64,000 nucleotides of DNA from Podarcis filfolensis. Lineage: Eukaryota. Shown one piece after another: positions 1 through 64,000 of this stretch. A program made the position numbers and the translations under genes. The notes under the pieces were generated by a model, which was not told the DNA's origin, searched no databases, and saw nothing but the letters and a program-made list of their open reading frames with translations. How positions within the stretch are numbered: position 1 is the stretch's first letter; the number at the start of each line of letters is the position of its first letter. The stretch lies in NCBI GenBank assembly GCA_964270895.1, contig OZ185436.1. One strand, written 5' to 3'.

Positions 1-371
1 TTGGCTGGATTATGGAGCAAATCCTTTATTCCAAGCTAATTCTAGTGCTCTGCGAACTCCCTGGCCCCAATAGTGGCCTCTCACCCTCTTGGCACATTGA
101 CACCAACCTAGATTCTGTCACCTGTTTGTACCTTCTAAGCAACACTCAAGCCAGCCTGTGCTTATGAAAGGCAGCGGGAAAACATTTGGTATCCACACAC
201 AAAATGGGCAACACAACTGCACACTCATTTCAATGTAGATTAATTGTCCAGAAAGGCTCTTTGCATGTACAGAAGCCCAATGACCTTGGATGCTTGAGCC
301 CAATGGTTGCCATTAATCTGATTGGAATTAATTTTATAATGAAATGATTTTAGAATGTTTTATCATTTTAC

Positions 372-445
372 TGTTGTTAGCCGCTCTGAGCCCGGCTTCG
401 GCTGGGGAGGGCGGGATATAAATAAAATTTATTATTATTATTATT
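372..445 (+). mobile_element. L2-type LINE/SINE 3' tail with (ATT)n
   Basis: tgttagccgctctgag...gggcgggatataaataaa followed by an ATT repeat. Confidence 0.6.
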
Positions 446-1579
446 AATGGAATAAAGTCAGAGAGAACACTAAATAGACTTTACCAAAAAGGAAATGAAA
501 GGAAAAAAGTAATAGTAATACTATAGAAGCTGAAATGCAAGGGTGTCATAAACTAGCTGACTTAAGAATCTGAAGAAGTGACAAACAAATCAGGACTGGT
601 TTCAGACCCTTTTTTCCAAACTCTCTCCAAAATAATACCTTCCATCATGATTGAATGAGGGCATGCGTCCAGAAAGCCCAGGCACAAAGACTGGCTCAAG
701 TTCCCACCAATCCAACCTTCTTCAGTTGCACATTATAACCGCCTCCCTTTTCTTGCCTCTGAAGGACTGAAAGGATGAAAATAGAACGTGGTCCTTGCTT
801 CCTGTTCATCGCTTCTGCATTTTCTAAAGACATGCAGTCCTTGCTGTTTTTATCTGCACAGTTCAACAATGCAATAAGAAACTACTGCGCTTTATGCAAT
901 GGTTATTTTTAGAAGACTGCTTGGTTTGGCTTAAGGCAGGTTTTGCACGTGGAGTAGAGGAGGGAAGGGTCTGTTTGCATCTTTATGTCTTTTGTTTGAG
1001 GGATGTTGTTGTTATTGTTGTTTTATCATTGTTGATTCCTTGGCCCCAGGAACAAACACGCTTTGCAAATCAGACTCAGAAGCAGTCAGGTGCCATCACC
1101 TCTCTGGCACCAAGGAGGAAGCAGTACAGTGGACTTCCTCTAAAGATGGAGCGAGAGAGAGCAGGGATGGCTTCACTCCATAATAGATTGCAAAGAGAGG
1201 AAGCAAATTTAAGGATGGTCACTCCATTAGGAGCCTCAGAATAGAACAGAACCAGGCCTCCAGTGTGGCCAATCAATAGAATTTGATAGTTTAAAAATAT
1301 CCTTACTATTTATATTACACTAGCAGCCTCGTACGTAGTACAGTACTGCTCAGGAATTCTAAGGAAACTCAGAAATCAGTGCAGTTTTGAAAACAGCAGT
1401 TAAAATTAGTGCAGTTTTGAAAGGTTCAGTCTGGCATCTTGATTCAAAAATGGCATCCAATTTTATCCAAAAATAGATGAGAACCTGCTCTTTGACCTCA
1501 GGAACTGTCATGCAAAATGTGGTTACAATATTTTCAGAGGGGGTCCAAATGTGCACAAACAACTTTCAAAGCTATATAG

Positions 1580-1914
1580 TAAAGGTAAAGGGACCCCTGA
1601 CCATTAGGTCAGGCGTGGACAACTCTGGGATTGCAGCACTCATCTCACTTTACTGGCCGAGGGAGCCAGCGTACAGCTTCCGGGTCATGTGGCCGGCATG
1701 ACTAAGCCGCTTTTGGCGAACCAGAGCAGCACACAGAAATACTGTTTACCTTCCCGTTGGAGCAGTACCTATTTATCTACTTGCACTTTGACGTGCTTTC
1801 AAACTGCTATGTTGGCAGGAGCAGGGACCGAGCAACGCGGGAATTCGAACCGCCAACCTTCTGATTGGCAAGCCCTAGGCTCTGTGGTTTAGGCCACAGC
1901 GCCACCCGTGTCCC
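1580..1914 (-). mobile_element. Sauria SINE, full length
   Basis: On the - strand: gggacacgggtggcgctgtgg head, GGTTCGAATTC B box and (ACCTTT)-type tail. Flanked by about 89-bp direct repeats. Confidence 0.9.
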
Positions 1915-2369
1915 TTTGACCTCAGGAACTGTCATGCAAAATGTGGTTCCAGTATCTTAAGAGGGGTCGAAATATGCACAAACAACTTTCCAAACTATAT
2001 AGCAGAGTTTACAAATTATTTTCCATCTTTATTGTGTTTCACATCAACGCTGTGAGGCAGACCACTGTTGCTAACATTTTATAGAAGGATAAATGAAACA
2101 AAGCAAATATCGGTGTCCAACACCACACAATAAGCCTTGTTGGAGGTGGGACTTTCACTGCCCATCGTCTTCTGTCTTGTTTCGTTACTCCTAGTTTCTT
2201 CTGCCAGACTTCAGCTCCCACTGCCAGCAGCTTGAAAACACAACTCATCCACATAAAATTCCAAGGATCCGTGAGTCCTTACGCAGCTCAGAATCACCAC
2301 CCTAGAGTTCATAGAAGATAGAAGCATCCTGAGAATTTGAATATAAGAGCCCTGCTGGATCAGGTTAAT

Positions 2370-2812
2370 GCTTCATGTAGTCCAGCACTGTGCTTTCTAC
2401 AGAGAGCCCCAGGTTCAGTCTTTGGCACCTTCAGATAGGACTGAGAGAGACTCTTGCCTGAAACCCCAGAGAGCTGTTGCTGGTCAGTGTAGACCAGGGA
2501 TAGGCAAACTAAGGCCAGGGGGCGGGATGTGGCCCAATCGCCTTCTCAATCCAGCCCGCGGACAGTCCAGGAATCAGTGTGTTTTTACATGAGTAGAATG
2601 TGTGCTTTTATTTGAAATGCATCTCTGGGTTATTTGTGGGGCATAGGAGTTCGTTCTCCCCCCAAAAAAATATAGTCCATCCCACCACATGGTCTGAGGG
2701 ACGGTGGGCCAGCCCACAGCTGAAAAAGGTTGCTGACCCCTGGTGTAGACAGTACTGAGCTAGATGGGTCAAGAGTCTGACTTAATATATAAGGCAGCTT
2801 CCTCTGGTTCCT
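2370..2812 (+). mobile_element. Squamate tRNA-headed SINE interrupted by a hAT MITE
   Basis: B-box-like ggttcagtc, body gcctgaaacccc...cagtgtagac[insert]agtactgagctagatgg...aaggcagcttcct. Confidence 0.65.
2495..2742. mobile_element. Non-autonomous hAT MITE
   Basis: CAGGG...CCCTG termini, perfect 8-bp TSD GTGTAGAC (2487-2494 and 2743-2750). Confidence 0.85.
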
Positions 2813-2814
2813 TA

Positions 2815-3070
2815 TGATATGAGAGCAATAGCCCTCTCCTGCTTGTAATCCCCAGCAACTGATATTCAGAAGCATAAATTATTCCAGTACTGGGGGTAGC
2901 AAACAGCCATAATGACTTGTAGCCATTGATAGCTCCATCCTCCACAAATTTCTCGAATCCTCTTTTAAATCTGTCCAAGTTTGTTGACATCCTCAAATCT
3001 CATAGAAGTGAATTCCATAGTTAAGCTATATACTGTGCGGATACTTTTTTTTTGTCTGTCCTGAATCTAC
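2815..3070 (-). mobile_element. CR1 LINE 3' fragment
   Basis: The - strand encodes ...TNLDRFKRGFEKFVEDGAINGY, a typical CR1 ORF2 C-terminus. Confidence 0.8.
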
Positions 3071-3194
3071 CATAGTTCAGCTTATTTTAGTGCCAAATGT
3101 GGCAACAAAATTGGACTGGCATTCTGGGCAAATTGTGTTTGAAAAGCAGGGGTCACAAAAATTATGGGGCAAGTGTATGATCGCGTGTGGACAA

Positions 3195-3512
3195 TCATCT
3201 CACTTTCAGGCTGAGGGAGCTGGCATTTGTCCACAGACAGCTTTCCAGGTCATGTGGCCAGCATAACTAAACCATTTCTGGCACAACGGGACACTGTGAA
3301 GAAAGCCAGAGCGCACGGAAACGGTGTTTACCTTCCTGCCACAGCGGTACCTATTTTTCTACTTGCACTGGTATGCTTTCAAACTGCTAGGTTGGTAGAA
3401 GCTGGGACAGAGCAACAGGAGCTCACTCCATCAGGCTGATTTGAACTGCCGATCTTCTGACCAGCAAGCCCAAGAGGCTCAGTGGTTTAGACCACAGCGC
3501 CACCCACGTTCC
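3195..3512 (-). mobile_element. Sauria SINE, older diverged copy
   Basis: Shares body motifs (ggtcatgtggccagcat, gtttaccttcc, ctacttgcac, ccacagcgccacc) with the 1580-1914 copy. Confidence 0.8.
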
Positions 3513-4179
3513 TGCTGAGTAACCACAACTAGGACACACACATTTGTGACTCAGAAAAGTAGCTTCCTAGCCTTAGGGCAGGGCAGGATTTCCTTGTAGG
3601 CTTGAGCTGTGTGTCACTCCTTTTAGAAATCAATCACATAGTGAAGGCTTATTATTTTCAATAAATATACTGCTGATTGAGCAAGTGTGTTTACTTTGAC
3701 CCACTTTCATGCATTTCTCATTTTCCAATAACAACTGAATTTATGTCCCAAAGCTGAGAAAAACTCCGTCCACCGTGGAGAGGAGTGTCTTGTAGAGTAG
3801 CAAAGCCCTTCCTTCCATCCTCTCTCTCCAGTAATCCAGTGGAACTGAATGGCAGTAAATACAGATGAATGGGAACCTGAAATACTTCCACACTACATAA
3901 TCCGCACTCATGTGGAACACATTTCCAGGACATGTTCTGATGACCACCATGAATTAAAAACAAAACAAAACTGGATTAGACAAAATTATGGAACACAGCT
4001 CTCAGTCTCTAAACTGAGCCTCTGTATTAAGGAATAGTATACCGCTCTCTAGTATACCTCGTATACCTTGCAAATCACAAAGACCGGTTATCTCTTCCCT
4101 GGCCTGTTTGTGAGCGTGTTGGGGAGAAGGCACGAACTGTGGGTCTTCTAAACATTCCACAGGGAAAGTCACCATCAGT

Positions 4180-5260
4180 TTGCCCTGCCCCGTGCCTAGC
4201 CGCTCAGTGTGGCTAGATGGCCGGTCGCTTTCCCCGTACAGCGCCTTGCACCTTCCTCTGATGCGCTGCAAATGCGACCTAAGCCTCTGCAGCAGTGGCC
4301 GGGAGAGCAGGCGACCCCCTTGCCCGGCTGGCCCCGCTCTCCTCCCGCATCTCCCTCTGGGCGGTCCCGCTCTTTCCCCCCCAGCAGACCCGACGGCTGG
4401 CTGGCTGGCGTCCTGCGCACCTTGGGGAGGGGTGGGGGAAGAGAGCGAGCGAGAGGACCCGCGTTATTTGCTGCAGCGGCAAGAGGAGGCAGCGACTCCT
4501 CAGCTCCATTCCTCCGGAGCAGCGCGTGGTGGAGACAGCGACTGCGCCGCCAGCTCGCCCCAGAGTCCTCCCAATCCGGGATCGGGGCACGCTTGCCTGA
4601 AGCCGCCAGACTAGCCGATCCGGACAGCCCTCGTCCTGCAACGCCTCTGCCGACTGCAGCCTCGCCGCTTGCAGGTAGGCGTCTTCCCCAAGCCCCAGCC
4701 GTGCACAGCAATGTTGCTGCGGCTGCAGCCTGTCTGCAGGCGGGATGCTCGGAGACGCGGGGTGAAAAGCGGGTCAGAGGCAGTGGCCCCGGCCACGCGT
4801 CTTCTTGCAGACAAAACAAGGCGACGGTGGGTGGGCGCCTCGGGACACCCTCGGGGCAGTAAAGAATCACTTCTATCTCGGAGTAAGGAACCTCCCGACG
4901 TGCTTCAGCCTTATACTCCCCTTGCAATCCGGGTGAATTAAATTGATTTCACTCCCGCGCCTTTTGTGATTGCAACACGGGGGAGGGGAGAGGGTTAATT
5001 GGTGTTTGCGGGTTGTGAGGATAGAAACGGGTGCAGCTTCTTCCGCGGTCATTATTCCGGAGTAGAAGGACGGGATATTTCCTCTTAGCCTCAGGAGACG
5101 TGAGGGATTTCAGGGAACAGAAAACGAGAAGCTCTTGTTTTTCTTGTCGTCGTTGGGTACCAGGCGTCTTGTTTTTAATTCTGCCGAGCTCCGGTTCAAC
5201 TTGTTCACATTTTGGGTAGCGGGACTGGGGGAAAGAACGGCGTCGCAGAGTCCACGGTTT
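4180..5260. promoter_or_regulatory. CpG island, probable promoter/first exon of an unassigned transcript
   Basis: Sharp rise in GC and CpG content, CCAAT near 4571, + strand donor CAG|GTAGGC at 4674/4675. Confidence 0.65.
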
Positions 5261-5889
5261 TCCTTTATGGTAATTGTAACCAAGGTTAGGAGGGCTGCTC
5301 ATGGGTGTAATAGTCCTTCAATAGGAAAACACACAGAGAGAAAGATTCGCTAGTATTTGTAACGTGTGAATGCTGTTGTGCAGTAGTTCCATCATTTGGC
5401 ATATAGAGTACTACTAAAGTGGAATCCAACTATTAATTGTATCTGCAGTTTTTAGTGAATTGATTAGCTTAACTGAGTAGACACCTCTTGATCAACCAAT
5501 TAATTAATTACTTTTTTTAAAAAAACACCTTGCTATTGTAAATTGAGGTCTGCACCTTTTTAAGCCTAGCTTTGTATTAGCTTTACCCCTCAAAACTCTC
5601 CTTTATTGCTCTTGTGGAAATGCACTAGGGTTGGATAAAAGAGGATGCTTCTGCAATTATGTGAATTGAGAAGAGAGGTTCTGGAGGGGTTGGGGCATAC
5701 GTAAAAATTAACTCTTTGGTGACCTGGCCCCTCCTTCAACACACTGGGTGCCTGCTGTCACTCCGATACCTAGCCACCTGAAGACAGACTCTTGGAATGT
5801 GCTCATTATTTGAACCATTTCGTTGAACAGCATAATCGCAAGATACAGATGGACAGGTGTCTCCCTGTTTTTAGTTGCAAAGAATAAGA

Positions 5890-6345
5890 GTAACAAGGAG
5901 AATTCTGCAATCCATATTTGGGTAGTACCTTTATTTGGCCAACCAAAATGCCAGAAAATAGTGTGCAAACTTTCAAGTTCTGCAGAATTTCTCATCAGGC
6001 TAGAAGATGGTAAGCAAAGCAAATTAGGGGAAGAGGAAGAAGAAATAGCTGTGGGTGAAGTGTCTTAAGCTAGATGCAAATCCATGGCTTCTTCTCCACC
6101 AGTCATTTTTCTCTCCCTTCTGTATTTATCATCAAGCCTGATTAGGAGTTCTGGAGAATTAAAGAGTTTGCATACTGTTCTGCCATACCTTGGTTGACCT
6201 AATAAAGGCATTGCCCTAATATGGATTGTGGAATTTTCTTTGTGGGATATCATGCTTTTTGTTAGAATCAGCACAATTTCATTTTATTGGATCAACTTCT
6301 GATCATGTCAATAGTGTGCAAGCTTTTCAAAGTAGCATTGAATTC
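5890..6345. repeat. Three degenerate copies (-,+,-) of a ~120-bp repeat with a hammerhead-like core (probable Penelope-type relic)
   Basis: 5896-6012 and the reverse complement of 6124-6241 are about 70% identical. A third partial copy lies at 6270-6345. Copy 1 reads CTGATGA-stem-GAAA on the - strand. Confidence 0.6.
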
Positions 6346-6911
6346 TTAATTCATTCTGCATATTACATATTCTTACACACAGTTGGTTCATTCACAGGGC
6401 AAGCCATTATTTGTCTACACAGAAGTATGTCCCTTTGAGTTATTTTCTATGTACCACACATGAATATTTACCAGTACATATATAGGAACAGAGTTGTGGT
6501 TTCCAGATGCATTGATACATACAATTTGAAAGGGTATGTACTGCAGTCACATTTTGTATAGTTTTGCTGAGTATACACATGTGAAGCTGTCTTGAGTGAG
6601 AATAAAATATCACACCCTTAAAAAAATACTGGGTTTTATGCTGGGATGAAGGCAGTTGAGAGTCAAGCCTGCTCCATAATCCTAAATATTTATGGAATTA
6701 TTCTGGTTACCCAATATGCAGGAAAGCCAGGGCTGTATTCTGATACTAAAAGTGGCTTCTGGAGTTGAGTCTCAGCTGAAGTTGAGCCCTGTCTTCTCCT
6801 TTCCAAAGCTGTGGATAGAACTCACTGAGGTCCAGTTAATTTTGTTTTGTTTTGTAAAAGGCTAGTGGTAATTTGTTCCCAATACACTCCATAAAGAGAA
6901 GAATTTTAGAC

Positions 6912-7352
6912 TCATAGGATTGTAGAGTTGAAAGGGACCCTGAGGATCATCTAGACCTAGTGCCGGATTTACGTATAAGCTAAACAAGCTATAGCTTAGG
7001 GCCCCACTCTCTTGGGGGGCCCCAAAAAATGTAAACAAAAAAACTGGATGTACATTTCCAAAATATAAGATAAATTCAACAATTACTTTGATAAAATACA
7101 TATTTTGTTATGTGCAAATGGCTTTAGGTCCATAAATTTCCATATAGCATATATTCAACACAAAAACCAGCGACAATTTGTTGTTGACAAAGGACAGTTG
7201 GAGATATAAAGGGCCCCGTTACCTTCAGTAGCTTAGGGCCTCATCAAACCTCAATCTGGCCCTGTCTAGACCAACCTTCTGCAATGCAGGAATATGCAAC
7301 TGTCCCATATGGAGATCGAACCTGCAACTCTGGCGTTATCAGCACCACCAAC
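6912..7352 (-). mobile_element. tRNA-head/CR1-tail SINE interrupted by a hAT element
   Basis: The - strand head has a GGTTCGATC B box and a CR1-like tail. Tail fragments recur near 19826, 46170 and 57778. Confidence 0.7.
6958..7264. mobile_element. Non-autonomous hAT element (internally deleted relative of 61475-61950)
   Basis: 8-bp TSD TCTAGACC (6950-6957 and 7265-7272); same sequence family as the 61475 copy. Confidence 0.85.
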
Positions 7353-10300
7353 TAAGAGTCTCATGCTATTATTCTTGAGATGTGTGTACTGGGTGATTTT
7401 ATACATAGCAGTTGCATTCTTCTGCTCTACAGACTAGAACTAATTATGGCAGGGAGGGGAGGACAGGAAGCTACTTTCTTTGGGGCCTGTCCCTAATCTG
7501 CTAGGATTGAGGCCACCAGTATTTTCCAGGCAGCTAGCCAGAGAATCACAAGGATAAAACAGAGTGAGGCCACCTGAAAGTCACCATTCAATGTCAGTCA
7601 ATTAACACCGGATGAGACCTTTATGCTGAAGGATTCACTAAGTGTTCAGGAGTCTAACGCAAAATTGGGCTGGGGTTTCTAGAACAGAGCTTGAGAAAGG
7701 CAGAGGCTTTGGGCCAATGGACACAATGTTGACATAGACCTGAAATAACTACCTTCAAACTGATGACCTGCTAAACAAAATAAATATTGCACATTATAGG
7801 TGTTGTTAATTTATATTTTACGGAGCGAGGCTCATTGGGCAGGCTCTGAGCAGGGAGATGAATGGGTACTATAAATACAATCTGCAAGGAATGAGCAAAG
7901 CTCTCTTTGAAGCTACCAAGTTCATCTGAGGTGGTTCCATACTAAAGCATTTTCTCTGAAATTGACATCACGCATTTTCATAGTTATTACACAGAATCCA
8001 GATGACGTTGCTGCCAGACTGTTGTGTTCCAGGATTTCTCCCATCTTCTCTGTGTTATTGTGCCCCCCCCCCCAGGTGCAGCCCATTCCTAACAAATTCC
8101 AATGCAATTTCAGCTCCCGACTTTCAAATGTGAACTTGCAAGATATTACGGTGTAAGATATTATGGATGAACCTTGTGGAAGCAGCAGTCAGTGATGAGA
8201 CAGCTGGTGAAACCTTCCTATGTTACTTGCCTTGCATACCCAGCAGAACCACCACCATTACAGTACTAGTCTTGCCCCCACAGAGCACTTTTGCAAAAGT
8301 TAACATTCCACAGTTATCTGCTTGGGAAAGAGAACAGATAATGTGATTTGTCCTCCTCCCACACTCCTCTCCCATCCCAGCCAAACAGCTTATCAGTGGT
8401 GTTTTTTGCTTAAACAGATATTAATCTGCCACCGTTTCATATTTTGCAATACAATTTCTTCCTCCCATTCCTTTTCCACAGCTTGCATTTGAGTTTTTCT
8501 TCAATTTTTTAAAGGGGTCTTTTTTTGTGCTAAAGTGCAAGTGCACTAATAAAACTTAAAACACAGTATTGAGAAAATGTTCACACTTTCTTGTTCAATT
8601 TTTGCTTGATTTTTCCAATGGTTGGTGCAGTGACACACTGCCCACTTTCGCCTTTGTTATGGGAATGGGCATTGCAGGATGAGGGGTGATATGGCGCTTG
8701 ATTATGAGTGCTGTGTGGAACCCTGAGGTGGATCTGCTTCCAGCTGGTCCGAAATGCTTCATTAACACTAATTAGCCTTTGTAGTGTAGCACTAAGAGTA
8801 TACGTAGCTTCTTTTATTTTGCCACCACAAAATAACATTAACTCGGTTCCAATGAGTTCCGGCTGAAGTCTGAGTGAAATGTTTTCTTATTAGAACTACA
8901 GATGAACCTTTCCAGATGAACAAGATTTTAAATTCTGCTTGATTGGCACTTTGTGGGGTTTTTTTAGGGCAGGGATGGGGTATGTGTTACCCTCTAGATA
9001 ATGTTGGACTCTAATTCCGATCAGTTCCAGCCAGCATGGCCAACAGTCAGGGATGATGGGAGTTGTAGTCCAACATTATCCGAAGGGCAATCCCTGCCTT
9101 AGGGGCTTGAAGGAATATGTGCAGAGTTTAATGCAACACTGTTTTGACTAGTTTTTTTCTGGGAATATGACCTTTGCATGTCAGGAATTCTCCCCCTTAA
9201 AAAAGAAAATGGAAAAATTGCACGCGTGCTCCCCACATTTGGACACAGGTGAGACTACACTGATGGAGCCACTCTGTTGGGGGAAATGTTGACTGTGTGA
9301 ACTGGGGCAATGGTTTATCTGATCTGCAAGCAAGGAGAAGAGAATACACCCTGCAGCCTCCAGCTATTTGGACAGGCCTGTTAGCATAACATAAAACGGG
9401 AACATTGATTCACTTGACCGTTTTGTGCAGAAGAAGATACAAAAAAGACACTTACCTGGAGAGTGGAGCTCTGTGTTCATTTTGTTTACTTATTAATATT
9501 CCTTATTATTTGTTTTGCATTACTGTGAGTTTTTGAAACTAACTAGCTAACTAACTAAATATAAACATTTTAAAAACCAAAAATGTTAAGTAAAACTGCA
9601 GAGCGAAGCAAAATCATATGAGTTTGAAGAATATTGGGTGATAACTAAGATTTGATATTGGATTCGGCTTACAAGCCTGAGAGAATAAAGTGAATTTAGT
9701 CCTAGAGACCATGTTACATAACGACTGGGCCATTTCTCTTTACCCTTCTATATAAATGTAATTTCCCCACCCCTCAGAAACCTGCAACATGCATGAGGGA
9801 AGACTTTACCTGTCCCAGACTAGAGGCATTAAGGAGCATAGCTCCATTGATTGGTCCCAAATTGATTTTGAGAGGAAGGTCTGCTGTCAAATTTCACTTG
9901 GCTACCTGCCTCCTAGGACCCAAGGTGACTCCCTCCTCTAGGGACCAGATGATTTAGTCCTGCATCTTGCTTCATATTGTTGCAAATGAGGCCGCATCAC
10001 TGAAATTAGACACAGCAAAGGAAAAGGAGGGGTGTCACCTTGCCCTGAAAGTACTTTCTGTGGTGAGATTTTGCCCTCTGGTACATTTTGCTCAAAGGCA
10101 CAGCAGTGAAGGCAGCCGTTTGCCTGGATCAAACGTATTTCACTCTCCATCATTTCCTTCTCTAATAGAAATCCAATATCTTCCCTTGCACTGCCGGGAT
10201 TCTTTGCACCCACAATTTACAATAAAAAATAAGGTCCTCAATTCTTATTGTTTAGAGGGGATTAAACCCCCCTCTTGGTGGCTACAATGCTGGGACTGTA

Positions 10301-10367
10301 GGAAGCACAAGAGAGATTTGAGGGAGGGGTCTGGAAGGTTTGTTTTTGAAGCCAAATCTGAAGGACA

Positions 10368-10445
10368 ACAACAACAACAACAACTTTTTATTTATACCCC
10401 GCACATCTGGCTGGGTTGCCCCAGCAACTCTGGCCAGCTTACTAA
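10368..10445 (-). mobile_element. L2 LINE 3' tail fragment
   Basis: tttatttataccccgcacatctggctgggttgccccagc is the reverse complement of the tail of the 18512 copy. Confidence 0.7.
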
Positions 10446-12568
10446 ATACTCACCCATCCACCCACCCCAGACTATGCAGGGAGTTAGAAGCCAGGACGGA
10501 TGTGCTCATTCTACCAACCATTAAAGCATCTTCCTTTCAATCCCTTCCCTTTTTCTTAGTCTGTAATACAGCCTTCCCCCAACCTGGTAACCTCCATATG
10601 TTTTTTTGGACTCCAACTCCCATAATCCCCAGCCAGCATGGTCAATGGACAGAGATGATGGGGATTGTCGTCCAACATCAACTGGAGGACACCAGATGGG
10701 GTAAAGCTGGACTACCCTATAAAGCAATCTGACCTAGCTTCTATAAGCTTCCATACACTTATCTACCCACCTACCCTTTGTCTAGATTACTGTACCAGTT
10801 CCAGGCAGCCAGCCAAGCTGGTTCCACAGTGGTGATGTAGGGTAGCCAGGCCTCACTGATGCTCACAATTAGTGCCAAGCTTATTGAGTTACCCTAGTTC
10901 TTTCCAACCTTCTCTCTCTCTCTCTCTGCTGAGCTGCTAATGACCTTTTTGTTCTTGCTGGTGTAGGAGCATTCAAGCTTCTGAGCTGCACAGGATCCTT
11001 CATGGGAATGGAAAGGTCCAGTGCATTCTGGAGGAGGTGGAATAGCCAAAGTGCAAGAGATGTCATGTGAAAAGCTAGGGTTGCCCACTCTCATTCTGAA
11101 GAAAAAAGCAACTGTGGAGTCCTGATCTGGAATGTGCTCTCTGATCCAGATTGGGGCCTCCTGACACTTTTCTGCTGAAAATGAGTCAAGAGGGCTTGGT
11201 TTTCTGTGCATGTGCATGCACACACACATACACACAGAGGGACCTTATCCTGATTGGAATAATATCCTGGATCAGGGCCCCAAGGCTGCTTTTTCTCCAA
11301 GCTAACAGTATATTCACATTAGCAGCTTAAAATGCAGAAAGGTAACCTTCTGCTAAATTTCCCAGCTGCATTTACACAGTTCTGCTCACCTCCAAAAGGG
11401 GATGGAGATGTCTTAACCCAGCACACATGGCCTTGTTGGTTTCCCTGCCCCTGCAACTCCCCAGGAAACTCCAATTCGTGAAATTCAACTGCACATTTGT
11501 GATGGCTGTTAGGGTATATTCTCATTACTGCTTACCATTTTCTACTTGGATTAAAGTTTGTTTGAGGAAAACGTATCAAACGGCAGTGTTTGTGAAGCAA
11601 CTACAGGATCAATATGGATTGTGGCTATCGTCATGTGAAAACAGCTTCGGGAAACTAGGGGCAGGAGTCAGTGGTAATGTGAACATACCCTCAAAGTGGC
11701 CAGTTTAAGCTTGTTTAAACACATGACATTCCTGTGAGGCTTGGTTCTTAAATACTGGCTTGGTGTGCAGCAATTAAGTATGGAGATTTGTCATCTACTA
11801 ATTGCTGCGGACTGAGCCACTGAGAAAGGCTGGCTGAGAACTTTTGACACCCTTATACAAATCTTACCTGTCTGCAGGTGCATTCTACCCCCCCCCCCCC
11901 GGTACTCTTCTTGGTTATAAAAAGGAAGATTGGTATACAGATTTTCAAATTGTTACATAATTGGCATGGATCAATCAATTCCTCTGTTTCATGGGGGGGG
12001 GGTTCAGCCGGAACTCACTGGAACTCATTTCCAGCCCCCCTCAGGTGGGCACCACTGCATTATAAGAGAACAAAGGAGGCGTTCATGGTGAGTTCTGGCA
12101 CCTCTTGTTCTAGAAAAATAGCACTGGTTTCATGAATGAAGCCCTAAGTTTAATCAGGGAGCGTAGGAGCTGCTTGTGTTTCTCAGGCTAGAGTTGACCC
12201 TAAACTGAGGTGTTGGAAGAGTTGCCTGCAGCTGGCTTGCCTTGAATTACCTGTGGTGATGGGGAGATAAGAGCAGTTGCTGGACATTTTCTCCTCACTC
12301 GAGTCAAACAACGAACAAAGGGAAGGGTCCAACTCTACAGTGGATTATCAAAGCAGACGGGGGGGGGGGGGCGGAATAAGGACATTGTTGGAGTGGAACA
12401 GAGATGAAAGCATGCTGTGCATAGGAACACACTGGGGAGAGGGGAGCTAGGACTAGGTGGGAGTCCATTTTGTGTAATCTAACTGGCATGCTTCAAGGCG
12501 GCAGTGAAGCTAGGCAATCCAAACTGATTTAGTAATCCTTTCCCTTCCTCTTTTTTCAGATAGTCAAA

Positions 12569-12734
12569 ATGAGCAGCGGTGGTGGCACTGTCTGGATAAT
12601 GGGTATAGCTTGGGCACTGGTCGTGTCATGGACCAGTGCTACAGGCATGGAGGTTCGCTGCTTGCCTGGAGGAAAACACAAAGCCAGCCCAAGCCCAGAA
12701 GGACAGCTTGGCATTTGCCAGATCTATGCAGAAA
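12569..12734 (+). CDS. RTBDN: RTBDN coding exon 1 (signal peptide to QIYAE)
   Basis: Acceptor ttttttcag at 12559, ATG at 12569, donor AAA|GTGAGT. Confidence 0.88.
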
Positions 12735-14407
12735 GTGAGTATTGGTTAAGGGCACGAAGGCAGCAGGAGGGAGAAGCTACAAGGCTTGAAGAGCTTTGGG
12801 CAAGCAGGAAGTGGAGCTCTGAAGCCAAGGTTCCTCTCAGCATTTCCCCACAGGTTTGAGGAGAGATGAGCAAACCTCCTTATGGTGGTTGATGAAATAA
12901 ATGAGATGATCAGATGCAAAGTAGACCTGTACCTTTAACAAGAATTGGCATAGAAGAGTTGTCTAGAAGCTGGTAATACTTATCTCTGCCCTATATTCTG
13001 GGCACTAACCTGTAGGCCTCCAGATGTTATTGGACTCCAGCTCCCATCAGCCTCTGCCAGTATGGCCAATGGTCAGGGAAGGTGGGAGATGAAGTCCAGC
13101 AGCATCTAGAGGGCCTGGGCTTCCCCACACCTGACACAGTGTCATCACTTCCTCTAATAGTGAATGAGCGGTCTAGTTAGCCTTGCCCCTTGCCCTATAC
13201 GAATAGCTGCATCTAAACATGTAATGGGAAAGTTTGACCCATTGATTCAGTGGCATTTTATTCCACATGGGATTGTTTTATTTTTCTTTTAAAAAACACA
13301 CAATCTCAGACAAGGGAAATTGAGTTAACCTTTATATTGTCCTATAAAGGGTGGTCTTGCTTTAATTTAGTATAGGAATTTACCAGCTTGATATTTTGTC
13401 TTGTACTAATAAGGTCATATTTTGCATAATACAGTGCTGTCAATCAATCACAAAAATACACGAAGAAAGCTGAAATAGCAGCCCCCAGCTAACTATGTTC
13501 AAGGAAATCAATGTTGTATGATTATTTTACTATATAACAAAAATGTCTATGCAAACACATTTGATATGGACCATCAATTTTTTACCTCAAAAATCTTGGG
13601 AATACTGCTACCAGGCAGAACTTACACATGACTCTGCTGAACAAAAGAGCCATATGATGGCCCTTCAACTTCATGTTCCTCAAATCTTTCACTTCAGAGT
13701 CCAGGACCTGGACTTTCTCTTGGTTCAGGACCGTATCTCAGGAGGGCAATGCTCCAGACAAACAGATCAAAAGATTCACTTTTTTAAAGTTAACAGATCT
13801 TTCTTCTACATTTTCAGCCTCGGTTGTTTTTCAAGAAAAGAGGAAGGCTAGTGAGAATAATATGTACTGTATTTCATTTTGAGGCTGCAATGATCTCATA
13901 GCCCTGGCTGATCAAAATTTAATGTGTGTGAGTAGCATGCACTGCTATGCACAGGGTGCAAAGGAACTCAGCAGAGGCAACCCCTGGTGCCTGGGGGAAA
14001 CTTTGGAGGGTTGTACACAGAGGCCACAGAGACTGTAGGGAGCGGGTGGGGAATGGGACATGGGTATAGGAGTATAGGGTTCTTATCATGCCCAGAATAC
14101 CTGCTAGGGAATTTATGTATGCATTGGCTCATCACATGGTAACTGGTGGCAATTTGCATACTTCCAGCTTGTTAGGCAATACCTGCAGCTGTTGCAATCA
14201 GACGGCAACATGCAGGGTTGCCGGAATAACAACTGGTTCATCTCAACACAAAGGAAGGGGCTGCTGACAGAAGGATTCTTTTCCCACAGATGCCTGTTGC
14301 TCACCGGAGGTCACCCAGGACCTTTCCAAAGCCAATGACATCTACTGGAACCGCTGTGGGAGCCTTAGCAGCAGGTCAGACAGAGAGGCAGCCATGCCTA
14401 CTCCAGT

Positions 14408-14452
<45 letters not shown>

Positions 14453-17400
14453 CCTTTCCTACAAGCTGGGCCTACCAAGAGGTAGGAGTTCCTGCTAAAA
14501 CTAGTCTTGGAAGTTACCAGACAACTGGGATGGGGAAGATCTGCTCCTTGGCACGACCTTTCTTCACATTTTTTTATTGTTCCCCCCCCCACCATGGGTA
14601 GCCTTTTGCTTGCCATTTTAGGCCTGCTCCGCCATCTTTATGCCCTAGTGCTTCTTTCTCCTATGCAGATGTGAGGGCTATCTACAGCAGCTGGAATGTT
14701 TTTACCGTTGCTCCCCCATCGCTGCCCAGTGGCCTCATCCTCAGCGCCCCACAGCTGTGCTGGCTGTGCCCCTCTGCCAGAGTTTCTGTGACCAATGGTG
14801 AGTGAAGTCTCCTTGTCCCAACTGGGGAAGGAGGGGACCCTGTAGGAGATGAAGAAACAGGGAAAGAGCATCGTCTCCTGGAGATAGCAGAAGAGGAGAA
14901 AGTCATCACATTGCTAGTGTCCTGTTTAAATGAAATGCCCTGCCATTTTAAGACAGACAAGCAGTGAAAGGCATACCAGGTTGTTGTTGTTTTACACTTA
15001 AAGGCCCTTTATAAGTCATTTCCCCGCAGAGATTCAACATGCTTGGGGACACTGTATCTATGACACCTGCATCTCGCTTTCGGCACACCCAGCTCAATTT
15101 TGGAATAAGTCAGCTGGATGTGGGGAAGCTGAGTCAAGTGCAGGAGCTAACCTGGATATTGAGGGAAATCCACAAGCTTTTTAAAGGGCATCTCCACCCA
15201 ACACAAACATACTTCCATTTCTTGGGCCTCAGGCAGTGGACTGGTGGAAATAAATGTATGTAATTCTATTGGCAAAAAACGTTGAATTGGGTAAAGGTGG
15301 GGGAAAGGAGGAAGTGCTTAGTGAGTATTGACCCTCCATTGGGACTGAAAAAGATAGAGAAACTTGGGTTCATATCTCCATAAAACTTAGTCATGAAACT
15401 AACAGAGTGACTTTGAGCTGGGGATTGTTATTCAGCCTAATATACCTCACAGGGTTGTCTGTCGTAAGGATCAAAATGGTGTGTGGACCTTGTGCACCAA
15501 CTTGAGCTCCTTGGAGGTCTGATATAACAAAAATAAAAGGTCTGGTCTGATATAATAAAAATGGTCTGATATAATAACAATTAAAGTTCAACTGCTTTCC
15601 TTATTGCCACACCTTCTTATCACCTCAGGTATGATGCTTGCAAGGAAGACCTGACGTGTGCTCGCAACTGGCTCACTGACTGGCATTGGGGCCCTGAGGG
15701 AAATAACTGCAGCCAGGACTGCCTGTCGTATGGCCAGGTGAGGACACTAAAAGCCCCCAGATGGATGCAGCCCTCAGCCCCAGAAATCACATGAGTCATG
15801 AAGAGATGCCTGTACTGAGTCATGTTTGGGAAAAGCAGTTATTGGAGGAGAAAGAGGAATTACACCATTCCTAGGAGGCCTCAGCTTTAGCACAAACCAA
15901 GCCAAGTCTTTCAGTATTCCTGAAATCACATAAATTATGTGAAAGGGCTTTGTCAACAACTTAAGGTCTTTATTTCAACTTGTGATGCCTTTTTAGAATA
16001 AGGTTCCCACTCTTCAAGGGGGAAAAGCTTAAAAGTGAATGTGCCTCCAACTTTAGGTGGAAGTTGTTGGGGTTTGTATTCTTCTCTTAAAACAAATAGA
16101 CCTAGCTTATGTGACTACTCACTCATGGTTCATCTTTTCAAGGACCACTGTTCCACAGAGGGATGGTAATCTGAGTTGATGTTAGGCTGGGACATTTTCA
16201 GAACTATTGTAGGAGCCATGAGTATAAATGCTGACATAATATGCTCTTTGGCATTTTTTAAAACTGTTGTGCCACCAGCATTCTCTGTCAGAAACTGCAA
16301 GTCAAAGACAAAGAAAATGCCTGAAGAGATCGGTGCTTTTAATATTTCTTTGTAGCTGCCTCTGTATTGCCAGTTACACAATGAGGAATTGTTTCCCACA
16401 AGCTTAGCTGAATAGGCAAGGGGTTTCCTCCCATCTCTTAAAACCAGGTGACAGACATCAAGAGAGCACAGTGCTTCCCAAATACCCAACTTTATCTCTC
16501 ATCATGAGGACTAAAAGCCTAATTGTTGGAGGAGGGAATTGTTTGTACTCTTAATGTTAGCAAGAGGCCAGAGACTTCAAACGTCTTAAGGTCAATCCGA
16601 TAGTAAATGCTCCAACATCTCCAAGGTTTAACAAAACAGAAACATCTCCAAGGTTTTCCTTGGATGTACAGGGCACCCAAGGGGCGATCTTGGTCAATGA
16701 AGCCTCTTCTGTGTCTTGCTTTAAAAAACCACACACACATACAAAATCCCAGCTGCAGTTCAAAAGGCAGGTGCTACATTACCCTGAAGGTCGGCAGAAA
16801 TTGAAACCCCTCATATTATCTAACTCTATATGACATGTTTCAGCCTTTCCACTGGAGGTGAAGCTAATTCCTGCTGACTGCTGGTCGGCTTGCACTGAGA
16901 CAGTCATTTGAACCTTCGGGCAGCTAGCAGAGTTTGTGTCCAGTGACAGGCAGGCAGGCAGGCAGAGAGCAACAGCTTGGCAGGATGCCTGTCAGAAGAA
17001 ATGGGCAGTATATGACTGACAGTGTAATAACGTCAGCACCATACAGCTCGTCCCTTCTTCCCCTGCAGTGTTTGCCCAACAAAGATGACAGACAGGATTG
17101 CTAGTAATGTGTGGTGGCTGCTGCCCTTTTGAATTGGTGGAGTTGTCATTTGAGACCCACTCTCTCCCCAAACTGAGTTTTTTTTACTGTATTTTAGAAA
17201 GCAAAATAGTGCATCTAATTGTTATGTACTGAGTTGCATAGGATCCAAAATGCAGCAGTCTGATTGGTCCTAGAAAAATAGGATTCAGAATGCAGCAGTC
17301 TGATTGGTCCTAGAACAATAGGATCCAGAATGCAGCAGTCTGATTGGTCGGCAGGAGCCACCCAATCCAACTCCGGGTTGGAAGTGAATCCGCAACCTGA

Positions 17401-19522
17401 TTGGCCTACAGGAGAATCCCAGAATTAGCCAATCACATGGGACCCATTGTGTAAATAATGTATATAAAGCAGACATTTTGGGGGAACTTCCATTCCTCAC
17501 TACTCTGAGCTGAATAAAGAGCATGAAATCCACACTCGACTCAGAGTATATTTCACTAATCATGCGCAGAACACAATGGTATCCCCACAGAAAAATATCA
17601 ACCATTATCTCAAAGCATCAAAGGATAGGGGGAATGGTGTGCAAGGCCCTGAGCATGATATCCTGACAAAGTTCTTGTTTAGAAATCAAGCCACATCAAA
17701 TGGCATAAGCAAGCAGCAGGCCCAGTTAGTCTGCCTTTCTGCCATGTGGTAGCTATTGTGTTGGTCTTTTGGGAGAGGCAGGAGCTAACAAGCAGCTGGG
17801 ATTCTATGAAGCAAGCCCCTCTCACCCCATGCGGGAGGGACTGTGCTGGTGACACAGCTCAAGTCATCAAGATACTCACTCTGCTGCAGGCCCCCCAAAA
17901 TGTTGTCTGTCTTCGGCTTCCTCCAGCCCCAGCCAGCATGGCCAATGGTCAGGGTTCATGGGCGCTGGAAGTTCCAACAACAGTCTCTCACCCACTTTGG
18001 GTATCTTGAGTCTGCTGAGTGACAGATTAGTTTGGAAAACTAAAGCAAAACAAGGTAATGCATTTGTCTTTCATATTGTGCTGCTCCTTCTTCTCTTCCC
18101 ACCCATCCCCTTGCTCAGTGGCGGACTTACATTTGGGGGGGGCACTGTCGCCCCCCTCCTTTACAGCCAGCAATGAGGTCTGAGTAACCAGTATTCTGTT
18201 TTTCAATGGGGTTGTTCCACAACAGATCACCACACCTTTATAATGTCTTTGTGGGATGGTTGAAATATAGGCAACAAAAAACTAATCAATTCGAGTCACG
18301 TGACTCAAATTGGGTCTACTAGACCCAAAATGTTTAAGCAATGTGGACTGAAGTTGCTTCTGGGGTCCCTCTGGGATGAAGGGCCCTTAAGCTTCATTGG
18401 TTTCCTAGTAGATCTGCCCCTGCCCTCACCCCAGATTGGTTTGTTTGGATGGTACTCTACCCTTCTGCTCATAAAGACACAGCCACCCCTGCTGAAAGTC
18501 TCTTGACATCCCTCTGCCTCGGCCCAGTATACCTGAAGGAGCGTCTCCATCCCCATCGTCCGGCCCAGAAACTGAGGTCCAGCTCCAAGGGCTTTATGGC
18601 GGTTCCCTCACTGCGAGAAGTGAAGCTACAGCGAACCAGACAGAGGGCCTTCTCGGTAGTGGCGCCCGCCCTGTGAAACACCCTCCCTTCAGATGTCAAG
18701 GAAATACAGTGGTACCTCAGGTTACAAATGCTTTGGGTTACAAACTCCGCTAACCTGGAAGTAGTTACCTCGGGTTGCGAACTTTGCCCCAGGATGAGAA
18801 CAGAAATTGCGTGCCAGCGGCATGGCGGCAGCAGGAGGCCCCATTAGCGAAAGTGCACCTCAGGTTAAGAATGGTTTCGGGTTAAGAATGGACCTCTGGA
18901 ATGAATTAAGTTCATAACCTGAGGTACCACTGTACAGTAAACAACTATCTGACTTTTAGAAGACATCTGAAGGCAGCCCTGTTTAGGGAAGTTTTTAATG
19001 TTTGATGTTGTTGCTTTTTTATTATTGTTATTGGTGTTCTGTTGGGAGCTGCCCAGAGTGGCTGGGGAAACCCAGCCAGATGGGCAGGGTATAAATAATA
19101 AATTATTACTATGATGATGATGATGATGGAGTATTGTTCAAGCCTTAACTTCTGCACTGAGGCTTCTCAGAGCAAGAGCGCTTCACATTCTCAGCTCCCC
19201 ACCTCTCTCTCCCCCTCAGATGTACAAGGACGGCAAAGAGCTCTGTGAAACCATCTGGGATGATTCCTTCGTAGCCAGCACTGATCCTTGCGAGTGCCTG
19301 ACGCTGACGGCCTCCGACTCAGCCCTCTCTGCCTCTTATTTGCGTCTTGAAGACAGTGACAGCATCGAGGAGCCAGACACCACCAAGGAAGGCATTGAAA
19401 GAGGCCGCGCCAGCCCTGGAGGGCCCTGCCCAGGCAACCCCCTGCTCCGTCGCCTGCGGAGAAACATGCAGAAGCGCTCGGTCTTCATGGAAGATGTGGA
19501 GGGTAGTGGGAGCGGGTTCTGA
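12569..19522 (+). CDS. RTBDN: Retbindin (riboflavin-binding protein / folate-receptor family), join(12569..12734,14290..14374,14669..14797,15629..15737,19220..19522), 263 aa
   Basis: Five GT-AG exons (166+85+129+109+303=792 nt) join in frame. The protein has a signal peptide and the motifs CLPGGKHKASPSPE, ACC, YWNRCG, ECFYRCSP, VPLCQSFCDQWYDACK, NWLTDW and CETIWDDSF. The GSGSG tail resembles human RTBDN, and the gene sits tail-to-tail with RNASEH2A. Confidence 0.88.
14290..14374 (+). CDS. RTBDN: RTBDN coding exon 2 (NACC...YWNRCG)
   Basis: Acceptor ttcccacag|, donor CAG|GTCAGA, phases compatible with neighbours. Confidence 0.88.
14412..14449. repeat. (TG)19 microsatellite in an RTBDN intron
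   Basis: Read directly. Confidence 0.95.
14669..14797 (+). CDS. RTBDN: RTBDN coding exon 3 (CEGY...ECFYRC...CQSFCDQW)
   Basis: Acceptor ctcctatgcag|, donor ATG|GTGAGT. Confidence 0.9.
15629..15737 (+). CDS. RTBDN: RTBDN coding exon 4 (YDACKEDLTCARNWLTDW...)
   Basis: Acceptor cacctcag|, donor CAG|GTGAGG. Confidence 0.9.
17220..17555 (+). mobile_element. Solo LTR
   Basis: TG...CA ends, 5-bp TSD CTAAT (17215-17219 and 17556-17560), 40-bp tandem repeat x2.7 (17241-17349) carrying CCAAT boxes, TATATAAA, and AATAAA at 17513-17518. Confidence 0.88.
18512..19128 (+). mobile_element. L2 LINE 3' fragment interrupted by a Tc1 MITE
   Basis: Encodes ...YLKERLHPH...RAFSVVAPAL (L2 ORF2 C-terminus) and ends in an AT-rich trinucleotide tail. 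Confidence 0.85.
18707..18932. mobile_element. Tc1/mariner MITE
   Basis: TIR CAGTGGTACCTC...GAGGTACCACTG, TA TSD. Confidence 0.9.
19220..19522 (+). CDS. RTBDN: RTBDN last coding exon (MYKDG...GSGSGF*)
   Basis: Acceptor ctctctccccctcag|, TGA at 19520-19522, candidate AATAAA at 20087-20092. Confidence 0.88.
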   Translation: MYKDGKELCETIWDDSFVASTDPCECLTLTASDSALSASYLRLEDSDSIEEPDTTKEGIERGRASPGGPCPGNPLLRRLRRNMQKRSVFMEDVEGSGSGF

Positions 19523-21235
19523 TTGGAGACAGCCAGCCTCCCAGGGGAAAATAACCCCCTCCCCTGTGATTTTCTGAGGCTTGGGGGGGATCGCTTGTGA
19601 TCTATGCAAATCCTTCATGTCCCGTGTCACCAGCTTCTTGCCATCCTGTATAGCTCTGTGCAACCTGGGTGTGGCCGTGGCAGAGGAAGCAGGTGTGGCA
19701 ATTTAGCCGAGCACTCTGATTCCCCATGCCCTAGAAGCAGAGTTTACCCCACCAGAGCACCACCTTCTACTCCCGGTATGCCTGCCTGTGGCCGCTGCTT
19801 CCCCTACACATGTCTTGTACATCGAATCATAGAATTGTAGTGTTGGAAGGGACCACGAGGGTCATCTAGTCCAACCCCCTGCAATGCAGGAATCATTTTG
19901 CCCAGTGTGGTCAATGGTAGTTTCTTCACTCTCAACACCCTGCCTTCCCTCCCAATGACTAAAACACCCATTCCCACACACCCCCAGTGGTCCTCAAATC
20001 TGTCTCCTCTAGCACTATGGGGGAGGGAGCGATGTCTGTCTTTCAAAGGCTCTGGCCTGAAAGAGTGAGAGGTTGCATAGACTAAGAATAAATAAGTTAA
20101 TGAGATCATTCTGCACTTACTATTAACCCCAGCTACTAATAATAAGGCTTTAGGTATGTTTGCCTGTAGAACTGAGCCAAAATGAAATAGCCTTCGCTGT
20201 TTGCGCTTGACACAGGCAGCAGAAAAAACCACTACCTAGGAAGTAGGATCTGAGAGTTAAAAGGCCGGTTACAGTTCTGTAGCAAGGAAACTGCAGATCT
20301 TTGTAAACCAGTAGCTGCTGCTGCAGTATTAAAATGGCCAGTGCTTCATAGTTAGCTTAAATTTGTATACAACCAAACACAGAAGGGGAAGGAGAAAGAG
20401 ATTGTGCCACTGATGTGGCTAGATTTAGATTGGTTATCATTGTAATAATTCAATGTGTGTATCATGGAAAAGTTTAAAACATCCATTTTAAAAAATATAC
20501 AGAGCCTCCAGTCTGAACTGGTCAGTGCCATGTACTAGTTTGTCCTAGGCAGAAAAGTAGTTTGTGAACCAAAAAAAGAAAACAGCATCTCATCTTGAGT
20601 GGGTGAGTGGACAGAATAGTAAGATCCCTGGAGTTAGAATCATAGAATTCAGTGCAGGAATCCAGCCCTCAGCCGTCCCTGGGGGGGCTGAAACCACCAA
20701 CCTTCTGGTTAAAAGCCGGTTCTTACCTGTGTCCTCCATATCTTATGCAGCACTCCTTGAATTTCACCACATCAATCCCTGTATTACCATGTGCAAACTT
20801 CCTTTATAATATTGTCCACCTTCTGTCCAAAGCAGATCTTGTGTCACAAACATGCACTGCTTTATCAGCTGCCTTGTCATGCTCTTGCTTGTTCACCCTT
20901 GTCCATGTTTGTTGCAAACTGCACACTATGTATTGGTTCAAACCTATTACTTGTGGAGAAATTAAACAACAACAACGACTTGCGTGGGTCGGCATTTGTG
21001 GAAAGAATCTGGGGGGGGGGGCCAGAGTAGGTATCTCTGCAAAGAACAGTCCCTTTCTTAGCTTTCGACACGTCAGGCTGAATGGCAAAATGAACTTGGA
21101 CGAAAAGGGAGAGAGCCCACTTAGACAGAAATTTTCTGTTAGTGGCTCAAGCTGCCTGATTTACTTGTTTGGTTTGTGTTTAGAGTATTATGTATATGGT
21201 GTTATGGGTGTTAGTTGCCAAATCGCAAGACAATA

Positions 21236-21466
21236 CAGTGGTACCTCAGGTTACATATGCTTCAGGTTACATACGCTTCAGGTTACAGACTCCGCTAACC
21301 CAGAAATAGTGCTTCAGGTTAAGAACTTTGCTTCAGGATGAGAACAGAAATTGTGCTCCGGCAGCACGAGGCCCCATTAGCTAAAGTGGTGCTTCAGGTT
21401 AAGAACAGTTTCAGGTTAAGTACGGACCTCTGGAACGAATTAAGTACTTAACCTGAGGTACCACTG
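21236..21466. mobile_element. Tc1/mariner MITE
   Basis: Same TIRs, TA TSD. Confidence 0.9.
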
Positions 21467-22590
21467 TACTTGTGATCAGTGAGGACCGCTGGCTTGCTTT
21501 CTCCAAAACAAGAGACCTCTTTAGGCACTGTTGCATTTGAACCCTTCCTTGGTTCAGGATTTTAATATAAAAGTACTCATTAGCCTTACTGAGTGCTGCT
21601 TACCAAACAACCATCTAACACTGTTAAACAGTGCTGAAGCAAAAGTGACCTGGCCCAAAGGACAGGTGTGGTGGGGAGTCTGTTAGATGAGGATAGTATA
21701 GTGGGAAAGCAGGTAAGGTAACGCTGAGCTGGAGAGGGATTGGTAAAGAAGCATTTCTTGAGGAAGCTCTTGAAGGAAAAGGAAATTGGCTTGATAGAGT
21801 GGAGAGGCTCTTCTTAAGAGAGCATGCTACATTAGGCAGGAAGATGGGAGAGAGATGAATGGATGGAGTTGGAGCTGACTATAAAGCAGCATGAGGAAAT
21901 GAGAAGGGGCATGAGAGCCAGAGGAGGGGCACAGCTGAGAGAAAGAGAGAGCTAACTTTGTTAAAAGCTGTAATGGTTATATGGGGTTGCTCATGCGTAA
22001 GTTGCCGCCACTCCTGGCTAGGTTGCCTGGTTAAACCTTTTCCTGGCTGGACAGCCCTTCACTTCGTGGCTGTTTCAGTCGCTAGCAGAATCCGTCAGTG
22101 GGCGTTTCTTGAACTTCTTCCAGCAAAGAAGTTCTTTGACGCCAAGTCTACGCCTACTTTCCCTGCGCGGAAGTCTTCTGCGCAGGGTGGGTGTGGGTAG
22201 CGGAGGACCTGTGCTCTCCCCGCTGGTCTCCGGCGAAGAGTCCTGGAGCCCCCTCTCCGATTCCCCCATCCGCCCCCCTTTATCCCTGGTGTTACGCTGA
22301 TTTCCTTCCCCAGCTGATGAGTTCCCTCTCTCCCTGCTGTGCCCTTCTCCAGCATCGCTTGGGAGCCTTGCCTCCACTTCTGGCTCCGATGTCAGTTCCC
22401 TGACAAAAGCATTTGCTAAAAGAAATAAGACTCTTCTCCACAGAGGCTGCTTCATCCCTCTGTCAAGCAACAGCAACTGCAAAGTTTTACATTTATTATT
22501 ATCCCTTTGATTATTCCAAATGTCTCACACATATTCTCTCAGTAATCTTTGCATCAATGCAGAAAGTAGGTAAATATAATTCCCACAGTA

Positions 22591-22816
22591 CAGTGGTACC
22601 TCGGTTTAAGTACTTAATTCGTTCCGGAGTTGCGTTCTTAACCTGAAACTGTTCTTAACCTGAAGCACCACTTTAGCTAATGGGGCCTCCTGCTGCCGCT
22701 GCGCCACTGGAGCACAATTTCTGTTCTCATCCTGAAGCAAAGTTCTTAACCTGAAGCACTATTTCTGGGTTAGCGGAGTCTGTAACCTGAAGCGTATGTA
22801 ACCCGAGGTACCACTG
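22591..22816. mobile_element. Tc1/mariner MITE (opposite orientation to the 21236 copy)
   Basis: Same TIRs, TA TSD. Confidence 0.9.
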
Positions 22817-23404
22817 TATAGATAAAGGACTGGCTAAGAGGCCAACTGAAAAGTTAATGACTGAAGAGAGATTTCAGTCAGGGATTTTCCAGGACCCTCA
22901 CTCTCTCAGCCACTACATTTGTGCACTAGATTGCTATTTAACCATCTAGTCCTGCCCTAAAGGTGAAGAAATTCTCCCACCCCCATTTCTTCCTGACACA
23001 TGAGAAACACTTGCAGCTAAAGGTGGAACACCGAGGGCACTGGTCAGAATGGACTGAAGTGAATGGAGACAATAGAAAATCCTGATGTGAGGACGCATTA
23101 CTGACAGCACTTTAATGAAAGCTCCAGACCAGTCTGAAATGTGCAGACACACATGTGGACAGGACTAGAGCCCATTCCATGGCAACAGCACAGAACTGCT
23201 TCCCTACCTGGCTTGATTTCTCCAGCTACTGACATTCACTGGGATTGCCACACTGGAGTAGATAAGAAGTTCTCTGACTCAGCCAGGAGCTCAGGTTGGT
23301 GTTGGGGAGATTTTGCCTGGCTCTGTGTGGCCCCATTCATTACTCAAGCTGCCAACTCACTAAAAAAAAGTAACCCTTCAGTTGCAGACACTATCCCTTT
23401 TTGG

Positions 23405-23770
23405 CCTGCTTTTTTATTTTATTTTATTTTATTTTATTTTTTGGGGTTGGCCTAGGGTGTGGTTATTCATTTGTGGTTGGCTGTGGTGGTCTTTGTTTTC
23501 ATGTGTGACTGGGGTGGGTGGGTGGGTGTTTTGGATCAGGTTAGCCATATTGATTAGCTGTTGGTGGATTTTTGTCATTGTCTTATTGGGCTGTGTAAGT
23601 GATAAAGGGGAGCGAAGGTGTCTTCTTCTATTTGTCCCCATGTCAGTTTCAGTTTATTGGTTATTTTTTCTAGTAGGGCTGTTTCCCATACTATTTGGTA
23701 CCATTGGTCCATGCTTACTCCTGACAGGTCTCTCCAGTGTCTGGCTATGATGCTTTTGGCCTGCTTTTAT
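23405..23770 (-). mobile_element. L1/Tx1-type LINE 3' fragment with (AAAAT)n tail
   Basis: The - strand encodes AKSIIARHWRDLSGVSMDQWYQIVWETALLEKITNKLKL, an L1-type ORF2 C-terminus. It lies just past the RNASEH2A polyA signal. Confidence 0.7.
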
Positions 23771-24061
23771 GATGCCCCATCGGTCAATTCACACACCACA
23801 GAATTGTTGGTTGTTGTTGTTTTAAATTTATTAGCAAAAAAAGGCGGGGAATATACAAAGGCTTCCAGAAAGAGAGGGATTTGATCAGACCCTTTCTCTT
23901 GACAGATCCTGCGCCTGCTTCTGCTCCAATGTTCTCTTTGCAGCTGGGACTCAAAAGGATTTACAACCTCCAACGAAAAAACAAGCTTGACAAAATTAGA
24001 AAAGTTTCTTGTGTAGATAAAGCAAGATAATCCCACCGAGAAGGGAATAATCTGCTGCCCC

Positions 24062-24200
24062 CTACAGGCTGGTCACGGTCTTAAGCTTTCGTTCATGAAA
24101 GAAACGGTGGGGAGGGCGCTTGCTGGAAGTTTCCTTCCTGGCAAAGTAGCTCAGCAAGGACTGAGCGTTTTTCTGGGCTGCGTCGTCTTCCGTGTCATCC
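24062..24200 (-). CDS. RNASEH2A: RNASEH2A exon 8 (coding part)
   Basis: DDTEDD...[15 protein letters not shown], acceptor ctctacag. Confidence 0.94.
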
Positions 24201-27200
24201 CTGTAGAGAGGAAGGTAAAAGATAAGGGGAAATGAGGGATCTGGGTACAGCATTGTTCCTCCGCTGGCAAGCTATGCTCGACTTCTACTTCTCCTTGAGA
24301 GTTGCGCCCACTTATCTTGGATTCAGACTTCTTCTACCTGCTACAACCACTGACCTTCACTGCCTTCCAAGAGCCGAGATAGAAAACAGGTGCCCTGGCA
24401 GGCAGCCCTTCTTCCCTCAACAGAGACAGTACCGGATTCCTGCCCCATCTATCCAGGGGAAAGTTAACTGGCTGCCTCTCAAGCTCCTCCTGCGGCATTT
24501 GCCATAACTGCCAAGGTCAGCCTGAGATGGGAGGCAGCGGAGAATCAGCCAACTCCCTAGACTCAAGCGGAGGAGCTGCTCCCTGGATTGAGCTGGGTTC
24601 CAGAAAGCTGTGGATATCAGGGAAGGCAGCCACAAGCATCTTTGGGCATCAGCAATTCAGCAACTCTGTGCAGTACTCTGCACGGCCCACATAAGCACAG
24701 AGCAAGGCACAGGGGAGTTAGCAGAGCAAGCCAGCCACAAAAGGGGGGACCCTCCTTACAGCTGATAAATGAATTTAAGGGAAAGGGTCCCATAAACACT
24801 CAGCAGGCCCATTCAGCTCCAACGATTGCCCTCCCCAGTGCCACTATTTAAAAAGCATCCTGGACTGCCAATCCACTATCTTCCTATATAATATTTGTGT
24901 AGGGAAGTCATCATGCTGCATCGCATGTGCAAAACCATCAGAAGGAATCTCTCACATGCCTTTATCAGCAGCAGCTTTTTCCTCCTATGCTCCACAGTTC
25001 CCTCAATATCCCTTCTGAAGGTGCATCTACCGGTCCCGGATCCATCCAACAGTTCTTCCGTCCCCACTTACCAGCAAACGGGCACAGCTTTGCTCTCCAA
25101 GATGACCTGAGCTGTACTCCAGCTGAACCGTACAAACTGTGGGTAGCCAAAGACAGGGTCCAGATTTTGGGTGAGCCACTCTTTAGTCTTGGGATCTGGG
25201 CCGGGGAAGGGGTAGAGAGATTAGAGGATAGATGGCCAAGTATCCTGGCATATTAGTGCTCAGTATTATCTCTACTTCTAAGACTGAGCCGTAGCCTGGA
25301 GAATAGTGGATGGGAAACATGACACAATAGGGGTTTGCAAATCTCCTAAGTACGGTACTGTCTCCACCAACTCTGCTGCTTTCTCGGTGTGTAGTATCTT
25401 AGAGGTCATTTTACACATATACACACACAGACACTCCCCTTTCATTTCAACTTAATGCAAGGACATGGCATTCTGTCCTAGAGGTCAACCCGAGCACAAA
25501 AGCCAATAAGGTCCTACTCACCCTAAGAGAGGGGAGATGGGAGGTATAGACTCTATACTATACTATAGAGGATCTAGGACAGCTAATGGCATCTAGTGAG
25601 GGCTGGGAAAAGCCCACATTGTTGCCAAGTAAACTAAATGTGTAATTCAAAGATGAGAGTGGGGAAGAACATTCACAAATAATAAATGTGGTTCTTAGTC
25701 ACTGCCAAAGTAATGACTTGGCTTATTCATCTGAATGAAGCACTGCACTCTTTGTGTGCCTCCACAGAAACGCAAGAGCCAAAGGTCCATCTTGCCTACC
25801 CTTTTGTTTCCCACATTAAGGCAACAGCCCTCTTCCAGTGTTATCCTCAGCAGCTGACATATTGCCTTACAACATGGAGTTTGCCTATTTCCATCCTATA
25901 TGCTAATAGTTAAGACGTTATCAAGGTGCGACACCTTATTCAGAAAAACAGCACCGTACATGGGCAAGAAAGAATGGAAGAAGGCGGCTTGGGGGCACTC
26001 CCAAGTACAAACAATATCGGGGGGGGGGGGAGAAACCTAACTGGGGGTGAGGGGAACCAGAAACAGATCCGTGAGAACTGAAAATGATCAATGGACACAA
26101 AATGCCGACTGTTGTGGGAGGAGGGGGACAGAAAACCAGGGAGGAAAAAGGGCGAATGGGAAAAAGGGCAAAGAGCCTGGCAGGCTGGCACCCTTGACAT
26201 TTTGTTGCAGGTCCCTCTGATTTTGACTACCCTCTCATCCATGTGTTCATTTTCTTTTAAATCCACCTAAGCTAGAAGAAGAAGAAGAAGAGTTTGGATT
26301 TGATAAACCGCTTTATCACTACCCGAAAGAGTCTCAAAGCGGCTAACATTCTCAGCCACCACATCTTGTGGTGGAAATTCATGTGGCTGGTTCTGTGCCC
26401 AAGCTGAGGAGAAATACTGGGATTACCATTAGGATAGCCAGAGCCATAATCCAAGTCCGCATCTTCCAGATCCTCCAAGAACCTCCAGTTCTTTACCACC
26501 CGGTCCCTTGCCACCTATGGAAAATGAGAGATAACCAACAATGGAATTGCCTTCCTGCATCATTCCCATCTATGTCCTGATCCATCTAGCCTAGTGGTCT
26601 CGAATAGTAGCCAGCCCCTGTCCTAATGAATGATGGCAATAGTCACCCCCTATTGTTTGGCCCCAGCATCCAGTATTCTGCTCCAGCACATGAAAGCTTA
26701 TTTAGCTGTTTCACGGTGGAAGCGGTTAGAGCTTCACAGTTTAATCGTACATCTCTCCAGATACCAGAGAGCACAGTGAGCCAGGAAACAAAGAGATCCT
26801 ATGTCTCGCATTCACCTTGGCACAGATGCTGGCTGCACTGACAACAGGGAAGAGGGAGTCTGCTTTGGGTTTCACTGTAACCTCCAGGTCTGGGAAGTGC
26901 TGCTTGAGTTTTTCTTGGTACTTCTCTGCTGGTCCCACAGTATCCACAAAGACCTGAAGGAGGGAGGAACCATAAAGCACTGAAGAGGTGGGATTTCTTG
27001 CCACTTGCTACAGGTATGGGATGCTGAGCTGGCTCACCTTTGCAACCTGCACTCCAGAGTCCAACGCCCTCTGGATTAACCCAATGGCCGTATCATGCGA
27101 AAGCGCATTCAGGTTGTACTTAGCTCTGCAACAGAAAGGAAGCTATGTTTTTCACTCACAAAAAAACCTTGGCTCTGAGGCCCAAATGTCAGAAAAGGGC

Positions 27201-29723
27201 TGGTTGGAAAAGGTGTTGTGGAGACTGCACCCTGGACCAGCTTATGCCACCACCAGCCAGAACAGAAAGGTGTCTCCGCCAGTACATTACCAATAGAACA
27301 GCTGCCCTGTCCACACAGCAAATAGGAGCTCAAATCTCACATAGTGTTAAGAGTGCAGTGGGCTGTTTGTGCCACAGCCAGTTAACACAGCAAACAACAT
27401 CACAGCAGTAAGCATCATTCTCAAGGATGAGCTGGCATGAAGGATGAAAACAGCTCAGGGGGAGAGACACGGCCTCCCTTCTCTGAAAGAGGTCTGTCTA
27501 ACTTTTCTGATAAACTCCAAGGTGAGAGGCCTCGTGTTCCAATTCCCTTCCCCTTGCTCTGTCCTCTTTAGCCTGCAGCCACTACACAACACATCCAGTG
27601 TCAGCAGCACTTTTTCATTTGCCAGGTCGAAGTGATTTTATTGAAAACTGTGATTTTTTTCTGCCATGTCAGTCTCTGTTATGATTTTATCATTGCAGTT
27701 GTGTTTGGCTATTGTGGCTTTAATGATAGTTAGCCACCTTTGGAAACACGTATGCATTAGAAAGGCAGGGTATTAATCTTTCTAACAAGTACACGAATAA
27801 ACAAAACACAACGATTCCAGGCAGAGAAGCGATCTTGGGAGAAAAACCGCCACCCACTCAAAGCTGTGGTTCTAGCGCAGGGGTGGAGAACCTGCGGCCT
27901 TCCAGGCGTGGCTAAACTACAACTCCCACCACCCCTGACCACTCTTGCTGGGACTGATGGGAGCTGGAGCCCAGCAACATCTCGGGGTGGGGGGGGGGAA
28001 GAGGTTCCCCAACCCTGTTGCAGCGACTTCATCTAATATTGTCTGCTTACCGTCTCTGCATGCTGGTGGAGATGTAATTGGGTGAGAGGATGTGCAGGGC
28101 CCACCCAACAAAATCCTTCGCTGCACCCAGTTTCTCAAAGAGCTGTTCCCGCTGGGCCTCCGTCAGAGTCTTGGAATCTGTGAAGGGAAAGCAAGCAGGG
28201 AGAGGAGGACACAAACTCAAAAAAGATGTGACCTAGGATGAATACAAGCTGGGCAGTGCTTTGACAGCGGTTAGGGGAAACACTCCAAGAGGTACAGCAT
28301 TGCCCCCTTTAGTCCAGATCCCATTTCCTGCCACGCCAGCATTACATCACAGTCCCAGTCAAGCACACCTTTCTTTCCTTTTTACCTGCTACCTTCAGTG
28401 CCTCTAGGTCTCCCTGCCGATCCACAGGACAGTAACAGATTCCATAAACCATGGGACCTGGGAAGAAAGCAGAAGCCAATGCAAGCTACTCTTTCAAGAC
28501 TCAGAGCTCCACCTACAGATACAATACTGCAGGTGTTTTTATAACAACATTGTCATGTGAGAAATGCTCTGAACTAGCAACACTAAGTATAGTTATAATT
28601 ACCGTATTTTTTGCACCATAACACCCACTTTTTTCCTCCTAGAAAGTAAGGGGAAATGTCTGTGCGTGTTATGGAGGGAATGCCTACGGGTGGCATGCCT
28701 ACGGATTTTCCTCCTCTAAAAACTACGTGCGTGTTATGGTCGGGTGCGTGTTATAGAGCGAAAAATACGGTACAGCCCCAGGACAAAACTGGTCCTGCAA
28801 TCAGGAATCCTCCACAAAAGACTCCCCTCCAGCCACCATCACAGGACATTATTCTATTTTAAGGGTGGGGAAGTTCTGCTCGGCAGCAGGGGTGGGGTAG
28901 GGGAAGTAAAAAGCAGTCGTGGGACTGAACAAACTTATTGGCACAGAACTGGAACAACGTTATTTGCAAATCAGGACTGGATTAATTGTCAATTCTACAA
29001 GAGAGTCATTGTGGTGTAGTGTCCGACTAGGGCCTGGAAGACCAAGGTTGAAATGCCCACTCAGTCACTCTCTTGCAGCCTATTCTACCTCACAGGGTTG
29101 TTGTGAGGATAAATTGGGAAGAGGGTCATGTACGCCACTTTGAGCTCCTTGGAGAAAAGGTGGCATACAAATGAAATACTACTACTACAAAAATGCTCTA
29201 TATCCTCACAATTTATCCTCATAATCACCCCTCCTGGCGTTATTAAAGTAGGTTGGCCGATAGCAATAGGAATCCTCTAGCGTCTAGGCCACCTGGCAAG
29301 TCCACGGATCACCCCCAAGGCAGGCGAATATTAAGGATCAGCATGTGATTTGGGACTCCCCTTCTGATGCTTTCAGGCAGTGCTTTTTTCTGGGGGGACG
29401 CATACCCCTAAACATTTTGTGAATCTAAGTTTGACCTCATTGAGGGACAGTATTTCAATATGAGCAAGAAAATGAGAGTACCCCTAAACATTTTTTTAAA
29501 GAAAAAAAGCACTGCTTTTAGAACTCGATTCCTCGCTGGAGCAAAAAGTACCCCAAGGATTCCTCGCTCCCGCCGGTTTCACCCTCAGGCACGTACCCAG
29601 CACCGGACCCCGGCCTGCTTCATCGATGCCCAGGCTGCAAGGTTCGCTCCGGCAAGCGGCGGGCACCGCGGAGTCCAGCAAACAATTCACGGCGTTGTCC
29701 CGCTCGAAAGCGCTCAGGTCCAT
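24062..29723 (-). CDS. RNASEH2A: Ribonuclease H2 subunit A, complement join(29597..29723,28386..28457,28051..28177,27038..27125,26816..26953,26427..26514,25072..25195,24062..24200), 300 aa
   Basis: Eight GT-AG exons (903 nt) in frame. Motifs present: [91 protein letters not shown] on the - strand at 23827-23832. Confidence 0.97.
25072..25195 (-). CDS. RNASEH2A: RNASEH2A exon 7
   Basis: DPKTKEWL...FVRFSWSTA, 124 nt. Confidence 0.95.
26275..26354 (-). mobile_element. SINE 3' tail (family of 38748-38995) in RNASEH2A intron 6
   Basis: Reverse complement of gagaatgttagccgctttgagact...caaactcttcttcttc. Confidence 0.7.
26427..26514 (-). CDS. RNASEH2A: RNASEH2A exon 6
   Basis: VARD...YGSGYPN, 88 nt. 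Confidence 0.96.
26816..26953 (-). CDS. RNASEH2A: RNASEH2A exon 5
   Basis: VFVDTVG...SAASICAK, 138 nt. Confidence 0.96.
27038..27125 (-). CDS. RNASEH2A: RNASEH2A exon 4
   Basis: [17 protein letters not shown], 88 nt. Confidence 0.95.
27878..28017. mobile_element. Short palindromic hAT-type MITE (related copies near 9000, 10600, 13010, 17900, 37800, 38250, 42550, 46200, 49720)
   Basis: CAGGGGTGG...CCAACCCTG ends, 6/8 TSD, internal actacaactccc/gggagctggagcc quasi-palindrome. Confidence 0.7.
28051..28177 (-). CDS. RNASEH2A: RNASEH2A exon 3
   Basis: [11 protein letters not shown]...SPNYISTSM, 127 nt. Confidence 0.95.
28386..28457 (-). CDS. RNASEH2A: RNASEH2A exon 2
   Basis: [10 protein letters not shown]...KVA, 72 nt, AG/GT flanks. 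Confidence 0.95.
28602..28770. mobile_element. pogo/Tigger-like MITE in RNASEH2A intron 1
   Basis: TIR CCGTATTTTT...AAAAATACGG, TA TSD. Confidence 0.85.
29011..29188 (+). mobile_element. Older tRNA-derived SINE with L2-type tail
   Basis: gtggtgtagtg A box, ctacctcacagggttgttgtgagg core, (CTA)n end. Confidence 0.6.
29378..29514. mobile_element. hAT-type MITE in RNASEH2A intron 1
   Basis: TIR CAGTGCTTTTTT...AAAAAAAGCACTG, 6/8 TSD (CTTTCAGG/CTTTTAGA). Confidence 0.75.
29597..29723 (-). CDS. RNASEH2A: RNASEH2A exon 1 (MDLSAFE...[10 protein letters not shown])
   Basis: ATG at 29723, donor G|GTACGT, 127 nt. Confidence 0.96.
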
Positions 29724-30824
29724 TTTCGCGCGTCCCCGGCAAGCGCCGTAAAAACTCGGTACAGGAAACGAAAGGGAAGGGAATCCCAGAGAGTGCGCGG
29801 CTTGCTGGGTATTGTAGTTCGCAGAACAGATCAGACTTGCGCACCAACTTCTCTAACAGTATCGTGGAGGATCCCATCTGGTTGTAAATCAGGACGGTAA
29901 AAGTAGCGGAGAGGAATAGTCAAGACTCCTGGTTTCTGTCCTGTTTCGTAAGGGCTTCATTGCACTTTTGGCACAACATCTGTCCCTGTTGGATTACGTC
30001 TGATGAATGTATGGGACTGCTAAACAGAGCCAGGTATTACTATGCTCTGGCTAGCTAGCACCCAGCTGATGCTACAGTGTTCCCTGAGATCCTTATAGAA
30101 CTTCGGATCTTTTTCATACAGTACTAGAAAGCATTTGTTCGGCCGGTCATCTATGTCCACTCTATGAGCATATTTTACACACTAACAGTGTAACGCTATA
30201 ATGGGTGGACTTCAGGTGGGTGGATTGCATATAACGCTGCCCGTTTTTCCCCTGGCAAAGCTCCTGCGCATTTAACATGTGTGCAAAAGGCAGGCATCGA
30301 GCAGGCGATTCACCAGCTGGATGCCTACCTGTGTCTTGCAGCTGATAAACGGGAGCGTGTTTTCCACGAGCAGAGCGTGTGTACGCAGCAACTGTGAATG
30401 AAGACCGCGAGTGGGCTTGCCATCTTTTGTCTCTGGCAGGAGTCGGGACGTGACGGACAAACATCCAGCAAGGGGTGATAAAAAGATTGACCTGTTGAAC
30501 GTCTGCCTGCCGTGCAGTTGTTTAAAAAAAAAAAAAAACAGGAGCAGAGAAAGAAAGCCAGCAAGCGCCCTTTAGTGGAGTTGTTCGCCGCATTGCAATC
30601 AGAATCGCATTTTGGAGCGGAATGTCTTTGGTTCCCAATTCAATTCCCTTTTTCTGAGTCCAAAGGGAGAAAAAGGGGGGAGGGGTAGCCGGGGTGGGGG
30701 TGACCCGCGCGCGCACATGTTCTCATTGTGAGTCGAATCCGGATTACACCGCCCCCTCCTGCACCTTTGCCCCGCCCTCTCCCAGCACGCTGCACATAAA
30801 ACCCGGCAGCCGCTGCGGCTTGTT

Positions 30825-30900
30825 CTGCTGGTGTCACGCCTCCTCCTCGCTTCGAGAAGCGCTCGGCTTAGCTTTGGGACGGCAGCGCGCGGACCAGGAG
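30825..30900 (+). other. PRDX2: Probable non-coding first exon of PRDX2 (5' end approximate)
   Basis: In a CpG island, about 25-30 nt after CATAAAA (30795-30801) and GC boxes. Ends at donor GAG|GTACGG and contains no ATG. It would splice to the acceptor at 36400. Confidence 0.6.
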
Positions 30901-32759
30901 GTACGGAGGGAGCGAGGGGTGGGCGCCTCGAGGGCATTTCTGGAGCTTTTGCAGCGCTTGTGCATGGAGGCAAATGCGGGCGCGTTGCTCGGGGTTTGCA
31001 GTTCGAGCCTGGCGAGGCCTGCTATGGGGTGGGGGCCTGCAGCGCTTTCTCTCTCCTCCATCCTAGCAGGTTCGAAGGGTCGTCATTTTCTGGGGTCTGT
31101 ATGTGGAGGCGAAGGGCTTCTGGAAGGTTTCGAGGCTTGCAATCCGTGCATCTCCTCGTGTCTTCCAAAGGCGTGATTTTGGGAAGGGGGGCACCTGCAT
31201 TGGAATAAAGTGGGCTGGAAGCTGCGCTGCTCCTCGGTTCTCCTCTGGTCCTTTTTCCCCAAAGCGGAGAGGAGGCGGTGTGAATGCTGCCCATTGTGTC
31301 CTCGGCAAGCGAGTCATAGGGATCTCCTTTGTGTTCTGAGCGGTACAGGGAGGGGGCTGGAAGCAGTGCGGGCTGCCTTGCATTGTCACTGGAATTCAAC
31401 TCCAGGGGTCGATCTTGGCTTCCTCTAACTCTCCTCCTCCTGCTTCCCCCGCCCCCAACCCTGGAAAGCGGCGAGGCTTTCCAGTCTCTTCTCAGCTTGC
31501 ATAGCGCTCCTAGCCTTGCTCGGGGTCTACTCGAGTGAAAATTCATGAAATGGAGCCAGTGACTAAGTGCTCTTGCCTTAAAAATTGGGTCATGGAAACT
31601 GTGCTTTTTAAACAGGACTTTAGTATGGATACAAGAGGTGACGACAGTGCAATAAGTTTAAGCTCTGATTCTTACTAGAGGGGGGAACGAGACAAATGGA
31701 GTAAGATCTGTGCGCTTTTGTTTCAAGTAGTGTATATAGCAGGGGGAAGATGTAATGTTTGCAGAACTTGCACAGAAGTAAACCTACAACGTCGTGCTTC
31801 TGGGATGTTCTCACCTGTGCGGAGGTAACAAGGCCTCTAAATTCCAATCGGTTACCATTTTAAGCGTTCATTCTGTAAACCAAAAAATGTCCAGGTTAAT
31901 AAAGTCCCTCCTAAAATGTATTGGGCTTTTTATTTGGTTCCTAAAATGCAGTTGAAACACTGGAAGATAAGCAACAGACAGTTTTAAAAATGGTTTTGTA
32001 AAGGTTTGGGTAAATAAAAAGGTTTTAAGCATGATTATGAAATAATAGATTGTTGGAGCCTGCCTTACCTAAAGTGTAATGAATGCCACCATTTTTGCCA
32101 TTGTGGTGGTGGTTCTATTGTCCTAGCTAATGTTAATATATGAGGTAAAAACACAGTTTTTCAAGCAAAGACTGACCCAGAGAAGCAAATCAAAGTGCGC
32201 TTTTGACATGCTGCATATGGCTTTATGCTGGGACATTTTATCACCAAACAGGCACCTGTATTCAGCTTGGGGTGGAAAAATACCTCCCCCAGCTGTCATT
32301 TTTTTGTTTAAGAATTAAAGAATCAAATATGGTAATATAAGTCCCGCATAACTTTTAGCCGCTTTCTTCAGTTTTTGCTTGAACTGTAATCTTCTCCTGT
32401 CACGTGTCTTTTGGACATTCCATCATCCCAAATTACTTTGGAAGTCAGCCTGGCGTAGAAAACTATCCCAACTGCCTGCACCAATAGCAACAGATCCTTA
32501 TTAAGCAAACAATGGCTTGGCATTGTCCTTGTACACAACACCGCTCATTCTAAGCCAAAGACACTAATCACCAAATTCAAGGCTGGGTACCCATACTGTA
32601 ACATCTCATGCTTGGCCCAGGAAACTCTGATAAAGCCTTTTAGCTTCTGCAAAAACTCTTGTTTTGTCTTGCTGCCTCCACCACATGCTGGACCTGAAGT
32701 AAGACAAGAATGTAGCAGAGGTCATCATTTCTAGGGCTCAAACTTGCCTGGGTAGTGTA

Positions 32760-33540
32760 ACTTTTTTTCATATGTGGTGGACATGTAAAAAAGTTAAAGA
32801 ATATTGGGAAATGATTTATATTAAGTTGTAAAGATTGTTTAAAACAACATTCCCAAAAAGACCAGGGGACTTTCTGTCAGGAATAGTTCAGACTGAAGTT
32901 CCCAGGTGTCAGAAAAAATGATTTATGTATGCAACAATGGCTGCTTGAGTTTTGTTAGCTCAAAGATGGAAAGTGAGGGAGGTCCCAAGTAAGGAGGACT
33001 GGCAACTTAAGATGATAGAATTTGCAGAACTAGCAGGTTTAACATATAGAATAAGAGAGCATCTATTTAAAGAGGAGTAGAAAATATTTGCTGAGTACAG
33101 TGGTACCTCGGTTTAAGAAAAGCCCAGTTTACGAACTCCACAAAACCGGAAGTAGTGTCCCGGTTTGCAAACTTTACCTTGGTCTAAGAACGGAAGCCAA
33201 ATGGTGGAAGGGCACTGGCGGCGGGAGGCCTCATTAGGGAAAGTGTGCCTTGGCTTAAGAACAGACCTCCGGAACGGATTAAGTTCGTAAACTGAGGTAC
33301 CACTGTATTTGGAAAATAACTGTACAGCTGAATACACTGGCAGCATTAAGCTAAATTCAGCAGTGTGGTTAATATTTGAATGATGTAAATTGGAGAATGA
33401 CTTAAATGGTTGCAGAAAAATAGGCAGGAATGATAGACAAGTAAAATGAACCATGGAAGGAGAAGGAGGGAAGTCATTGGATATATGGTACTATGTAAAA
33501 TGCTTATTTTGAGACATATAACTGGAAAACTTAATAAAAA
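32760..33540 (+). mobile_element. L1-type LINE 3' fragment in PRDX2 intron 1
   Basis: Degenerate FFHMWWTCKKVKEYWEMIY...QRWK...DWQLKMIEFAELA (L1 ORF2 C-terminus) with in-frame stops. Confidence 0.8.
33098..33305. mobile_element. Tc1/mariner MITE nested in the L1 fragment
   Basis: CAGTGGTACCTC TIRs, TA TSD. Confidence 0.9.
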
Positions 33541-33584
33541 CTATTCAAAACAAAGCAGACTTGCCTGGTAGTGAAGGGAGGAGG

Positions 33585-33797
33585 CCTTCTCAGTAGTGGC
33601 TCCCACCCTGTGGAATGCCCTTCCATCAGATGTCAAGGAAATAAGTATCTGACTTTTAGAAGATATCTCAAGGGAGCCCTGTATAGGGAAGTTTTTAATG
33701 TTTAATGCCTCACTGTGTTTTTAAATATTTTGTTGGGAGCCACCCAGAGTGACTCGGACAACCCAGTCAGATGGGTGGCATATTATTATTATTATTA
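33585..33797 (+). mobile_element. L2 LINE 3' fragment
   Basis: Homologous to 18650-19100, (ATT)n tail. Confidence 0.8.
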
Positions 33798-35440
33798 TGA
33801 TTATTCAGGGTTTGGTGGATCACTAAAGTTGGTGCTGTCAGTATTGGAGTTGATGGAGGAAAGTATCTCATCATTGATTTTGGCTTGCCCAAGCAGGCTT
33901 TTTTTCTCCCTTCTTGTTCATTATAAGCAGTGTGCATCTCAAAGCCTTCACTTTGAGTGAAGCGTTGAGTGACCGTTCCATTCTCCTCTGTCACATACCA
34001 CCAGAACAATGGCAAATGTATGCACTAGTTCAAAATGCACTGTATTCTGCTGGCTTCACTCCAGAAACTAGCAATCAGTGTTTGTGATGTCAGGGGCAGC
34101 AGACCATCATCACGTAGTTAATTCACTGTCGTTAACCATAGCCTGCTCATGTTTGCCAAAGCATATTGTAATAGGGCTATCTTCCTGAACATGGAGCTTA
34201 CTGGTAAGTGTCCCACCCAACAGCTACCAGCTCCTTATCAGGAAGGTATCATGTCGCCCAGTTTGTGTTTGGGACACACTTCTGGAAGGGAAGTATTTGT
34301 CAGCTAGAGCTGCCATAGGGCCTATCGGCTACCAAGTGGAATATGGTGGATGAGAGTCATGGGCTAACGTAGCAGATGCATCTCTTCCCCACTCCATATC
34401 TCCAGCAACAGATGGCGCCAGGTTTTCTGTGCTCGACCAGGCCCTGGCAGATGCCTCAGTATCTGAAGAGCCTTTCAGTGGATGAACATTACTTTAATGG
34501 CTCTGTTCAGACACCATGATAAACTCAGGGCTAGGGAACTTATGACTCCAGTGTTTCCCATCATCCCCTGAGTATTGGTTGTGTTGGGTGACATTTATCT
34601 TTCTGAAGTCAGAATACCAATTGTGGCCTTTTTGAAGATTCAGCAGTTGGCTTTATTAAATTGTGCAGAAGGAGTAAGTAGCCAAGCAGGCTCTGGCAGG
34701 AACAATATGAAGCTGGAATAGTAAAATGCAAACATCCCATCTCCTCTCTGCCATGCAATCAGCATAATAAAACAGCACTTGTCTTCTGATGAATTTGAAT
34801 TGTAAACTACTTTGGGAGCCAGTCGGCTGGCAAGTGGGATATAAGTATGTTCAGCTTCACCTTCTATTGGTTGCTGAGACAGCACCAAGAATATATTGAT
34901 CTGACCCAAATTACAGTGCTAGGAGAATGAGCTATTTATCTGCTCCTGAAGCCTTTGCCCTTTCTTTCTCTGCTAGAGCTGGTTTTAGATAGTTTTCCAC
35001 AGCGGTGGCAGCTTGCTTCTACCTGGGCCAGAGAAAACTACTTAATTAAGTACTACTGTACTTAATTAATAGATTAGTGCCTATCCTTATCTGTCACCAT
35101 TGTAGTTATGAATGGCAGAGACTTAATCTCCTGGTTATGTTGTCAAGTATCTGTTGTGTTTGCTTCCAGATTTGGCCTTTCATAACCTAGTATTAAACTT
35201 CGTGTTCATACATGCAGCTTCTTGAAAGGAACTCAGGTTTGATTTTATACATGCTACATCTAAATCCCAGGGTTGTTTTCTTGATGCCAAAAAGCATCCG
35301 GAGCTTTGAAGTAGTTATGAAATATTGAGACTTTGCTTATGCAAAAAGGAGCCAAACCCAAATTGGCAAGGTTTAACATGAAGGGGTGTAATGGGGCAAA
35401 TTCTTTATAAAGAGAGCCTCTTATGGGATGGGGGTGGAGA

Positions 35441-35686
35441 CAGGGCTGGCCCCACACAGGAGGCAAGGTGAAGCAGCCATCTTGGGTGGTGGAAGCCCCT
35501 GAGGGGGTGCATTGGTGGGTGCCCCACTGGCAGAGTATCAGAGCTGATTTCCAGCAGGATTTTTGCCAGAACCTGCTCTGCTTCATGCTGCCACCATGCA
35601 GCCTAGGGATGCTTTGGCGGCAGCAGCAGGGTCGGGAAGCACTTCCCACTTAGCCTCAAGCAACACAATGGGATGCGCCGTCCCTG
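35441..35686. mobile_element. hAT-type MITE
   Basis: CAGGG...CCCTG ends, TSD GGTGGAGA/GTTGGAGA. Confidence 0.7.
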
Positions 35687-35731
35687 GTTGGAGAGGAAGA
35701 GGCACATCAGACCTCCAAATCACCTAAAAAT

Positions 35732-35736
<5 letters not shown>

Positions 35737-35763
<27 letters not shown>
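35737..35763. repeat. (AC)n microsatellite
   Basis: Read directly. Confidence 0.9.
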
Positions 35764-35767
<4 letters not shown>

Positions 35768-36406
35768 AACTGCTAGAGCCAAGCAATAAGAAGCAGTGTT
35801 CAAAAGTACTGTACACAGCACACTACCACCTCATGTTTTTATGTAATGGATTAGTGAAATTGCTTGTTGAGCTCCAAGGCAAATAGTGCACATGGTAACT
35901 CAAATGCATTGAAGGTGGTAAAATTTCAATTAGCCAGAAAGTTGTCTAGGAGCACTTGCTCACGCCTAGCTAAAATGGAATGAGGCTAATAAAAATATCC
36001 TGCTGAACCAAGAGGCCACTGACTCAAACCCTCTGCAGTCTTCCTCAAAGGAATGAGGGTGCAAGACTCCCTGATCTTGCATTCCTCAGGGATTGCCTTG
36101 CGTCACCCTCCACAGTTGTAATCCTTTACAACTCATGTGACTGGGGCTCTGTACAGCACTATGCAGAATTGGAAGAGGCTTCTTGTTTCCTCTGAAGTGC
36201 ATCTTAATTGTTTGGGCACTACAAAAGTTGGGCTTGACGTTGGGGAAGAGTAGCAAGCCAAAACAGAGCTGCTTTGTTTACAATCCTTCAGAAGGTAAGA
36301 AAATGCCTCTCCTGGGATATGTACTCAGTAGCAGACCTCTTGGTTGAAAGAGGCTCAACTTGGTCGTCTACCTAAGCCTTTACACTGTTTGATATTTCAG
36401 AAAGAA

Positions 36407-36509
36407 ATGGCTTCCGGTAAAGCTCATATTGGTAAACCAGTTCCAGACTTCAAGGCCACAGCAGTGGTGGATGGAGCCATTAAGGAAATAAAGTTGTCGG
36501 ACTACAAAG
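36407..36509 (+). CDS. PRDX2: PRDX2 first coding exon
   Basis: Acceptor at 36400, gaaATGG start, donor AAG|GTAAGA. Confidence 0.95.
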
Positions 36510-39500
36510 GTAAGAGAGAGTACCACTTTCAGTTGTTTTAAACAACATTTTCAGTCAGTCTTAATGTCGTAAGGTGCCTTGAGCTCATGAATATGCAGGA
36601 CATAAATACCCTAATTAAAGAGTTTCCCAGACCCACCATGATAAGAGAGACTGGGTATGGATCACTTAAGAACTATTTTCCTGCTATGCAGCATTGGAGC
36701 ACATAAGCGCCAAGAAAGAGGATCTTGCATTATCCGTCTGTTTATCAAGAGGTAATCAGTCCCCAGGCACTGAATCAGATTGCTGTGGGGATCATGGTGT
36801 GTAGTGCAAATACTATATTTTGTTAGCAGGTGCAGATAATGGACCTTGGGTTTGCCATATCCCAAAGGAAGGATGAATGTTATTGTGGTCAAGGCATGAC
36901 ATTTGTTTTGAGTACATTGTGCTGGTGCCTTCAGGTGTTGTCTCCTTCCATAAACTTCAGATAGTAGCCAGGCAAGGTTTCTGGCTCAAAGTATTCTGCT
37001 GATGATGAGCTTTCCCCCTCTCTACACAGGCAAATATGTGGTTCTCTTCTTCTACCCCCTGGATTTCACCTTCGTCTGTCCCACAGAGATCATAGCTTTC
37101 AGTGATCGAGTTGAGGAGTTCCGCAAGATCAACTGTGAGGTTATTGCTGCCTCGGTTGACTCTCAGTTCACCCATTTGGCCTGGTGAGTCTCCTGGTGTT
37201 CAAGATCTAGCGCAATGTTTCCATCCATGCTAGAAAGCAAATACTGTGAAGACTTATGGTTATGTTGTTGTTTCTTAAGGCTGGCTTAGCTGAAGGAAAC
37301 TGAGTGACAGGAATAACAGCACATCCCTATTTTGTGTGTTGCTTAGTAAGAGGGTTAGAATTGAAACATCATTAAGAATGTTCTAGGGATCTGACACTGG
37401 GAGGGAGCCAAGCAGAAGTTAACTGACAGAAGGGTGTAGAAGGTCCCCATCAGCCTTATCTAGCCAAACCTAGCTGCTGTTAGTTTTATCAGCCACCTCA
37501 GTAGACTAACTGCAGTTGTGTTCAGAGTTGATTTGAGCTCCTAAATGGGTGTAAAGAACATTTCACTCTTCTGTGGGTCAGAGAATCCGACTTGTATCTA
37601 ATTGGAGAATATTTCCAGTTTGTCTTCAGAATTAGGTTTCTGATGAGAAAGAAGATACTTGCCCAGTTTTTAGACCCAGCTTTGGTCTGGGAGCCCCATG
37701 TCAAGTTTGGAACAAAAAGTTAGGGGCAATCTATTCCATGTGAAATATTTGGTTCAACCGTTTCTAAATAGTAAATGGCTAGAGTAGTAGCTTGCAGATG
37801 TTCAAGATATGTGGGAGATATGAGGCCCTCCAGCTGTTGGACTCCCAACTCCCATCAGCCCTTGCCCAATATAGCCAGTGATTAGGGTTGAGGTGGACAT
37901 CGGTTCACAGGTTCTCTACCTCTGCTCTAAATGATATTGCAGATGTTAACGGCCATTTCCCTGCAGGATCAATACAGCAAGAAAGGAAGGGGGCTTGGGA
38001 TCTGCAAATATTCCACTTGTGGCAGACATCAACCACAATATTTGCAAGGACTATGGAGTGCTCAAGGAGGAGGATGGCATTGCATACAGGTATGGAGATC
38101 TTGAGGTCTAACCTTAATTCTAGATGACAGTTCAAAGGGCTGTGGCTGGTGGCATCTTGGCAAATGCCAGTCCTCTTGCGTTCACTAGCAAAGCCTCAGC
38201 ATGGCTGACTCAAGTACCACTTAGCTCCTCTCTCCAGTGCTGTAACACAGGGGTAGCTAACCTGGGGGTCTCCAGGTGTTCTTGAACTAGAGCTGCCAGC
38301 TGCAGCCAGCATGGCCAGTGGTCAGGAATGATGGAAGCTGCAAAATTTGGCAGCATCTGGAGAACAATAGATTAGTCCCTCCTGCTCTTAAGTACTGTGA
38401 TCTGTTGAAGAGGTTAGTCATCTTTGATGCTGCTGGACTGTTCAATCCTCTATTCATCAGCTTGGTCCCACCCATCAAGTCCATGTACGTAATCCAAATG
38501 GTAATAGCCTGGCTGGAATATAAAAAGCTATTAACACTAGCTAGGTCCTAGAACCCTGGTCCTTGGATGTATGGACTTGGACTTCAGAGAATTAGCTGTA
38601 GCTGGAACTTAATTGAGTCTGTCTCTGCTTTTGCCCCAACCTCTTTTAGTTGATCTCTCTTAACTTGGAGAAAGGTATCTGCATAGGCATAGATTCAGAA
38701 TTCCCCCACTCTTAACTTTGACCCTGGTACTGCTGATGAAGGCAGTAAGCCAGTGTGGTGTAGTGGTTAAGAGCGGTAGTCTTGTAATCTGGGGAACCGG
38801 GTTCGCGTCTCCGCTCCTCCACATGCAGCTGCTAGGTGACCTTGGGCTAGTCACACTTCTCTGAAGTCTCTCAGCCGCACTCACCTCACAGAGTGTTTGT
38901 TGTGGGGGAGGAAGGGAAAGGAGAATGTTAGCCGCTTTGAGACTCCTTAAAAGGGAGTGAAAGGCGGGATATCAAATACAAACTCTTCTTCTTCTAAAAG
39001 TGCCACGTAGATTCCAGAAGGTTCCAATACAGGGTAGAATTCCCCTTGTCTGCTCTTGTCCTGTCTCTCTACTAAGGCTGCATACACACCATACCTTTTA
39101 AAGAACCTTCTCCAAAGAACCCAGGCAATTGTAGCTTGCCCCTCACTGAACTACAGTTTCTTGTACCATTAAACTATAGTTCCCAGGATTCTTGGGCGGG
39201 AAGACATGTGCTTTAAATGCATCTTAGGCTGTGTACACACCATACAAGCTTGAATCTCTCTCTCTCTCACCCTCACCCACACCCACACATATATGCATGC
39301 TCTTAATTGCCCTTCTTTCTCCCCCCTCCCCACAACTATCCAGAGGCCTGTTCATAATTGATGACAAAGGCATCCTGCGTCAGATCACAGTGAATGACTT
39401 GCCTGTGGGGCGTTCTGTGGATGAGACACTTCGCCTGGTACAGGCTTTCCAGTTCACAGACCAGCATGGTGAAGGTAAGGGGTGGGGATTGGGATAATAG

Positions 39501-40807
39501 AGCTAACACAGAAGGGTGAGGTCAGTATTGCTTTAGAAATTGTGGCTGTTACCTCTTCATGGGGCAAGTAAGGGCCTCTCTCTGCCCATGAACAGTGCAT
39601 AACAGCTTCCCAAACACCTTTGTAGCAAATGGTATCATATATGAAGTTGGCATGATGTACTGCTAGCAACATTTCTTAGAGCCTTCCGTAGCGCAGTTCA
39701 TGCCATATCCTGTCTTGCCCAACATCTTCAGCATCACAGAAGTGTGGCGTGGTACAAAGTAGACCCAAGACAACTGTAAAGGTAAAGGGGACCTCTGACC
39801 ATTAGGTCCAGTCGTGGCAGACACTGGGGTTGTGGCGCTCATCTCGCTTTATTGGCCGAGGGAGCCGGCGTGCAGCTCATGTGGCCAGCATGACTAAGCC
39901 GCTTCTGGCGAACCAGATCAGCGCACAGAAACGCTGTTTACCTTCCCGCTGGAGTGGTACCTATTTGTCTACTTGCACTTTGATGTGCTTTCGAACTGCT
40001 AGGTTGGCAGGAGCAGGGACCGAGCAATGGTCGTGGGGATTCTAACCGCTGACCTTTTGATCGGCAAGTCCTAGGCTCTGTGGTTTAACCCACAGCGCCA
40101 CCCGCATATGCAGCTCTTAATAACGGAAGAGCCCTGCTGGTTCAGTCCATTTGCCCATCTAGCCAGCATCCTGTTCCCACAGTGGCCAACCAGATGCCCA
40201 TGGGAAGCCTGCAAGCACACTCTTCACTTGTGAGTCCCAGAAAGTGGTACGCGGAGATAGACTGCCTCCAGCTTAACCATTGTGGCTATTAGCCAGTGAC
40301 AGCTGTCCTCCTGGACATATGTAAACACACTAGTCTCCTGTTATGGACCATGAAACCCCAAAAGGAGCATACTGGGATGGGAGAGGTTGTGGCATTTTGC
40401 CCCTCTCCAGTGCTGCTTTTTTATAAATAAATAAAGGGAAAAGGGTGTGGGTAGTTGTTACAGTAAGTGCCACATTTTTAGCATTTGGAAGAAAATGGTA
40501 CTGCATACCCTTGAGTATCCCCAGAAAAAAGGCACAGCTCCAATCTAGATTGTGCTTGTTGATGGAGTAAGTTCTGACTTTTTAATAAGTGATGTCTCCA
40601 AAGCTTCCTTCTACTGCTTCTGGGGGTACCTTGTTGCCCTAAGCCTGCTCCATGTGGACCTATGTGCTTTGAGTGCTGTTTGACATATTCTAACCCCACA
40701 CTTCTGTACATTTTGCTACAGTGTGCCCAGCTGGCTGGCAACCTGGCGGTGACACCATCAAGCCCACAGTGAAGGACAGCAAGGCCTTCTTTGCCAAGCA
40801 GCAGTAG
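36407..40807 (+). CDS. PRDX2: Peroxiredoxin-2 (typical 2-Cys Prx), join(36407..36509,37030..37183,37967..38089,39344..39474,40722..40807), 198 aa
   Basis: Exons of 103/154/123/131/86 nt join in frame. [13 protein letters not shown] (peroxidatic Cys51), GGLG and EVCPAGW (resolving Cys172) are present. SQFTHLAW is the PRDX2-type form, lacking the PRDX1 Cys83. Position between RNASEH2A and JUNB supports the call. AATAAA at 40994-40999. Confidence 0.95.
37030..37183 (+). CDS. PRDX2: PRDX2 coding exon 2 (peroxidatic Cys)
   Basis: [19 protein letters not shown]...HLAW. Confidence 0.96.
37967..38089 (+). CDS. PRDX2: PRDX2 coding exon 3 (GGLG)
   Basis: [11 protein letters not shown]...GIAYR. Confidence 0.95.
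38748..38995 (+). mobile_element. Full-length tRNA-derived SINE in a PRDX2 intron
   Basis: A box TGGTGTAGTGG, B box GGTTCGCGTC, MIR-like core, L2-type tail ending (CTT)n. Confidence 0.8.
39344..39474 (+). CDS. PRDX2: PRDX2 coding exon 4
   Basis: [27 protein letters not shown]...HGE. Confidence 0.96.
39776..40107 (-). mobile_element. Sauria SINE in the last PRDX2 intron
   Basis: Close match to the 1580-1914 copy. Confidence 0.9.
40722..40807 (+). CDS. PRDX2: PRDX2 last coding exon (resolving Cys)
   Basis: [15 protein letters not shown]...FFAKQQ*. Confidence 0.95.
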
Positions 40808-43654
40808 AGGTGTCTTGCTGAACAAATCTGGCCTAATGTGAAGGGATTATTCATACTGAATCTTTCCCGTTGAGATCTCTAGAAGTAACTCTCTGGGGAG
40901 AGCTGGGCTACGAAAGCCTCTCCCATGAGTAGTAGTTCATAGAAGTAGCTTGAATGTAATTTTTTTAGTAGGGCATCTTTATGTTCATGCTTCAATAAAA
41001 GTGGAGATTAAAATAAGCTTGCTGGTGATGTCTGGTGCTGCTGAAGGTCATTCGGAACGAGCAAATGACAAGGAGAATCAAAAGTGGAGAATGTGATCCT
41101 GGACTTGCTCCTCAGATGCAAAGAGAAGAGTTCTTTCCTGCCTTTGGAAGGATATACTTTTACTAAATGGGTTTGCATTGGGGTATAATTACTATGCCCA
41201 CCCTTTGGTTTTATGTGCAAAGTAAGAACCCCCCCCCCCAGTCCCTGTAGAGGTAACATTCCATGGACACCTTGAAGTTAAGAGATGTAGACATGGTGTT
41301 ATAAATGGCTTGTCCAAGAAAACAGGAAAGCAAGCATGCAGTTCTAGTATGTCCATGCTGTCAGTGAGTACATAAGAGCCTGAGATCAAGCACTTTTGAA
41401 ACTTATGTCCTTGGCTGGGACCTTTTCCGAAGGCAAGCTGAGATTTGATACAGCTGTTGCATGAAGTAATTAAGGTTTTGATGATGATATTCAAAGCAAG
41501 CAGCATTAGCTTGCTGTAGGCTTTTCGTAGCTGGAATGAAAAGCAGGGAGTATCAAAGGCCTGGTGTGAGCTGGAATTATGTAGGCTTTAGATAGCTAGG
41601 AACAGAATCTCCTAGGTATTAGCTGAGACCTTTTGCAAGGAATGCAGTGGCCTTCCTAAGAAGCTGAACAAACCTCTGGCATAACAAAGTAGCTTCAACG
41701 AAGTGTCCTGCCTGGATCAGCACTTGGTTCCTGAATCATTATCCAGATTCAAAGTGATGGATTTACTCTGATGACAGGTTGAATGGATAAAATCTTGCGG
41801 CAGAAGAAAAAGGACTGATTAGCAAGTATAATCAGGATCATTATCTTCCTATATTGTAGTGATATCAAGGCCTAAACAAAGCTCACCCCCCAACTCCTTC
41901 ACACTGCTAATTTTGTGCTTCTGAAGAGTCCTAAAGCACCTAGAGAATTCCAGGGTTACAGTGGTGAAGCTGGCTATGCAGATTGCATGAGTGACACTAG
42001 TCTCAAGAAATACGATTCATTCACATATTTACACCTGAATTTAGATGGAGGGCGTCCCAATCTTACAGCATGGTCATCTCAAGTGGGGCTTGTTCCCCAC
42101 AGCAGTGCAGCACTGGAGTCCACGGCATCTCCAGCAGTGTCCCGCCAGCTAGCCAAAACGGTTCTGCCTCTTTCTCATTCCAAGCCACCTCCAAAGGCCA
42201 CAAACTTTTCCTGTGCCATCACACTCAGTTACCCTGGCAGCCTTCCTCTCAATGGATGTCATTTAGGTGAATAGGTCGAGGAATTAAAACAGACCTGGCT
42301 GTTGGGTGCAATGGACGCTGCTAGTTCTCAATCACTCTGAGATCTTAATTTCTTTTAAAGCCCATAATGGGCAGTTTTATCGCCAAACAATTTTGCAACA
42401 GGAGATGTTGCAAAGGTGTTTGTGGAAAATGTTTGCATGCTGCTTTGGAATAGTGATGGTTGTTGGGTTGCTCCAGACTGCCTGTTCATAATTTTCCACC
42501 TATTGTCCTCCAAATGTTGTTACTCCCCTCTCCACATCAAGCCTGACTGCCAGTAATTCTGGCTGGGGTGATGGTATTGGGAGTCCAACATCATTTGAAG
42601 AGCCCCAAGTTTCTTATCCCTCACGTAAGATGCTGGCTGCACTTTAAGGGTTATATGGAAATTGACGTTCTTGTATCAGAGGCATCGCTGCCTGCGTAGG
42701 CACTGGTAAGTTTAGACTTCAGACGACAGTTTCCAGGCTTAATTCATGGGACAGCATTTGTTTCTAATACTGAACTGCCATACATCTGCCAGTAGAGGAT
42801 GCTGTAACTTCATGGAACGCTCTGATTCCAAACATGCGAATGCCCAAGGCTTGAATACAACACTGGAAGGCATGGCGTCCGACTGTGCTGAACGATATTC
42901 CGCCACTGTTATCCAATTCTGTTTTCTGCTAGACTTCATATGAAAAGGGGCCTTTAGACAGTGCTTTGTAATCTGTCTTCCCATGTGAGTATTAAGCACA
43001 AAAAGCAATCTCAAAACAATACCACAGACAGGGCTCTTTTGCACAGCAAGGTATAATTTATACCTTATAAGTATACCTCTGACTTCTGTCAAACTTCCTG
43101 CTACTCTTAACTAGGTGGGTGTGCTGTTTGCCGTTTAACTAGTGCTCTCCACTTTGTAATATTGAAACTGGCACCAAGAAGAACTTAATCTTCACGCTGT
43201 TGAAGCTGTTTCACCCTTGCCAGAGCATAAACCACGGGAATATTCATGTTTTAAGTGCCTGTTTTGAGATTAGGGTAGAAAAGATGCATTAGATACGTGA
43301 TGATACAACCCTTTGATATGCTATAATGTATTTGTTACCCAGCCCTGATTTAATTTTGGGTCCTTGGGTTTAAGAAAAATGTCACTTAGAGCATGACTGT
43401 AGCATAATCTGGACAGGAGCGTGTGAAATGGAGGAGTGTGCATCAGGAGAAATGATGAGCTACCATCCTCTGTGCAAACATGGTCTCTCTGTGGATTTTC
43501 TCCCCTTGAATGTGATGGTAGAACACAAAAATCTGAATATCAGATCCACAATATGGGGGACTCTTACTGTGAGTACTTCCCAAATTGTTGGGTGGCCTCC
43601 ATCTAGTCTCACCTACGCTTCCAACTCTCCGTTGTTCTCTCAGTAAAGCAGGAG

Positions 43655-43780
43655 CAATTAATAATCATTTTATTATTTATACCCCGTCCATATGTCTGGG
43701 TTTTCCCAGCCACCCTGGGTGGCTTACAGAATACATAAAATATAATAAAGCATCAAATGTAAAGAAACTTGCTAATTATC
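43655..43780 (-). mobile_element. L2 LINE 3' tail fragment
   Basis: ttatttataccccg...ctgggttttcccagccaccctgggtggcttac. Confidence 0.7.
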
Positions 43781-45329
43781 AGTTGAAGGACACATTCAAG
43801 CCAGGGAAAAACACTTGGGAAGAGGGCCAGGGGCTAAACAGAATAGCCTGGAGGGCTGCATTGAGTCCCACAACTTGAGTGGCTTCTTTGCTGCTCTAGG
43901 AGTTCAGGTAGGAGTCCTTCCTAGCCCTACCTGAAGACGCCAGGGGTTAGGCTAGGGATTTTCAGAATGCAAAGCAGATGTGCCCAAACTGAGCCCATCC
44001 CTAAAATACTTGCAATAGTCAGCATTGATGGATTCTAATAAGAGGTATTGTCTTGCTGTCCTTGTGGGTTTTACTCTGTGTGGATATGGTTACTTGTTTT
44101 TGATCCATGAAGGAGAACAAGCTGGCAGACTCTTAGGTGCGGAAGAATGAATATGACTGCAGTTGTGTGGTTATGGTGTTGGACCTACCTAGGAGTGAGG
44201 AGCCCAGAGTTCAACTCCCAACTCAGTCATACTGTTGGAGGTATTTGCAGATGGGGAGAGTACTATTGCACTCAGGTCCTGCTTTCAGGCATCTGGCTGG
44301 CCTATGTGAGAAAGAGATGCTGGATTAGGTGGGCCAGTGGCTGAATCCACCAGATGGTTCTTATGTTTATGATGTTTGCTGGGTGGCCAGCCAGCCTCTC
44401 TGTCTATCTAACCTAGCTCACCTGGCGGCTGTAAGAATTAAATGGAGAGCTGGAGACTTGTGTATACCACCTTAAGCTCCTTGCCGGAAAGGTGGGATAT
44501 AAATAAATCTGACAGAGGCAGAACACTATGAAGGATGAGTTGCCATAGTGAAGGCAAAAGTAGGCTAATGGTTGTGCCAGCAGAGAGCGCCACTGGGCAC
44601 CTCAGGAGCACCGAGGCTGTTTTAAACAGAAAGACGTAACAGCTCAGATATTTGCACTGCAGGACAAGGCTGAGTAGCTCCCATGGGTGAACCTGACACA
44701 GCTCTGCAAATTCTCAGACAGTCTTGGCACATACTAGGTTCACCCAGGAGAGGGTTTGGTTTGCATACATCACTTCATTTGTATTATTGTGGATGGGGCT
44801 CGAAAAACAGCTCTCTTTCTCGTCCAAAACCTATGCACTGTACTCATCCTGGTTGGAACGGTTTTCCGCTTCACACATCCCACTGCTTGGGCTTTACAAG
44901 ATAGCACGAATGTGCCCCTGCTGAAGCTAGAATGAGAAGTCACAACTCTTTCCTTCTCACACCCACCTACACAACATGAAAGACTCTGAAACTTAGAGTG
45001 GGCCAGATAGATGGTTTAGTGAAATTGCTACCCTCTAAGCAGGCTACCTTATCCCTAAGAAAATGCCCAACGGTTATCTGTCTAAAAGACTTATTGGAAG
45101 CCCTTAGAGGAGGAAAATTCATTATCTTTCTATGCAACTTTTTAACTTTCATTATTGAAAAGCTTTCCCTTTTGAATACCTCCTCCCAACAAAACACAAT
45201 GTTTATTGTGCACGTACTTACTTGTGGTTTAAACCCATTGGTCACCTTATCTAATCCTTGGAGCACAGAGTGAATAATTGTCCACATGTATAACAGTTGA
45301 GATTTCTCCTTGCTGAATTTAATCTGCCT

Positions 45330-45720
45330 GCCTGATTTGTCAATTATTGGGTGATTTGTTTTTAAAATGTTTTAGCTTATCCTTTGAATGCTATGTATTT
45401 CCTGCCAATTCTTTTATCATCTGCAAATTTGGCAAGCGTAACTGACCGCTCACTCATCCAAATAATTAATGAATATATTAAATGCTGGCTTCCAACCAAG
45501 CAAATGCTGATTTTACATTATTTTCTTCAGTCCTTATTCCAAAAGCCTCCTTAGGAGGATATAATGTTAAATAGCGGATTTGGTGAAAAGCCTTGGAAGT
45601 CCCTATTACCAACTGAGGTCTCGCTACTAAACTATCATATCAAAAACAGAAAATAAACTGGTGCTGTAGTTGTCTTTTACAAAGGCAAGTTGATTATGAA
45701 GTTTTCTCTCTAATCTTGTA
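45330..45720 (-). mobile_element. Ancient CR1 reverse-transcriptase remnant
   Basis: Reverse complement of tcatctgcaaattt encodes KFADD, and aaaagcctt encodes a KAF motif; heavily degenerate. Confidence 0.55.
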
Positions 45721-47525
45721 AATGAATGGTTTTGTTTGTACCAATATTCCCCCAAGTAAATAAATCAGATTCTATGCATCCTTGGATCTTTTTCAGTGGC
45801 TGTCTGGACACAGTTCAAGGAAGCTGCCGACCTTATAAAGCCCTTAATGCAGAGGTGGGGAAACATTTTCAGCTCAAGGCTCACACGTCTTTTGGGTGGA
45901 GCAAAATATGCGACTCTTTTCTTTGTACAGTCCAGTCCCACAGTCAGGTCTCTACACTTGCATCTCTCTAGCCCAAGCAGGCAAGAGACATTATCACAGT
46001 TGAACGACATTCCAACCAGCAAAAGAGATGAAGGTGTGGAGTGCGGCTGGGGGAGAATCCTAAGGGCCAGTTAGAGATATCTAGAGGGCCACATCTGGCC
46101 TCCAAACATAAGGCTTCCTACCCCTACCTTAATGCCTTAGTCCAAGGGTAGTCAATGTGATGTTCTCCAGATCGTAGAAGGGTCATCTAGTTCAACCCCA
46201 TGTTGCTGGGCTGCAAGTCCCATCATCTCTGTTGGCCCTACTGGCTGGGGCTGATGGAACTTGGAGCCCACCAGCTTCTGGAGGTCACCTTGTTGGCTAC
46301 CCCTGGCTTAGATGCTACATATATCAAAGGCTTCTTTCTTGTCAGTTTTGCCATGAAAGAGCACTTTCTTACATTGGGCATGAACAGGAAAGGAACACAG
46401 AGGCATTCACAGTGGAATTCCTGTCCGGTAGAAGTCCATGCCAGGAGGCTTTGCAAAAGAGTGGTCAAAACCTTCCTCTTTGAGCTGGACTGGCATTCAA
46501 CAGCCGGAGGTCAAGCAGGCATGGGTATTTATAACTAGCTGGGTTTTGAAAGGAAAAAAAAAGTTATTTTTCACTGTTGTTACCTGCACTTAGCCGTTCC
46601 TGAAAAAGGGCAGGATAAATAATGCTGCAATAAATAATTTTTCTGAGACTGTGCCAGTTTTCAGCAATTAGGACAGCTGGCTGTTCAGAGGTTTGCCCCA
46701 CTAGCTCCTTCCGTAAATGCCACCAACATCAGTTCAGATTGCCCAAGTGAACTGTTTTCCTAGCCTTTGGCCTTTCCCCATCCTTGTTTTTGTCAGCACT
46801 GAATGTCTCATCACCATTTCCTTCTTGGTGAAGCAGAAATACATATTGAGCAATTCTGCCTTAAAAGCACAAACAAGCAACACTCCACCTTTCTTGTTTG
46901 GAGCTGAGCCACAAATCCACTGTACCTCCCTCTGTTGCTTTGGCTACTAGTATCGATCCACGCTTCTCCCCAACCCCATAACTATAGCTTGGTCTGTGCC
47001 CGTCCTTTTCTGATTTTCTCCCATTATCTTTATGCTACACAGGTCCTGGCGAACCTGTTTTCCCTTCTGCTATAATTTCATCTTGCGACGTTAGACTGCT
47101 AAAACATATCCTTAGCACATTACTTTACCTTCACATCCCATTTCAACAAGCTGGATGTGAGCTGGAAGGTGACACAGCACCCTTCTACCCCTCCCCCTCT
47201 TTTGCCCAGAGGGATGACATGAGGGCAAAGTGCCTCTTGCTTCTTACACATGCCCTTCTGGGAGGCCTTCAGCTCTGGCATGCACTGTGGCCACATTCCA
47301 TTCCGCGTCAGCTTCTCGTGCTTCCGGGGACATCAGGTTGTTGTTGATGGTAACCCCAGGCTGGTTCTGCAAGGAACTTGCCCCACCCCCTGGATGACAG
47401 CAACAAGTCGTGTCATTCTCACTAAGCCCACGAGAAGGCAACGGGTAGAAAGAGGATGGTATAGAATACAATGAGTGTGGTAGTAGCTCTCTGGTTCCCA
47501 ACTTTCCCTTTAATGCCATGCCATG

Positions 47526-47526
<1 letters not shown>

Positions 47527-47558
<32 letters not shown>
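47527..47558. repeat. (CA)n microsatellite
   Basis: Read directly. Confidence 0.9.
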
Positions 47559-47560
<2 letters not shown>

Positions 47561-50319
47561 GGGACTGCACTCCCCTCCCATGTCTGGAAATAGAATCCAG
47601 GAAACTTGAATGCTGCTCCCCATCACCCAGCTAGACGTCTCGGCTCCCTGACTCACAGACCCATTTAGAGCTCCTTCCACCTGCTGTTTTCCTGGCTCCC
47701 TGTCCCCATCATCACTGGGCTCTGCCTTGGCTTCCTGATATGGGATGGGAGCTTATTGCCTGTATCCCAGTCTCATTCATCCCCAACTAAGCAAAAGTTA
47801 GATTATGAAATGAAAAAGTCTCCTTTTTCTCCCAGTCCCTGACTATTCACCTGTCTTAAAATACACCTTCCCCATTCCCGCAATGATCCGCCATTTGCAA
47901 TGATACAGGGCAATTTATCACTTCTTTTTTAGGAACATGAGAAGTATAAAACTAAAACTGACCTTTTAATATTTTAAATGAAAGTATTTGAGATGCAACA
48001 ACTGAAATGGACAGGGCAAATCTTTCTTCATGTCTTGATCCTTAATGCATGCAGCCATACACCACAGCATCTGGACTTTTTCTTTTGCCAATGCATTTTA
48101 CTAGTTTGCATAAAGAACTTGATTTCCCCGCTCTAAGTGTCTCTTTCACTGAAACGCCTTTGAAGAAGCTACATGCAAAAATGAAGAATGCCAGCCAGCA
48201 ATTCTACTTTCTTCACCAGACCCTTGATGATAAGAGAAAAAATTCCCCCTGTTCAAAACCCTTTTCTCTGTGCCACCTCTTATATTGCATCTCAGTCCAC
48301 AGGGCTGATGCAGAGATTCTGTTGGTCATTTGAGTTCAATTGTGACCATTTGCACATGGTCCCATTCTAATCCAAACACTCCCTTTCTTCCTTATAATCA
48401 ACTCCTACTGACCAGGGCAGGGAATAAGGGCTCTCTATAGCCCACTTTCTTCTGAGTCACCTTGACCTTTTCAACTGTGGCTGAACGGTTGAGGGCCAGC
48501 ATTCTTCAGAGAAAAAGTTGAATCCCACATCCTGCTCCCATGAGCTCCCTTGTTTGGCTTGCCTACAGTTTTACTCTCATTATGTCCAGTCTGAAGTATC
48601 CACTAGAACCCCAGCAAGGCCAGAACCCACATACAGAATGCTTGGAGTTTCACAGCCCACATAGTGACAGCTGTATTGTGAGCAGCTGGCAACAGCAGCA
48701 ATGTTCAGTGGCCTGGGCCCTTCTACTGGCTCTTGCTTGGTAGGCCATCCTATTTTCTCCCTTATTCACACTCCTGTATGCCATATCAGCTTGATGCCTC
48801 CAGGAGAAAGTCAAAACAAACACACAAGCTAACAAAATTGTTTTTTCTGTATCACAGATCTGGGGCAGCAAAAGATGTCAACAGACTCTTAATTTATCGA
48901 CAGGTCCCTGGGACTGTAGAGCTCAAGGGAGGCAAACTATGGCTCCTGCTAAGAGACCCAGGGCCACTGCACTCTTGCCTCCCATGAAGAACATCATGGC
49001 GAGGAGACCAGCCTGGCCCCATCCACTGGCCTGCACAACAGCTGCTCCATTGCTTGTTTTCCTCTTCCCTTCCCATTCCTTTTTCCTTTTGCATCATGAC
49101 ATTGTGAGTCTACAGGCAGGGACTGTAATATTCTTATAGATACACAAGCACACATATGCATAGTGCTTAGAAAAATCTTAAGCATTATGGTTTAATTATT
49201 CAGAACAACTAAACCAAGTGAGCAAGAATTTTTCCCATTTTTTAGAGTCACTAAAATAGTAGCCGCTTATAGATTAGGATTTAAATCCAAGCAACAGAGC
49301 AGAGGGATAAAGAGACGACAGCAGCACTATGATTTGTTGGCTACGGGAGGTTATTGCTTGTAACTCACACAGCTTTCTCCCTTCAATTTCTCCACAAATT
49401 AACATATATGCAAAGGGGGAAAACCCTCTTAAAAACTCCCGAAAGAAAAAATGTTCATCCACACAGATTTTTATATCTGTTAGTATCACCTTAATGACCT
49501 CAAATCTATGTTCTCTCAAGAATGGTGCAATTCATTTAGCACCCTCCTGCTACAGAAGTTGCATGTGGGACTAATTCAATTTCTGTTGGGGGAGGTTTAG
49601 AGATTTGTTGTTTTTTATCTAACAGCTTTCTTCATCTCCCCCCTTTACACTTGTTTCCAGTGGGAAATCCCTTTTCTCAAATTAGGGGGTGGGGGACTTG
49701 GGGCTTTCCAGATGTTTTTTCCACTAACTCCCATCAGCTATAGACAGTGTGGCCAGTGGCCACAAATGATGGTAGTTGCAGTCCAGCAACAGTGCCAAAG
49801 TGACTTGCATTGGCATTGAGAAAGGGAAGCCTAAGTTGGTCCCCTGTTCAGCTATGGGGCTCACTAGGCGGCCACGGACAAGGCACTATCGCTCAGCTGC
49901 TTCAAACATTTCACAGGCCTGTTGTCCCGTGAAAGGAAAGGAAAAATCAGTTGTATAGCAGCAGCCAACAGTTGCTGTACATAAGCTTATCCATCCTTTG
50001 TACAAAACTCTGTAACAAAAGGAACCTTTGAAAAACAGGATAATAAATTATCCTTTCAACACCAGACAACGGGAACATGGAGGTGTTGAGGTTGGAAAAC
50101 AAGCCAAAAAATAGTTTCATTGCGACTGGCAGAGCTCCGTCTGCAATAGTTTCAGTTACCGGCAGCGATAACCGTTGTGGAAAAGTTAACCTTATTTTTT
50201 TTTACCAAACCCCAGAGTCCTGTAACATGTTATGTGTCTCACATTCCCCCGCAGGACATGTGGGTTGCTCTCACGGGCCAACCCCGTCCGACCTCGGCCC
50301 GCTGGGTTTTGCGGATCTG

Positions 50320-50910
50320 CTGCACCCTGGGACATTCCCAGCCCCAAAGCATCACCCCCTTCCTTCTTTGGCTGGAAATCGACACCGTCCAAGGCCCTTT
50401 GCCTGGTAACGTGGGCGGGGGTTCCCGGAATGGAGCCCTACCAGAAACGCGTCACTAGGCAGAAACTGACCATATATGGCCATCTTCCTCTGCGTCAGCG
50501 CGAAAAGCCCCCTCCTTTTTACCCCGGAGGCTCCACCCACTGGAGCTGAAGTCAGAACTTGTGAGATCAAGGAAATGAAGCTCGGCGTGTGGGAGGCCGC
50601 CCCTCGGGGCTTTTGGGCGCACGCCCTCCCCTTCCCGTCCCTCGCTATAGGGAAAGGGAAAGAGGCTCAAGCTGGTTTTCTGAGCACCAGCGCTTTCGCA
50701 TCAAGGCTCCGAGTCTGACATCAAAGGAAAGTGGGGCGCGGCGAGGGAGGGGCGGGAGAACAGTCCCCCAAACCCGGGAAATGACGTGAAGCGGAGAGGG
50801 GAACAAGGCACAACAGTAGCGCAGCACATTCAAAAGGCCTAGATCCGATTGGTTAGGGAAAACATCGGAGGGGGGGGGTCGCAGTTAGAGACAACAGAGA
50901 TGACGTGCCT
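50320..50910. promoter_or_regulatory. JUNB downstream enhancer (CRE-CArG-CRE, kB, STAT)
   Basis: CCATATATGG at 50470-50479, TGACGC-type sites at 50448-50454 and 50491-50497, kB-like sites at 50329 and 50417, TTCCCGGAA at 50422-50430, TGACGTG at 50782 and 50901. The patch is CpG-rich. Confidence 0.7.
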
Positions 50911-51905
50911 AAATTATCGTAGGTTTATAGGGAAATAACCCAGTAAGGAGTTAAAGACACACGCAGGGAAGGCGAAGGGCCAGCTACCGGTAGGAGGGCT
51001 ATTAGGTTTGGTTACATCTTGGCAACAACTTTCCTCTCCCATCCCTCTAAACTTTAACTTCAAGAAAAGAAGAGCAAGCGAGTTAAAACTGCCCCTAAAG
51101 AAACTGAGAGGCTGTTAAAAAAAACAACAGCTACAAATAAAAGTCTGATTTTCCCGATATAACCCCCCCCCCAAACAACTTGTAAAATAATCTCTAGGAG
51201 AGGAGACAGCAGATTAAGAGGCACACAACGGAAATTAGTTAGAACATGTTTACTTAAATAGCTTCAATAAAAAGTCAAAAACACAAATACAATCTTTTGA
51301 AGAAAAAAAAAACTGAATTTGAGGACTCAAAAGAAATTAAGAGCACAAGTAGTAAACAATCCTCTCCCGCTCCCCTTTCCCCCAGTGACCCCTTTTGTCC
51401 GTACAGTGGCCTCCTGGGAGGGAGAGAGGTGCTGAGGTTTCATCCCTTCCCTGCCATCCTCTGTTCTGGTCCCTTTTGTTTCAATTATAAATTAAGCGAT
51501 CATCTCCTTTTTCTACTGGCACAAGGAAGAGATCAGAAGGCCAGTTTCTGGCTCTGTCCAGAGTACCTCCAGTTCCACTGCACCAGCCAGCGACGCAGCA
51601 GAAGGGGTGGAAAAAAGGCTTTTGTTTTTTCTTTTAAATACACTCACGCACGAAATCACTCTCACATACAGATATATATAAAAAAAACCTCTTACACACA
51701 CTCAGCACAGACCGGAGTTCTGGATCCACCAGACTGAGAGTCACAGACATAACAACTTGGAAAACAGGACTTCAGGAACAGAAGAGTTGGGAACTGGGCT
51801 CGTCAGTCCGGTTCCGTGTAAACTTTTGCATTACAAGTCCCCTCTTTCTCTTCTCCCCACCCCACCCGCCAAAAAGGTCTTTGAGACGGCAGGGATCGCC
51901 GCCCA

Positions 51906-52871
51906 TCAGAAGGACTGTTGCATCTTGGCCGTCAAGAGGAGCTGGCAGCCGTTGTTCACGTGGTTCATGACTTTCTGCTTGAGTTGCGCTACCTGGTCCC
52001 GCAGCGCGCTGGCCGTGTTGGACAGTCCCGCGTTCTCGCTCTTCAAGGTCTTCACCTTGTCCTCCAGCCTAGCGATGCGCTCCAGCTTCCTCTTCCTGCA
52101 CTTGGTGGCGGCCAGGCGGTTGCGCAGCCGCTTCCGCTCCACCTTGATGCGCTCCTGATCTTCCATGTTGATGGGCGACACGGGCGGGCTCTGCATATCC
52201 GGCACCGTCTGGGGCTCCTCTTTGAAGCCTCGCGAAGGGTGCGGCAAGGCCAGGCCGTGCGGCTGCGGCATGTAGCTGAGGTTGGCGCTGGGGTAGCTGG
52301 ACGTGGTGCTCAGCGTGGCCGAGGGGTTGTAGCTGGTCAGGTTGGTGTAGACGGGAGGCGGCTCCTGCGGGAGGGAGGCCCCGTAGCCGCTGCTGGCCGA
52401 CGAGGCCGCCGCCGCTGCTGCCGCCGCCGCCGCCACCGCTCCGATGGAGACATTGGGCGGCGGCATGTGGTTCATCTTGTGCAGGTCGTCCAGCGCCTTG
52501 ACGAAGCCGTCGGCGAAGCCTTCTTGCTCCTCGGTGGCCCCGCGCGGGTAGTAGTACTGGCCCGGCGGCGTCGGGGTGGTGGTGATCACCCCGTTGCTGT
52601 TCTGGACGATCAGGCGCTCCAACTCCGGGGCGGCTAGTTTGAGCGACGAGCTCCCGGTGTCGGCCTGTTGCTGCGGCGGCAGCGAGCCCGGGAAGTACCC
52701 GGCGGGGCCGTCCTCTGGGGCGCGGAGGTGGTGCGGCAGCTGGGACTTCAGGCCGCGGAAGGGCTCCGCGGACAGGTTCAGAGCCATGCCCGACTTCAGC
52801 GTCTTGTAGTCCTGCCCGTAGCCGGAGAGAAAGGAGTCAGGGTAGAAAGGCTGCTCCATCTTCGTGCACAT
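51906..52871 (-). CDS. JUNB: Transcription factor JunB (AP-1 bZIP), 321 aa, single coding exon
   Basis: [10 protein letters not shown] start, [36 protein letters not shown], basic region [21 protein letters not shown] and a leucine zipper. A 10-Ala tract lies at 52404-52433. Confidence 0.98.
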
Positions 52872-53279
52872 CAGCCGCGCGCTGGGAAGGGGTCGCGAAC
52901 CCGGGCTGGGACCGTCCGGGATCGAGCCTTTTCCCTAGCTGCCTCTGCCTAGGGGGCGCCGCGGGTCGAGTCTCTCGCTCCCCGAAACGAGGGCAGCAGC
53001 GCGCTTCCTTCCGCCTCCCTCCCTGAGCTTCACTTCCAGATTTCGGAGAGACACTCACAAGGAAGGAAGGGAGCTCGTCTTTCCGGCGGCTTCTCCAACC
53101 ACCCGCCCTGACTAAGCTCGGCTAGCGGGGATGGTTCACGCGTTGTCTGTCCCCCACCAGAAGGCGCGCCGGCTTCGAGCCCTCCCCGAGAAGCAAAAAG
53201 GAGCAGGTACCGTACCGGCGAAGGGAGAGCGAGAGAGAGCCTCCGGCGCGCGCGCTGGCGATTGCAGGTTTGCGAGTTA

Positions 53280-53500
53280 TCTCAGCTGCAGCGTGCGCTT
53301 CCCGGAGCCTTTTATTGCGGGCAGGCGCTCGGCGGCGGCGGAAGCGAGCCGCCATTGGCTAAGGAGCCCAGAGCGCCTCCGCCCACCGCGGCGCACGCGA
53401 AGGGGGAACTGAGCTCATTGCTCGGCAGCTCGTGCTCCAGTAAACAGCCCCGGGGAGGGGGGAGTTGTAAAGGCGCCCGCGTCAGAGGCTGGGCGGGAGG
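53280..53500 (-). promoter_or_regulatory. JUNB: JUNB proximal promoter
   Basis: On the - strand: TATA-like AATAAAA (53310-53316), Ets-like CTTCCG, AGCCAAT (53354-53360), GC boxes and CRE-like TGACGCG (53478-53484), all in a CpG island. Confidence 0.75.
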
Positions 53501-56500
53501 GAGCCCGGGAGCGAGAGAGAGAGAAGGACGCACGCGGGCCCCGGGGGAAGAGAGGGGGGAAGAGCGCGCCACGCACCAAGCCCTCCAGTGCCACAGCCCC
53601 CCCCACAGGGGCAAGGTTAACATTCAGCCACCGGAAAGGTGGTAAAACAGGCCATGGGCATATAGACGAGCGGTTTTTGACAGCTGGAAGGGCTGGAGGC
53701 GGGAGAGGCCGCTCCAGATTCCCTCTCACAGGTTAAACTCGCAGGGTTGTTGTGAGGGGGTGAAATTCACATAAAGCCCCAGAAGTCAAGCGCAGCTCCC
53801 TGGAAGATACGTGTCAGATAAATATGCCACATTCAGTTGGGATGTCAGCTTCACCTTCCAGGTGAGAGAAGCCCCATCTGATGGTGAGGCAATAGGAGGG
53901 CTTTCTTCATTATCAAATCACAGGGAAGGGCATTTCTTTGGAAGAACTTGTATTATGTTGTATGTATGGCAGTCGCACACATGTAGAAAGGTAATCATTT
54001 GAAACGCCTTCCAGGTAGAAGTTTTTAAACCCAGAACAGTAGCGTCTGACTAGACATATGTACAATAACACACAACCTCTGGACACAGAGTGCTCTTTCT
54101 TATAAGGTCTAACTGCACACATGACATTGACTCAATGTCAGTAACTAAATAAATGTGCAGCCTGAGATGGATTCATGCATAAGTACACAAATACTATAGA
54201 AATATGTACAGAAGAATCTCATTCCAAATGGAGAAGCTGTTTTCACAAACTGCAAACACTTAAATGCCACATTAAGACTTAACCCAAACATAAAGCTGCA
54301 CCCTGCCATCTTCAAAATAAACATACATACAACCTTAAAGAGACTTGTATACTACATTCAAATTCCAGAGGAGAAAAACACCAAAGGCCAGATGTACACC
54401 CAAAGTTCAGAACTGTAAAATTACTCTTATATAAAATCATTAATTACAAGACAACACATCACTTATGTTTATGGCACTTAGCAGAGTTTCAGAAACACAG
54501 TTTCCTGCCCCCAATAATCTTCCAGTCTAAATTTTGACAGCGTGGAAGAAAAGAAGATAGGGGAAGAAAGGCAGGAGGGAGAGGCACCGGTAGCCAAAGG
54601 TGTATGAAAGCAAATGAAGTTACACCTGGTTACAGTTGTTGGGCATGAGAATTAAGGAGTTAAAGACTTAATGGAAAAGGTGAGTTCTGAGGAGGGGCCC
54701 CACAAATACATACACCTAAAGACTCTGATTTGCACAGGTAAACCAATCCTGACCCAACCCATTCACCCACAGTTAGAAGTACAAGGTGCAAAGTGATAAT
54801 CAAGCCCAGTGGCCATACTTTGGGTGGGTCTCGCTTCTTCTACAAACATGAGTATGTATTACATACAGTTCTCTAGCTTCATCTCCTTGCACGTATACAC
54901 AATCACCCAGACGTCTGGGAGAAGCTTCATCACATTCTTCTCCCAGGGTTTAATATATTTAACAAACGATCCATCTCCCTGCAAATATCAGGTATTAGCT
55001 TTAGCTGATCTTTATACATTTTCAAGGGGATGTGAATTGTAAAGAGAGAGAGGTTTATTAATAAGTTATGAGTTGTTTCAGCAACCATAAGTGTGTAAGG
55101 GGAGGGGAGAGAACTTCAGGCATGGGGGCCAAATGCAGCTCTCCAGGCCTCCCTATCTGGCCCTCAGGACTCTCCGCAGACCATGCACCCTCCACACCTA
55201 CATCTCTTCTCCCCAGACCATTCTCTCACTGGCACTGCTTCACACCCTTCTGGAGCATTTTTGCTTGGCTGCCTCTGGTCATTATTGGCATGTGCCCCCC
55301 ATAACATTGCCCAGAAGGGATTGTGGCCCTTGGTGACTGCAACTTGACATTCTGGTAGTCCTAATACATTTCATTTTTGGGACAGTTGCCTTGAATGGAA
55401 TTTACTTTCAGATAAGGATGTAGAAGATTGCACTTCCTCTCAGTAATAGTAATGGTAGAGGGCTAATCATTTTGTCTGATAATTAAACAGCTGTTTCTAA
55501 TAAACGAAACCTCTCTCCCTCCCCCCGTATATAGAGTAAGGAATTCAGTGTCACACTACAGCAATTGTTTCGCCAGCGCAAGCATTTGAGCTTGCTAGAC
55601 GGAATGATTTCCCCTCTTCTTCCCATGCACACTATTCGGGGTGGGGGGAGACCTGATCCACTGGCAGATATCCTTGCATGGGCTTCTGTTAATGGGACTC
55701 ATTAGTTGAATCCCACCCACATATTAATATAAGTTCCTCTCTCTTGTCTCTGAAAACTATGAGTCATTTGCCCGATTCTCATGCACAGTATAATAAAATA
55801 TTCTAGCATGAAATAAAACAACGTATGGGGCTCTTCAAATATAACTTGGACAAAACAAAGAGTAGAAACAATGGTACTGTCAAGCAGTGTTAGAAACTGA
55901 GATATGAAAGCTAGGAGCTAAATGGCACCTTAAACCTAGGTTATGGGCACAACAACGGAATGTCTAGGCACACTTTTTAATAACAAAAATAAAAGCTGAA
56001 AATGAATGAACGACAGCTAAAACATTATATTCATTTTTCACAGGGTCTAGTCCTTCCCCTGCCCACCCCCCTAATATTCTTAAGAGGGTCTCTTCTCCAG
56101 TCTTCAGAGAGTAGCTGGAAGTAGGGAGGCAGAAAAAGGTCCTCCTTTCCTTCCACCCTGCAGTTTTAATCTGAAATCTTAGGCGCTGTACTGCGCCCAG
56201 AGCTCAGAAACTGCTCGTGCTAATGAAATTCCCTGTTGCAAAATTCACCCAGAACAACGGGAGTTTCGAACACTGCTGTTGGGGCAAGAATTTGTAGCAG
56301 AAGAGTAAGGTCCTGCTCAGTAAAAGAACAGCAGGACCTCCAAATGCAATTATGGCCAGCTTGCCACATTTTGAAATAGGTGAAATAATATACATTATCA
56401 TCCGTCGAGCTCCCCCACATACAATTATTAAGTCCAGAGTCTAAAATTACCTAATTGCACCACTGCCTAGAAATGTCCACTGTTCTGCCTGGTCCATGAT

Positions 56501-59500
56501 CTTTCAAGCGGTACAAAGAAAAAGGCTAGAGTGAGGGTCACAGAGGACTGTGGCATGTATTAAGCAGCACCTATTTCTTAAAATTAGAGGTGATGGGGCC
56601 CAGGCTCTCCTGGAAGTCCTTCCTCCTAGCCTATGATGTGTAACGGCTGATAATTATTACTTAGTAGTAAAGGAAAACTCTTTCCACGTGATCATGTCTT
56701 TACTTATATTTCACATGTCCCAAAGCTGGCTGGCCCTGGTAAAAGCTTGTGAGCTAAACACCTGGTGAGTTTTGCTCAAATGAAGTCAAACTTTAAGATG
56801 CCTAAAGAAGAACCATGGAGAAGCAAAAAGATAATGAAAAGAGGGAGTACCATTTTCGCTTTGCCCAGGAACACTGTTAACAAATGGGCAAAATCTACCA
56901 TTCGGAAGTAGGCTGGGCATAGCAGGTTTCCCTTCCTGGCTCAATGTATACAACAGAACGTTGTCTAGGAGGGCTTTGCAGCTTGTCCACTTGACCTATG
57001 GGTCCTTGGTTTAGCTTGTCTCATATTTTGATAGCCTTATACTAGAATGTGGCAGTACATTCTCCCTAGACAAATACAACTCTGGGTTTTCCTGAAAGTC
57101 CCAGAACTTTCTATCTGCCATCTTGATGTAAATCCAAACTCTACCGTATTTGCAGGGACTAATGAAATGAGGGGTGGGAAGCTGCATGAAACTAAATAAT
57201 GGTGAAATTGCACAAAGGGAGAAGCATACGTCTGGGGAACAGTCAGAAGCTACAGTGCCACAGGTGAGTAATTAATACAGAAATCATATGTGATGAAAGG
57301 AGGCGATCCAGGAGTCCCTTGCCACAGTGGGGAAATGTAGCAGATTCCATCTGGCTGGGATGAAGGTCAGTCCTGGATCTTGCTCTCCTCCTTCCAGGCA
57401 CCACAGGAGGAAGTGCCAGCCCCTGGCATTGCCCATTAATCGCTGCCTTTGTTTGCCTGCTTAACTCGGGCATCATGCGGGAGGGTGAAGGTTAGGGTGC
57501 GGCAGGCAACACACCCTTGCATAGCAAGCGTTTAAAAGCTCTCCCGGCCTTGGAGAGCTTGCATAACGAGGGCAGGGAGAAGGAGACAGGCAGCACAGCA
57601 TGCAAAGGAACTCTTCTGCCGCTTACCAATAAAAGTCAGAAATATCCGACTAGTGACGCCACATCAGGTCCTTTGCAGTTCTATAATACATCGCTATTTT
57701 TCTCATAATTTGGAACCATTTTTAATTGATTATAACTCCATTCAGCAGAAACCCCAGGCTAGATGTTCGTGACATGGAATCATAGATTTGTGGTTGGAAG
57801 GGACCCCGAGGGTCATCCATGCAGAAGTATAATTTACCTTTTCTGCATTTCTAATAAAACAAAAGCATTCAAAAGTCCCTATTCAAAGGGTCAATAGGGA
57901 CAAATGTAATTTCCTTAGAACCACATATAAACTGAGTACAAATAAAAGGTAAGGACTATGCATTTTCTGTATGACTAAGATTGTACTCTCTGGGTTTTGT
58001 TTTGAGCTGTACTTTATCTTGTAAAGCACAGGAATAAAAGATTACAGATCCACAGTGTGATACAATTGTAAAAAAAGTATTACAGGGCATCAAATAGTGC
58101 TTTGCGGGGGGGGGGGGTTGGGGGGAAGAGGAGTGGTTTTAGGCAGAGGGAGAAATTAGGGGCCAAAAGGGAGACTGGATGAAGCACTGATATAGTCTTT
58201 ATAATGTGTAGGGTTCACAGACTTTGCGATTTCAGGCTCCACTCGTCAAGGCTGTCTTGGTTTGGAGGTACATTTCTATAAATCAAGGCTAGTGCAACAG
58301 GCCAGGCTGAGGAAAACACTCCAAGAAACCCAGAGTGGAGTCTGAGTTTAAGGCCAAAACACAGATCATAACCAATAATACAGTCCAAAGTACATGAAGA
58401 ACTGGAACAAAGAAGGTGGGGCAAAGGAAATCAGGAACAGGAACAGAGGATGGAACAGCTCAAGGTAAGGATCCAGGAAGAGCTGCAACACCTACTAAAA
58501 AAGTTGGAGTCATTGAAATACTGCACTGTTGACCGAGAAGAACACACAAGGATTCTGCTTTTTTATATATAGTGTGCATAGCTATTTCACTCCTGAAGAG
58601 TCCTATGAACTGCCTATCAGAGGGAGTGATGTTTAGAATTCCTTTTTCCTGAAAGGGTCTTCCAACATCCTGGGCAAATCTAACCTTGGACAGCTCCTCA
58701 TGCTAGATCCCAGCCTTAGCTTTTGGGACCTTTCGTGCACCCTTGAATCCACTGAAACCTCTTTTCCACACAAGGGACAAGCTGGACCTGGGCAGATTAT
58801 GCAGCCGCACAACTGGTTGCTTGGTATTGTTGGCATGGAGATATTTGGGGGCGGGGGGGGGGAGGTGGATGAATGAAGTGGCATCATCATTTAACTGCAT
58901 TTTATATTTGTGCACTTTTGGAGATTACATCAGGTTTGGAAAAAATGTCTATCTGAACTTACCACATGAATGTGCTAGAGCTGTCTGTCTGAATGCACAA
59001 TCAATAAGGGCAGGAGGGAGCACAATTAAAATGATGAAATGTGGGTGGCTGAGTAGCGGTGCGGATCTGAGGAGGTTTGGTTAGTGGCAGCTTTCCAGGC
59101 AGTATGGGTTTCTCTTCTGTTTTCCTCTCAGGTTTTTAATAATGAGATTCTCAGAAGCAACCTATTTCAAATATTGCAATGTATGCTTGAATCAAATATC
59201 AACCCAACACTTTTATACCACCACACCCAAGTTACAAATTCCGTCTTCTCCCTGAGCTATCCAAAAGAAAGGCACAATTCCTCTCCCATTGCAGTCAGTG
59301 GCCAAAAACCCGCTGCTTTCAGACGAGCTGGACTCAATCCAATGCATGCAAGACAAAACCGCAGTTGAACTTTTTCTGCGTTAGTGACCGAGTATAGGTT
59401 AACTTGTCAACTTCATTTGTGTGCTAATCTGGCATTCAGTACATTAATTACATTGCTAAATTGCTCTTCATTAGGGCTTCAAGCCTTTAAAAATTACAAT

Positions 59501-60594
59501 CGATAGGAATGACTCTACAGTGCACTTAAGACGACAGCCTAAAAACTAACTATGCATTATATATTTTGTGATTGATTATGTTTCACCAGTAAGTCATTCC
59601 ACAGGGTGCTAGCTTTTCAGAGAATTGGAATTTGGTTCTTTATTTTGCCATTTGTACTCTGCTACATGGCTCCATTTAACCTATGGCCACCAAGATAAGG
59701 GTGCAGGTGGTACATTTGTACCAGGAGCAGAGCCAGAGGGTGGGGCCTGCAGCTGAGTTTTCTTTTCTTTTTAAAATTTAGCCTCTCAGCATTTTGGAAC
59801 AAACACTATGAAGCAAAATTTACAGGCACCATTCAAAACAACTGCACTATGAGGAAAAAGCCTGCTCTCATCTCTCAGTGTTTTTAGCCAATGGGTGAAG
59901 TCAGAGATGTGATTGACTAGTGATAGAGAGAAATTTAGAGTGATACAAGCCTGAATAAGGTCCAAAAATGACTTCAAAAATGACCCAGGACATCCATTAT
60001 CCAGACAATGGAGAAGACACTTCCTGGTTCATTCTGAAACTGTATTTTTCCATCTTCCCTGGTAGAGAAGTGACTGTTGCCCAGAAAAAAATAATTGAGA
60101 AATCCAAGAGTTAAATATAGCTGTGCATGTCCATCCAAAAACAAAAAAGCAGGAAAGAGAGCATGCCTTTTCACTCTTAAAAACTGTGTGTGCGCGCGCT
60201 TTCTGAGTAAACATTATTTTAAAATTACTCTGCTAGTGCAAATAAAAATAAAACCCATCATTAGTATATCTGTATGGCAGGACTGTGGCTATTATGGCTG
60301 AGAAAACATGGGTTATATCAGCCCTGCAAAGTAACCCAGTGCTGCTGTATTAATATTGCTGGGGCAGGGGTGATGAGAAAGAGAGCAGGATATGGCAACC
60401 CTGCAGTGTAGTCTAGTGTTGTTATCCTGTCTCTTGATATAATGGGTTTGTTTTCAATTCTAGGAAATGCAGGGGTTTTGTGGGGGAATAAGGTGATTGT
60501 AGGAACAACATGTTGGGTAGGGGTAGTTTGTTACTTTACAGCCATGGAGGGATTCCTGGGGATGGATTATTGATGCTGGTATAACACTAAAATA

Positions 60595-60828
60595 CAGTGG
60601 TACCTCGGGTTACAGACGCTTCAGGTTACAGACACTTCAGGTTACAGACTCCGCTAACCCAGAAATAATACCTCAGGTTAAGAACTTTGCTTCAGGATGA
60701 AAACAGAAATCGCGCAGGGGCGGCAACAAGAGGCCCCATTAGCTAAAGTGGTACCTCAGGTTAAGAACAGTTTCAGGTTAAGAACGGACCTCCAGAACGA
60801 ATTAAGTTCTTAACCCGAGGTACCACTG
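60595..60828. mobile_element. Tc1/mariner MITE
   Basis: CAGTGGTACCTC TIRs, TA on the left and TG (mutated TA) on the right. Confidence 0.9.
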
Positions 60829-61474
60829 TGGATATATTCATGTTAAAAACTTAAATCCTTTTTACTTAAAGGAAAAAGGGAGAGAGAAAAGAGTGGCTGT
60901 TTGACCTGTGCTGTAAACCCTAGTGTAGTGATTATGAGGTATAAAAATAATCACAACAAATGCTCTTAGAATACACTACATGCTTTTTGACAATTTAATC
61001 TGGAATTTATAGAAGCATGGGCACATGAACTTTTGATTACTGTAAATGTTAAATCTCTTTTAACCTCCCCTTGGCCTCTCCTAACTGCCATCAGAAGTAT
61101 ACCTGGTTTTGGACTGAATGTAGTATTGCCAGCCCAGTAACAATTGATGGGGAAAAGATACAATAACTTGAATTGTTTGCGTGCTTTAGGGTTTGCACTG
61201 GGGGAGCGCAGGGCTCTTCTGCATTTTAGAGCTGTGTGGCAGGCAGGAATCCAACAAGTTGTTTTTTTCTAGTATCAAAATAAAATGATGGGGAAAGTTT
61301 CACCTGATTACATTCTGTTTATCAGACATCTTTTCAGTTCCACATGGCCCCCTTTTTATTTTTGAGCTCTCCACCCCACTTGGAAAGGAGGATGCAAGCT
61401 GCCATACACAGGAAGCATGTGAAAATGTTATGCAAATTTGTATCCTCTTTCACAACTGGGCCAGAGGTCTCAAT

Positions 61475-61950
61475 CAGTGCCGGATTTACGTATAGACTAA
61501 ACAAGCTATAGCTGAGGGCCTTACTCTCTTGGGGGCCCCCCAAAAAAACTAAAGCAAAAACACTGGATTTACATTTCCAAAATATAAGATAAAAAACAAA
61601 TAAAATAAAACCTACATACAGCAACAGTGTTTTGTTTTGTGTTATGTAGGCTCCTATGATGTAAGTAATGGGCCCTGCCTGCTAGCCTGCTCCCTAAAAT
61701 ATCACTGGTTTGCTATTAATATACTTCTTCTTAATTGTATTTCAGTTCAACAATTACTTTGATAAAATACATATTTTGTTATGTGCAAATGGCTTTAGAT
61801 ACCTATTAGGTCCATAAATTACCATATAGCATATATTCAACATAAAAAACAGTGACAATTTGTTGTTGACAAAGGACAGCTGGACATATAAAGGGCCCAA
61901 TTACCTTCAGTAGCTTAGGGCTCATCAAACCTACCGTAAATCTGGCCCTG
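61475..61950. mobile_element. Non-autonomous hAT element
   Basis: CAGTGCCGG...CTGGCCCTG ends, TSD GTCTCAAT/GTCTGAAT. Confidence 0.85.
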
Positions 61951-63269
61951 GTCTGAATCCTCATCTAGTGTGCTTGGCCTAGAAAATGCTATTGGTATCC
62001 CTGACTGAGCCATTGGGATGGTTTACCATTACTCACTCAAACCTTTTTTCTATCGAAAAGTAGTGGTTCTTGGTATAGCCCACAATTATCCAAGGCACAA
62101 TTGAAAGGGATGACTCTGAACTTGAAAGCTGTAAAGTGGCTGGGCCTGAGTTAACTCAAGAACTCTTTATCCCTATAGGAACCATGCATATCTACTCAGA
62201 AGACAGACCCATTGAGTTCCATTGGCTTTACTATCAGGTAAACAGTCTGGTCCTACCCATTGAAATTAATGGGCATGACTAACTTCAAAAGCTGCAATGG
62301 ATCTCCTCTAAGCAGAACTCAGCTGGATACAACCCTAAGAATAGGACCACTCCTTTAGTTTGACCCTAAATATGTTTGCTCAAATGTAGGTCCTATTAAG
62401 TTCAATTAGACTAACTTCCATAAAAGTATGTGTATGGTTGTCTCCCAATCCTTAATGCAGTTGGTATAATAAACGCTATGGTTGTGTCCACACATTTAAA
62501 GAGCTCCCCCCGCCCCCGAATCCTGAGAACTGTAGTTTATACCAACAGAGCTACAATTCCCAGGATTCATTGGGGAAAGTTGTGCACTTTAAATGTATGG
62601 TATGCAGGATATCTATGGGAGAAGAAAAGGATGAGTAAACCCTACATAAATCTGGAGAGGAGTCCCTAAGACAGTTGGATGGCGCCTTGTATACTTCCTT
62701 CCAGCAACTCCTGCAGCCAAACTGGTGCAAAATGGATTGCTCTGCTTTCCTTTGGATCACATCAGTGAGGCCAAGACTGGGGTCCTGTTATCTGGGCAGT
62801 CCAGGACCTCCATACACACTGCCCAGGCTTGCACCCTGGGGGGGGGGGAGGTCACTTCAGTGCTTCTTATGCAATGGTTTGACTTCTCTTCCAGTGGTGC
62901 AGTCTATGTATCTCAGGACAGACAGATGCCTACAATACAGCCTAATAGACCCCCAACCCCCATTTAAATCTGTAGGATTCAAAGCATACATCATAAAAAC
63001 CAAATTCAGCTAGACTTTAATGTATGCCTGCATGCAGTTCAATCCTATGTTTGTTTACTCAGTAAACTCCACTTTGTATAGTTGGAGCTACTACAAAGTA
63101 AGCAGACAGAGGAACACGGCCTTAAGCAATCTCATACTGGCTTACTTGTGAGCGAGCCCCATTTGAGACTTCCTTCTGAAAACGGAAAACCACACATAGG
63201 AACAGATTAAAGCATTTGCAATCTCTGATAAAGGAATGAGACCATCCAGATTTTGGGAGGAGTTTGGTG

Positions 63270-63370
63270 TCAGGACTCTTGGGTTCTATTCCTGGGCCTA
63301 TTACTGATTCAGCATCTGAAGCTGAGTGACTCACTTCCCCACTGTGGCCTCAGCTTCCCCATCTGTGGAA
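63270..63370 (+). mobile_element. MIR/CORE-SINE fragment
   Basis: gggttctattcctgg...tcacttccccactgtggcctcagcttccccatctgt resembles the MIR core. Confidence 0.55.
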
Positions 63371-64000
63371 AGCCCTTTGGGATCATTGGATAGGAAGCAC
63401 TAAATATAACACCCACCTCCGCCCCCGCTGAATTATCCAAAGGAGGAAGGTGAAATAATCAGGACTGGGACAGCTCTGCCATCCAGAGAGGCACAGCAGG
63501 TGCCAATGAACTGCCGTATCAGAACCCTCAAAATTCTTCTACACAAAGAACAAAATCCAGAAGAAACTTTAAGTGACTACTGGAAATACCCATGTAGCTT
63601 TTTGACCCTGAAATAGCTTTCCTTTAACTTTACTGTAAGAGAGCATATCTTGTGAATATACTTCCCCCGTCGTATTTTTTTATATATATCTTGTCCCAAA
63701 TGACATTTTACCTCAGCTAGGATGAATCCCCAAGCGAGGATAGAACATTCCCTGATGATAACTGGAATATAACGCCGGCACCAGAACACAGAGAGGAACC
63801 TGAGCACTTTGATAGCGCTTTCCAGCCTAGGACTCAACAGGCAGGTCACTTTGGAACTCCAGACACACCCAACAGCAACCCATGCTCCACTCCAACCACA
63901 AGGGGGGCCAGGCACCCCACACATGTAAACTAGAGAAGGGGGCAGCAATGCTATACAGCTGAAATGCTGTGACTCACCCTTGGCTCTCACTCCTGCCCCC

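What the first reader, a model, noticed from the sequence alone, without database searches (positions are those of the whole stretch)
12569..19522. Lizard retbindin keeps a complete riboflavin-binding-protein architecture (18 Cys plus both flavin-stacking aromatics)
Seen: the spliced protein has 18 mature-chain cysteines. They align one-to-one with the nine-disulfide pattern of chicken riboflavin-binding protein, including the C167-C202-type extra pair (here DPCEC ... GGPCP) that 16-Cys folate receptors lack. It retains ECFYRC (Tyr75 equivalent, codon 14703-14705) and CETIW (Trp156 equivalent, 19256-19258). Established: these two residues sandwich riboflavin in RBP. From memory, human RTBDN has lost the CFYRC motif, the Trp and several Cys. 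Inference: non-mammalian retbindin may be a high-affinity RBP-like flavin carrier, and the mammalian protein a degenerated form with a different binding mode.
Basis: partly seen in the sequence, partly recalled or inferred. Interest (0 to 1): 0.7.

Follow-up and report, generated by a model that had tools for sequence, protein, structure and literature searches.

The report
Wall-lizard retbindin with intact flavin pocket
This is the wall-lizard copy of retbindin, a secreted vitamin-B2 carrier gene; like every non-mammalian copy examined it keeps the full binding architecture of the egg riboflavin-binding protein, and the marsupial copies have lost part of it.

Summary
Five GT..AG exons (12569-19522, + strand) encode a 263-aa secreted protein of the folate-receptor fold. 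It has 18 cysteines, the CFYRC tyrosine (14703-14705) and the CETIW tryptophan (19256-19258).

The gene is already annotated by NCBI as "retbindin" in Podarcis, Lacerta and Zootoca, with the same exon borders.

It is a true RTBDN orthologue and not the egg-yolk RBP.
- It lies next to RNASEH2A, a peroxiredoxin exon and a Jun-family gene.
- It carries the RTBDN-only C-terminal tail ending EDVEGSGSGF.
- In a maximum-likelihood tree rooted on folate receptors it sits inside the RTBDN clade; forcing it to join the RBP clade is rejected (p-AU 0.0003).

RBP and RTBDN are old paralogues that coexist in alligator, an anguid lizard and lungfish.

The "complete architecture" is not special to lizards. 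Nearly all of 93 non-mammalian RTBDN and RBP proteins keep it. Marsupial RTBDN has lost three cysteines, the tyrosine and the tryptophan, on a very long branch.

Eutherian RTBDN could not be fetched. High-affinity flavin binding remains an untested inference, and no expression data could be obtained.

This is a solid, modestly new comparative point on a known gene. The scan had already noted the same stretch and its C-terminus (s1-318052).

The parts
12569..12734 (+). Coding exon 1: start codon, signal peptide and N-terminal segment with Cys31 and Cys50. A strong acceptor just upstream (cttttttcag at 12550-12559) suggests a non-coding exon further 5'.
   Evidence: exact match to residues 1-55 of P0008
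14290..14374 (+). Coding exon 2: NACCSPE with the Cys58-Cys59 doublet, YWNRCG with Cys78.
14669..14797 (+). Coding exon 3: five Cys (85, 94, 98, 120, 124) and the ECFYRCSP motif.
   Evidence: (Pfam E 1.7e-12)
14703..14705 (+). TAC codon for Tyr96 of the precursor, the equivalent of chicken RBP Tyr75.
15629..15737 (+). Coding exon 4: four Cys (131, 137, 154, 158) and NWLTDW. It carries the RTBDN-specific N-C-S sequon, with Asn153 at 15705-15707.
19220..19522 (+). Coding exon 5: Cys172, the CETIW tryptophan, Cys187 and Cys189 (DPCEC), the acidic Ser linker EDSDSIEE, Cys233, a basic cluster, the acidic Ser-Gly tail and the stop codon.
19256..19258 (+). TGG codon for Trp176, the equivalent of chicken RBP Trp156.
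19448..19519 (+). C-terminal module: basic cluster RRLRRNMQKR followed by SVFMEDVEGSGSGF, the hallmark of the RTBDN clade.
   Evidence: (D255, E257, G258-G262 invariant)
26744..29723 (-). Neighbour: RNASEH2A exons, tail to tail with the gene.
39231..39494 (+). Neighbour: typical 2-Cys peroxiredoxin exon. PRDX2 is expected from the position; the exon alone cannot tell PRDX1, 2 or 4 apart.
51906..52871 (-). Neighbour: single-exon Jun-family bZIP gene. JUNB is expected from the position.

Best explanation
The locus is the Podarcis orthologue of RTBDN (retbindin), a secreted single-domain protein of the folate-receptor fold. Shown here: it keeps the ancestral ligand-pocket scaffold that it shares with its paralogue, the egg riboflavin-binding protein. 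That scaffold comprises 18 cysteines in the RBP pattern, the Tyr and Trp that sandwich the isoalloxazine ring in chicken RBP, and a hydrophobic residue where folate receptors have their pterin-binding Asp. Inferred: the mature protein binds riboflavin by aromatic stacking between Tyr96 and Trp176, as RBP does, and serves as an extracellular flavin carrier or reservoir. Its RTBDN-specific C-terminal module (a basic cluster followed by an acidic Ser-Gly tail) probably governs processing or attachment to the matrix or cell surface and plays no part in ligand binding. Shown for marsupials: the therian lineage remodelled the pocket and lost Cys58, Cys59, Cys94, Tyr96 and Trp176. Mammalian retbindin must therefore bind flavin differently or more weakly.
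For: Gene model and residues. Pfam Folate_rec is colinear over the exons. Chicken RBP 6hce scores 195 bits (E 1.6e-56) against 72-90 bits for FOLR1, FOLR2 and JUNO. An AlphaFold model (pLDDT 81.5, domain blocks mostly 85-98) matches 6hce best (E 1.7e-21, TMt 0.81), ahead of JUNO and FOLR. All 18 Cys and Trp176 are invariant and Tyr96 is kept in at least 90% of 17 RTBDNs from teleosts to lizards. The same holds in nearly all of 93 RTBDN/RBP proteins. At the position of FOLR1 Asp81, FOLR has D in 3/3, RBP has I/L/V in 11/11 and non-mammalian RTBDN has V/L/I in 67/67. Orthology: RBP clade 97/97, RTBDN clade 91/96, with the window proxy inside squamate RTBDN. The AU test rejects squamate RTBDN plus RBP as one clade, p 0.0003. 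RNASEH2A, peroxiredoxin and Jun-family neighbours are present. Marsupial losses; stem branch 1.97 changes per site. Mouse RTBDN is reported to bind riboflavin and to maintain retinal flavin (PMC9298789, PMC13592420).
Against: No binding or expression data exist for any non-mammalian RTBDN in the literature I searched. The Tyr and Trp are family-wide features: folate receptors keep both and JUNO keeps the Trp, and JUNO is known from established knowledge to have no vitamin ligand. Their retention therefore does not prove flavin binding. Some basal teleost RTBDNs have His, Gln or Thr in place of the Tyr. The roles of Tyr75 and Trp156 and the disulfide map of chicken RBP come from established literature (Monaco 1997; Hamazume 1987) that I could not open. 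The eutherian state was not verified with a tool-derived sequence.
Confidence: 0.65

Rival explanations
1. The gene is the squamate egg-yolk riboflavin-binding protein (the orthologue of chicken RBP), mislabelled retbindin by automatic annotation.
For: It shares 18 Cys, CFYRCSP and NWLTDW with chicken RBP, and 6hce is its best PDB match. Chicken RBP itself carries the gene symbol RTBDN in databases (PMC6811977).
Against: Tree and AU test. An anguid lizard, alligator and lungfish each have both a 'retbindin' and a separate RBP-like protein, encoded on contigs of different length. The window protein has the RTBDN tail and lacks the poly-Ser phosphorylation block and the NFT/NGT sequons of RBPs. 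The locus lies beside RNASEH2A, as mammalian RTBDN does (gene order from memory; co-location within 5.5 Mb in horse in PMC9526059).
Confidence: 0.03
2. The protein has an intact fold, but its physiological ligand is not riboflavin. It could bind folate or another planar heterocycle, or act as a protein-binding module as JUNO does. On this view the conserved Tyr and Trp reflect the family scaffold.
For: Folate receptors keep the same Tyr and Trp, and JUNO keeps the Trp. No ligand has been measured for any non-mammalian RTBDN. A recent paper cites a proposal that RTBDN acts in 11-cis-retinal handling (PMC13592420).
Against: The folate-specific Asp is replaced by V/L/I exactly as in RBP. The protein is much closer to RBP (195 bits) than to FOLR or JUNO. 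Even the degenerate mouse orthologue is reported to bind riboflavin (PMC9298789).
Confidence: 0.15
3. In squamates, RTBDN and not the RBP paralogue is the main plasma or yolk riboflavin carrier, made in liver under oestrogen control.
For: Actinopterygians and sharks yielded only the RTBDN type in these searches, yet they provision eggs. Only one squamate RBP-like protein (Elgaria) was recovered. The linker EDSDSIEE has S-x-E motifs reminiscent of the RBP phosphoserine block.
Against: Elgaria has both genes. Absence of a lacertid RBP-like hit is not evidence, because the searches were word-limited and capped. There are no expression data.
Confidence: 0.12

Closest known systems
Mammalian retbindin (RTBDN), the rod-secreted riboflavin-binding protein of the interphotoreceptor matrix
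   Same: It is the orthologue: same clade in the tree, same neighbourhood beside RNASEH2A, the same basic-cluster plus Ser-Gly C-terminus (a GSGSGSGSGSGP-type tail in marsupials), and the same retained late Cys pair.
   Different: The lizard protein keeps Cys58, Cys59, Cys94, Tyr96, Trp176 and the N153 sequon, all of which marsupial RTBDN has lost. Lizard and marsupial RTBDN are only 37-39% identical, no closer than lizard RTBDN is to the RBP paralogues at 38-41%. Human RTBDN is cited as 27% identical to chicken RBP over 135 residues (PMC9298789).
Chicken egg riboflavin-binding protein (RBP/RCP; PDB 6hce)
   Same: Same fold (TMt 0.81), the 18-Cys pattern including the extra late pair, CFYRCSP, NWLTDW, the Trp in C-x-x-x-W, and a hydrophobic residue at the FOLR Asp81 position.
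   Different: It is a paralogue, not the orthologue. RBP has a run of Ser in an acidic block and NFT/NGT sequons, and lacks the KRS...EGSGSGF tail. RTBDN has a five-residue shorter loop before YWNRCG and its own N-C-S/T sequon.
Folate receptors alpha and beta, and JUNO (Pfam PF03024)
   Same: Same fold and 16 of the Cys. Both the Tyr and Trp equivalents are present in folate receptors.
   Different: They score only 72-90 bits. They have Asp where RTBDN and RBP have V/L/I, and E instead of R in C-x-Y-x-C. The named FOLR1 examples end in a hydrophobic C-terminus of the GPI-signal type instead of a secreted acidic tail, and they lack the extra Cys pair.

Membership tests
Folate receptor family (Pfam PF03024) | Sequence match to the family profile along the whole domain | tested here: met
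   The exons match colinearly at profile positions 29-58, 61-102, 104-141 and 142-171. E3 scores 48 bits and E4 30.9 bits against a cut-off of 29.8.
Folate receptor family (Pfam PF03024) | Folate-receptor fold | tested here: met
   AlphaFold model of the proxy P0008, pLDDT 81.5. Foldseek finds 6hce at E 1.7e-21 and JUNO/FOLR at about 1e-13, with TMt 0.69-0.81.
RBP/RTBDN subfamily (flavin-type members) | Eighteen Cys, including the extra pair equivalent to chicken C167 and C202 | tested here: met
   That they form nine disulfides is inferred from the chicken protein and not shown here.
RBP/RTBDN subfamily (flavin-type members) | The stacking Tyr in CFYRC and the stacking Trp in C-x-x-x-W | tested here: met
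   Codons 14703-14705 and 19256-19258.
RBP/RTBDN subfamily (flavin-type members) | A hydrophobic residue in place of the folate-receptor pterin-binding Asp | tested here: met
   Leu92 in the proxy. RBP has I/L/V in 11/11, RTBDN has V/L/I in 67/67 and FOLR has D in 3/3. The role of Asp81 in FOLR1 is from established knowledge.
RBP/RTBDN subfamily (flavin-type members) | Binds riboflavin with fluorescence quenching | not testable with these tools
   This needs recombinant protein.
RTBDN orthogroup | Placement in the RTBDN clade, apart from the RBP clade | tested here: met
   The ML tree gives RTBDN 91/96 and RBP 97/97. The AU test rejects the alternative at p 0.0003.
RTBDN orthogroup | Conserved neighbourhood (RNASEH2A, PRDX2, JUNB) | tested here: met
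   RNase H2A exons, a peroxiredoxin exon and a Jun-family gene lie in the window. The mammalian gene order is from memory; co-location within 5.5 Mb in horse is given in PMC9526059.
RTBDN orthogroup | C-terminal K/R-R-S ... E-G-S-G-S-G-F tail | tested here: met
   Residues 248-263; invariant in A1 and present from lamprey to lizard.
RTBDN orthogroup | Retina or photoreceptor-enriched expression | not tested
Egg-yolk RBP orthogroup | Poly-Ser phosphorylation block, NFT/NGT sequons and an RBP-type C-terminus | tested here: not met
   The window protein has only EDSDSIEE, none of these sequons, and the RTBDN tail.
Egg-yolk RBP orthogroup | Placement in the RBP clade | tested here: not met

The most novel reading that the evidence does not exclude
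Retbindin began as a fully competent, RBP-like high-affinity flavin carrier and remains one in all non-mammalian vertebrates. On the therian stem the pocket was dismantled, with both stacking aromatics and three N-terminal disulfide partners lost, while the Ser-Gly tail was expanded. On this reading mammalian retbindin holds flavin by a different and probably weaker mode, and the conserved acidic Ser-Gly tail, a glycosaminoglycan-attachment-like motif, tethers the protein in the matrix. A lizard or fish protein would then be the better structural model for flavin binding by this gene family.
Probability: 0.35. Interest if true: 0.6.

Novelty: new member of a known kind. Interest (0 to 1): 0.4.

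Why it matters
Work on retbindin is mouse-centred. It justifies flavin binding by homology to chicken RBP.

The comparison here makes three points.
- RBP and RTBDN are distinct, ancient paralogues, even though chicken RBP carries the symbol RTBDN in databases.
- Nearly every non-mammalian RTBDN examined keeps the RBP pocket scaffold.
- At least marsupial RTBDN lacks both stacking aromatics.

This makes one question directly testable: how does mammalian retbindin bind riboflavin, if at all in the RBP manner? It also points to non-mammalian orthologues as tractable models, and to the invariant C-terminal tail as the clade's real hallmark.

Tried and rejected
- **My starting belief was wrong.** I assumed that chicken RBP and mammalian RTBDN are orthologues, which would have made the finding trivial. 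One search showed both genes in Elgaria and alligator, and the tree confirmed two clades.
- **The exon 5 word search reached only fragments.** It returned exon-5 ORFs from other squamates. A longer fragment used with the region option reached annotated full-length proteins.
- **No mammal was found by word search**.
- **The profile search of 1.84 billion representatives found marsupials only.** No eutherian RTBDN was among its best 150.
- **The first AlphaFold run was unusable.** It used 17 sequences and gave pLDDT 53. It was repeated with 121 sequences.
- I therefore have no RNA evidence and no direct synteny for the RBP paralogue.
- **Papers not held.** Monaco 1997 and Kelley 2015 could not be opened.
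- **Paper searches that found nothing relevant.** These were the searches for the Tyr75/Trp156 residue names, for the 6hce entry, and for non-mammalian rtbdn.
- **The joined window protein was never submitted.** Exons were searched by reference, and P0008 served as a by-reference proxy.
Full report
**1. What is in the sequence**

Reading 12300-19800 and translating each exon by reference gives five coding exons on the + strand.

| Exon | Coordinates |
|---|---|
| E1 | 12569-12734 |
| E2 | 14290-14374 |
| E3 | 14669-14797 |
| E4 | 15629-15737 |
| E5 | 19220-19522 (stop included) |

- All four introns are GT..AG, and the three split codons read N, R and W.
- The coding length is 792 nt, or 263 aa.
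- Cysteines per exon are 2, 3, 5, 4 and 4, giving 18 in all. None lies in the signal peptide.
- The extra cysteine pair is at 19289-19291 and 19427-19429.
- Pfam Folate_rec matches the exons colinearly.

A note on method: the joined protein of the window was never handed to a search tool. Exons were searched one by one by reference. For whole-protein work I used P0008, NCBI's "retbindin" of Podarcis raffonei, as a by-reference proxy.
- P0008 is 96-100% identical to each window exon and has the same exon borders.
- E5 is exact in the P. muralis protein, and E1 in P. raffonei and P. lilfordi.
- The window therefore comes from a Podarcis wall lizard, and the gene model is already annotated as retbindin in Podarcis, Lacerta and Zootoca.

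**2. RTBDN or RBP?**

I began by believing that chicken RBP is simply the RTBDN orthologue; a data paper does list chicken GeneID 396449 as "Retbindin (Riboflavin-binding protein) RTBDN" (PMC6811977). The searches contradicted this.
- Elgaria has both a "retbindin" (82% identical to the proxy) and a "riboflavin-binding protein-like" protein (47%), on contigs of different size.
- Alligator likewise has both.
- Lungfish also has both. Coelacanth has an RBP-like protein plus a partial protein named retbindin with the RTBDN-type tail.

An IQ-TREE analysis of 37 proteins, rooted on three folate receptors, gave these results.
- The RBP clade (birds, alligator, Elgaria, a caecilian, lungfish, coelacanth) has support 97/97.
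- The RTBDN clade of 24 rows has support 91/96.
- The proxy for the window sits inside squamate RTBDN (95/84).
- Holding squamate "retbindin" together with the RBP clade costs 47.6 log-likelihood units and is rejected (p-AU 0.0003).

Two independent marks agree with the tree.
- **The tail.** Every RTBDN-clade protein, from lamprey and shark to lizard, ends in a basic K/R-R-S followed by an acidic tail ending EGSGSG plus one hydrophobic residue. This tail is invariant in alignment A1 and is seen in nearly all rows. RBP-clade proteins lack it. They have a poly-Ser acidic block instead.
- **The neighbours.** The window holds RNase H2 subunit A exons on the - strand at about 26.7-29.7 kb, a typical 2-Cys peroxiredoxin exon at about 39.3 kb, and a single-exon Jun-family gene at 51.9-52.9 kb. 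From memory, this is the order JUNB-PRDX2-RNASEH2A-RTBDN on human 19p13.13. A horse study lists these genes within one 5.5-Mb region (PMC9526059).

**3. How general is the "complete architecture"?**

- In 17 RTBDNs from teleosts to lizards, all 18 Cys and Trp176 are invariant, and Tyr96 is kept in at least 90%.
- In 93 near-full-length RTBDN and RBP proteins the same columns are filled almost everywhere.
- The exceptions are obvious gene-model gaps, a few Tyr to His, Gln or Thr changes in basal teleosts, and single Cys losses in two snakes.
- The feature is therefore ancestral, not a lizard speciality.
- It is also partly family-wide, because named folate receptors keep both the Tyr and the Trp.

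A more telling position is the one that holds the pterin-binding Asp in folate receptors (its role is from established knowledge of FOLR1).

| Group | Residue at that position |
|---|---|
| Named folate receptors | D in 3/3 |
| RBP clade | I/L/V in 11/11 |
| Non-mammalian RTBDN | V/L/I in 67/67 |

RTBDN therefore shares the RBP-type pocket and not the folate type.
- Chicken RBP (PDB 6hce) scores 195 bits against the proxy, whereas FOLR1, FOLR2 and JUNO score 72-90 bits.
- An AlphaFold model built on 121 sequences (pLDDT 81.5) matches 6hce best, with E 1.7e-21 and TMt 0.81.
- RTBDN also has its own conserved N-C-S/T sequon at Asn153, present in 64/67 and absent from RBP, FOLR and marsupial RTBDN.

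**4. Mammals**

The word searches found no mammal. The profile search of 1.84 billion representatives returned marsupial retbindins, named.

In Petaurus, Dromiciops and Notamacropus the changes are as follows.
- The NACCS segment is deleted, so Cys58 and Cys59 are lost.
- ECFYRC reads SYFLHC or a close variant, so Cys94 is lost and Tyr96 becomes Leu or Phe.
- C-x-x-x-W reads CGSAL, so Trp176 becomes Leu.
- The late Cys pair and a lengthened Ser-Gly tail are kept.

Their stem branch is 1.97 changes per site, against 0.12 for squamates. They are no closer to lizard RTBDN (37-39% identity) than the RBP paralogues are (38-41%).

No eutherian RTBDN was among the best 150 hits. Its state rests on my memory and on the cited figure of 27% identity over 135 residues between human RTBDN and chicken RBP (PMC9298789).

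By the chicken disulfide map (from memory), the three lost Cys are partners of Cys31, Cys50 and Cys98. If so, the whole N-terminal lid and the Tyr-bearing helix were remodelled together.

**5. Mechanism**

- Shown: an intact, strongly conserved scaffold of RBP type in a secreted protein.
- Inferred: riboflavin is bound by stacking between Tyr96 and Trp176, as in chicken RBP (Monaco 1997, cited in PMC7072493; I could not open the paper).
- Inferred: the C-terminal module is for processing or anchoring.
- The linker EDSDSIEE offers S-x-E motifs, a faint echo of the RBP phosphoserine block.
- The tail, an acidic stretch followed by SGSG, resembles a glycosaminoglycan-attachment site. Both this and the previous point are leads only.

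**6. What could not be done**

- Eutherian sequences were not obtained.

**7. Verdict**

The orthology claim is right and is now tested.

The interesting content is comparative. Non-mammalian retbindin keeps the full RBP-type pocket, whereas therian retbindin (marsupials at least) does not. I found no statement of this in the papers searched, although it is visible to anyone who aligns the public proteins.

Interest is moderate, at 0.4. I file the gene as a new member of a known kind.

Noticed in passing
related proteins: Chicken RBP is catalogued under the gene symbol RTBDN (GeneID 396449, PMC6811977), yet bird RBPs group with alligator RBP in a clade separate from true RTBDN. Alligator, Elgaria and lungfish have both genes. 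No bird protein with the RTBDN tail turned up. Either birds lost RTBDN or it sits in poorly assembled microchromosome sequence.
   Followed up: partly
window 19448-19519: The C-terminal module, a basic cluster followed by the tail ending EDVEGSGSGF, is invariant from lamprey to lizard and becomes a longer Ser-Gly run in marsupials. The acidic stretch plus SGSG looks like a glycosaminoglycan-attachment site.
   Followed up: partly
window 15705-15713: An N-C-S sequon (Asn153) is conserved in 64 of 67 non-mammalian RTBDNs. It is absent from RBP, folate receptors and marsupial RTBDN.
   Followed up: partly
window 17238-17349 and on to about 17520 (intron 4): There are 2.8 tandem copies of a 40-bp unit containing GATTGG (an inverted CCAAT box). 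They are followed by a TATAAA at about 17465 and an AATAAA at 17513. The layout resembles a solo LTR or another promoter-bearing repeat. I only observed it.
   Followed up: no
window 14412-14450 (intron 2): A perfect (TG)19.5 microsatellite lies 38 bp downstream of exon 2.
   Followed up: no
window 12550-12568: A strong polypyrimidine tract and AG acceptor lie immediately before the start codon, which suggests an upstream non-coding exon. A G+C-rich stretch at about 4000-6000 could hold a shared promoter with the expected head-to-head neighbour MAST1 (expected from memory).
   Followed up: no
related proteins P0021, P0022, P0088, P0094, P0020: RTBDN has diverged faster in some lineages. Snakes deleted four residues of NWLTDW, and Liasis lost Cys158. 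Frogs have CMYLCSP and lack the WxW loop (stem 0.96). Alligator RTBDN lacks the whole acidic linker (branch 0.92).
   Followed up: no
related proteins P0109, P0110: The best-scoring representatives are multi-domain proteins with 7 and 4 matched Folate_rec stretches (1671 and 1105 aa). Some of their domains carry CFYRCSP. P0109 is from amphioxus (Branchiostoma floridae).
   Followed up: no
window 20087-20092: This is the first + strand AATAAA after the stop codon. It is a candidate polyadenylation signal and would give a 3' UTR of about 570 nt.
   Followed up: no
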